DNA of 64,000 bases. Origin: Botryllus schlosseri (Eukaryota). This document shows positions 1 through 64,000 of the stretch, in pieces. The notes under the pieces were generated by a model. That model was not told the DNA's origin and searched no databases. It saw only the letters and a program-made list of their open reading frames with translations. Position 1 is the first letter of the stretch, and each line of letters begins with the position of its first letter. A program made the translations under genes and the position numbers. The stretch spans positions 24,306,001 through 24,370,000 of the forward strand of contig CM119372.1 of the NCBI GenBank assembly GCA_051294905.1. The letters run 5' to 3'.

Positions 1-60
1 TAGGGGTCAGGATTCCTGGCTCTCACCCAGGCGGCCCGGGTTCGATTCCCGGTCTGGGAA
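1..60 (+). tRNA. tRNA-Glu-CTC: tRNA-Glu(CTC), 5' end cut off by the window edge
   Basis: Anticodon arm CCTGG-CT-CTC-AC-CCAGG; T arm CCGGG-TTCGATT-CCCGG; 3' acceptor strand TCTGGGA plus A. Matches the eukaryotic tRNA-Glu layout. Confidence 0.9.
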
Positions 61-79
61 AAGCCATTCTCCGTTGTGT

Positions 80-338
80 GGCGAGATAGCGCAGTGGTAT
101 AATCCGCGTCTACAACACCAATGGGTGCGGGATCGAGTCCGACCGAGGTCGACTTCGGAATTCCGATACCCAAGTGTTGGAGGTTTACCTAGGCTCCTCC
201 TCGCCTTACCAAAAGCCTAGAGGTGGGCCGTGCTATAAGTCGGCAATTACGGAGAATAAGAAGAATATCGGCCTGGTGTAAATGACATAGTAGTCGACAA
301 ACACCATGAATACCCCAAAACAAACAAACAAACAAAAC
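80..338 (+). mobile_element. tRNA-derived SINE
   Basis: A-box-like TAGCGCAGTGG, B-box-like GGGATCGAGTCC and a (CAAA)n tail. Its 3' half recurs at 24371-24496. Confidence 0.75.
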
Positions 339-1229
339 CAATGGATTATTCGGTGATTGGATGTTTCTATTCTAGGGGTCCTTAATCAAGGGTCTGTGGA
401 TCCCTTCCGGGGTACGAAGCACCACATCAGGTGATGCGAGATGCATTATTGGATTGTAGGCCTATGCCATCTAGAACTTGAAATATTGTTGCAAACAAAC
501 CAAAAGTGGAATCTTTTCTGGGCTAATTTATTCAACTGGTAAATATTCTTTTGCACTATCCACAATTTTACGAGAATAGGCTTTTTGATCCCGTCCCGTC
601 AAATAAAGCCTACTTGGTGATTATACATTGAATACCCCTATTATTGATGGTGCGGCCCGCGGCGTAACCAAAACTAGGAAATTGGCCCGCGAACACATTT
701 GAGTTTGAGACCTCTGTTTTAACGTATGTGCCACGAGAGGTCCGCCGGTGAGCTGTGACTTGAAGTGTGGTAACTGCGTAAACGGCGTACGGAACAAAGA
801 TTCAACACGGTTCATGTTCGCACTAGACCTGACTAATTATCTGCAGAAATGGAAATGACTATTCCTCGAGAGATAGCGTAAGCCTAATTGGAAAGGTCAA
901 CGAGTTCGGACAGATACGCAATTGTTATCTCATAGATTGGGCCGGTCATATTGAATCCAAAACATCATTCTGAAGAACTAAGAATAGCAGCCTCGGAAAT
1001 TCGGTCTCGGTACAGCATAGGAGATTTTGGCCTTGAAACTGGAGACTGTAACACGACACATAAGGCTTTATTACTGTCTATAGGTCTGCTGCGAAATCGC
1101 CTTTGTAAAATATATTACCGAATAAATACGTGGATAAAAGCCTTAAACTTAGTACACTGTTACATGACATCATCGAGAAGTGGCCTCGTGGCCCTTTTCG
1201 GTATGGTACACTGTCAAAATTAATGCGAA

Positions 1230-2100
1230 CAGACCAACACCGAATTTTGCGTAAAATTTACTGAGGAATAGGCTGATCAAGTGATCAGCTGTTAGCCGCC
1301 ATCGAAAACGAAATAGATATCGCGCTTGACAGGGGGTTGTAAGCAAATGGCTTGAAGGCCACAATTTCACGGTGAAATTGACATTGGAGAATATAATATC
1401 AAAGTAAATATTTGAATGCAAACTGAGAATGATATCATCATCTCAGTTAACGTTACCGCAGATACACCGGCTTTTGCGTGAAACCCGCAATGCGTTGTAG
1501 GCTAAAGTGTCAGATCGGAGCACATCTCTACCATACTCGACCTTGAAAACGAAATTACTGCCTAATCACTGAGTGTCAACCTTGAGACTTGGCACAGCAT
1601 TCGATACTAAAATCAAGACATACCGTGCAAAAGCTTATGACGGATCTAGGTAAGGAGTATCGTTAAAGTCAATAGAGACCAATACCGGCTTTGCGTATAA
1701 TCTGTTAGCGATAAATGACGAGTCAGCTCTCACTCGAATTAGGAAACGAAATTACCACTAACACAGTTCAGTGACAAACTTAAAACTTGGTCACAGCGTT
1801 CGATACTAACATTAAGACTTACCGTGCCAAATTTCATAACCGATCTCAGCATTGAACATCGTCAAAATCAATGGATACCAATATCGGCTTTTGAGTAAAA
1901 TCTGTTTGCGATACATGACGGATCAGCACACACTCAACTTCAGAAACGGAATTACTACCCTAAACTTTAAGTAGAAACCCTGAAACTTGGGGCAGTGTTA
2001 AATACCACCATCACGACATGACATACCAAGTTTCAAGAATTTTCATGGTGTGAAACACCATCAAAATCGACCTATACCAGCATAGGTCGACTAAACGCAT
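1230..2100. repeat. Degenerate tandem repeat of about 200 bp (4-5 units)
   Basis: Recurring blocks (GATAC..CGGCTTTTG, GAAACGAAATTACTA/C, AAACTTGG..CAG, ACCGTGCCAAATTTCA-like) starting near 1461, 1677, 1874 and 2070. Confidence 0.6.
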
Positions 2101-5100
2101 ATGACGGTAACCGAGTTCAGCTATAGATACGATTGTTACATCACACCTAAGGGGCACAGAGCTATTGTGCCCCGGTTGCTCGGTAATTTTATGAATAGGA
2201 GAGAGTAAATCACCGTTTCTTTATTGTGCGCGGCTTTGAGAGAATAGATAGACAGTGAAAGCTTGTTATGAGCGCTACCGGGGCATGCCCCGGCTAGGCA
2301 TTCGCAAAGCGAAAACACAGAAGAGAATTCGATTTTCGCAGAGACTTCGCTATACATGGGCATTTACAAGCGAAAGGACAAGAAGAATACCATTTTCGCC
2401 GTGATTTCGGTATATATATAGATTGGTGTGCGTCTATAAATGGTAAAGAAATGTTATTGAACAGAATTTTAGGTGGGGCAATGCCCCAGTTGCCCTATAG
2501 GACGAGCCGCCACTGAACAATACAAAACAAACGTGGCATTGTGTTTGAGTATCAAATAATGCATTGTGTGTTCTGAGCATAATAAATATACGTTGAGCGT
2601 ACAAGTTCATGGAATTCATATGTCATTATAAATGTATGCAGTAGGCTACTAGCACAGAAACTTACCTTTTTCAATTTAGTCTTCGATATCGTACGAAAAT
2701 CAGCGTACTTGACATTTAGCTGTTCGTCAGGTACTTCTAAATGTTTTGCTCCGAAAAGAGCGCAACAATATATAACTCGGGAGTGTTCAGAAGCCTCGTC
2801 GAATTTGAGCGTTGATTCCTATCAAAGGTGTTTCTGTTAAACCGGACCTGGGTATTGCGTGGCCAGCGAAAAGTTCCTTGGAATTTGGACTGAAAAATCT
2901 ATTTAATAATGTTAATGTGAGGGTAAAAACTACTGTCTAAGCGGATCCGGATATGGGTTTATACTATGAAGTTTTATTTTTTATTTTTCTGTACTGTGAG
3001 TACCTAACCTACTCATGTCGTGTGAGTAATCCAGCTACAAAATAAAGGCGATATAGCAAAATTATGCCGTAATAATTAAAGTTATAATTCACTGTTTTCC
3101 TATTCGAGTTAAAATCTTGTTTGCTGCCAGGCCTGTGCCTTAAACTGTGACGTCATATGTGTCTGAATCCTAATTCGCAATGCAACGTAATCAGTGCTAG
3201 TGATTAGCGGTCATCCTGACTGATAAACGATGTCATGTCAAGCATAGGTAGCCCGTCCTTTTGAAAGGACAATTCTGACGCTAATATTCAGTTGCAATTC
3301 AACAAAGTCGTATTATCAGTGCTGCGCGAGTCCGCGAACAATTAGCGAGATGCGTCTGTGCACGCATATCGCATCGCACAAGGCAACGCGACGCGATCTC
3401 GCGCTGAGATGATCATAAATTAGATCATTGATTGCCGCGCGCTCGGCATTCGTCGTTGGACTGAGCATTAACACAGCGCGACAATTCTGAAACACGAAAG
3501 CCAGACAAGATTTATGATTATAATCGCGCGCGGCTAATCAGTAATTATCCCTTATCCGCCAACACAATGGGTTTTTACTTAGTATTGAGTAGCTCGCATC
3601 GCGACAATTGGTTGCTGGTTAACATCGATTTTGACTGCATTGCTGCATTTCCCGATTTACGTTCGCAAATCATAATTGGATTAATATTTTGGGCACTGGA
3701 ATAAATTCCAACCAGCAGACACTCAATAAAACACTGTTCAACGTTGCGCTACGAGAATATTTATCTCAAAAATGGTTTACGAAATATTTTAAGGCGGATC
3801 AAGTTATAAATGAGAAACTCCCTTGCTACGCACCTGGGGTTTTTATGCCGACAACACGCTGGTTAATATCAGCCCGCGGACTACGTAGGCCCCGATCAGC
3901 CAGTCGAATTTGATCGTAGGAAGGTGCGATTTTAATTACCCATGTGTTATTGCATTGAGAGCAATATGGGCGCGTGCCGCGACCTTATGAATAGAAATCC
4001 CAAAGGTTTGAAATTCGATCCGCGATGTGGTTGCGCTCGATAGGGTACGTCCAGCCATGAAGTTTATTGGAACACAGAAGGTGCCCGTTCAAACTAATCG
4101 CATAAATTCTGAATTTGCGCCAGCGAGAATCTCGTGTTGCATCAATGTTTGACATCGCAATTCAACGCCGTGCACTGCACAATGCGCAGTATTAATAACA
4201 AATCAAACACTGACAAGTGATACCGAGGGAATAGGAGTGTATAGAGCAGACAAGAATTAGTAGCCTACAGATAATAGCAAACGAGAAAGCGCGCGTGTAA
4301 TCAGTAATTCCTCAACTTGCTTACTGGTACTGCACAATGGGGTTCCAAGTCTGACATCGCGACAATTGTTTGAGATGCATTGTTGCATTTCCTGACAAAA
4401 GTTGGCAAAGCCTTGTTAGAGTAATGAATCTGCGCACTTTGCGAAGGAATGACTTTCAATTCGCAGGCATGCACAAGGATACTGTCCTATTTCGCGCTCG
4501 AAGCCTCCAGTTAAAGAGACTATCACGGAACTAACTCAAGAATTATTTTGTAAACGAATATGGGCGCAAATATAATTTAATTAAGAGAAGAAGAACGCGA
4601 ATTCGCTCGTCTGATCGCGAAAAATGGTGTTTCTCAGCGTAAGCGTGTCAAAATCGAGGTTGCTTCGATTGTCTGACTACTAATCACGGATTACAATTTA
4701 TTGGGGCGTGTTAAGCACTAGTTCGTCGTCGCCAACTAAGCTGCGTATTCAATTATTCGCGCGCGTATCCATTAATGATAAATAGTTGGCATTTATGCGC
4801 TATCACGGACTCGCTAATCGACAGCGCTGATGATTTGCAATCGCAGACGGAGGGCGTTTAATCTCATTGTATGGGGTGGCCGCCACCCCATAAATGTGTC
4901 ATGCGGTGGCTGCGCCACCCCGCCACCCCGTAACCCGGAGCCTATGATGTCAAGCAATGAATGCTGTGGCTGAAGAACGACATTTCAACAAGATTTGGAG
5001 CAATAAATATTTCCTTGCTGAAGTCAGCCGTGAACCGGTCTTTTTAGTTTATCGTGAGCACCGAGAAGGTATCCGTGTCTAAGGAATATAATTTGAGTGG

Positions 5101-5852
5101 GCATTATGAGAAAAATCATGCAGTGAATGCTGCATACACTCGCCTGATGTGGCCTTGCTGGCGAATCTAGTTCAAGAACAAGGCTATTTTACCAAGCCAC
5201 ACAGAGCTAAGGACCCAGCCAAATATTGACGCATCCACTTAACAACATGTGTTAACGAGGTAATTCACTGCTTTCGATTTGGAAATAAAACTGCACTCCG
5301 GGGAACATAGTCTTAACCAGTGGTTCTTAACCTTGTCTCCAGCGCCCCAAAGGAGAGGTTTGGATTTTGAAGTCGGCGAATACATAATTCAGGGGCGATA
5401 CGGGGGGAGGGGGGTGACTGAGCTCACGGGGGCGCTGAAGAAAAATGGCGTAACAGTAGATGATGTAGTAGTTCTCCCAAGGACATATGATGACATAGTA
5501 GAAAAACATTTCTATTGGCTATATATAAATATAACCAAAAATTCTCGTTGCCAATTTACATTCGATAAAATTTATCCAATCTCGACATTTTTCGTCGCGG
5601 TTTGCGCGAAATGTAACGGCGTTATATGTTTCCGACAATGCGTTAGTTGTTATGATAATTCATGTAAAGCAAAGGTTACGTGCAGCATGCGCGTACTTTT
5701 AGTTCGCTATTCACCTTAACACTCCTCTGTCACGCTAGATATGAGGTTTTTCAACAAAACTATACCACGTTTAAAAGTGAGCGACGTGTGAGGGCTTTTT
5801 TGCTAAAATTATAAATTTGTACTATAGGATATATCCTATAGTTAGTCTATTT

Positions 5853-7041
5853 CTCGGGTTCTCAAAAGGTGGGCCATGGCGCACTGGTGAGCCACAGGAG
5901 CATTTGAGGTGGGCCACAAAGCTATTTAGATAATTTTAGAATAAATGTAAGTTTAGCTATATTTGTTATGTTAAACGCTAAAAATATATTCATAAACCTT
6001 TTCATCGTACTCTGATGAGACGTAGTGGCACGTATGGAGTCAGAATGTACAAGTAGAAAACTGGAGGGACAAACGGCGGCTTTTTCCATTGGTTATGAAA
6101 ACCTACGGCTAACAGCGACTAAAATAATTTGGAGTATATAATAACTGGACGGTAATGCTGAAGTAACCAAGAACTCCGGCAGGGTCATATGCTGTATGTC
6201 GCTGAAAGGGGTGTGCAATAAACTCGAAATGAAGTGCAATTGTTGTATAGATTTACTGTACTTCGGCAGGTCGTATTATTACTATTACCATCATTGGCAA
6301 TTATTAGCAACTTCTGGTGAAGGTGTACTGCACCACTGCAACGAATCGTAATGGTAATGGATTGAGGATTTAGCTGAGCGCATTAATCTGAGGAGTCGGT
6401 TGAAAATGTCCGGCCAGGAAATCATTGTACACAATGTAAGAGTCAGATGAATTAATTGTATCACTGGGTTGGATATTCTGCATCGCAACTTCAGTTGGTT
6501 TGTTACAAGACATACAGTAAACATTGTACAGCATGCATATTAAAAAAACTTTTTCTCCACTTCTCTGTATTACCACCTTCATTAATGAATGGTTTGAAGC
6601 TGACCCAGAATGATTATATTATTTCCCGACAATAGTGGAACTAAAACCCCAATCACACAGTGGATCATTGATCATTGTGTTTCGCGACGCGAATGGAGCA
6701 GCGGACGATCATAATATACAAAGGAGATTTAGCCTATGATCTACCAGGCCCGTAACTACCGCACCCAGCCCTCAAATTGGGGGAGATCGAGGGAGCGCAA
6801 GATTATTTCGTTGTTCGAGGATACTAATTCAACTTGAAAATTTTCGTCGCGCTTGGCGCGATTTCATGTCCCGAGAGGTCTGCATTTAAATATAATCGGT
6901 AGGCTATATTAAGAGAAATAGGCATATCGGCGCTGTCGGTTAACACGCGTTGAACGAGATTATGACTCTAAGATAAGTGGGCCACAGCACATTTTCAAAC
7001 CGGAAAATGGGCCACGGCCAGGAAATGGCTGAGAACCCCTG
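5853..7041. mobile_element. Non-autonomous hAT-type element
   Basis: Imperfect TIR (CTCGGGTTCTCA...TGAGAACCCCTG) and a perfect 8-bp TSD GTCTATTT at 5845-5852 and 7042-7049. Confidence 0.75.
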
Positions 7042-7159
7042 GTCTATTTCTTCATCGCACCATAATAAATTATGCTGTTTGAGGTCCACAACCTCACATG
7101 TACATTATATAATATGGGTGCCAGTAGTTAAGTAGATCGGTCGCATGACGCAATGGGGT

Positions 7160-7620
7160 TCTTATGGCGGGGTGGCGATTCGCCGTGAAAACCCGGGGTG
7201 GCGATTCGCCTCTTATCTCTTATGGCGGGGTCGCGATTCGCCATGTGTTCATATGGGTGCGGTCGTGATTCGCCTTTTCAGGTATAGGCTGCGGTCGTGA
7301 TTCGCCGTGAAAACTCGTGGTCGTGACTCGCCTTTTTTGCTATAGGCGGTGGCGGTGATTCGCCTGTCGTGTATTCTTACGGGTTCTGTGGTGATTCGCC
7401 ATGTGTTCTTATGGGTGCGCTCGCATGTCGCACTTTCGGGTATAGGCATCTCTCGCACATCGCATGGAAAACTCGTGGTGGCACATCGCCCTTTCGGGTA
7501 TTGGCATCTCTCGCACGTCGTACTTTCGCATGTCGTGCTTTCGCGTATAGGTTGTGTTGGTGATTCGCCATGCGTTCTTATGGGTGTGGCGGTGATTCGT
7601 ACTTTCGGGTATATACATCT
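7160..7620. repeat. Subterminal GC-rich repeat array of the Maverick end (mirror copy at about 20325-20785)
   Basis: Repeated GGCGATTCGCC / GTGATTCGCC / TTCTTATGGG blocks. GGCGATTCGCC is itself an imperfect palindrome. Confidence 0.8.
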
Positions 7621-10600
7621 CTCGACCGGTGTTGAATATGTATCAAGTAAATAGTCATGTGAATGAATCTTTGTTAATGTGTATATCGGGCCGCACAAAC
7701 GGAAACGCGGCTTGTTGTGAGGATTAAGCAGTGCGACCTATATTTCGAATGACCTGTGTGTGGAATTGTTTCACGGCCAGCCGCGTGCTACTATCGATTA
7801 CACTAATCCAGTCAGCACTATTACATTCAGGAGTATTCAGTATTCAGCAGCGACACGAAAAGCGATCAACAAATAACCGCGTTCACAAACTAACACTTCA
7901 AAAATGTGTGAAATAGTTTGCAAAACCCCGCGATCGCTGACAAGATAATGTCTCGGCCATAACCATTTTAGTGACTTGGTGTTAAAGACATACCGATCGC
8001 TCACAAGGTAATATTTCGGTCATTAGTTTGTCACAGAGTCGTCGCAGACGGTGATTCGAAAACCAACAATTTGACACTTTCTGGTGCTTGCTATATGTTT
8101 TGACACTTCGGAACGTGGTTGACTTTAGTTGTATAATAAGAATCATGTGAATATACAAGTAATGTGGCAATTTGTCAACTTGAAATGAAACTTACTGCAC
8201 AAACCAAGTTGATTCGTATCTGATAGTGTTAATTCGGTACAATTCTAATTATTTTGAGAAATCTTTTGATTCGACCGTAACCGAATATTACTGACGCCGA
8301 CTTTCAGCCGCATCGAATTATTCGCACATTCCGCGCCGCTGTTTTCGCACTTATAGAATCAATACAATTATAACTCTACAAGAATCAAGAATCACAAGTA
8401 TGTGTATTATACAGTTATTGTCTTTATCAACATGAAATCAAACTCTTAACAAAAACACGCAACTAATCATTTGCCAGCTCTAACATTATCAAAAAATTCC
8501 AGTATTGTTGATTGAAAATCCTCGAGTCCTTGTTATCAAAAACGTTATAGTACGGTGTCGGAATCCATTCGCGGGGTGTACTAAAGCTAAATCCAGATAA
8601 TCCAAAATGAAATATTTGGACTTTGACATAGTGTGAATTGAAATAGGATTGACAAACATGACTACCAACTTCCCCACAGTCCCGTTTCGATATTATACAC
8701 ACATTGATTTGAAACAAGTAATGAAATATTACAACTCTATTCACGGTCTGGCTTTCCGTTTGTCAAAGAGATATTTTACATCTTACCATACTCAAAAGAA
8801 TTATTCACAACATTACCAATTGTTAAAAATCTAGTTTTTCAATTACTTGATTATATCACTGCAACTCATGAATTTAAATTAATTCATCCTGGTTGTATTC
8901 GTATGCTCGGTCTTTTTTATTCAATTGTAAAGGTTGTTACTATTCTGAAAACAAAGTATTTACTAATCGATGCATATACGATTTGACTTGGACATATTAT
9001 ATTTTGAGTATACGAGATTTGAATGTCAGAACAATAACTGAGAATTAATTTATCACAATTAAATCCGCATATTACAGCGTAAAAGATATTGGAATGTCAA
9101 CAACTCTGTAAGGTCATAGTTACTACCACTAATTTACCCGACCAACTCGTCATGATCATTCCCGAAATCAACACAAACATGACCACTGACTTGAGTTAAC
9201 CACAAAACAGCATCAAGTTTTAAATCCACTTGTAGCTTACGGCTTATTTGAATGCGGGTTATGTTTTGTTGTAATTGAGTGTACGGAAATAGTATTACGT
9301 CTCGACATCTTACCATCTTACCATATTCAAAGAATCAACCACAATAACATTGTCAAGTAAATCCGTTACCCGACCAACTCAAACAGTATCAGTATGAAAA
9401 ACAGCCAAACATACACGAATCCATACAATCACTAAAACCTAAAATCCATAACAAGGTCGGATGTATTCGTATCCCTACGCATCTTTTTTAATCAACTTGA
9501 AAAGTCGTTACTATTCTGTAAGAGAGAGGGATTACTACGCGGTATATTCTGCAAGACAAACTAATTACTACTCGGTATATTTTGTGAGACAAAAGTAATT
9601 ACTCTTTGGTACAGGGGACTTGAGCTTAACATAATATGTTTGAGTATACGAGATTTGAAAGTCTGATCGACGTAGTTGCGACTTCATTTCTTACAATCGA
9701 ACGCTGGTGTTACATTGAAAGTTATCATGCTGTAAACATAAGGATTGACACATCGATTTAACATATGTAATAGTTGATCATGACTTGATTATTAAATTAT
9801 TCGCGTTAATTAGACCCGGCGTTGTGTTGAAAGTTATGACAGCAACAAACTTTTCAGTACCAATGTTATTAACATATTAAGCTGTAAAACTATGCGTGTC
9901 TGAAATGTTCTTGAATGGAAAATTATTCCACCTTGGTACATATCACCCTGCGTATCGCGGATATCAGAAAATATTTTACAAATGTAATTGTCCCCACTAA
10001 CCAAGACTAAAGATGAAACAACAATTTCCTTTGTTAAACAATAACCGGTACAATACTTTATCATCGTAATCAGCAGTGAGAATTGAAACACTTTCGCACA
10101 TTATCCGGTGTCAAGATATCACACTAGGTGAATTGACATACCGCCGCTTGCATAATACCTAATCCGTTCACACCATTTCACATACTTTGATCATTACAAA
10201 AGTAAATTGGAATATGTTTGCTAGATGCATTCAATTCAGTTAGAAATGTCTGGTGCACAACAATCGTAATATCAAAAAAGTACTTGCTACACTGTTATTT
10301 GCTAAACGTGTTTTGCATTGTTGTTCATTTGTAGTATTGATTGTTCTTGAACCCTCAAAGAATAATTCCCGACATGAAACCAAGCCACTGAAAGTCGTTA
10401 CCATCACGAAGAAACAATGTGTACGATGTTTGTCAAATGTGTCCTACCTGATCAACAGAAAACAATTTTCACTCACTCGAAATGAAACCAATGTGATGGC
10501 CTCCATTCGATATTTTGTTTGTGTCAAATACTTTGCAATGAACACATTTGCGTGGTTGAGCTTTACATCATCAAGCTGTTATTTGTAAATCAAGATTTCG

Positions 10601-12159
10601 GTAAACTTGTAAATGTATCGTTTAACTAACCAACATTTAGTGATTGTTGAACATACGACTTCGAAATACTGCGTTGATCGTAATTTCCATAATCGTGATA
10701 ATCGAAGTACATTTCTTTCGAATTCGTAACAACCGGCGTTTCTACGACATGATAAATTTTTGACAAGTTATGCTTAGAAGATTGGTTGCATATCGCGAAA
10801 AATAATATACCACTCATATTGATACTGTTACTCCATTGATCGATATTTTCAAACGAGTAAAATTTATTACTTGAGTTTCTCCGCTTAATGTAAATGCAAA
10901 CTCAGCCGTCTTTTAACATCACAAAGGCATTGATAAAAAGTAGACAATCAAACACAACACTTTGTACGACACTAATTATTGTTCCACACATCTCATTTCA
11001 TACTAAGTGTATACGAAAGATATTCACGACACATGAAAATATTCGCTCATGCTACGAACATACGCAATGATTGGTGGTGCTTTCAAACTGTTTCGATATC
11101 ACAAGAACTTTATTGTCTGAATGGGTGTTCATGTATCTTAATAATCAAATAGTTCAACACAGAACTAGTACTAACAGAAACATCAGAGTTGTTTACACAA
11201 AAGTTTGTATGTGTACAGTATGCGAATACCATGTGTAAGTCCAGCACAATTGCAGTATCCATCCGAGTAAATTTATTACAACGGAGCCACGTAAACTTTC
11301 GTGAAAGAAAAGCATACTCACTTCCAGAGGGTTATGTCAACACCATAGCAGTAAATCAGCTACTCCAACAACAAAGTACATATGTTTCTAGCCACGATCC
11401 TTACATCTTTCACATAGATCAATCTACTTTGCTAACGAAAAGTGATGAGTCATCACATGATCGCCCTCACAACAAAACAGCTAGTAGATATTATCATTCA
11501 AAATATTCCTAACCCTTTACACACCAGTGACAAATCATACAACGAATATGTTTTGTGGGTCGAATTGTTGTTCAGTGTCAAGTCTACCTGTTGAAACGTA
11601 CATTAAAAAAGTGCAATTCAATTAAAACCACGAATCTATTTTCATTTCGTCACATACAGAAATATAAATTTTCTTTCCCCAACACATACTTGTAACCAAT
11701 CGCTTTCATTAAACACACAACTTCATAAAAGTATTTACTTTCTACAACATAGACATTCCGATGTAGTCAAGAAATATTTTTATTAATCAAAATCATCGAC
11801 TTCTGTTTACGGCGTTAGTGTGTGCATGTCATACATGTGGGATCCGTATTAAAATGGACACGACACGACTGAATGTAAGGAGATAGAAGTCTATCGCATA
11901 GATTTACATGTGGTCTTCGCTACGGTTTCAAAAAACGAATCACCTCTTTTGCATTGATCGAGACCGAGCGAGTTAGTTAATGGCCATGATTGTGTTTGTC
12001 ATATGCGAATGATAGGGTTACTGTCAAATCTACATACAACAACCTTCTGGCACTCATAATAGCAATTTCATTCTCTACCTTCGTAATTGTAGACTCACGA
12101 CAAGTATATTGTACAACTCGACAGCTACGTTTAACAACACCAACGACACTAAACATACG

Positions 12160-12780
12160 ATACCTACCCAAGTAAAATTACCATTTTCACCTGGAGGTCA
12201 GTCGTTACCTGAGTAAAAATACCATTATTCCTTGGAGATTTATCGTTTAATCAGAGTAACAAAACATTTTCACTTGGGGGGTCTATCGTTTCCAAGAGTA
12301 ACAAGCCCCCTTTCCTTTGGAAATCTATTTTTTCCCTGGGTAACAAACCTTTTTCACTTGGAAATATATTTTTTCTCTGGATAACAAACCTTTATCACTT
12401 GGAAATATATTTTTTTTCCCTGAGCAACAAACCTTTTTCACTTGGAAATATATTTTTTCTCTGGATAACAAACCTTTTTCACTTGGAAATATATTTTTTC
12501 TCTGGGTAACAAACCTTTTTCACTTGGAAATATATTTTTTACCTGAGTACCAAACCTTTTTCACTTGGAAATATATTTTTATCCTACAGCAACAAACCAT
12601 TTTCACATGGAAAACTACTTTTACCTAGAGTAACTAATCATTTTCTTTTGGAAATATATTTTCTCCCTGGGTAACAAACCCGTTTCGTTTGGAAAACTAT
12701 CATTTACCTGAGTACCAATACCGTTTGCACTTGGAAATCTATCTTTTCTCTGGGTAACAATACCATTTTCGTTTTGAAAA
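12160..12780. repeat. 41/42-bp minisatellite, about 15 units (left arm)
   Basis: Unit CACTTGGAAATATATTTTTTCTCTGGRTAACAAACCTTTTT. Period is 41 in the centre and 42 in some diverged edge units. Confidence 0.9.
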
Positions 12781-14437
12781 CTGACAACCACACCCGACAA
12801 TTTGATATTTTTGTATATTGTTACAACGGGCAGTGACAAAATATACACCAACAACGACTCCGATACATTTGTGCAATCGCATATTTACTTGTGTTGGTGC
12901 ATCCCATCAAAATCATCGGTTACCCACATGCAATGTGCTCTTGTATATCGAAATGCATGTTTGGGAAATTGGACAATAGGTTTCGATAGGTCTGTGATGT
13001 CCGGGCTCGTGCTTTGGATTTTCCAGAGTCAAAATGTCTGAATAAAACACCTCCTCGACGATGGTTGGTATGTGGATAACGGTGTTCGGAAAACGGTTGG
13101 ATTTATGTCACCCATCGCGATAACAATTCCATGTCGAGTTTTCCCCGCATGTTTACTATATTGTGTCTTTATTGATCAATGTATGTCTCGACATTCAGTT
13201 TGAAATCGGAAACTCTGATAAAGTATGTAACCGGATCCGGATATCAACTCTGAATCGATAAACCAATGAACAATATTCAAAGTAAACATGTTACACCCTG
13301 TGTTTCCACGAAAAAATACCATCCAGACATACGTCGCGCTTGTTTGCCCACACCAGTATACGCGTAAATGGAGGTGTGTGACATTGCATGCAATGTGTTG
13401 GTATACAAACATCGATCCACAGACATTATCATAGCCGGTAGTTTTGATGTAGATCGAATGTCACCCGATAACAATACCAATAAGCCACATTGCAATGACT
13501 CTGAGTCCGCGCTATTACATCGATATTTCGACACCGTTCACTGATTTACTCGATGGTGTTATCGTGTTGTTACATTGCAAGATAGTCATGACCTTATCTG
13601 CAGACGGACCACCCAGACCAATTGGATACATCGGTCAATATCCGTCGTGTTGTCGACACCGAAGTTCTCTGCTGCAGCGTTTGATCAATGTGAACTATCG
13701 AAGTACGGTGCTCGAAATGATTGCGATCAGTCTTTCACTAAATCACGATGCATGGATGTCGCTACTCCTACATAACGACTCCAGATAAATATCGTGAACA
13801 GTGATTCTACAAATGTCGGGCTGATATTGTGATCCAATAAGGTGTGTTTCTGTGAAGACTGCAATCGTACATCACAAATAGAACACTACCTCGTGATTTC
13901 ACACGCAAGCATATTACACACTTTCGTAAGGGTCCAGTTCGTCCGGCGACATTTCGAAACGGTCATCGCCACAAGAGATCGAGGTTGGTCTCGTCATATC
14001 GGAGCATTTTGAAACTGTCATCACCACAAGTCTATTGACGCCGATTCTGTTGGTCATGTCAATCCGTTTCACAATCCATCGTTTTTCAACTCCCCGCACC
14101 ATAGTGTTACGACACAGACAAGAAGCGTCGGAGGGAATAATAAAACACGGAAAGCACACTTTGGTGTTATTTGACATGGATTTTACACCCGACGAACCTT
14201 ACATTCGAGCGATGCATTGGAATGACGCTTGTATTATTGACGTAGAAGGAACAGAAATGTATCGATTTATTGGTTTCGTACATATCCAACAAAAATCTGG
14301 GTATGTGATTGTGCGTGGTTCGCATATTCGACTGTGAACGCTCTATTGGTATATGCTGTATAGTTCACTTTCACCGTCGTGCGAATAACCCATGTTACGG
14401 TTCCATGTTTGTGCGTCTGTATGTCATGCTTCAGATT

Positions 14438-17400
14438 GACTCAGAGTCATTGCAATGTGGCTTATTGGTATTGTTATCGGGTGACATTCGATCTACATCA
14501 AAACTACCGGCTATGATAATGTCTGTGGATCGATGTTTGTATACCAACACATTGCATGCAATGTCACACACCTCCATTTACGCGTATACTGGTGTGGGCA
14601 AACAAGCGCGACGTATGTCTGGATGGTATTTTTTCGTGGAAACACAGGGTGTAACATGTTTACTTTGAATATTGTTCATTGGTTTATCGATTCAGAGTTG
14701 ATATCCGGATCCGGTTACATACTTTATCAGAGTTTCCGATTTCAAACTGAATGTCGAGACATACATTGATCAATAAAGACACAATATAGTAAACATGCGG
14801 GGAAAACTCGACATGGAATTGTTATCGCGATGGGTGACATAAATCCAACCGTTTTCCGAACACCGTTATCCACATACCAACCATCGTCGAGGAGGTGTTT
14901 TATTCAGACATTTTGACTCTGGAAAATCCAAAGCACGAGCCCGGACATCACAGACCTATCGAAACCTATTGTCCAATTTCCCAAACATGCATTTCGATAT
15001 ACAAGAGCACATTGCATGTGGGTAACCGATGATTTTGATGGGATGCACCAACACAAGTAAATATGCGATTGCACAAATGTATCGGAGTCGTTGTTGGTGT
15101 ATATTTTGTCACTGCCCGTTGTAACAATATACAAAATATCAAATTGTCGGGTGTGGTTGTCAGTTTTCAAAACGAAAATGGTATTGTTACCCAGAGAAAA
15201 GATAGATTTCCAAGTGCAAACGGTATTGGTACTCAGGTAAATGATAGTTTTCCAAACGAAACGGGTTTGTTACCCAGGGAGAAAATATATTTCCAAAAGA
15301 AAATGATTAGTTACTCTAGGTAAAAGTAGTTTTCCATGTGAAAATGGTTTGTTGCTGTAGGATAAAAATATATTTCCAAGTGAAAAAGGTTTGGTACTCA
15401 GGTAAAAAATATATTTCCAAGTGAAAAAGGTTTGTTACCCAGAGAAAAAATATATTTCCAAGTGAAAAAGGTTTGTTATCCAGAGAAAAAATATATTTCC
15501 AAGTGAAAAAGGTTTGTTGCTCAGGGAAAAAAAAATATATTTCCAAGTGATAAAGGTTTGTTATCCAGAGAAAAAATATATTTCCAAGTGAAAAAGGTTT
15601 GTTACCCAGGGAAAAAATAGATTTCCAAAGGAAAGGGGGCTTGTTACTCTTGGAAACGATAGACCCCCCAAGTGAAAATGTTTTGTTACTCTGATTAAAC
15701 GATAAATCTCCAAGGAATAATGGTATTTTTACTCAGGTAACGACTGACCTCCAGGTGAAAATGGTAATTTTACTTGGGTAGGTATCGTATGTTTAGTGTC
15801 GTTGGTGTTGTTAAACGTAGCTGTCGAGTTGTACAATATACTTGTCGTGAGTCTACAATTACGAAGGGAGAGAATGAAATTGCTATTATGAGTGCCAGAA
15901 GGTTGTTGTATGTAGATTTGACAGTAACCCTATCATTCGCATATGACAAACACAATCATGGCCATTAACTAACTCGCTCGGTCTCGATCAATGCAAAAGA
16001 GGTGATTCGTTTTTTGAAACCGTAGCGAAGACCACATGTAAATCTATGCGATAGACTTCTATCTCCTTACATTCAGTCGTGTCGTGTCCATTTTAATACG
16101 GATCCCACATGTATGACATGCACACACTAACGCCGTAAACAGAAGTCGATGATTTTGATTAATAAAAATATTTCTTGACTACATCGGAATGTCTATGTTG
16201 TAGAAAGTAAATACTTTTATGAAGTTGTGTGTTTAATGAAAGCGATTGGTTACAAGTATGTGTTGGGGAAAGAAAATTTATATTTCTGTATGTGACGAAA
16301 TGAAAATAGATTCGTGGTTTTAATTGAATTGCACTTTTTTAATGTACGTTTCAACAGGTAGACTTGACACTGAACAACAATTCGACCCACAAAACATATT
16401 CGTTGTATGATTTGTCACTGGTGTGTAAAGGGTTAGGAATATTTTGAATGATAATATCTACTAGCTGTTTTGTTGTGAGGGCGATCATGTGATGACTCAT
16501 CACTTTTCGTTAGCAAAGTAGATTGATCTATGTGAAAGATGTAAGGATCGTGGCTAGAAACATATGTACTTTGTTGTTGGAGTAGCTGATTTACTGCTAT
16601 GGTGTTGACATAACCCTCTGGAAGTGAGTATGCTTTTCTTTCACGAAAGTTTACGTGGCTCCGTTGTAATAAATTTACTCGGATGGATACTGCAATTGTG
16701 CTGGACTTACACATGGTATTCGCATACTGTACACATACAAACTTTTGTGTAAACAACTCTGATGTTTCTGTTAGTACTAGTTCTGTGTTGAACTATTTGA
16801 TTATTAAGATACATGAACACCCATTCAGACAATAAAGTTCTTGTGATATCGAAACAGTTTGAAAGCACCACCAATCATTGCGTATGTTCGTAGCATGAGC
16901 GAATATTTTCATGTGTCGTGAATATCTTTCGTATACACTTAGTATGAAATGAGATGTGTGGAACAATAATTAGTGTCGTACAAAGTGTTGTGTTTGATTG
17001 TCTACTTTTTATCAATGCCTTTGTGATGTTAAAAGACGGCTGAGTTTGCATTTACATTAAGCGGAGAAACTCAAGTAATAAATTTTACTCGTTTGAAAAT
17101 ATCGATCAATGGAGTAACAGTATCAATATGAGTGGTATATTATTTTTCGCGATATGCAACCAATCTTCTAAGCATAACTTGTCAAAAATTTATCATGTCG
17201 TAGAAACGCCGGTTGTTACGAATTCGAAAGAAATGTACTTCGATTATCACGATTATGGAAATTACGATCAACGCAGTATTTCGAAGTCGTATGTTCAACA
17301 ATCACTAAATGTTGGTTAGTTAAACGATACATTTACAAGTTTACCGAAATCTTGATTTACAAATAACAGCTTGATGATGTAAAGCTCAACCACGCAAATG

Positions 17401-20400
17401 TGTTCATTGCAAAGTATTTGACACAAACAAAATATCGAATGGAGGCCATCACATTGGTTTCATTTCGAGTGAGTGAAAATTGTTTTCTGTTGATCAGGTA
17501 GGACACATTTGACAAACATCGTACACATTGTTTCTTCGTGATGGTAACGACTTTCAGTGGCTTGGTTTCATGTCGGGAATTATTCTTTGAGGGTTCAAGA
17601 ACAATCAATACTACAAATGAACAACAATGCAAAACACGTTTAGCAAATAACAGTGTAGCAAGTACTTTTTTGATATTACGATTGTTGTGCACCAGACATT
17701 TCTAACTGAATTGAATGCATCTAGCAAACATATTCCAATTTACTTTTGTAATGATCAAAGTATGTGAAATGGTGTGAACGGATTAGGTATTATGCAAGCG
17801 GCGGTATGTCAATTCACCTAGTGTGATATCTTGACACCGGATAATGTGCGAAAGTGTTTCAATTCTCACTGCTGATTACGATGATAAAGTATTGTACCGG
17901 TTATTGTTTAACAAAGGAAATTGTTGTTTCATCTTTAGTCTTGGTTAGTGGGGACAATTACATTTGTAAAATATTTTCTGATATCCGCGATACGCAGGGT
18001 GATATGTACCAAGGTGGAATAATTTTCCATTCAAGAACATTTCAGACACGCATAGTTTTACAGCTTAATATGTTAATAACATTGGTACTGAAAAGTTTGT
18101 TGCTGTCATAACTTTCAACACAACGCCGGGTCTAATTAACGCGAATAATTTAATAATCAAGTCATGATCAACTATTACATATGTTAAATCGATGTGTCAA
18201 TCCTTATGTTTACAGCATGATAACTTTCAATGTAACACCAGCGTTCGATTGTAAGAAATGAAGTCGCAACTACGTCGATCAGACTTTCAAATCTCGTATA
18301 CTCAAACATATTATGTTAAGCTCAAGTCCCCTGTACCAAAGAGTAATTACTTTTGTCTCACAAAATATACCGAGTAGTAATTAGTTTGTCTTGCAGAATA
18401 TACCGCGTAGTAATCCCTCTCTCTTACAGAATAGTAACGACTTTTCAAGTTGATTAAAAAAGATGCGTAGGGATACGAATACATCCGACCTTGTTATGGA
18501 TTTTAGGTTTTAGTGATTGTATGGATTCGTGTATGTTTGGCTGTTTTTCATACTGATACTGTTTGAGTTGGTCGGGTAACGGATTTACTTGACAATGTTA
18601 TTGTGGTTGATTCTTTGAATATGGTAAGATGGTAAGATGTCGAGACGTAATACTATTTCCGTACACTCAATTACAACAAAACATAACCCGCATTCAAATA
18701 AGCCGTAAGCTACAAGTGGATTTAAAACTTGATGCTGTTTTGTGGTTAACTCAAGTCAGTGGTCATGTTTGTGTTGATTTCGGGAATGATCATGACGAGT
18801 TGGTCGGGTAAATTAGTGGTAGTAACTATGACCTTACAGAGTTGTTGACATTCCAATATCTTTTACGCTGTAATATGCGGATTTAATTGTGATAAATTAA
18901 TTCTCAGTTATTGTTCTGACATTCAAATCTCGTATACTCAAAATATAATATGTCCAAGTCAAATCGTATATGCATCGATTAGTAAATACTTTGTTTTCAG
19001 AATAGTAACAACCTTTACAATTGAATAAAAAAGACCGAGCATACGAATACAACCAGGATGAATTAATTTAAATTCATGAGTTGCAGTGATATAATCAAGT
19101 AATTGAAAAACTAGATTTTTAACAATTGGTAATGTTGTGAATAATTCTTTTGAGTATGGTAAGATGTAAAATATCTCTTTGACAAACGGAAAGCCAGACC
19201 GTGAATAGAGTTGTAATATTTCATTACTTGTTTCAAATCAATGTGTGTATAATATCGAAACGGGACTGTGGGGAAGTTGGTAGTCATGTTTGTCAATCCT
19301 ATTTCAATTCACACTATGTCAAAGTCCAAATATTTCATTTTGGATTATCTGGATTTAGCTTTAGTACACCCCGCGAATGGATTCCGACACCGTACTATAA
19401 CGTTTTTGATAACAAGGACTCGAGGATTTTCAATCAACAATACTGGAATTTTTTGATAATGTTAGAGCTGGCAAATGATTAGTTGCGTGTTTTTGTTAAG
19501 AGTTTGATTTCATGTTGATAAAGACAATAACTGTATAATACACATACTTGTGATTCTTGATTCTTGTAGAGTTATAATTGTATTGATTCTATAAGTGCGA
19601 AAACAGCGGCGCGGAATGTGCGAATAATTCGATGCGGCTGAAAGTCGGCGTCAGTAATATTCGGTTACGGTCGAATCAAAAGATTTCTCAAAATAATTAG
19701 AATTGTACCGAATTAACACTATCAGATACGAATCAACTTGGTTTGTGCAGTAAGTTTCATTTCAAGTTGACAAATTGCCACATTACTTGTATATTCACAT
19801 GATTCTTATTATACAACTAAAGTCAACCACGTTCCGAAGTGTCAAAACATATAGCAAGCACCAGAAAGTGTCAAATTGTTGGTTTTCGAATCACCGTCTG
19901 CGACGACTCTGTGACAAACTAATGACCGAAATATTACCTTGTGAGCGATCGGTATGTCTTTAACACCAAGTCACTAAAATGGTTATGGCCGAGACATTAT
20001 CTTGTCAGCGATCGCGGGGTTTTGCAAACTATTTCACACATTTTTGAAGTGTTAGTTTGTGAACGCGGTTATTTGTTGATCGCTTTTCGTGTCGCTGCTG
20101 AATACTGAATACTCCTGAATGTAATAGTGCTGACTGGATTAGTGTAATCGATAGTAGCACGCGGCTGGCCGTGAAACAATTCCACACACAGGTCATTCGA
20201 AATATAGGTCGCACTGCTTAATCCTCACAACAAGCCGCGTTTCCGTTTGTGCGGCCCGATATACACATTAACAAAGATTCATTCACATGACTATTTACTT
20301 GATACATATTCAACACCGGTCGAGAGATGTATATACCCGAAAGTACGAATCACCGCCACACCCATAAGAACGCATGGCGAATCACCAACACAACCTATAC

Positions 20401-20822
20401 GCGAAAGCACGACATGCGAAAGTACGACGTGCGAGAGATGCCAATACCCGAAAGGGCGATGTGCCACCACGAGTTTTCCATGCGATGTGCGAGAGATGCC
20501 TATACCCGAAAGTGCGACATGCGAGCGCACCCATAAGAACACATGGCGAATCACCACAGAACCCGTAAGAATACACGACAGGCGAATCACCGCCACCGCC
20601 TATAGCAAAAAAGGCGAGTCACGACCACGAGTTTTCACGGCGAATCACGACCGCAGCCTATACCTGAAAAGGCGAATCACGACCGCACCCATATGAACAC
20701 ATGGCGAATCGCGACCCCGCCATAAGAGATAAAAGGCGAATCGCCACCCCGGGTTTTCACGGCGAATCGCCACCCCGCCATAAGAACCCCATTGCGTCAT
20801 GCGACCGATCTACTTAACTACT
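14438..20822 (-). repeat. Right arm of the giant inverted repeat (6,385 bp)
   Basis: Reverse complement of 7123-13507. Differences noticed by eye: substitutions near 7212 and 12077, and compensating 1-nt homopolymer indels near 12415 and 12810 (left-arm coordinates). Confidence 0.97.
15166..15785. repeat. 41/42-bp minisatellite (right-arm mirror copy)
   Basis: Reverse complement of 12160-12780: TTTCCAAGTGAAAAAGGTTTGTTACCCAGAGAAAAAATATA units. Confidence 0.9.
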
Positions 20823-21730
20823 GGTGCCGTGTTAAGAGTAAATGTATGTACAAGTGAAGAACTATAGGTGCATTATTATTCTCAATTTTTTTGCCAACTA
20901 AATTCAATATGAGCATTGAGTATACATCTAAACCACATTTTCAGTTGATTTTGTAGTCGTACAGAGCAATAAAACAAATCCCAATGCAATCAAGCTCCCC
21001 TTATCGCCAGAAGGGGAAGTCGATGCGGAATGTGAACACTGTACATTACACTATATCGCAATTGGCAATAAAGGTGTGACCCCATACCCGACGGTTGTAC
21101 TAGCAACTTTAATTTGATCTCGAATATAGTTCGTACAATTATTAGATCATTAATTAGTCGAGTGCATGGTCACTGGGCGCGATACAAGCTTGAAATATTT
21201 CCAATAGTGAAGTTAACAACTGTAAAGACCGATCGACCTCTTCTCAGTCGTTTTTCGCGCAATCCATAAAATATGGAAGCGCCAGACTCTTCGAATTTCT
21301 GAAAAGGGACGCTGGAGGAAAAAGATTAAAAACCATTGGTCTAAACTACAGTGGTACCCAAAAGGGCCGCAATAACGCCATGGGGGCGTTTGCCGCCTCG
21401 AAGGGGCCGTCAGATGCAAATTGCGCGATTGGGGGCGGTTTTTCAAGAATTCAGCCCGCCTTAATACCTTTGACAGCAAGAAAATAAATAAATGACGCGT
21501 AATAGATAATGCGGACGTACGAGCGGGTCATTCGGGAGCAGGACTGGAAAATGACCTTTTGTTAATTAAACATGATAGCAATATCGGTAAAAGTGGGTAA
21601 ATTACTCAACACAACAAGATTTCCAGTAAATATTTCGAAATCAGCTGTTTTCAATTTCGGTAAGCTAATTTTTTTCTTTGTACAACGTGTTCTCATTTCC
21701 GAATTCCCAAATATGGTAACTATAGTATTA

Positions 21731-21844
21731 TCAAACCTCTATGTCGAAACGGCCTGTAATACCGGCACCGCGTATCTTGATAACAGATGCCTTGTTAGTC
21801 AATTCCACACCGAGGCCGTCTTCAGTCGTAGTAACAAGAACAAC
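21731..21844 (-). CDS. Possible terminal exon of the NLR gene (VVLVTTTEDG...GRFDIEV*)
   Basis: aattccAG acceptor, phase 0 matching the previous exon, and 37 open codons followed by TGA. No homology evidence. Confidence 0.35.
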   Translation of the reverse strand, partial: VVLVTTTEDGLGVELTNKASVIKIRGAGITGRFDIEV

Positions 21845-22733
21845 CTGGAATTGTCAAATTCAGAAGCTTGGGATCTTGGAGCGTATCGAAAATTGATCGG
21901 ATGATGTGGCGAATCAACACATAGGTTGGGCACTATGAGTCTTGAAAATAATTATAGTTACGTCTACTACTATGATAGAGAGCAATATCGCGGTTCCGCG
22001 TGAATAGTACTATAATGTAATCAAAATTGATTTTTTTGCGGATTGACATCATCATGCCGTGAGTATCTTCATCCGAGCGAAAAATTTCATATAGTTAGAG
22101 GAAAATGGGGGAAAATGTCATGACTTGAATTGATGATTCTTCCGTGACTAATTTACTGCGGAAACAGCACGGCGAGGCCGTAGCTAATATTGCTGCATGT
22201 TGATCCAAAAATGAATCTGAGGAAGATGTGCATGGTTGGCAAAATGGGAGTTTAGTTTAGTGGAATCGCAAATAGTGGCCAGCTTGCATGATGATATTGT
22301 GGGGTGATCCAAAATAGCTTGAGCTCCTCCGCTCCGGTGGATTTTGTTTTGTAGGACCACAGGACTGAATGTGCTGATCTCTTTGTCAGGGAACTATTTA
22401 AAATCCATTCTATAGACTTTCCTATTAACACCCTTTACTTTGTTAGGGCCACTGTATTGTAAATCTATTTGCAGCGAGACTCCCATACCATTCTCAAACC
22501 GATGTTGTCAATAATTTGCAGATGACCGTTTCCTCCCAGTCACAGTACATTCATGAATATCGCGAATGTGCCATGGCTAAGTCTTGCATTTTCCCGGGGA
22601 TGAGAACCTCTACTACTCTCTGCCCAGTTTATTGATAACATGAATTAACATGAAATATCGCTAATATTTGTTGTTCGTTTGTCATCGATCAAACGTTATA
22701 ACATTCTCACCCAAATTATGAAATCCAACTCAC

Positions 22734-22838
22734 TTTCCAATCTAAATTTCCATTCAGCGATTCAATACGGCAATGTCCAAGAAGTGAAGTAAGTTCTGTA
22801 GTTGAGAATTTGTTATACCGCAAATCAACTTCGCCTAC
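22734..22838 (-). CDS. NLR gene LRR exon (VGEVDLRYNKFS...NLDWK)
   Basis: atatccAG acceptor and GTGAGT donor; 105 bp, phase 0-0; LxxLxLxxNxL-like pattern. Confidence 0.7.
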
Positions 22839-24370
22839 CTGGATATATTAAAATACATACAATTATATGTGTAAGAGCTCGAATTCTTGAAATCAAATCG
22901 AACCGTTGAAACAAACTATTCTACTCTGATGTACAAATTATTTATCATATAGATTGTCAATTTGGAAACGTTTTATTGTAAAGTACGCCTACCTATAGTT
23001 AGGGAGGTCAAATATTTTCCCTACCATCCTAGTTTGTAATTTCACGCGGTAGGCATATATAGTGTTCCAATATCATTAGCCTCGGCACTTTATAGCTTAC
23101 AAGCCATAGTTATCATTTCTGATTAACCTACTTGCAAAAGGTCGCAAACAGCGATATGCACTAAAAGTGGCGCAAAATGAGCTTAATTTGTGCTGACACT
23201 TCAAGTTTCAACATCAGCAATAATACTAATTAAATGACGATTTTAAATGCCATAGTTGCGTTGTACCATTCATACAACGATGCTATTGTGACTATTACCG
23301 GACCTCGCACCGATTAGAAGATACCTCTGAATTAGGAGAAGTAGGTGAATGCGTGCATAGCTGTCACATGATACTTTATGATTGGTCTGTCGAGCATCTG
23401 TGCAAAGTGCGTAGAAAGGCAAAGTTATGGAGAAAGAGATAATATATCTCCTCATAAGGTCATGCTATATGCCATGTAAAATATGCCTTTTAAATCTGAT
23501 GAATAGGGATTTAAATCGAAGTGGCATAGAACGCCGAGTATACTCAATGAGAACATATTTTTCTGAATGCCACTCTTAAGGAGCGCATTTTATGATAGTC
23601 CGAAAGTAATCAGTTGAATTGTTCTCTTATCGAACACCTGCAACCGGTTGTGAATAATTGTTTGTCCCGTCAAGAAGTGCCAAGTTTGAATGACGTGCGA
23701 CTCGCGCATTGGTTTTTGATTTAGCTTATGGTCAGGTACGTTTGATATAGAAGGTATTATCCACCAATATCGCTAAATTATTTATATGCTATGTACTATA
23801 CCATTGCACCTGACTATATTTGACAAATTATTCAACTGAAAAAAATTTCGTGCTCGGGGCAATTTCCTCAATTACTGTCTTTGGTTCGAATTTCATATTT
23901 CAGAAGTCTCTCAACAGTCATAACCTTGCATGCCATCAAACTATACATTTGGTTGCTCTTTTTAATAGTCTTTGATATGATGATAAGTGGGAGGCGAAAT
24001 TCTTTCACTATCATCAAGGGGGGCGTGTCTAAAAATGTTTGAGAACCACTGCACTATAATAAGCCGTGACGTTGCTTTTCGCTACTATATCTAAATAGCC
24101 TACTGGCTGGGAATTTATAAATTGAAGTAGAGTTTTAAAACATTCATATTTTCATGAATAAGTTTAGTACATTAATTGAAGTTAATATAGTTTTTGCTTG
24201 GTTAAAAAAAGGAGGGATTTGTATTGTGCTTGTGCATGTATCGTAAGCTAATATCCGCATATCTTTTCTCAAAATCGTTGATTGTCAACAAAAATCTAAA
24301 CTAAAGCCACTTCAACCATTATAATAAGAATGTCTTCACCGTATCATCCATCTCATCCGCGTAAGTGGTG

Positions 24371-24496
24371 TTACAAAAAGCCTAGAAGTGGGCCGTGCTA
24401 TACAAGGCGGCAGTTACGGAATAAAAGATGAAGAATATCGGCGTGGTGTAAATGACCATAGTAGTCGACAAGCACCATGAATACCACAAACACACC
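24371..24496 (+). mobile_element. 5'-truncated copy of the SINE at 80-338
   Basis: AAAAGCCTAGARGTGGGCCGTGCTATA...GTAGTCGACAARCACCATGAATACC is shared with about 207-316. Confidence 0.8.
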
Positions 24497-24619
24497 ATAT
24501 TATACACAAATTATTGGGGCGACTTCGATTTCTATCATAACTTTATCTAATTTTTCAAAAATAATTTCAATATATATTCAAATTTCATTGCGAAACAATC
24601 ATTCGATCAAACGACTCAC

Positions 24620-24933
24620 GTGAATTCGATGCTTCAGACATTTCTTAATGATCCGAAAAATGTCATTGTCGATGTTGCAATCGCACAATTTCAATGAGTG
24701 GAGACTTTCGTTATCAGCCGCTAGCGATCCAATGATATGAGCTTGATCGCGACTTAATGGGATTCGAGATACATTGATAACGGTAAGATTTTTCATCAGA
24801 TCCTGGGCATTCGACTCATAGATAGCTGTATATAGTTCCATGCGCAAGTAATTGTCGCCGTATTTCGTCTTCTTGTCGAGTTGCGAGAGAATCGATCGTG
24901 TCAGGACTTGTTGCTTCGTTGACTGATTAGAAA
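24620..24933 (-). CDS. NLR gene exon: helical linker plus LRRs
   Basis: ttgacAG acceptor (phase 1, joins the NACHT exon as GTT) and GTGAGT donor. Encodes LTVINVSRIPL and LHSLKLCDCNID, ribonuclease-inhibitor-type LRR patterns. Confidence 0.8.
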
Positions 24934-26769
24934 CTGTCAAGTAATGAAGACTAACTAACGATTTAGTTGCAAAAGACTAATTTTGTGCGGTAGGCAACTG
25001 CAAAATATGCAACAAGTCAGTCCTCTGGTCAGCAGATCGGTGTCGTTCCGTGACATGTCTCCTACCACCAGACATAATGAAATTATATATCTCAATCCCA
25101 AAAGGCAAGAGGTTGGGTGCCTGCACATGGAATAGGGATATCAAATTTTGAATTCGTTTGGGAGTGTTGAACGATTTGTTTGCATGGCGTCGTTACAGAA
25201 AGTTCATCGTCTACATTATAGGCGTTCGTCACAATGGTACAAGTGTTATAAGAAACTATCAAAAAGTAGCCCGCAACTCGTGTAGCCTACGTATAATTCG
25301 ATAATATGAGTACATTTTGGAGCGAATAACATAGAAAAAATACCTAAACTTACAATTTTCCAAATAGCTTTGTGGCCCACCTCAAAATGCACCTGTGGCC
25401 CATCATTTGAGAACCCCTAGCCTAGACCAAGGTGGGTGTCTGATTCCAAAGACTACTCCAAGTCGTTCCGACAGCATCCTATATTTTTATTGTATCGAAA
25501 TTTTTGTGGTGTATCGAACTGACAAAAATTGCTAATAAACCGAACCGAACTCAAGCCTTATAGACCAAAATTACTATATTTAAAGAACTCATTAACGTAA
25601 TGTACTTCAATCACTGATCTATATAAATTTCAATAGCTGTTGAACCACTGAGACATCTGTGGTCGATAAAAGTTGTCAACAGGTTCTTTGAAGTCTGGCT
25701 CCATGTCGGAAGTGAAAACCCTTAGTAAAGACTGCGCGTGAATGTCAATTAGATTGGGACGCAGCTTTGTCTTGTTAATGTTCAGATTGCAGAGCTTGCA
25801 GACACGCGAGCCCCATTATCATGTACGACCAGAATTCGGATCCGGTCCTGATCCGGCCCGCGACGAGATTTTGTCCGGCCTGCGGACAGTTTCCACTCTT
25901 AGTTGATAATGTGGCCCGCCGGCCGGTGTCCGGTAAATGCCGATAATGCAAGTCTTCTCGCTTCTACTTACTTACGAGTAAGCTCCACTCTCGCACGCTG
26001 CGCACACACGCATATAATAACATACAGTCACTAAAATTTGACGTAGTAGGCAAGTAGTGGGGAATCTCGGCAGACTAGGGCCGCGGGGGTTTATACCAAC
26101 ACCGAGAAAACCATTACCGAGAATGCGTGCGAGAGTGGAGCTTACGCGTAAGTTCGTCGAAGCGAGAAGACTTGCATTGTCAGCATTTACGATGTACTCA
26201 ACCCTAATGAATTGATTTCTTGGTAAATTTGGGGTACCGGGCTTATCGAACGCCTTGAAATGTTAGTTAATCAAAGAGAAGAGAAGTTGATCAAAGAGAA
26301 GCAGACATGGCGGCGCCTGTATGACAATGGTGTTCTCAAATCCACATCGTCTTCGTCATTATCGGCGAGAAATGGCTTTAAAATGACATTGCTGTCGTTA
26401 CAATATATTCATTACATGCGAATAATGTATCGATTCAGCTATCCGGCCCGCCAAGTAGTTAATTTTCCTACATCCGGCCCGCCGACTGGAGAAGTTGCCC
26501 GCCCCTGGTTTAGAAGGTCCGATGGCTATGACTAATGCGTAGATGGGAAGAGATATATCTCGTCTTCTACAGTATTTTGGATTTTGGCAATTTTTCAATG
26601 GTAATATCCTCTTTAATGAGTCATATCATTTTATTGTTACTAGTCGACAGACACTCCTTACTCTCGAGCATTCTCTGTCTTGAGACATAGGCAGAATTTG
26701 AAACGGTGCCTTCAATCTCGAATTACTAGTAACGCTTATATATCACCAACATTGACGATAATTACTGAC

Positions 26770-28152
26770 CTCTATGTATTTCATAGGACGATTCAGAAAA
26801 AACCACACCAGCAGCAAATTGACGAACCACAGACCAACGTTGATCATGGAGATGATGGTTGTCGAACCGAGTGAACTCTTCGACGCTCAATTCCGCAACA
26901 CAGCTAGCTGCTAGAAACTCTTGTATGCTCTGATGACAAAAGCAGAACGTGAAATCACCTTCCATCAAACGACGACTAAGCAAATTGTTATCAGGAACTT
27001 TCATCATTAAATCTTGCACTTCGTTTGCCGTAAGATTAAATTTCTTCAAATCGGTCTCGTAAAATATGACTCTTCCTTCAGTCATGCCTTGGAAAGCCAT
27101 TAATTTCAATTTATTGATTATTGTTACAATTTGATTGTACTGTCGTATGTTTTCTACGCTTTGCAGATTTGATATGATCCTATTGTACAGTTCTGTAACT
27201 GTGAACGGAGGTGGCTTATTTGGATCCCTACCCGTTACAACCGCCGTTAAAATGAGGAAAACCGGAATGGATATTAAATGAAGCAAACGAGGTGATATGT
27301 TGCTAATCCTGTTCCAAAGCTCTTGACCATGAGCGCCAATGAGATGAACGAATAGTTTTTCGGCGTCTTGTTCTGTGAGACCTGCGAGAGTAATCATATT
27401 TGTTGGTCGGGCCCTCGCGGGTAGTTCGGAGACTTTGAATTCACGCGAGGATATGAGGATCTTGACGCGAGGAAGGATGTTGCGAGATAATATGTTGTAC
27501 ATGATGGTCGAGGTCGATCCAGCATCATAGTGATTGATTTTAACGTCCTTGATTTCATCAAAATTCCAGCGTGCTTGATCCAACCCATCAAAAATCAGAA
27601 CAGCTTCATTTTGATTTTCAACAAGCCAATTGTATATTTGTTCTTTGCCACTCTCACTTGCATAAAGCCCACGGAATAATAACCGTGAAGGCTTTACAGA
27701 ATCTTCATTTTCAATATTCTTTATTTCAATGTAATGTACCATTTTGTAGTGTAATGGTGTGCTTTGTTCTTGGTCGCTCTGGATATCGAGAGCTTTCCGT
27801 GCTATTCTACGCATGAGTATTGTTTTACCGGACCCCGCCGACGCGACAACAGCAGTGACAACTTTTGCCTGTGACTCTTGTTGTTCGCCCTCCAATATTG
27901 ATGTCATCAAATTTGCGAATGTGACAAAGTTATCGTCGTTTGACTCTTGATGCTGGAATCCGAATTCCGAAACAAGCTGTTTATAACGACCTTTGTAATA
28001 GTCCATCGGCTCAAACGATCGCATCAATGGGAAGACTTGAAAGCTCGGTTCATGAAGACCTTCGTTTTTAAAGTCTTCTAGAATGCAATCATTAGTCTTT
28101 TGTTTGGTGTTGTCATTGACGACTTTAATCAGCTTCACAAAATCTTCACCGC
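26770..28152 (-). CDS. NACHT-domain exon of an NLR-like protein
   Basis: 458-aa ORF with Walker A ASAGSGKT, Walker B LIFDGLDQ, sensor-1 ILISSR, the IPVF proline motif and winged-helix FCHQSIQEFLAA. taatAG acceptor and GTCAGT donor; 1383 bp, phase 1-1. Confidence 0.93.
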
Positions 28153-28700
28153 CTATTAATAGAGATACTTAGCTGTGATACCAACAGATCAAAAAATATA
28201 TTGAACACAGATGAATAATTTGATTTCTGATGAGAGAGGACATGACAATCATTCATAAGCAATATATATATGTTGATAAATTTCTATTTGCCAGCATTGT
28301 CAATCATCAAATATCGAGGGGTCATCTAAACGGCGGTTTCGTAGTGGTTGGTTCAGTCATCTGTGACATTAGCCTAACCAATGGTTGGTCCATCCATATA
28401 GGACTATAGCCAATCATTGCAGAGGTTGCCATTGACGAAGTGCTTCTACTTTTCGAAGTACTGCAAGTCGATTTGGCAATTTGCACTACTTTCTCAAGTG
28501 GTTATGATTTTAGACTACTTCTACTTGACAATTTTCAGGCTTAGAATACCTCCTTTTTTTTAAATCTTGACTTTTACTTCTATTTCGAGTCGAACTTTAC
28601 GGCATTATACTTCTACTTCTAGAGCACCTCCATATTAGTCCGTAAAAGCTCTTTTTCGGTGAGCTGAAAGTCAGCTAACCCGTACATTTGCAGATCAGAT

Positions 28701-31700
28701 CAGACATGGGGTAATCGCGATTAGTAATCGTAATCGATTACGACGATTACAGCATTTTCAAGTAATCGTAATCGCAATCGATTGCATTCGAAAAAATTCC
28801 GAAGTAATCGTAATCGTAATCGACTACTTCGCATATCTAATCGATTTATTAGTGAAAGAACGATTACATTTTATTTGTACAAGGACTATGACATAAACTG
28901 AACATTCGTGAGCAAGGAAGAGATATTACACCAATTTCGCGATAGCACACACGTCTGATTTCCACAAGCTATTGCTCATTATTACGTCAGAAGTAGCCTA
29001 TTAGCTTTTGCTCGTCATTGCGTAAGAAGTATCCACAGTAAATAGATATTCGATGTTCGTAGCCTACATCAGTATGATTGTAAGAACACCCGCCGTGCTG
29101 TATATCAGGTTATCAACGTGTCCCATATGCCACTCCCTCGCAGCAGGATAATTAATCTCCATTCTGCCTAGTTTAAAATAGTAACTTATGTAATAATGTT
29201 TGGCTATGCTTAGTTAAACGCAGTTTGACCGTTGCTTCTTGACGAGCAGTAGGCCTATGTACTACGTGCGTACACCGGACAAAGATTTGAAATTTTGTAC
29301 TCGCCAAATAAAATGTTACGGTTTCCAAAAGGAAGCAGTAAAAATCAACAGCTAATGATATATCATAACCGAGCCGGCTTTGCCGTTTCACGTAACGGCA
29401 GCTTGCAGTACATTATCTGTATGAAGTTGAAGGCAGAATTTTATGTTCGCTTCATCGGGCCCCGGCTTCATCTTATTCTCATATGACTTTTCTTTAAACG
29501 GGCGTCAATCGTTATTTCACAATTCTTTACTAAACATTGGGACCTGCCGCCATGGCCATGGGCTTCTATACCAAATTAGCATGGGTTGTAGCTAGAATCA
29601 GGACTTAAACAGCAATTCGTCCCCCAGTCCAAACGTTGGTCTTTGGCCCCATAGGGTGGTATTTTCAAGTTGAAGACTGAATTTCGTCAATATTATTAGT
29701 AATTGCATTATATTACTATTCATTTTTAATCCTCTCTCAGCCCCGATGGTCAGATTTGCCTGCAGAGCTGGGAGCACGTAATTCATTATTATAACGTCCG
29801 GTATCTTGTTATAATTACTTTAGTTTATGTTGTTAATTCGTGACCTCCGCGGTCTGTTATATAATCAAAAGATATTGAAGTGGCGCAAGAACTTTGGTGA
29901 GACGCACACACAAATTGTCATGTCTTTAAAACTCTCTGGGTGACCCGGGGGGCATTTGCATTATTAGTTCAGATTGGCAGGACCGGACTATTAGTCACGT
30001 CCACCCAGCGTGGCTATCGACAATGGACACATACCAAAAGTTTCGACCAAGGTCTTTCTTTATATATCCCACTTCGTGAAGACGCATGTTGGTGGAAACT
30101 GCGTATATCTTTCGGTGTGTCGTGGAACGGTATTCACTGGCACCTAAATGCCTATTACTATGAATTAGGGTTGCATTTAAAACAAAAATCAATTAAAAAC
30201 AGACATGTTTAAAACAAGGCTCTTGTTTAAAAAATGTTTTTTTTTAAACCACGACGTCACGAATATAAAATTGTGACGTCCTAGTGGATTGAGATTGACA
30301 ATTGAAAATATAGGGTAAATATAGCTTATTTGACGAAATATCTGGACTATAACTGTTGAACAGACTATTTTGAGGGTTCCAACTAGGGATGGTGTGAATG
30401 CGAGGTTCACATTCGCGTTCTGTATGTGAACCTCGAAAATTTAGAGGTTCGCGTTCACAACAGAACCTTGGTAGGTTCTGCACTGTGAACCTTTTTCGTA
30501 AATTGCAATTTTCACTTCATTATAAGATCTTTGGTTCAAATTTATTGCATTTCAACTGCGGGCCACTCTATGCACGGCGCTGGCAGCATAAAAAATCAAC
30601 ACTAAACGAGCATGCACCTTGACAATTTCAAAAGTTTTACTGGCTTTTTTACAAAAATTTTCTCGAAATATCCAGCTTTCCGTTCGTGAATATTTAGTGA
30701 CTCTCTGCTGTGAGCTTGAGCCGCAATCACACAACATCACGAGCGAGAGACGTAGTCAGCGAATGATGCTTATTCAACCAATCAATTACATTGATATCGT
30801 TTTCTGATGTAAAAAATCTAGCAGGCGTACGGGGTCAATCTTGACTTCATATCTTTACTGTCTCATTAAAACCAAATTCGTGCGATTAAGGTGTTGGCTA
30901 CTGCTGTATAACTTGTTAATGGTGTGATATCGGTAGCCAGTATAGAAACCCGTTTTACACTCTGCTCAATATCAATGTAACAATGCTCAGACTCCGAATA
31001 CATTGTCCGGTCAGGCCAAGACCGTTAAGGCCTAAGCTTATATTCCCTGGTAAGTCCTCGTCGAAATTGTTGGCAAAGCGACGGAATCTATTGATTTTAT
31101 GGGATTATTATATTCTTTGACTACCGCGGTTGATACATTCAGCGACGTTTGAAACGCCAATATGTACTTCAGCATTGTGGCATTATGTGGCCCGTGTCGT
31201 CGCTAGGTATCGTGTACATTAATATAAACTATCACTTCATTGAAAGATAGGGCTGGAATTAGCAATATGACGTCACGTGACGTCACGAGGTTCACGTTCG
31301 CGTTCACGCAGAACCTTTCAAAAAGGTTCGCGTTCACAAGAACCGGAACCTTTCAGAGGTTCACACCATCCCTAGTTCCAACCATCTCATATCGATGTAC
31401 GTCGGCCCAATCGGGTGGTAATTGTCCGTAGGCACATGAAAAATGTGTTTTGGAAAGTGTTTACACGATTATGGCATAATGTTACAACTTTAAAAACACA
31501 ATTTAGTTTTTTTAAACAACCATTTGTTCTAAATGCAAACCTACAATAAATTATGTATGCTTTTTTTAGGAAGATACGTATGCATTTCAAAATCAAGCTA
31601 TCCAGAGAAAATTTTCAAGTTAATTAAATCTCTCGAAAAGACTGTATAATTTATGTTGGTTTACGAAATACTTTTGAGTCCCCTTCGATCTCGCTCCCCA

Positions 31701-32076
31701 CCCTATTGGGAAATTAGGGGCGGCGATTATGGACCCGGCAAGAATGCAAATCGTTGGGTGCGATAAATCGACTTCTATAAAAATGGGCAATCGGTGCATC
31801 ATGACGTAACAAGCCAATGACGCATCTTTTTTTCCAAGAAGTTTGTTATCTCATTAGGGCTTTTCAGTGCAATCCATATATTGTCTTCCGATATAACTTC
31901 TAAGATGCAAAATAAATGTAATCGTGAGTAATCGTGATTACTTTTCCAATGTAATCGTAATCGTAATCGACTACTTCCTGATTTTGCTGTAATCGTAATC
32001 GTAATCGTAATCGCGTCATTCAGAAGTAATCGTAATCGCAATCGATTACATTCATGAAGTAATCACCCCATGTCTG
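28701..32076 (+). mobile_element. Non-autonomous hAT family B, copy 1
   Basis: TIR CAGACATGGGGT...ACCCCATGTCTG, (GTAATC)n subtermini and a perfect 8-bp TSD GATCAGAT. Confidence 0.9.
30384..31374 (+). mobile_element. hAT MITE family C nested in B copy 1
   Basis: TIR TAGGGATGGTGTGAA...TTCACACCATCCCTA and a perfect 8-bp TSD GTTCCAAC. Confidence 0.9.
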
Positions 32077-32292
32077 GATCAGATTGATAACATCTGTTAC
32101 ATATCGTCTGCAGAGTTGTACAAAACAAACTACCAATCTAGCTAGTTGACGCTCTAATGACTACTGTCTTTTGAGTAGTTCTAGTTGTAATTACGCGTTA
32201 TTAAAGATGTAGTTGCCGAACAAACTAGAAAAAACTAGTCTTTAGGAATGAACCGGGATACCGGTGCTCTGTTGTGTGGTGTTCCTGTAGAC

Positions 32293-33865
32293 CAGTGGTT
32301 CTTGACCTTTTTTCCTCTAGCGCCCCTTTCAAAAATCATAGTGCTCTAGCGCCCCACCCCTATATTGTCCTCCTTTTTCAGGTTTTTGAGAATGTCCTCC
32401 GAGGACGCTTAAATGTCCTCATTTATGGCAATTCGTCCTCTTTTATAGCTTTTAGAGCTAAGACGGTGGATAGATTCGAGTGATAAAGGGCATAAATAAT
32501 GCTAAACAGGAAATCGTGGTTCGAACGTAAGCGAAAACCTCTTATTTCTAGTCATCCAACGGAAAATCTAGAATAAAAACTGTATTTCGGGAGTTGAGCC
32601 TGAAAGTTGACCCTTTTTTCTTAGTCGACCAACCGCAATTTTGTGGTAAATTTACCCATTTTTCCGGATTTTACTCGAGTATTGTCAGTCAGAAAATTTT
32701 TAAAAAGTGTCCTCCTTCTCTGATTCCAAAATATGGTAACCCTACGTAACATCACTTCGTCAGTCCCCCTTGGGCACCCATAGCGTGATAAATCAAACTT
32801 CCAGGGGCTTCGCCACCAAGAACCCCGTCGCGTGATTTCGATGCTCAGCAAAGTGTGTGAGACCTGATCGCCCTAAGTGCCAAAATTTTCTATAATGCGT
32901 AAATGAATAGGTGGTAATTGCATATATATGTCGCTATAAACTTTTTATCGTCTCAGCCCACGTAATCTGATTCACCAGTAGCGCTGAGGGAGCTGATGAC
33001 TTGGAAAATGGAGGCCACGTAATTAATAATTAAACATATTCGCGTGTCCGTTTATTTTTATTACCTCTTGTTCGCTATATAGTCAAAAGTTATTGAAACG
33101 CATAAACGTATTGAACTTAAATAAACACACGATTCAAAATTTGTATTTCTTCACTGGCATATTAATTTTTCTCTGATATATGTTATTTGTCCCGTGGGGT
33201 ACAGATTGCGACAATTAGACTTATATATACATCGAAGTTTACGGTCAACATAAGGGCAATCCTCTTCGTCTAAGGTTTTCTCGCTAGCGATCTTTTTGGC
33301 AAACTTCTGGGAGTCCCATATTGGCCGGAGCTTAATATGTCTTCGTGCATGGTGGCGTGCTAATGGCCGACGCCTAAATGCCTGCGTATGTAGGCCTACA
33401 AGGGGCTCTAACTCTCAAAAATGATATACACTGCCTCCTTCGATATCCACACGCCGTGCGCTGCAGGATATAATATCTAGTTCGAAAAAGTTGGTTGAAA
33501 ATAACCCTAACAAGCATGACGGTAGTGTTTTAACGGTAAATTGGCGATCTAAATGTACTCGCAATTCATTTTACATGAAACAAAATATCCCACTACATTC
33601 ATGAAAACATATGTAGCAAACATCGCCGCGTAGCGCTACCAACAATTCCGAGATTTGACATGTTTTGTGGAGTGTTAATTTGCTCTGAATACTCTTCAAG
33701 GATATGTCCTACTACTACATCATCTACTGCGAAGCCATTTTTCTTCAGCGCTCCCCATATCGCCCGCTAAGCCCAGAGTCCCCATATCACCCCCTGAGCG
33801 TTTCTGCCCCTTCAAAAGCGCCAGCGCCCCTTGATGGGCGCTGGGGGCAAGGTTAAGAACCACTG
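32293..33865 (+). mobile_element. Non-autonomous hAT element (CAGTGGTTCTT ends)
   Basis: TIR CAGTGGTTCTTGACC...GGTTAAGAACCACTG; TSD CTGTAGAC/TTGTAGAC. Related ends occur at about 5318, 21340 and 60506. Confidence 0.8.
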
Positions 33866-34164
33866 TTGTAGACATTGCTGACTCGGAGTGATTAACACTT
33901 ATGGTGGCGTACCCAGGGCAACAATTCCCATTTCAAACTTGAATAAAAGTTGATGTGGAAAGCCGATCCGAATCCGATGAAATAAAAAACGATGAGGTGC
34001 TTCGGAATGGGACACTGTAAAACCCGCAGAACGCGCAAAACTTGCAAAACCCGCAAAATTTGCAAAAGTAAGCAATATTCAGGTAACGTGAGTATCTTTT
34101 ACAATATTGTCGTTGAATGGCCTCAAGATATCATGGATTAGTTATGAAATTAACTGCTGGTAAT

Positions 34165-34990
34165 GCAGGCGGGTTTTGCGGGTGAGTAGCAGGGTTTTTC
34201 ATTTGGTTCGAAGGGTTTCGCGGTTGTCCAGAAGGGTTTTGCGGATAACTAACAAGGTTTTGCGAGTGCTTTGCAGGGTTTTGCAGTTGTCTGGAAGGGC
34301 TTTGTGGGTAACTGGCAGAGTTCTGCGGTTTACTAGAAGGCTTTGGCGGGTGGAAAACGGGGTTTTGCGACTGTATAGAAGGGTTTTATGGTTAACTAGC
34401 AGGGGTTTAGGGGTCACTAACAGGGTTTATCGGGTGCTTAGCAGGGTTTTGCTGTTGTCTAGAAGGGTTTTGCGGGTAACTAGCAGAGTTCTGCGGTTTA
34501 CTAGAAGGCATTGGCGGATGGAAAACGGGGTTTGCAGTTGTATATAGGAGGGTTTTGCGGGTAACTAGCAGGGTTTTGCGGGTGATTAGTCAATCGCAAA
34601 ACCCTGCTAGTTACCTGCAAAACCCTCCTTTACAACTGCAAAACACTGGTATTCAACCAAAAAAAAGCTCCTATACAACTGCAAAAATCTGGTAGTCAAC
34701 CGCAAAACCCTCTTATACAACCGCAAAATCCCGTTTTTCACTCGCCAAAGCCTTCTAGAAAACCACACAATTCTGCTAGTTACCCATAAAACCCTTCCAG
34801 ACAACAGTAAAACCCTGCTAAGCACCCGCAAAACCATGTTAGTGACCCTCAAAACCCTTCTAGTTACCCACAAAACCCTGTTAGTGACGCGCAAAACCCT
34901 GTGAATTTCCCGCAAAACCCTTCTGAACACCCGTAAAAACCTCCTATAGCCAACTACAAAACCCTGCTAGTCACCCGCAAAACCCTGTTG
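34165..34990. repeat. 21-bp minisatellite arranged as two inverted arrays
   Basis: AGGGTTTTGCGGGTAACTAGC units up to about 34590, then GCTAGTTACC..CAAAACCCT units on the opposite strand. Confidence 0.9.
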
Positions 34991-35941
34991 TATAGTTATC
35001 TGATGTATAGTTACCGGCAGAGGTGGTCAAAGTAGTAAAAAAATCTACTCAAGTAGAAGTGGAAGTAGCGACGAAAAAATCTACTCAAGTACGAGTAGAA
35101 GTACTTCTTCCATAAGCAACCTAAAACTACTTGAAGTAGAAGTAGAATTTACTGACTTTAAAAGTACTCAAGTAAGTAAGTAGTTGTGAAAACGATCCTA
35201 ATTCGTTCACATGGATTGTAAAAAGGTGCAAATTGAGCTATGCGTAAGGTGACGAGCTTTATTGATATTGATGCATACCAGCAGGTATCCAATTTTCGAT
35301 AGCAGAATCATTCGTCCACATCATGGGATGAAAATGATCGTATTGATATGGAAATGCGATACTAATCCTCTGTTTTCTCGAACACCACGTTTTAGAATAT
35401 AGCATGGTACGCCGCCATCCCCCATATTATAAGGCCTATAGTTTAGTCGAAGAGCAACACGGAGAAGGGATATAGGATACGGTGTAAACACTTCGCGCGA
35501 TTAGTAAACGTTAATAAAAAATATGGTGGACCGTAAATATGCCATATTGTGTAGCTTTATTTCCAGAAATTAAAGGAATCACTACACTTGCTTTTATACT
35601 TCAACATGTATGTTATCCAGACAAAAGAACTGATATTAAATATAACTCAAAGTATATGATACTGGGAATTAAGAGTGAAATATAAATACTACTTCTGAAA
35701 GTGGATCGTGTATTCCATGCCTTTAGCCCAGAAAGTTTCACAGGTGGTATGCTAAAACAGCTCCAAAACTAAAAAAAGTCGGAGTCCACTTTTCCAGATT
35801 AGGACATGCCATGGACATGCTAGATTACGATACGACAAGTAAGTGCTAGATTGCGAAACATCAGTTTCAAACGCTATTATGAGCCATATATACTGTGATG
35901 AATTATTTCATATGGGCGAAGGGCGACAATGCGGTGTGAAC

Positions 35942-38900
35942 CAGACATGGGGTAATCACGATTAGTAATCGTAATCGATTACGACGATTACAGCATTTTC
36001 AAGTAATCGTAATCGCAATCGATTACATTCGAAATAATTCCGAAGTAATCGTAATCGTAATCGACTACTTTCCATATCTAATCGATTTCTTTGTGAAAGA
36101 GCGATTACTTTTTATTTTTACAAGGACTATGACATAAACTCAACATTCGCGAACCAGGAAAATATATTATACCAGGTTAATGATAGCACAAACGTCTGAT
36201 TTACAAACACCACTGCTCATTATTACGTCAGAAGTATTAGCTTCGCTCATGATTGCGTAAGAAGTATCCACACATTGTATGTAAATAGATATTCGACGTA
36301 CATTGTAGTGTGATTGTAAGAACACCTGCAGTGCAATATATCAGGTTATCGCAACACTCCGGACGCCACTACCTCGCGGCAGGATAATAATCACCATTCT
36401 GCCTAGTGGCAAATGGTAACTTATGTATTGATGTTTGGTTAAAGGTTATGCTTATAGTTAAACGCAATTTGTCTGTTGGTGTTCGGCGAGCAGCAGGCCT
36501 ATGCAGTACGTACCAGGGATGGTGTGAACGTGAGGTTCACGTTCTGTGTGTGTTTTGAACCTCAGAAATTTAGAGGTTCACGTTTACAAACGAACCTTGG
36601 TAGGTTCTGAACTGTAAACCTTTTTTCACATATTACAGTTTTTACTTCATTAGAACAGCTTTGGTTGAAATTTATTGCATTTCAACTGCTGGCCACTCAA
36701 TGCACGGCGCTGGCAGCATAAAAAAATATCAACACTAAACGAGCATGCACCTTGAGAATCTCAAAATTTTGCTCGAAATAACCAGCATTCCGTTTGTGAA
36801 TATTTAGTGACTCTCTGCTGTGAGCTTGACAAGCATTAACACAACATCAAGACCGAGATGCACTACATGTAGCCAGATAATTATGCTAATTCGACCAATC
36901 AAAGGAATTGATATCGTTGTCCAATGTAAAAAATCTAGCAGGCGTACGTGGTCATCTGGTCAATCTTGACTTCATATGTTTATTGTATCATAAAAACAAA
37001 ATCCGTGGGATTGGGGTGTTGGCTACTGCTGTATAATTTTTTTAATGGGGTAATATCGGTAGCAAGTATAGAATCCCGTTTTAGACTCTGCTCGATATTA
37101 ACGTCACAATACTCAGACGCCGAACACATTGTCGGGCTGGCCTGGACCGTTAAGGCGTAAGCTAATATTCCCTTGCAAGTCCTCGTCGAAATTGTTGGCA
37201 AAGCGACGGAAGATATTGATTTTATGGGATTATTATACCATTTGATTGCCCCAGTTGAAACATTTGCCGACGTTTAAAACGTCAATTTGTACTTTAGCAT
37301 AGTGGCATTATGTTGCCCGAGTCATCGCTATAGGTATCGTGTACATTAATATAGGCTATAACTTCACTGAAATTTAGGGTTGGAATTAGAAATACGACGT
37401 CACGTGACGTCATGAGGTTCACGTTCGTGTTCACACAGAACCTTTCAAAAAGGTTCACGTTCACACGAACCTGAACCTGAACCTTTCAGAGGTTTACACC
37501 ATCCCTAGTATGTACGTACAGTACACCGAGCAAAGATTTGAAATTTTGTACTCGCCAAATAAAACATTACAATTTCCACGACGAAGCATTAAAAATCAAC
37601 AGGTGCTGATGTATATCATAACCGAACCGTTCTTTACCGTTTCTCGTAACGGCAGCGCGCAGTATCTGTATTCAGTAGAAGGCACAATTTTATGGTCACT
37701 TTATCTTATTCTCATATCACTCTACACTTTAAACGGGCGCCAATCGTTATTTCGCAATTCTTTACCTGCTGCCATAGCCATCCGCTTATATCCCATGATA
37801 GCGTGGGTTGTAGCTAGAATAAGGACCAAAACAACAATTCGTCCCGCGCTCCGAACGTTGGACTTGGGCCCCAATAAGGTGGTAAATTTTCAAGTTGAAG
37901 ACTGAATTATCGTCAATAATATTAGTAATTGCATTATATGACTATTCATTTTTAAGCCTCTCTCCGCCCCCGATAGTCAGATTTACCTGTCGAGCTGAGA
38001 GCACGTAATTCATAATTATAACATCTAGTATGTTGTTGTAATTACTTTATTGTATGTTGTTAATTCGTGACCTCCGGTCTGTTATATATAACACCAGAAT
38101 ATATTGCAGTCACCCAAACGCAGATGACGAAAAGAAATACTTTCGTGAGACGCACGCACAAATAATTGCCCTGTCTTTATTCCTCTGTGGGTGGCCCGGG
38201 TGGCATTTGTATTGTGGGCTCAGATTTTAAGGATAGGATTATTAGTCACGCACACCCAGCGCGGCTATTGACAATGGACACATGCTCAAAGTTTTGGCCA
38301 AGGTCTTTCTTTAGTAATACTCTCCTTGGAGTCGCATGTTGGCCGAAACTGCATTTGTCTTTTGGTATGTCGTGGCTCGGTAATGACCAGCATCGAAATG
38401 CTTATTCCTGTAAATTATGCATACTTTTTCATGAGGGTGAGAGGTATGCATTTCAAAATCAAGCTATCAAGAGACATTTAAATTGCGAAGCCCGAAAAAA
38501 TTGTTCAAGTTAATCAACTCTCACGAAAATACTATATAATTTATGTTGGTTTTAGTAAATACTTTTGAGTCCCCTTCGAGCGCTCTCACCACCCTATTGG
38601 GGAGTTTGGGGTGCGCAGTTACGGACCTGGCAAGAATGCAAATCGTTGGATGCGATAAATCGTCCCCTATTAAGTTGGGCAATGGGTACATTATGACGTA
38701 ACAAGCAAATAGCGCATCATTTATTGAGAAAGTTGTTGTAATCTCATTAGGCCTTTTCGACGCAATGCTTATATTGTCTTCAATATATCTTGTAAGATTA
38801 GTTCTAATAAGAAGTAAAATAAATGTAATCGTGAGTAATCGTGATTACTTTTCTAATGTAATCGTAATCGTAATCGACTACTTCTTGATTTTGCTGTAGT

Positions 38901-38983
38901 CGTAATCGTAATCGTAATCGCGTGATTCAGAAGTAATCGTAATCACAATCGATTACATTCATGAAGTAATCACCCCATGTCTG
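35942..38983 (+). mobile_element. hAT family B, copy 2 (inside family A)
   Basis: Same TIRs as 28701-32076; perfect TSD GTGTGAAC. Confidence 0.9.
36514..37507 (+). mobile_element. hAT MITE family C nested in B copy 2
   Basis: TIR CAGGGATGGTGTGAA...ACACCATCCCTA; TSD GTACGTAC/GTATGTAC. Confidence 0.85.
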
Positions 38984-41699
38984 GTGTGAACAGAACCACG
39001 CCAACCCGCCACCTAAATTATATTCACCGATACCTTCGTGAAATCATACCGGTCACTCCGTATATCCACTGCGCGCGAAGCGCGACGAAAATTCTTGGCT
39101 TTACTCAACTTTTATGCAAATTAAATGTTGATACTGATACGTGAAAACAGCCCCGAAATTTCTCAGGCTATCTTCCTGATTGGAAGATTGAACTACTTCT
39201 ACTTGACAAACTGAAAATAGCGAAAAGTAAGTAAGTAGATCACAAAATATTACGAAGTAGAAGTAGAAGTAGCGAAAATCAAATTCACTTGAGTAGGTGC
39301 CAGAAGTAGATGAAAACTACTTGAGTACTTCGAAAAAGTAGAAGTACTTCGTTACTGACCACCTCTGGTTACCGGCAGTTTAATTTCATAACTAACACTG
39401 ATCGACATTTTTCAACTTTTTTTTTCAGAACGAATAATTGAGTTTACCTAATTTGACGATACGATACGATACGAATTTGCCGTCAGAATTCACTCATCAC
39501 TTCGCAATCTTTCGCAAAAATCGAATAACAATTTTACTCAAAAACGGCTAGGGCACTTATGCCCGTTTAGGTACGTATATGATATGAAACACATCCTACA
39601 AAGCGCTCAATTTACTTTATTGTATTTGAGGTGTTATTATCTTAAACTAAACCCTCCAAATAATCAGGATCCTTAGTATTTCCAAGAAATTTAGGTGCAA
39701 CTTCAATGAAAGAGAATCGTAATAAGAAATAGGAGGTTTTGGTGAGTGTTCTGATTTGAGGTCCCACAAATACACCCTCTACTCAAGTTAGGAAACCTTT
39801 CGTGAATGTATCTAGAACATGCACCCTCTTTGATCAGAGCCTTTAAAAACTTTTTCGTCGGATCCAGTTTAATATATAATGGTGGAAATACAACATTAGA
39901 TCAGTCGATATATCAAAAATTTGGATTATCAATAAAATAGTATTTACGGTGACCAATTCAAGTGTGCCCACCGTAAATACTATTTTATTCAAATCCAAAT
40001 TTTTCGATGGCGATAACCCCGCTCCCACGGGTTGGAATTGAGCTAAATTTGGTGAACATCGTTTCTATAGACAACCTGACACTTTCTTTGGGTGAACAGA
40101 GAATTTTGAAATTTTTGTTATTTATTTTTATATAATAAACAGAAACTTTGTTCTTCCTGTAGCAATGCGGCTATTGGCTGGAATTGAACCAAATTTGGTG
40201 TGCAGGCCTAAATTAGGTAACCTAATAATTTTATCAAGTATCCAGTACAATTTGAGAAAAAAAGTCATTTTTGAAGACCCCGAATGTGTATTCACTATCA
40301 CGATACAACGATACATATACCAAGCAACAGTGGTATCAGTGCCAAGTATATGTTTTGATTTTAATCTGGAACCTACAATAAGAGCGGATTAATTTGGCAA
40401 ATTCAAATTTATGACAAAGGTATTTAGTTCAGCTTGATTCGACTTTATATAGCTGCTGATCACCCTCACACTCATGCTGAGAACATTCTTCAGACAAAGA
40501 CTCTTCACCAAGAGAATCTTCTTCAAGTGTTGGTAAAACTTTTGCAGGCAATGGAATTGTGACATATGGCCCATGAGGAATCGGTCGTATTGCGCAAGTC
40601 TAATTAGATATTGAGTTTTATGCTTATTTTTGACATTGAATAAAAAAAAACACATCGGCAAATGCAACAATCTTTTTCATGTCCATGTGACTCTCTCCAT
40701 ACCATTGGCACACCAAATGCTAAAGATTTTCTATTTTAAAATGCTTCACAGCCTCAATGTCGCTATATTTTTCATTCAGTATGCTCTGAATTCCTCTTCT
40801 TTACATCGCCTAGGCCGCGGTGGGTGTCTGATTTCAAAAACTACTCCAAGTCGTTTGGACGCCTTCCTATCTTTTCATTGTATCGCAGTCTTATGATGTT
40901 TTGAAAGGAAAAAAAATAATAAATTGATCCTGATATTCTAGGACTAGCATACTTTAATTTTTTGCATACTTATAAATGGTCACTTTTACTTCTACTTGAG
41001 TAGAAATTGACGCCGTTACTTCTACTTCTACTTGAGTATCTATGGTAAGTACTTTGACCACCTCTGATGACGTCATAAGGGTTATAGCTATGACCAATAT
41101 TCCCTCTAAGCTGCGCACGTGCGGAAATGCGCAGAGCTGACACGGTCTCTGCGCACAAAAAATCCAAAGTGATGACATTTTTTTAGTTGTTACGCATTGT
41201 TGTCCAAGGGTCTGCGCAGTGAGTTGGTGAGTGTGCGCAGACTCGTCAAAAATTAGAGGGAACATTGGCTTTGACCCAGCAGCAAGGAATACGTCACAGA
41301 ACAGGCTGGTTTTAGTACTGAAACGCCAAATTTTATATCGCAGATTATAAAAATCTTGACGTGATAAGAAAAAGCGACTTCATATTCGTTATCAGCGTAC
41401 GAAAATTGACTTAATAGTCATCATTTCGGCCAAAAAACAAAAATCATGTCGACCAGTGCCATGACATCTTGAGGCCATACAACGACAATGCTGTAAAAGA
41501 TACTCACATTGCCTGAATATGCCTTGCTTTTGCAGGTTTTGCGAGTGTTGAGGGGTTTTACAGTGTATTCAGTTGTATTTAATTTAGTTAGTTCAATTCT
41601 AGTTCTGTTTCTTGTTACACAATTTGAAAATCCAGTCGTTTGTACAAGTACGATTGTCTGTAATCGGCCCTAAAAAGGAATATGTGGCATGTCACCGAC

Positions 41700-41819
41700 C
41701 TTGATCTGGGGAATGTACGTCTCCGTAGACATTGAGTTTGTAGGAGTCTCCACCAACCGTAACCGAGCTGCCCGTGAAGTACATATCGCGGAAATCCCCT
41801 TCAACTAATGTTGCGGATT
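41700..41819 (-). CDS. Predicted NLR N-terminal exon with a RHIM-like motif (ESATLVEGDFRDMYFTGSSVTVGGDSYKLNVYGDVHSPDQG)
   Basis: atttatttcAG acceptor and AG|GTCGGT donor; 120 bp, stop-free, phase 1-1; joins the NACHT exon in frame. It lies in unique sequence between transposons. Confidence 0.7.
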
Positions 41820-42222
41820 CTGAAATAAATGAAAATTCACCTTTTACGAGTTGTGAAAGTAGAACATTTCACCGCATAAAATGTTGAGTAGTGTTTCGGA
41901 GGTGGAATCGGATGTTACCACACATGTCCCGAACCCGGCCCGCACACACTGGATTTGATACCGAAACCGGTCCGAACCCGACTGTAATATTGGAGCTATA
42001 TTGCAGTCAAATTCGTGCATCATGCTGCGGCTCTTAGTAGGTTCAAAGTAAAATAGATGTTTATAGGATTATTTCATGCTGTTGGAATACCGACTTTAGA
42101 ACTATCATAGTATTGTTGCGCTTGCGCAACGTCTGTACAACATTACATTTTCAAATTGATTGTGACGTAGCACGATAGATCCGTAAGTTTACGGGCGTTT
42201 TGCCCGCGAGCCGCATTTGATG

Positions 42223-43744
42223 CAGTGTTGGGATGACTCGAGTCATGAGACATGAGACATGAGTCATTGCATCTTATCAATTCGTTTCTCTATTCTTTAT
42301 TCTTTATTTTGGCTCGTAGCTACAAACCGAGGCTATGCAATTACTTACGCCGTTTAACAGTTCTACGTATATCTTAGCGATACAGCACCTTCGTGCGTGT
42401 TTATTTACCTCTATATTTGTTAATCGGTTCGGAATCAATGACCAGTGACCACTCAATCTGCATCTCAGACAGATAGCAAAATGCAATGACGTAATCATGC
42501 CTCATACTTCGAAAAGGCAACTTGACTTGAATTGCGAGAAGGAGCTAGTCTGAGAACGAGTCTGCAGTTTAAACAATGCTTCTCTTTGTTACCGCTAATC
42601 AATGAACATATCTGAAGAAGATTCCCAGGATACTAGCAGATTTTCACTGACGGATCAAAAACTACGGCAGGCACTGCCGCAGCGTTTTATGTATCGCGAA
42701 CCATCAACGTTGCTACCACTATCATAAAAGAATCGAGTTCCTTCACTACAGAATTGTTTGGAATAAGCTTAGCCCTGCAATTGGCTGTGGAAAACAGCAA
42801 TTCCAATATACTAATACTCGTGGACTGTTTGAGCGCAATTCAAGCGATTGATAATATTTATGGGCGATCGTATCACCTCATCGCACCAATTTTACAAACG
42901 ATCCATCGGATATCGGAGGCAGGATACGAGGTCGCTATTGTTTGGATACCTAGTCATTATCAAATTCCCGGGAATGAAAAGGCAGATGAATTGGCCAGAC
43001 AACGAGCGAGTCAAGCCAGTTCGCAAAGGAATGAATTCAAACATTCCATACTAGACTTCGCTGCTTCGCGTCGGAAAAGGCGTGCGTCGAACTATGGAAT
43101 AACCGATATTACCAATCGGACAAGGCACAACAATATAAGGAATGTTTTTCAACAGTTTACAACAGAGCAGACGTGAATGGACTACCGAAAAGGTATCAAG
43201 CGATTTTGTTCCGACTACAAACCGGACATTGCGGATTACAAGCGCACCTATTCAAATTGAGCATAGCAGATTCAGTCACTTGCTCAACGTGCCGTCAAGA
43301 AGAGAGTGTCACCCATGATTTATTGACATGTCGGAATTACAGACACCAGAGAAGAGTTCTCGAGGACACGTGTCGGAGAGAGAATATCGTTCCCACCATA
43401 ACGAGCTTGTTGACTGACGCGCATATTTCTCCATACGTTGTGGAATTTGTTCTCGCTACGAAGTCATACATTTGATTTTAAATTTTGTAATGTAATTTTC
43501 GCCCCTAGATGGTAAATGCTTTTTTGGATATGGCGAACAAAACCATTCGCGTTATAATCGCCAGTCAAATAATAATCAACAACAACAACAACAACTTGAA
43601 TTGTGACTTGACTCGTGACTTGACTTGACTCGACTTGACTCGAGTTACCTCCAAGAATCGACTGACTTGACTTGACGCGAGTCAAAATGTGCAATGACTC
43701 GAAATGACTCGTGACTCGAAGGTAGTGACTTGATCCCAACACTG
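42223..43744. mobile_element. hAT-like MITE (CAGTGTTGGGAT ends) interrupted by a LINE
   Basis: TIR CAGTGTTGGGAT...ATCCCAACACTG, GACTTGACTC-rich subtermini and a degenerate TSD ATTTGATG/ATGTCATG. Confidence 0.7.
42535..43593 (+). mobile_element. 5'-truncated non-LTR retrotransposon (I-group-like): RNase H, CCHC-like knuckle, (AAC)n tail
   Basis: IFTDGSK, ELFGISLAL, LVDCLSAI and WIPSHYQIPGNEKADELA RNase H motifs; CSTC..ESVTH...C. Frameshifted. TSD ACTTGAATTG at 42525-42534 and 43594-43603. Confidence 0.9.
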
Positions 43745-45569
43745 ATGTCATGACATGTAGGATTGGATTTAAAACATATTGCAGTTTAAAACGCTTTGTA
43801 TAAAACATGTTCTAAATATTGCTTTAAACGAAGGCCTTTTTTATAATAAATTGTGTTTTTAAGTAAGTTATATAATTATGCCATAATTGAGTAAATACTT
43901 CCCAAAAAACATGTAGTGTGAGTCTACGGATGATTTACATCTGATATAGCCGATTTATACGATATGGAATGGTTGGAACCCTTGAAATAGTCGGATCAAC
44001 AGCTATAGTACAGATATATATCATTGGTACGGAATGAATGTTCCGATGACGATGAGCCATAGGTTGGAAGCCTATTTCGTCAAACAAGTTATATTTGCCC
44101 TATATTTTCAATTGGTAATGTCAATAGACTAATACGTCACCATGGAATATTCCGGGCTTAAAAAAAATCAAAAAAACAATAAGAAATATGTTTGAAACAA
44201 GGGCCTTGTTTTGAACATGTTTGTTTTAAATATAAATATTTTTTAAATGCAATCCTAATCACTACGGCAAGTTTTTGTTGCAGTTAGATCCGTGGAAAGT
44301 TGCATTTATTTTTTGACAAAAGTTGCATTGAAAGACCACAATTTGGTCGGTTAACTAAAAAAAATGGTCAACTTCTCAGTTCCACTCCCGAAATACAGTT
44401 TTCCATCCACATTCTCCATTGGTTGATTCCGAAATACCCGTTTGAACGTTATTTCAGTACGGTATTTCAGTCGAATTTGGTCGTGTATTTCACCAAAATT
44501 CTCATCAAAAAGCAGTGACATAATCAAGCGATCTATTTACATATACTGCCGAATATTTCCAGTAAAAAGTTGATTGCATGAAAAATCGGGAAAACTTTCA
44601 TGAAAAAAGTTGCATGAAAAAAATGGACAAAGCTGCAAAAAGTTGCATTATAAGATTCCTTCAAACAGGTTAAAACAGCATTCTACATATCTTCCGAGTA
44701 TTCAGGAAGCTGCAGGAAGCCGTGAAAAAAGTTGCAAACGTCGCAAAAACTTGCCCTACTAATCACATGTAATGTTCTCAATCGTTTGTTCACAACAAAA
44801 TCACTAACACAAACACGTCACCTACACGTATTGGGAACGTACGGCTTCGTTGCTTCGCAATGCTCACGTCAAATAAATTATATACGTTAATGGCAGTATA
44901 GGGCAGACTAGAGCCAGTCTGTATCAATAGAAATTGCCCGTACTCCGTTGTGAATGTCAAAATCGCGCACGTGAATTTCCCGGTACGCAGAATTCACCTC
45001 GCAATACGGGCCCAGAAACAGGCTGCTTTTATATCCTTGTATATATGGTGATCAAATGTTGAATCGCATATGCATGGTGTAGTTGTGTGATTTCTAAAAT
45101 TTCCTTCGTCAGTGCCGTGACCATTAAACCCCCGCTATATATGAGCATGCCCGATTATCACGTCTCGATTTTCTTACATTGTGTTGAGTTTCTCTCATAA
45201 TAATGATAATTTTTAGGACAGCTTTCTTGAAGCGCGAGATAGTTTCAGGTATCACTAAACTTATCTAATCTCATTAGCGCTCGCTTGCAAACGTCAAAGA
45301 GATTTAAGTAGTTGTGCTAAACAGAAGCACGCATTCGCGTAAGAACCTAATAAGTAGAGCGATATTTTTACCCAAAACGGAAGATTTTGACCTAAAAAAT
45401 CAAAATTTTGATTTCGCACATAATGGTAAAGTTGTACTGCTTATCTTCATTTCTCGTTGGAACTTCTGTCCTAACGAAGTAGTTTAGTTGACTAAAAACT
45501 GACAAATTTATCTGTCCCTATGAAGAATTCCAGTGGTTACATCACGTATTATGGTAAAAATAATAAAAA

Positions 45570-45800
45570 TGTGTTGCGTAGTGCAACGAAAGACACTTTC
45601 CTACATTGTCCGGCAGAAAGTGTCTGTCCTTACCAAGTAGCTTGCCAAGAATGGAGAAAGAACGTTCAACAGCAGCAGTTGTTGGCTGACGACACTGAAG
45701 TTGTGCGTACACTGCTAGTGACACACCGTGTTGCTTCATTTTGACAATGGTGTCTACATCATAATTTTTCATCATGCGCTTCTTCATGTGACAACCATGC
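45570..45800 (-). pseudogene. hAT transposase C-terminal dimerisation-domain remnant
   Basis: QPTTAAVERSFSILGKLLGKDRHFLPDN fits the P-x-[TS]-x-x-x-ERxFS hAT C-terminal motif. Related decayed copies at about 48790-48975 (+) and 52040-52330 (-). Confidence 0.7.
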
Positions 45801-48800
45801 AATGCCCAAGCAGTCTTGCTTCAGTAGGGATATTACGGTACGTTGACCATAACACCGTGTCAATCTATTTGTTTCATTTGACCGTTTAGGATTCACAATG
45901 AGCAGACAATGGGCCTGTAACCGCAGAAATTGAAGCCTATTCTGGGTACACGACCACATCGCACTATCAGCTGCCTACGCTTCGATTGTAAGTGAAGCAC
46001 GCGTATTCTTGGATGAAGTACGGTTTTTTGATGATACAAATTCCCAGCGATAAAACAACTGACCGAATGATTTATATATATATATTTTTTTAGGGTCTGG
46101 AGGGGCCGCAACCAACCTCCCCCTGTAGGGTTTGCCAGGGTGCTTATGTGGTTTCTGCGCATATTGGGGGTAAAATTGCACAACTCGACAACCACTGATC
46201 GTAAAGTCGTGATATATAGCTCAAAAGCTGCCAAAACATCATGTTGCTATCTGTCTTAAGAAGAAAGTTTTCTCCATTGTGGACACAAAACGAGTTGAAG
46301 CCAAAAAAAGTAAAATATTGAAGCAGGTTAATGGCGGGATTAACTAAGTTACATGTTAGTGTGATTTACACAAGATCAGCTAAATAAATCAATCTCATTA
46401 TATAAGAGCTGTTACTCCAGTTTTTAGAACAGGCCTGCGGGCAACTCATCTAGTACTTGCGGGCTACCTTAGGCCCGCGCTGGTGACCCCTGATCTAGCA
46501 TATGGGGCACGAGAGAAGCACTGTGATGGCAATATGCCGCTCAAATGAGGACATAGGCCTGCAAATCCTAATATCCAAGGTTAGAACGAGAACTAAGGAA
46601 GTGCGATTCGACTTTAGTAAAATGCGCCAAATTGGAGCCAACGCGCCAAACATTATTTTTCGCTGCCAACCGATTTTTTAAAGTGCCAAATTTCCGAAAT
46701 TTGGCTCTCAAATGCGCCAATTGGCAACACTGCAACGCGCTGTTCTCAATGAATCAAGCACGTGTAGTTGTGAAATACAATAAACCATCCATTCGTCACA
46801 ATGAAGAACCAGTAGCGTATGGCGCACTCATTTAAGGGTGAAATTCTGCGGCAACAGGGCGTTCTGCAACGGTAGGTCTATAAAGTAGGCTAGAAGCTCT
46901 AACTTATCAAATGACAAGTTCACCGGCAGTGCAAAATCTACGATACTGAAGAAATGCAGGTTGTAAAAAAGTTTTCACTTCGTGAAGAATTTTGACATTT
47001 TTTGACTAAACGCTGCAATTTTGTCAAAATATTGGCTTTTTTTCACATAAAAAAATCGCCCTAGTGATTCCCAAAATAGGCGCCAACGCCCCTGGAGTTG
47101 CCGGAGGGCAAGATGGAGCTATCGCTATAATTCGGGCGGTAGAATGTATCTGACGGGTAAGGCGCTTGTGCTTCATTTCTTTTCCAAGGGGTGCCAGCTA
47201 AGAAATGTTGGGAAAAGACTGATCTGAAAATACTTGCGTGTTATATAGTCACCATGGTCCACTGAATTTCGTACTGGAGTTCTGTATAGTTTTTGTAGAG
47301 GCCTGGCTATACCGGTCCTATCTATATCAGGGGTTCACAACCTTTTTGGGCCGTGGCCGAGACATAGTCCTACTTAATGTGCGGTAATCGTCGGCGCCAC
47401 TATGCCTTATTATCCTTGCTATTCATATTAAAATCTAGACCACTAACGACATGAATTCGCGCGAAGCGCAAATGAAACTTTCAAGTTGAAGAAGTCTCCT
47501 CCTAAAATACGACTGACAAAATAAATTTTCGCTTCCTTCGAGCTCTCCCCATTAGAAGAGTTTTTGGTGCGACAGTTACGACAACGGTAGCCCATATAGC
47601 TCTTGTTACTCAAAAGATTTATGCACTGCTCTAAAGCCTCAATACGTTACTATTCGTTGCTATGGAGCGGTATACTTCCACATGAAGTTGATAATTGATA
47701 TAACAGGCTACATTCAATTAGGATTATTTTGATGTTACAACATAGCTTTCAATACAGCATCCATTGTAAAAGAATATATAGTGAACTCGAAAACTTTTCG
47801 GGTGCCTCTTTTCAAGAGTTAGCGGCACACTAAAAGGTATTTAAACAGATCTGAATGCAAAAACCAAAAAGGCAAAGTATGACGCAACAATTAAAATCAC
47901 AGACCATGAAATTCGCAGTGTACCCATGGCAGCAATAACAAACCAGAAGTATACGGACATGCGGTACTATAGTTGCCAGTAAACTCGGCCCGCGGTAAAT
48001 TCGGCCCATGACCTCGGTAAATTCGGCCCTCTGAGAATATTTTATTAAAATGTATTATCTACCGTTAACATGAATTAATTACATAATTATACTATTATTA
48101 GGTGATTTGGATGTCAGGGCATGCGTAGATCGCGTGATCACGGGAGATAGCGCAGATATTCACGGGGACCGAATTTACCGAGGGCCGAATTACTCGGTAA
48201 ATTCGGCCCTCGGAGAATTTTGTTTAAAAATGTATTGCCGGGGCCTACGATAACGTAGGCCCCGGTATTACCAACTATTAATGTGAATTAATTGCATAAT
48301 TATATTATTATCGAGTGATTTGGAGGTAAGGGTATATGCGTATATCACGCAGTCACGGGAGATAACGCGGATATTTACGGGGCTGTGAACTTCGCATTTT
48401 ATATTTTACACATTTCAGTGTTGTAAATGGCACATTGTCTAGTTATTGTGCATCATAAACTACAGTATGTCATGAGAAATAATTATGTTGGTAAGGTCTA
48501 ATGATAAACACACCTCAAACGTGCTGCAAAGATTCAGGCAGGTCTCAATACATCTTGCGGCGATGGTGTTTTCGTAACCGAGTAAACGAGTGACTACCAA
48601 GCTCTGCCGCAGCTTATCAAAAACATGAAGACTTGCCTTTATAATCAAAGACGCTCGCATCGATATCTCAAATCTAAATCTGAAACGAGTTCTGGACGTT
48701 CTTATACCAAGAAGTGTAGGATGAAAGCATGCGATGTAGACACCATTGCCAGTATGAAGCAACAGGTTGTGATACCAGCAATATAAGTTGAACTTCAGTG

Positions 48801-50338
48801 CTGCCAGCTAAAACTGGTGCGGTTGAACGTTCTTTATCCATTCTCACCAAGCTACTTCATAAGACAGTTTCTACCATTTCATTATATACCAATATTTAGG
48901 TGTTTTTCAAACGATATCAATTTCAATAAATGACTGACTACCAGAAAATGTGGCAAAGTGACTCATTGTACCACAGTAAATTTTGACATTTTTTACAATA
49001 ATGCGTGTTTTAACTACGTTGGTCAAAATTTTATTAAAATAACTTTTTATAATCTAAAAATTGTCTAAACTTTCTATTTTTTAGGAACAATTTTTCACTT
49101 TTGCGTCAGAAAATGATCGCTCTAATGATGACATATTTTAATTGTCAGATTCTCGCTCAGATTCATATTTTCCATTATTCTGCATAGGGGTGTACAACTT
49201 TTATGCCAACGCTAAAAGGGTTTACCATTGCGAAAAAGGTTGAAGACCACTGTTCTAGTGGCGTCAATAGGAGCTTCAAGAAGTTTGATTGATCATACTA
49301 AGGGGGCGTGTGGCCTCGGTGGGGTGGCTGACGAAGTGCTGTTTCGCTCCTGACTGGGAGCGTATGGACGAGTTAGGGTTCTGGTTAAAATCATTTTACC
49401 CGTGATTAAAATTGATGGGAATGAATGGGATGAAAATGGGATGAATGACGACCACGTCAAACAAGGCGATGAAGGATAGCACTTAAACTTTAATAATGTG
49501 GGGCTGTGAATTATCATCCAGATAGCTGAAAACGTTCGACCTATATGTGGTAATGATAGCGGAATACGTTTAACCTGTATGATAATGATGGGTCGCCAGA
49601 ATCAATACTGATCTGTTCTAGTAGCGAGGAAAAATGTTGAGTCAAATCGGGACCATCCATAATAGTTGCATCTTCATGTGGATCGATGGAGGGGTTTCTG
49701 CCAGCAAACTGGATCAGACATGAGGGAATCTTTCGAATTCGGTAGACACTCCGGATTGCGCTTCGTTTGCGGCATCCCACCAGTGCCTCGGAAATAGCAG
49801 CAGCATGTCGCAGACAACTAACTAGTATCCATAACAAAACGCTAACATATTGATTGACTATCGCTGTTTGCATTTTTCCCATCTGTCTGTCAAATAGCTG
49901 AACTATACCGGTGACAGTGACTAGATACTATCTCCGGTTTATATAAAATGTACATGGTGGTCCGAAAATAAACCACATTCACGCATCTCGTCCGAAAATT
50001 CGAAAAAAAAATACTCAATAAAATCAAAATAGTAAAATTAAAATAAAAAATCAACGAAAAAAAACCTGATTTAAACCAGAATCCTAGACGAGTAGTGTGG
50101 CATGGATATGTCATCACGAAATAAAAAACACCCACAGCAATAAAGTGGTGATAGCGACTTGGATCAAGATAGATCAATTTTCCCAAAGAAAGCGCCAGCT
50201 ATATTGGGCGATGGGGTGGCGGTGAGAGTAAACATTGGCAATATACCCTGTGGGAAGCTGTTAATAGTTCTCTCTGTGCACCAAAGTCATATTTATGAAT
50301 ATGTGACCACGACGCCCGAGGTCGCACAAGAGGCATTC

Positions 50339-50921
50339 AATTATAGGTAACTGAGCTATGAATAGATACGCAACACCCGTCGTCACGCTTGCTTGCCCGG
50401 AGGTGATTACTACTCCGCAATCTGAACGCAACATAATTGCTAATCCCATAGCTGACGACCCGCGTGCTCAAATTCAATAAAGTTGATCTTAATTGAAAGT
50501 TACCGTCTCACTGATTCCGAAAATATACATTAAAATCTAATCGGGGCAATGGAATCCCCTTGAAATACACCTAAAAGTTTGAAATTCGGCATTGTTCTGA
50601 ACAATCGCAACCACGCAAGGGCCATCGTTATGGTCATTGTGTTGCGTCGCTGCGATTGTTTAGAACAATGCCGATTTTCAGACTTTAGGGTGTATTTCCA
50701 GGGAGTTTCATTGCCCTGATTGGATTTTAATGTATATTTTCGGAATCAGTGTGGCATTAGCTTTCAAATAAGATCAACTTTATTGAATTTAAGCGCGCGG
50801 GTCGTCAGCTATGGGATTAGCAATTAGGTTGCGTTCAGATTGCTGAGCAGTAATTACCTCCGGGCAAGCAAGCGTGACGACGGGTGTTGCGTATCTATCC
50901 GTTGGTTAGTTATCTATAATT
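50339..50921. repeat. About 580-bp fold-back (palindromic) element
   Basis: About 280-bp arms (AGATACGCAACACCCGTCGTCACGCTTGC...CCCATAGCTGACGACCCGCG) mirrored about a centre near 50628. Confidence 0.85.
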
Positions 50922-53602
50922 CAATCGAAAATCGCCACCAATGACCCCGCAGACTCTCATTGTTATGAAACATTGAGTTTCTAACTAACCAAATAAGGAA
51001 CAGACTAATTGCTAATTGACACGCATTGATCGCAACTGATGAGCACACATTCAAACCCATGTACAACAGAGCGGGGCATGGACCGGAGCCGGTCTAATTT
51101 CTTCATTTTTAGCCGGACCCGGGTCGGAGTCGGATTCATATTTTTCCGATGCGACCTGAGTCGGATCAGAGCCGGATCGTACTTTTCTGATATCGGTACT
51201 TCGGCAGGTCGCATTATTGTAACATCTGGTTCGTGGTACCGAACTTGAATATAGCTTTCAATACAACATCCACTGTAAAAGAATATTTACTGAACTCCAA
51301 GACTTTTCGGGTGCCTCTTTTCAAGAGTTAACGGCACACTAAAGGGATTTAAACAGATCTGAATGCAAAAACCAAAAAGGCTAAGTATGACGCAACAATC
51401 AAAATCACAGACCATGAAATTCGCATGGTACCAAATTGATTCGGTCAAAAACATGCGCAAATGAACGCACGGAGCTCGCACGTCAGTGCAAATTGGCTGC
51501 CAAAACAGACTGCTATGACGATTACCAAGCATATGCTTCGTCAATTGGTCAGCATCTGAGTGAATACCTCGCCTGTGCACAGCACTATAATGACATTATG
51601 TTCACTGTCATTGCGCTGCATATCTTTGTTTCATTTAAAAGTGTTGGAGTCTGCTTTTATTCAGTTGACCAAACCTATTTTACGCAGACAAAAAGATTTC
51701 CTCTATAACCTACAAATTTCTCATTAGTGCGTGTTGTTTCGTGCGTGTAACTGTTTATTTACAAATGGCGTTGCTACTTTAGTACCGGGTTTCCAGTAAA
51801 CTCGGCCCACGGTAAATTCGGCCCGGTAAATTCGGCCCGCGGTCACTTCGGCCGTCGGTAAATTCGGTCCTCGGTAAATTCGGCCTGGGCCATGGTAACA
51901 ATAACAGTTACAATAACATTAAAAACGTTTTTGGCTTAGAAACAGGCATGTTTTTACATGAAAAAAAAAACAATATTTTAACGAAATCTGGCCCTATGAA
52001 GAATACCAGTGGTTACAATATGTATTATGGTAGAAATAATTAGAATATTTTGTAGTACAACGATAGATGCTTTCCTACATTCTTGGGTAGAAAGTGCACG
52101 TCCTTACTAAGAACCTTGTCAAGAACGTTCAACAGCAGCAGTTGTTGGCCGACAACACCCAAGTTGTGCGTACACTGCTGGTGCTGGTGACACACCGTGT
52201 TGCTTCATTCTGACAATGTTGTCTACATCACAATTTTTCATCATGCGCTTCTTAATATAAGAATGATGCAATGCAAAAGAAGTCTTTCTTCAGTTAGGAT
52301 ATTGCGGTACATTGACCATAACACCATGTCTACCTATTATTTTTTTTTACCGTTTATGATTCACAATGAGCAGACGATTAGCCGTTTACAACGGTAGGCC
52401 AATAAAATAGGCTAAAAGCGGTAAAATATCAAATTATAAGTTCACCGACAGTGCTAAATCTACGATACAAACAAAATGCAGACGTCAAATTTTTTTTAAT
52501 TTTATGAAAAATTTTGACAAATTTTGACCTAACGCTGCAATTATGACAAAATTTAGACAAATTTTGACATGTCAAAAAAAAAACGCCCTACTAATGACAT
52601 ATATTTGGGATCCCCAATCTACGTCATCCGATTTACCATTAGAGCTGAGGGAGGTGAGGGCTTCGAAATTTAGGGAACGTTTATGATATTACATGGTAAT
52701 TACTTTGTTGCATGTTACGACGAATGCGCCGTCATCGAAACCGCCGACCAATTCTTGATATCATGCGTAAAACACGAATGTCATCGGTCGTTTTTTAATA
52801 AGTCATTCCAATGAGTTACATATTCCTTTGACCGTACGTAACCTACGTACCTAGTTACCGTTTGATTTGAATTACCTGAATACCGTGGCGCACATGGCCA
52901 TAAAGGGCGATAAGCTCCACGTGAATTTTCATTTATCATATTAATATTATTGTTCTTAATGATAATAATTCGAATTAAAATTTATATTTACTCACGAAAT
53001 TATTATACACCTCCCTCGAGGCCGCTACCCCCCCCCCTCCAATAGGAAATTTGGGATGCGGCAGTTACGGCCTGTTCCCAGCAACCATGATATCCCATTA
53101 TTTCATTAAAGCCTTCGTTGCTCACTTTGGCTGGATGAGTTTGCCTCGCCACGTGCATTTGTTTTGCTTTCCGAATTGGATGGAACTTCATCTCTCTTGG
53201 ATATTGTCTCGGATCCTTGACAATACGAAATCATCGAAATATTTACTATAAGGCTACCAGCAATGATGAAAAATTTGACCAGGGAAACTATAAAAGGAAG
53301 AAATTGAAAAGTATAGTCAAGTGACATACATAAAAAATCTCGGGTGGTTTATCATTACGACGTCACTGTTTTTGGTCGCCACTGTTCGCGTGGACACGAT
53401 TTTTGCTCGATGCAGAAAGGTGGAAGAGTCATTGATATAGCTGAATATTGTGCTGCACAAGTTAAATAATTTTTGTAGATCGGTGGGGACAGCAATACAA
53501 GATTTTTGACACTCACACCGACATAATATACTTTTCGCAGCTTCATCTTGTTCAGGAAATGGATTATAGAAAAACTTTACAGTTCATTCAGTGATTTCCT
53601 AC

Positions 53603-53758
53603 CTTGATTGGGATCTTCTTGCCTGTGGATGATAGCAGTCGTAGTATGACCAGTCATCTCATCGCGTTGACGCTGTTCTCCGGATTCTATGACGGTGCCC
53701 GGGCCGTTTATAAATGTCTGGTTATGATGAAAACTTTTAACCGATTTGATGGATTCAC
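53603..53758 (-). CDS. Predicted NLR N-terminal exon (GESIKSVK...QEDPNQ)
   Basis: atattcAG acceptor and AG|GTAGGA donor; 156 bp, stop-free, phase 1-1. Confidence 0.6.
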
Positions 53759-56283
53759 CTGAATATGAATGTAAACTCATAGTGATACATATAGATATCG
53801 CGTACATGTGAGCAGAAATCGATATATGCTTATGCACACTCCAGGGCTTTGGGTCACTCATAAATTTGAAACTGCTCCAGCTCCAGCTCCAGAACTATCT
53901 TCTATAATAAGTTAGCTCCGGCTTCGGAGCTCATTGATATCACTGCTCCGGCTCTAGCTCCTGCTCTGGCTCCGAAAACTATCGAATGGTTCGTTTGTAG
54001 ATGTCACGGGGAATCGTCATTTTGTGGGTATGCAACGTCCTGTGACGGGTAATTATAGGCTACTTCGTGTCGTCTGTCGATATGACGTCATAGCCACACG
54101 AGAACGCACTGTACTCCATGCCATGACTATGTATACACTTTGTACAATGTACATTGTACAGCATTAAAACAGTAACGTGACGTTTTCATACCGATAAGGT
54201 GCTCGATAATATCAAGCCATACAATCATACAGTCTAATTTAATCTTGTAATTATTATTCCGTTATACTTTCTCATCGCCCTTAGTAAAGCAACCGTCATA
54301 CACAACACAAGGAAGGCTTGTGCTTCAAACCGTTTTGCTAGAGTAAGCGATGCCTTTGCTGCTCACGCGATCAATTTACCAGCCTGGAGTTGAGAGACTT
54401 TGACAATTCTGAGTGTCTTAGCCAAATGTGATTAAAATCTCTCGCAAGGGTGTATGCACAATTGCACATAACACAGATTATATATTGAATAAAACGATAT
54501 AATAATGTACAAATGTTTCACTATATTATGATTTTGTTATATATATGAAAATAGTATTCGTACAATTTTGAAACTGGTTTCGCCATATATGGAATCTGCG
54601 AGAAGATAATAATAATCAAGAGAGTTGGAGATAAGATAAGTCTACGAAAGTTTTTCTTCGTGATTTTTTGCAATGTTTGGACAGCGTAATTCTATTCCTG
54701 CCCGAAATGCACTCTAGAGGCTGAAGTCTAACCGAATTTGCATCCTGGTTGGTGAGTGTTTTAGTCTGACTTGCATTTTTTTGGTTCCAGCCATTGCTGT
54801 ATTGTATCGGATTTGATATTAAACCAAATCGTTGAATTATTAGTAGTCACTCTATTGCAGGTCCTTAGAGCAGTATTCAATTGCGGTCCGTGGCTGGGTA
54901 TGGTTAAGTTGAATTGGAATCTATACCGGGAACACGGATGCGGAGTCGTACATGTGTTAACAAAATATGTCATTATTAGTCTGACTTTAACTCGTTGCAG
55001 ACCTACAGTTACACGAATATTAATAGTACATATGACTAATGCATTACTCTGATTAATTGATGCTGATGCCTGTGACCGATCACAAAACGCGACAACGGAA
55101 CTTCGAATTCTCTTCCAACACCCGGTTCTCTTCTTTCTGTTACCTGTTTATAAGATAGTACATAGTAAATAAATATCCACTGTCCCACAACTCATTAATA
55201 ATCCATCAAGAAGCGATGTCGAAAATGTGATATGAGATGGAGATGGAGATGGAGATGGACTATATGAATTGATGGTCATCGGTTACTGCTGTAGCGTAAA
55301 AAAGGGGATCACAGAACCAAAACATTATAAAAGGTCTGATCCAAATCATAGCAACCTTTCACGTGCCAAGGGCGCTCATTGTTGTTCAATGCATGGTTTT
55401 GTAAATTCTGTGGTAAACATCAATTTCAATGATTCAGGGATCCTAGCAATTTGAATATCCTTATTGTGATATTTAGGAAGCCCGTGCGTAAAATTGAGTT
55501 TCAATCCGGTCACGTTAATGCCTATAGATCAGTGTTTTGTTAAACTTGTCAGCGCTCATACCCCATGAGCTTTTATGAAACGTTCTTGTACCCCCTACAA
55601 TTAGTACAACGTAGTCCAATACCACATTAAAGAGAATCTGTTATATTTTGACCATACCTATATCATTCCGGTGTGTTGGCCATGCCTTAACAGAAAAGTC
55701 ATTTCCAGGATTGGAGCGATTTGTACCACATATTTGTATGCTGCAATACGACCAATCGAGATTTCAAGGCTTTCCGGATTGGGAAACAGTATTTAAACTA
55801 TAGTCCTTAGTGAAAAATGGTGATAATTTCAGTATTTCATAAATCGACTGTCACGACTCCACTCGAATCATTTCAATTCATCCGACTGTGATCAAGTACT
55901 CGAATCATTGCGCCCAGCCGTATAACAAAGTTACTTATTGCTATACATTGTACAAAATACGCCAACACAGCGTATGGTTTCACACTATATCTCGTGACCC
56001 CTGCTGTGGTGCTTCGTACCCTCAAGGCTCAAGGGGTCTATTGACCTCCGATTAAGAACCCTTGCTAGGCTACAGATGCTGATTGATCCTGTTGACTAAA
56101 AAGAAGGTCATCATTTTCGGCTCAGCCATAATCTGGGCCTCATTGTCAGTTGGAGTGTTCCTTTTTAATCATCAAATTCCCAAGTCCCCAATGTCGACGA
56201 CATCTTCGTCAGTTGAAACGGCATCACAGTTGAGAACAACCACTGACGTACGCTATTGCTTATACCGCTACTGACTTTCTTAC

Positions 56284-56359
56284 CAGAAGCCTCAGGTGAA
56301 TGGCAAGTAGGATTGGCATCAGCAGAGTTGGAATGGTCAATAGAACTTTCATCAGCCAT
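56284..56359 (-). CDS. Predicted first coding exon of the NLR gene (MADESSIDHSNSADANPTCHSPEAS)
   Basis: gacATGG start context, G|GTAAGA phase-1 donor and an upstream tatttcAG acceptor at 56401-56402. Confidence 0.55.
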
Positions 56360-57697
56360 GTCAGCAACAGCTTGGTAGTAAAGGATAAGATTGTCTTATA
56401 CTGAAATAGAACTTGTTTTACAATACTAATTTGATATTAGCCTTCGCAAAATAGCATGCATTTATATATGGGAAGGTCAGATCGAGGAAAATCTCGTTTA
56501 CTAAAAAATAACATATATGTATCTGACATTCCATATTTAGGAACAGTCACAATTAGGGACGGTGCCAACGTTCGGTTCACGATTATTTTCAATTTGCGAC
56601 AGTTGACAATTCAGCGGTTGGCGTTCGCAAAATAACCTTGGTAGGTTCCATCCCTTGAACATTTCTTTGTGATATACCAGTATTTATCAGTAATCTAAAC
56701 ATCATATGATCAAAATCTCTTGCATTTCAGCTGAGTCACGATGGCAGTAAGAAAGAAAATTCAACGCAAAAGAAAGATAAATCTTGGGACAAATACGGAA
56801 TCGATGTAATCGATGATAGCGTTATCTTCGAAATATCGATACATCGACATGTTACGAATGGCACGAATCGTTTTAAGATTTAATACCTACTGCGTTTATA
56901 CATCGCAACTACTACTCGAACCAAATACCAAACAACTCTATACCTATATTTGATTCCATATTCGCGGGTCCGAAAATGAACGATTTCACAATTTAAATAA
57001 TATTTGTAGATTATTGTACACACACTTGCTTAGAATTAGTATTCTGACGTCATAGGTTAAACGTAGGCGGAATATTCGAAACTATAACATGTTACGTCAT
57101 ACAAGGTTTGTCCGGTTTTCATGGTCATTCAACTTATTAAAGTGATAAAAACTCACCCAAACAATATGCACACTATATATACTAAAATAAATATTATATG
57201 CTCTAAATGCTATATATATGCTTTCTACTTTGCAGAATTCAAAAGAATATAGTTGGCTTCAGAAATCGTTGAAGCAGTAGGTGAAATAACCTAAAGTGTA
57301 ACCACTTTGGAACATGTAATTGCAGTACGCCAAGTACATACTGTGTCACTGACTATATAAATCCTTTATGCATATGAAAGCGTGCGAACTTCTGCTTGAA
57401 TGGTGAAGTATTTTAAAATTGGTGATGAACTATTGCTATATGAATACGAAAGGGTCAGGATCAAGTGAAATAGAGGATCAAATTTAGATAATTGATTCCG
57501 TTTATCAACAAAAACCATAAATTCTAGATAATGATTATATAATCCATAAAATTTTCACTTGGGGCGGGATCCAAATAATATTAGACAATTATATACACTG
57601 GAATAAGAGACATTATAATATTTTATGGATAGTATTGTTATGTTCGTGCATTTACGTTTGGTGTCGTTTAACTCTTGATTTCTATAGGACTAGTAAT

Positions 57698-58405
57698 TAG
57701 GGATGGTGTGAACCTCTGAAAGGTTCAGGTTCGTGTGAACGCGAAACTTTTTGAAAGGTTCTGTGTGAACGCGAACGTGAACCTCAGACCGGAGTATTGC
57801 ACTATTGCTACATTGTTATTGAGCAGAGTGTAAAAAGGGTTTCTATACTTGCTACCGATATTATGGCATTAATAAGTTATCCAGGAGTAGCCAACACCCC
57901 AATCACACACGGATTTGTTTTTTATTATACAATAAACATATAAAATCAAGATGGTCCCCATACGCGTGCTAGATTTTTACAAGACAACTATGTATTTTTG
58001 ATAAGAATTTCACTGATTGGTTAAATAAGCATCATTCGCTGACGCGGATTTCGCTCTTGATATAATGTGATTGCTGATCAAGCTCACAGCAGAGAGTCAC
58101 TAGATATTTACAAACGGAAACCTGGATATTTTGAGCAAACTTTTGTAACAAAGCAAGTAAAATCTTTGAGATGGTGAAGGTGCTTGCTCGTTTAGTGCTG
58201 ATTCTTTTATGCTGCTTGTGCCATGCATAGAGTGGCCCGCAGTTGAAATGCTATGGGTTTTAACCAATAATGTTATAATGACGTGGAAATTTGTAATATA
58301 TCACAGTGCAGAACCTACCAAGGTTAGTTTGTAAAAGTGAACCTCTAAATTTCTGAGGTTCACACACAGAACGCGAACGTGAACCGCACGTTCACACCAT
58401 CCCTA
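57698..58405 (-). mobile_element. hAT MITE family C, third copy (internally deleted)
   Basis: TAGGGATGGTGTGAA...TTCACACCATCCCTA; TSD CTAGTAAT/CTACTAAT. Confidence 0.85.
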
Positions 58406-58662
58406 CTACTAATTACCGCCAATCATTATTTCCTCGTGTGCCATGCATAGAGTGGCCCGCAGTTGAAATGCTATGGGTTTTAACCAATAATGTTATAATG
58501 ACGTGGAAATTTGTAATATATCACAGTGCAGAACCTACCAAGGTTAGTTTGTAAAAGTGAACCTCTAAATTTCTGAGGTTCACACACAGAACGCGAACGT
58601 GAACCGCACGTTCACACCATCCCTACTACTAATTACCGCCAATCATTATTTCCTCGTGTGCC
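58217..58662 (+). repeat. Near-perfect 220-bp tandem duplication spanning the MITE end
   Basis: 58217-58436 is repeated at 58437-58656; TGTGCC microhomology at the junctions. Confidence 0.9.
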
Positions 58663-58825
58663 GTGCTTGTATTTATACCCCTGCGTTCGGCTGTCTACGG
58701 TCTTTCGTTTACCTGCACTATGGATCGTGTCGCCATCCTAAGTTGTTCTGCTGACAATATACTGATTTCATATTGCAACCTCGTCGTATGAGCTATTGTT
58801 CGAAAAATATCAAGAGCATAACAAT

Positions 58826-58844
58826 TGGTGTCAGAAGTCGGATT
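58826..58844 (+). promoter_or_regulatory. Retrotransposon primer-binding site (tRNA-Leu type)
   Basis: TGGTGTCAGAAGTCGGATT, resembling the complement of a tRNA-Leu 3' end, directly after the LTR. Confidence 0.8.
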
Positions 58845-58873
58845 CATAGTTATATCTGCGGCGAAGATACAGC

Positions 58874-60505
58874 ATGGATTCAGGCATATTGAAGCTTCTC
58901 GAGAAACGGCAGGTAATTACAGCGAGTCTACATGAAACAATGGCAAACCAGAAAGCACAGCTGGAGCAACAACAAGCACAGGACAAAGAAGAAATGGCGC
59001 AGTTAACGCAAAGGTCGAGTCCCGATGCGTCCACATCTGAAGCTAACGCTCCCAAGTTTGATTCGTTCGTAAACTCAAAGAAGAAATTGGACCGATATCT
59101 GCAACGATTCAATAATCACCTAGCAAATTACGGCATTTCCAACACGAAGAAAAGAAGAGTGTGATGCTCTCATGGGCTGGACCTGAAACGTACTCGCTCC
59201 TTTGTAATTTCTTTGGATCCGCTGATGTAAGTGCGCAAACCTTCGACGCGTTGAGTGAGAAGTTGTCTACACACCAAAATGGCTCAATTCATGTGCAAGC
59301 AGCAATGTACGAGTTTTACAATTGCAAAATGCAGCCGGGGCAGTCCTGTGATGATTGGATCGCTGCTCTACGCGGAATCTCCAAAGATTGCAACTTCACA
59401 TGTTCGAGAGAAGGCTGTAATCAGAGCTACGTTGATGAGCTAATGCGTGATCTCATCATTAAAGAAACGCTGCACGCGAATGTGAGACGGCATTGTCTAA
59501 CATAAACCAATCCATTCCTTGACGACGTTCTTAAAGTAGCCGCAACAGACCTGAGAACGCTGGAAGGTGATAGGGTTATCCAGGGCGAGAGTAACGGCAA
59601 AGACACTTCCATCGTCAACAAAATGACGAGAAGTTATCAGAAGGGGAGAAAACCTTCCAAATCCATCCAGGGCAACTTCGCGGGAAGACTGAAATCCCGC
59701 AGCCGCTGTTTCATCGATTACCAGAGAAACAGACTGTCAATATCGACATGCAATATGTCAGAAATGTGGTCGCAGGTCATATCAAACCTGTGTGCATGAC
59801 TACCGAACCAAATGCTTCGGGCAGTATCACGCGACAGGTTTCATCCGTCAATTTCTGCTCAGTGCCGCTCCTCTCCTTCGACATCTATCAACTATATCGA
59901 CGCGTGGGAAACCAGCTCTGTACCAACTTCAACATCATCGGCATTCCGTTGCCGACACAGTTGGACACTGGTGCTCCCTCCGCCATGGTGTGATCGACTG
60001 GGTACAAAACTTTAGGCTCTCCGAAACGCTGAGCATACCATTGCTCTTTCGTAGCGTACGGCGACAAGCCACTAAAAGTGAACGGTATTTGCACTGTAAC
60101 CGTGCAGGTGGTTTCCGAAGTTCGAGTTGACTCAAAATTGGTTGTTCTCGACGACCACCGTGGGCACAACATTTTTGGTCTCGATTGGAGCGATTCTATC
60201 CATGACCGCAAAGAAAACGTCTGCGTTGGATGCAATTTCCTCGCAGATGGTCAAATCGCAGTCATGTTATACTATCTACATTTGTGATTCGAACAACAAA
60301 TTGCTGTCTTTTCAGTCGAAATTTACCTCCGTTTTCTCTAATGTATTAGGCCGATGTACCAAGGCAATGGTGACAATTCACTTCGGGCCTAATGCCAAGC
60401 CCGTGTTTAACAAGCCACGTCATTTGCCTTTCGCAAGGCAAATCGCTATTCAAACCGAATTGAATATAGATTAGCTAATCAAGGTATTCTCGAACCAATC
60501 AATTA
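58874..60505 (+). pseudogene. Decayed Gypsy gag-protease-start of RT
   Basis: Gag-like (YLQRFNNHL, LLSWAGPETY, QPGQSCDDWIAALR, DELMRD), aspartic protease QLDTGA and pre-RT KPVFNKPRHLPFA. Multiple frameshifts and stops; ends at a hAT-type terminus near 60506. Confidence 0.85.
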
Positions 60506-61257
60506 CAGCTGTGGTTCTTAACCTTTCTACCTCCAGCGCCCCCTTTCAAAATTTATCGTGCCCTAGCGCCCCCCATATTGCATGAACTGTAATAAAACAA
60601 TGGGTAAGAGGGAAAACCGTAACAGCACTTCGTCATCCCCCCCCCAAAAAAAAACGATGGTCTTGGGCATCCATAGCGTGATAAACCAAATTTCTGGGGG
60701 CTTCGCTCCCAAGAACCTCTTCGCGTGATTTCAATGGTCAGCAAAGTTCTACAATGCATGAATGGATGGTGGTAGTTGCATATTATGTCGCCAGAATTTT
60801 TTATCCTCTCACCCCCCGTAATCTGGTTTACCAGTAGCATGGTTGCATCACAATACCAAACTCACTTACATTGCAACATCTGAGGTTTATTTTAGCGAGT
60901 TCCAGGGCCACGAACAGAATTAAATAGATATTTTCGCAATCAGTACCGTGGTAGCTTTCCATTGATACCCATTTAATCAAATTTAATGCTGGACAAGCCG
61001 GTCGAAATTACCGTCAAATTGCCTTTGACCAAATGGAAAGTGTGACGTAGACCAATTTCACTGAGCCGTGAGATTTGCTTGTGTCCACACCATATAGGAC
61101 ACTATGAACAAACTATAAAACTGGTAGGAGAAATTGTAAAATATCAAAAGGTCGTATAGCTTGCGTTGCGTAGCTTATTTAGATATATAAGCAGGTAGGT
61201 ATGGCAACCGCCATTGGCATAATATTGCCCCTTTGATGTATAGTTGGTTACATCCTT

Positions 61258-63610
61258 CAGACATGGGGTGATTACTTCATGAATGTAATCGATTGCGATT
61301 ACGATTACTTCCGAATGACGCTTATAACGATTACGATTACGATTACAGCAAAAACAGGAAGTAGTCGATTACGATTACGATTACATTGGAAAAGTAATCA
61401 CGATTACTCACGATTACATTTACTTTGCATTTTAGAAGTTATATTGGAAGACAATATGTGGATTGCGCTGAAAAGGCCTAATGAGATAACGAAATTCCTT
61501 TAAAAAATATGCGCCATTTGCTTGTTACGTCATGATGCACCAATTGCGCATTTCTATACAGGACGATTTATCGCACCCAACGATTTGCATTCTTGCCAGG
61601 TCCATGACTGCCGCACCCCCAAATTTCCCAATAGGGTGGGGAGCGAGCTCGAAGGGGTTTCAAGATTATTTCGTAAACCAACATAAATTATAGAGTATTC
61701 TCGAGAACTTTAATTAACTTGTAAATTCTTCTTAGATAAGCTTGATTTTGGAATGCATACGTCTCCCCCTCAACAAAAAAAGCATACATAATTTATGGTG
61801 GGCTTGTATTTAAAACAAATGGTTGTTTGAAACACATTGTTTAAAACATGTTTTAAGCAGTGTTATAAATAAAGGCTTTTAGAAAAAACTAAATTGTGTT
61901 TTTTTAAGTTGTAAAATTATGCCATAATTGTGTAAATGCTTTTCAAAATTACCACCCGATTTAGACGACGTACATCGATATGAGATGATTGGAACCCCTC
62001 AAAATGGTCGGTTCAAGAGTTATAGAACAGATATTTCGTCAAAGAAGCTATATTTACCCTATATTTTCAATTGTCAATGTCAATCCACATTCGTGACGTC
62101 ATGGCTTAAAACAACAACAACAAAAACAAAACAATAAAAAAACATGTTTTAAACAAGGGCCTTATTGTAAACATACTTGCTTTAAATTTATTTTTGTTTT
62201 AAATGCAACCCTAATTTATAGCAATAGGCATTTAGGTTCCAGTCAATACCGTGCCACGACACACCAAAATACATGTGCAATTTCGACCAACACGCGACTT
62301 CACGAAGTCTGCTACTAAAGAAAGACCTTGGACGAAACTTAGGGTATGTGTCTATTGTCAATAGCCTCGCTGGGTGAGCGTGACTAATTCCGTCCTTTCA
62401 CTCCGAGCCCACAATGCAAATGCTACCCGGACACCCACAGAGCATTAAAGGCATGACAATTTGTGTGTGCGTCTCACGAAAGTTTTTCTTTTAGTCTGCT
62501 ACGTCAGGAATACAACAATATCTTTTGATTGTAGAACAGACCGGAAGTCACGAATTAGCAACATACACTAAAGTAATAATAACAAGATAACAGACGTTAT
62601 AATTATGAATTACGTGCCCCCTGCTCTACAGGTAAACCTGACCATCAGGGGCAGAGAGAGAGAGAGAGAGGAATAAATAATAATAGTAATGCGATTACCA
62701 ATATTATTGACGAAATTCAGTCTTCAACTTGAATTTATCATCCTATGGGGCCTAAGACCAACGTTCGGAGTAGGGGACGAATAGCTGTCTTGGTCCTGAG
62801 TCTAGCTACAATTCACACCAACATGATATTTAGACCCATGGCTATGGCGGCAGGTCCCAATGTTGAGTAAAGAATTATGAAATAACGATTGGCGCATGTT
62901 TCAAGTAGAGTCATATGAGCAGAACATAAAATTCTGCCTTCAAGTTGATCCAGATAATGTACTGCAAGCTGCCGCTACGAGAAACGACAAACACGGCCCG
63001 GATATGATATATATCAGCAGCTGTTGATTTTTATTGCTTCGTTTTGGAAACCGTAATGTTTTATTTGATGAGTACAAAATTTCAAATCTCTGTCGAGCAG
63101 CAACGGTCAAACTGCGTTTGCATAACCAAACATCAATACACAAGTTACTAGGTAGAGTGGTGATGATTAATTATCCCGCTGAGGGGTACTGGCGCGTGGA
63201 ACGTGTTGATAACCTGATATACAGCACGGCGGGTGTTCTTACAATCACACGAATGTACGTGACGTACATCGAATATCTATTTACTGTGGATACTTCTTAC
63301 GAAATGACTAGCAAAGCCAATAGGCTACTTATGACGTAATAATGAGCAATGGCATTTAAAAATCAGACGTTTGAACCTGGTATAATACATCTTCCTTGTT
63401 CACGAATGTTCAGTTTATGTCATAGTCCTTGTACAAATAAAAAGTAATCGTTCTTTCACAAAGAAATCGATTAGATATGGGAAGTAGTCGATTACGATTA
63501 CGATTACTTCGGAATTTTTTCGAATGTGATCGATTGCGATTACGATTACTTGAAAATGCTGTAATCGTCGTAATCGATTACGATTACTAATCGTGATTAC
63601 CTCATGTCTG
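61258..63610 (-). mobile_element. hAT family B, copy 3 (no family C insertion)
   Basis: CAGACATGGGGTGATTAC...GTGATTACCTCATGTCTG; degenerate TSD CATCCTT/CATCCTGT. Internal sequence is the reverse complement of copies 1 and 2. Confidence 0.88.
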
Positions 63611-64000
63611 CATCCTGTGCGATCTTGGGTATCTTTATATATGTTATTATCGCCAATTTAATATGGCGAGTATTAACTAGTCGTAGCCTACGCTTCACAG
63701 CTGTAACACCACTGGATTGTTCGGCGATTGCACATTTCTATTGATATGGCACAGATTCATTATGTTCAAGTTGTTATTGATCTATTCCAACATTCGAAGG
63801 TAAAATCAAACGCTGATTATATTTGACTTCTGTAATGACATGATTAAAATAGCCTACTTATCTGGAGTAGGCCTATGGTAGAAATCCGAAAATAAGACCC
63901 ACTTTGAGATACATTGAATTCCCCTATTATTGGTGCTGCGGCCCGCGGCGCCATCAGAGAGTAGGAAATTGGCCCGCGAGCACATTTGAGTTTGAGACCT

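Follow-up and report, generated by a model that had tools for sequence, protein, structure and literature searches.

A high-copy family of giant, gene-poor palindromic elements with Maverick/Polinton-type ends in Botryllus schlosseri

When a 64,000-nt stretch of Botryllus schlosseri DNA (hereafter the window) was analysed, a 13,700-bp element consisting almost entirely of one inverted repeat was observed at 7123-20822. This element is a member, probably a young one, of a high-copy, gene-poor family with roughly 450 ends per polarity in the genome. These wholly palindromic elements are probably non-autonomous derivatives of the Maverick/Polinton elements resident in the genome, mobilised by these as helpers and symmetric at birth. 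Literature searches returned no description of this family or of similar gene-less, non-autonomous Maverick derivatives.

The palindromic element and its family

The element has two inverted arms (93% of its length) and a central loop, and the GGTGCC duplications outside it take the span to 7117..20828. The left end at 7123 starts AGTAGTTAAGTAG and the right end at 20822 finishes CTACTTAACTACT, so that the termini read AGTAGT...ACTACT. The giant hairpin described in the initial annotation, with two 6,385-bp arms, a 930-bp loop and these termini and duplications, was confirmed in the sequence. Its features are as follows.

7117..7122, no strand: target-site duplication, left copy, GGTGCC; the same hexamer is at 20823-20828
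7123..7700, plus strand: left terminus; (AGT)2 motif, a terminal stretch of about 30 bp common to the autonomous Mavericks, then the array of eight cores
7123..13507, plus strand: left arm, 6,385 bp, non-coding, GC about 35%
12317..12770, plus strand: 41-bp tandem array of 11 units within the left arm; mirror copy at 15174-15628
13121..13507, plus strand: innermost left-arm segment, with the highest conservation within the arm (97-98% among 10 copies)
13508..14437, plus strand: loop of unique sequence, 930 bp
14056..14337, plus strand: recurrent loop frame (MSIRFT..., 91-93 codons), coding status unproven
14438..20822, minus strand: right arm, 6,385 bp, reverse complement of the left arm
20823..20828, no strand: target-site duplication, right copy, GGTGCC, matching the left copy

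The two arms differ from each other by two substitutions (7212 C/T and 12077 A/C) and two single-base indels (near 12410 and near 12808). An inverted repeat of such length and identity cannot have originated by chance. Tandem arrays in the arm are confined to 7229-7544 and 12317-12770, and the core GATTCGCC occurs eight times in the left subterminal array (7123..7700) at a spacing of mostly 32 bp. As had been noted earlier, only short frames are present, but the upper limit then given (about 150 aa) has to be raised, as the longest stop-to-stop frame comprises 162 aa (7249-7737, minus strand) and lies within the subterminal repeat array.

When 12 copies from 10 contigs were retrieved in full (the window copy and 11 others), every one proved to be a giant palindrome, with arm lengths of 6.1-7.2 kb, and an AGTAGT start was found in 11 of the 11 copies checked. 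A perfect direct 6-bp duplication flanks 12 of the 14 assessable copies, with a different site in each; the exceptions are one copy without a duplication and another between reverse-complementary hexamers. The whole palindrome therefore moves as a unit, since the copies occupy different sites with a 6-bp duplication of their own. Copies of the same structure with different duplications had been anticipated in the initial annotation for a mobile palindromic family. Its proposal of a single snap-back genome integrated intact has to be abandoned, as the window copy belongs to a family in which the palindromic layout and the arm/loop junctions are inherited.

When the genome was searched with the end pattern, 454 forward and 461 reverse matches were observed (5 and 7 for the control). 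Among 36 end pairs, 22 have a length of 12.9-15.0 kb and five a length of 15.8-16.8 kb. Two subfamilies have unrelated centres of about 2 kb, each consisting of inner arm, loop and inner arm. One copy is damaged, with one terminus truncated and a 5.6-kb transposon nested in a single arm. If the family has about 450 copies with a length of about 14 kb, we estimate that it accounts for roughly 1% of the 495-Mb genome in the form of near-perfect 13-15-kb palindromes. Palindromes of this kind are as a rule fragile, disrupt assemblies and confuse repeat annotation.

Long perfect palindromes are also a known failure mode of assemblers, and we considered whether the inverted duplication is false (an assembly artefact) or local (a rearrangement confined to this locus). 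We give this explanation almost no credence, because 12 of the 12 fetched copies, spread over 10 contigs, share one architecture but have their own flanks, duplications and private arm differences. In addition, a contig of run X1, which may be the assembly's own sample, bridges the left flank and the terminus (7005-7164). The left flank consists of a different repeat at 6723-7046 followed by 76 bp of unique sequence, and a search for a paralogous empty site gave none. The family ends had no matches in viral_contigs (two scans) or metagenome_contigs (one scan).

Maverick-type ends and candidate helpers

The genome contains three elements of 15.8 kb whose ends are homologous to those of the palindromes. 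All three have open frames for an integrase and a packaging ATPase (A32-type), and a protein-primed polymerase match was found in two of them. The element at C1:4150930-4166713 (15,784 bp) is flanked by the duplication ACTATC and carries an inverted repeat of 551 bp as well as frames for integrase (359 aa), ATPase (202 aa) and pPolB (1,300 aa). Integrase, ATPase and a pPolB match were also observed at C1:30838413-30854242, and integrase and ATPase at C1:40818160-40833973, where pPolB was not seen.

The window copy and C1:4150930-4166713 are equal at 27 of 29 terminal bases. The first 120 bp of the latter share 75% identity with the window copy and 87% with copy L_C1, and window 7571-7688 (118 bp) matches a block of its inverted repeat at 95% identity. 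It likewise bears an array of 8-mer cores, with a different core (GATTCGCC in the window copy, GAGCGGCT in C1:4150930-4166713), and no pPolB-bearing element with the exact end variant of the window copy was found. For the autonomous Polinton with the same terminal 500 bp or so that the initial annotation had suggested looking for, the genome provides elements of autonomous size with homologous ends and open integrase and ATPase frames, and with a polymerase match in two of the three. When 1.6 kb per end of one putative helper was compared, homology extended over about the outer 570 bp of the arm, with one 76-bp match to the arm beyond the helper inverted repeat. Judged from these similarities, the three 15.8-kb elements are likely the helpers of the palindromic family. 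The near-autonomous length pointed out earlier was borne out, with the 12.9-15.0-kb class of end pairs (22/36) slightly shorter than the putative helpers (15.8 kb).

Variants of the subterminal 8-mer core include GATTCGCC, GAGGTGCC and GAGCGGCT.

Vertebrate Mavericks have an (AGT)2//(ACT)2 end motif, a perfect 6-bp duplication and terminal inverted repeats, with lengths of 12.7-24.6 kb, inverted repeats of 46-1,447 bp in intact elements and, as the median, eight copies per genome (Barreat and Katzourakis 2021, PMC8097293). The assignment of the ends and the 6-bp duplication to the Maverick/Polinton type is supported: the window element shares with autonomous Mavericks the end motif, the 6-bp duplication, the inverted repeats and a length (13.7 kb) within that range, and its ends are homologous to those of elements in this genome that carry polymerase and integrase. 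Unlike them, it is a palindrome without polymerase, integrase, ATPase, protease and capsid genes. Its 6,385-bp inverted repeat is 4.4 times the largest value given in PMC8097293 and makes up 93% of the element, and the approximately 450 ends per polarity contrast with the median of eight elements given there for vertebrates.

The possibility that the family represents foldback transposons from a different superfamily of DNA transposons that makes 6-bp duplications, its likeness to Maverick ends being coincidental or convergent, agrees with the layout, the subterminal short-repeat arrays and the lack of genes. However, the terminal bases (27/29), the 120 bp (75-87%), the 118-bp block (95%) and the repeat architecture are common to elements with integrase, ATPase and pPolB, and these elements also have the 6-bp duplication. 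We therefore regard a different superfamily as very unlikely.

None of the 12 tested element frames, those of the arms included, matched Pfam. Searches for Rfam families (E up to 0.1) and for tRNAs were likewise negative. When 13 frames of a resident Polinton were compared with five palindromic copies using tblastn, nothing was found at E < 0.1. As tblastn and Pfam revealed no Polinton gene relic in the arms, the earlier suggestion of a decayed Polinton copied back on itself finds no support in these searches. The definition of an autonomous Maverick/Polinton requires genes for pDNAP and RVE integrase (PMC5499653); both are absent here and the window element is not an autonomous Maverick/Polinton.

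The arm content also bears on the idea that the family was kept or recruited to supply long hairpin RNA for small-RNA silencing of Mavericks, for which the Mu killer locus of maize is reportedly a comparable case. Read-through transcription of a perfect 6.4-kb inverted repeat would yield double-stranded RNA, and about the outer 570 bp of the arm match Maverick ends. Nevertheless, the arm has only end sequences of the helper and no helper genes, and one or a few loci would suffice for silencing, with no need for hundreds of transposed copies. Such a role is highly improbable in our view.

A Polinton on C11 (19.4 kb, 359-bp inverted repeat, ends ACTACT..AGTAGT), the one Polinton located by a PF04665 profile search of the genome, was rejected as a helper because it has no nucleotide or protein similarity to the palindrome. 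A genome search with PF03175 (DNA_pol_B_2) gave no matches and was uninformative, as the control also gave none.

Arm symmetry and the proposed mechanism

Within copies, the two arms share 99.44-99.97% identity (2-37 substitutions), and arms of different copies share 74-99%. When copies W and A were compared, 568 differences were symmetric and seven asymmetric; for the closest pair of copies the numbers were 49 and 27. Large differences are symmetric too, as seen in the 2-kb centre modules of the two subfamilies. With arms near-identical, copies 1-26% apart and the differences present on both arms, the sequences indicate that the palindrome is inherited and was kept symmetric while the family spread.

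Of 129 arm-to-arm differences, 89 are private to one arm and none recurs as an asymmetry on the corresponding arm of a second copy, among 10 copies that are not close sisters. The arm-to-arm differences are unevenly distributed over the fifths of the arm (24, 12, 13, 51 and 29), and the excess sits where the 41-bp array makes the alignment uncertain.

To our knowledge, Maverick/Polinton replication has never been shown experimentally, and protein priming with a panhandle or hairpin intermediate has been deduced only by analogy with adenoviruses and phages. We propose that the integrase of the helpers would insert the palindromic element, creating the 6-bp duplication, and that their replication machinery would copy it from its two identical ends. 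During strand displacement, the displaced single strand of the palindrome would snap back upon itself. In this hairpin, one arm could template the other (copy-back) or correct it (mismatch repair), and each new insertion would therefore be born symmetric and gather private differences only afterwards. We infer that such a snap-back strand in protein-primed replication would explain the arm symmetry. A packaging limit may underlie the narrow length range just below the helper length.

Alternatively, the family may depend on Mavericks in the same way while its arms are homogenised by arm-to-arm gene conversion in the chromosome; no replicative hairpin would be involved, and transposition would move the form of the master copy. 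Conversion would likewise yield concerted evolution of the arms, and it can copy large heterologies, with which the symmetric 2-kb centre modules are compatible. On the other hand, the number of arm differences varies from 2 to 37, with 21 in the damaged copy, whose 5.6-kb insertion is still on a single arm. This spread and the one-arm insertion suggest that resident copies drift apart. The failure to find an inherited asymmetry (0/129) also speaks against conversion, in a test that is weak with 10 copies that are not close sisters. Overall, we consider chromosomal conversion unlikely as the source of the symmetry.

A stronger form of the replicative hairpin reading is that the elements are true satellites of endogenous polintoviruses, copied by the helper pPolB through a self-annealed hairpin strand in which one arm would be rebuilt from the other in each cycle. 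Their length would be fitted to the helper capsid, and the subterminal 8-mer arrays of the subfamilies would match different helper lineages. This is a tentative suggestion, and we hold it to be possible but doubtful. If true, the family would provide the first natural read-out of Maverick replication, and several hundred long perfect palindromes would be tolerated in an animal genome. Arms that are re-made identical and a length just under that of the likely helper would constitute a testable genomic footprint of replication and of a packaging limit.

Comparison with other palindromes and the loop frame

Defective genomes with long inverted repeats exist in adenoviruses. Snap-back or copy-back defective viral genomes are defined in PMC13506859, and AAV snapback genomes have been reported (PMC8235507). 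The family resembles such genomes in its near-full-length palindrome, its two identical replication ends, its putative dependence on a helper and its length near that of the helper. It differs from them as it is chromosomally integrated, inherited and diversified into subfamilies that keep the arm/loop junction, which argues for a lineage and not a by-product made anew in each infection. Furthermore, for most of the arm a derivation from the helper is not evident (1.6 kb per end of one putative helper compared).

Foldback transposons (Drosophila FB, Galileo and sea-urchin TU) have very long inverted ends, a short middle and mostly no genes, with arrays of short repeats near the ends and, in Drosophila FB, a 9-bp duplication. 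The palindromes share the long inverted ends, the short middle, the short-repeat arrays near the ends and the lack of genes with foldback elements, which are mentioned in PMC6431247. However, their arms consist mostly of unique sequence and not of tandem repeats, are about five times as long as the longest foldback ends known to us, and are associated with a 6-bp duplication and Maverick-type ends. Large chromosomal palindromes, such as those of sex chromosomes, are fixed loci of tens to hundreds of kb which carry genes and undergo arm-to-arm conversion. Arms of more than 99.4% identity, a unique spacer and concerted arm evolution are common to them and to the family described here, but the latter transposes as a unit, has target duplications and is present in hundreds of copies.

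The loop is homologous, with identical boundaries, in 10 of the 12 fetched copies (87-92% identity), and its frame of 91-93 codons is open in eight of the 10 loops. All 150 scored genome matches to the frame are 87-100% identical. We regard a real gene as doubtful, because the distribution of variable sites over codon positions (19/17/23), the pN/pS values (0.18-0.87), the lack of any match in Pfam and an AlphaFold2 pLDDT of 44 (eight sequences; too poor for a fold search) count against it. When one RNA run was sampled (about 6%), 44 partial reads were obtained, none of them on the loop frame. In the Atlas, nothing above 0.89 was found for the frame, recognition being below the Atlas threshold, and one near-identical protein was present in a collection of 5.8 billion proteins. 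A profile search recovered its own cluster and two weak matches, one of which is a WD40 protein (hhalign probability 36%). With its outside similarity, which is weak and to WD40 blades, the loop frame may be the relic of a WD40-repeat fragment.

Palindromic elements with Maverick-type ends

The initial annotation had read the window copy as a candidate snap-back polintovirus genome, and its ends, GGTGCC duplication, 6,385-bp arms and 930-bp loop were borne out when the coordinates were re-measured. It had also given no ORF over about 150 aa; no long frame is indeed present, but the longest stop-to-stop frame reaches 162 aa, within the subterminal repeat array.

Structure of the window copy
7123-20822: element, starting AGTAGTTAAGTAG and ending CTACTTAACTACT
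7117-7122 and 20823-20828: target-site duplication GGTGCC, direct repeat
7123-13507 and 14438-20822: arms, 6,385 bp each
between the arms: loop, 930 bp

The two arms differ by 2 substitutions and 2 one-base indels. No Pfam match was obtained for any of the 12 tested element frames, and no Rfam families or tRNAs were found when the element was searched for them. The insertion point lies 76 bp past the end of another high-copy repeat in the left flank (6723-7046; ~80 % identity, 1,436 candidates genome-wide).

When the 495.5-Mb assembly (219 contigs) was searched with the terminal 600 bp, paired plus/minus matches 12-15 kb apart were observed on many contigs. The window copy was compared with 10 further copies fetched whole and one 19.6-kb copy. 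All 11 are, like the window copy, giant palindromes in the assembled sequence, with arms of 6.1-7.2 kb and loops of 331-1,902 bp (mostly ~900 bp). Of the 14 assessable copies, 12 lie between perfect direct 6-bp duplications, all at different sites; one exception has no duplication and the other has reverse-complementary hexamers. Reverse-complementary rather than directly repeated hexamers, CCCGTT (left) and AACGGG (right), border the 13.6-kb copy at C8:27584701-27598330. As this copy is part of a cluster with at least three family ends, an inversion or recombination between copies may have taken place there. The initial annotation had proposed a genome search for palindromic copies with other duplications, and many were found rather than a single copy. 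Because the same architecture recurs in many copies with their own duplications, an assembly artefact or local rearrangement at the window copy is excluded for practical purposes.

A 19-base degenerate end pattern gave 454 forward and 461 reverse genome matches (reversed control, 5 and 7). When the first 100 places listed for this pattern were paired by hand, 36 pairs were obtained, with a spacing of 12.9-15.0 kb in 22, 15.8-16.8 kb in 5, more than 20 kb in 6 (nested or compound) and less than 10 kb in 3. Two copies at unrelated sites (A_C16 and N_C11) have the same duplication, AACGTG, a third (L027/L028) has AACGTC, and CAC or ACG is present in the duplications of several others; family insertions may have a weak target preference. 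Of the 31-mers sampled from flank, arm and loop, a fraction of 0.38-0.39 was present in runs X12 and X13, which carry the label of a second species, and thus near-identical family sequence seems to exist in another species.

Mavericks as putative helpers

In vertebrate Mavericks, the reported signature consists of (AGT)2//(ACT)2 termini and a perfect 6-bp duplication, the inverted repeats measure 46-1,447 bp and the elements are 12.7-24.6 kb long (PMC8097293); the palindrome family has the end motif and the duplication in common with them. When the polymerase fragment of one Polinton was searched against the genome, 118 matches in several identity classes were found, with many ~1,300-aa open frames; there are many Polintons in this genome. 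Three ~15.8-kb end pairs with the family end pattern enclose Polinton genes.

Putative helpers
C1:4150930-4166713: integrase (359-aa open frame), ATPase (202 aa), polymerase (1,300 aa)
C1:30838413-30854242: integrase, ATPase, polymerase
C1:40818160-40833973: integrase, ATPase

A search for an autonomous Polinton with like termini had been proposed in the initial annotation; these three elements are of autonomous size, and homologous ends were seen at C1:4150930-4166713, which was compared at sequence level by its two ends only. This element is flanked by an ACTATC duplication, and no inverted symmetry was seen beyond its 551-bp inverted repeat; it is therefore a Maverick of the ordinary kind rather than a palindrome into which another element has inserted. 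Its terminal bases equal those of the window copy at 27 of 29 positions, its first 120 bp share 75 % identity with the window copy and 87 % with the palindrome L_C1, and a 118-bp block shares 95 % identity with window positions 7571-7688. In the palindromes and this 15.8-kb element alike, the terminal ~40 bp give way to an array in which short units recur every ~26-32 bp. Within one element the 8-base core of these units does not vary, but it differs among subfamilies: GATTCGCC (8 copies) in the window copy and GAGCGGCT (7 copies) in C1:4150930-4166713, with an identical core in L_C1. We infer that these arrays are putative binding sites matched to helper lineages.

A 19.4-kb Polinton of another lineage (C11:4505000-4527500) contains polymerase, A32 ATPase and integrase with chromodomain, and two further frames correspond to a caspase domain and a ubiquitin-conjugating E2. 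The terminal sequences are ACTACT...AGTAGT, and no target duplication was seen at them. It was rejected as the helper as it has other ends, without similarity to the palindrome. When 13 of its frames were compared with five palindromic copies using tblastn, no Polinton gene relic was found in the arms (nothing below E 0.35), in a test of moderate power as this Polinton shares ~42-51 % protein identity with the putative helper lineage. One decayed Polinton end copied back on itself is a candidate for the origin of the arms.

The literature searched, with the original Polinton paper and Repbase outside its scope, yielded no non-autonomous Maverick family of palindromic or foldback type. Repbase entries exist for non-autonomous Polintons.

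Symmetry of the arms and its maintenance

In 10 of the 12 copies the loops are homologous over their whole length, at 87-92 % identity and with identical boundaries, and thus the arm/loop junction was not created afresh in each copy. F_C5 and B_C9 represent a subfamily whose ~2-kb centre is unrelated but is again arranged as inner arm, loop and inner arm. Judging from the sequences compared, the palindromic layout is inherited and kept symmetric. Among 10 copies, the arm is best conserved beside the loop (13121-13507, 97-98 %) and least conserved in the mosaic middle (9871-10870).

Arm identity is 99.44-99.97 % within copies versus 74-99 % between copies. Symmetric versus asymmetric differences number 568 versus 7 between the window copy and copy A, 488 versus 6 between copies N and O, and 49 versus 27 in the closest pair. 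Of the 129 substitutions between arms, 89 were private to a single arm, and in no case did another copy show the asymmetry on its corresponding arm, a weak test as the copies compared are no close sisters. Arm differences concentrate around the 41-bp array, where the alignment is unsure. Mostly symmetric differences between copies, together with private asymmetries, indicate that the propagating lineage acquires changes, even those of kilobase scale, on both arms and that resident copies later collect private differences.

Trans-mobilisation of the palindromes by the 15.8-kb Mavericks is likely. The helper integrase would insert the palindrome, giving the 6-bp duplication, and the helper protein-primed polymerase would start at its two identical ends. 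The displaced strand would necessarily fold on itself during replication, and copy-back synthesis or mismatch repair in the hairpin would yield identical arms. This would account for symmetry at birth, and copy-back would account for the large symmetric differences as well. The hairpin step can be likened to panhandle repair, known for adenovirus inverted repeats, and to template switching, known for strand-displacing polymerases.

The main rival is that the arms are equalised by chromosomal arm-to-arm gene conversion and not by a replicative hairpin. However, arm differences spread from 2 to 37 among copies, which leans against conversion, as does the damaged 19.6-kb copy at C8:25667700-25688100, with 21 arm differences and a non-coding 5.6-kb transposon inserted into just one of its arms. 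Short inverted termini (CACTCTAAAT...) and tandem repeats in its interior characterise the nested element, whose host copy lacks ~146 bp of the left terminus.

Loop frame and other features of the window

14056-14337: 91-93-codon frame in the loop, open in 8 of 10 loops

This frame is open in all 150 scored genome matches (of 1,181 candidates, the sample being biased to the best matches). Counting against a real gene are the variable sites by codon position (19/17/23), the pN/pS values (0.18-0.87), a search that found no family match for the protein, and a poor AlphaFold2 model (pLDDT 44); weak evidence in the same direction is that, in the ~6 % of one RNA run that was covered, none of the 44 partial reads fell on the frame. 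In a profile search it weakly resembled 1.5 WD40 blades (E 4.7e-5 library-wide; hhalign probability 36 %). It is possibly a relic of a captured gene fragment.

Other features of the window
26762-28168, minus strand: 468-aa frame, the sole window frame of at least 180 aa, NACHT NTPase with a winged helix of NOD2 type; probable NLR-like gene exon
34171-34924: 21-bp tandem arrays, inverted and facing each other
50335-50925: small foldback with 284-nt arms (89 % complementary) and a 23-nt spacer
58217-58656: perfect 220-bp tandem duplication
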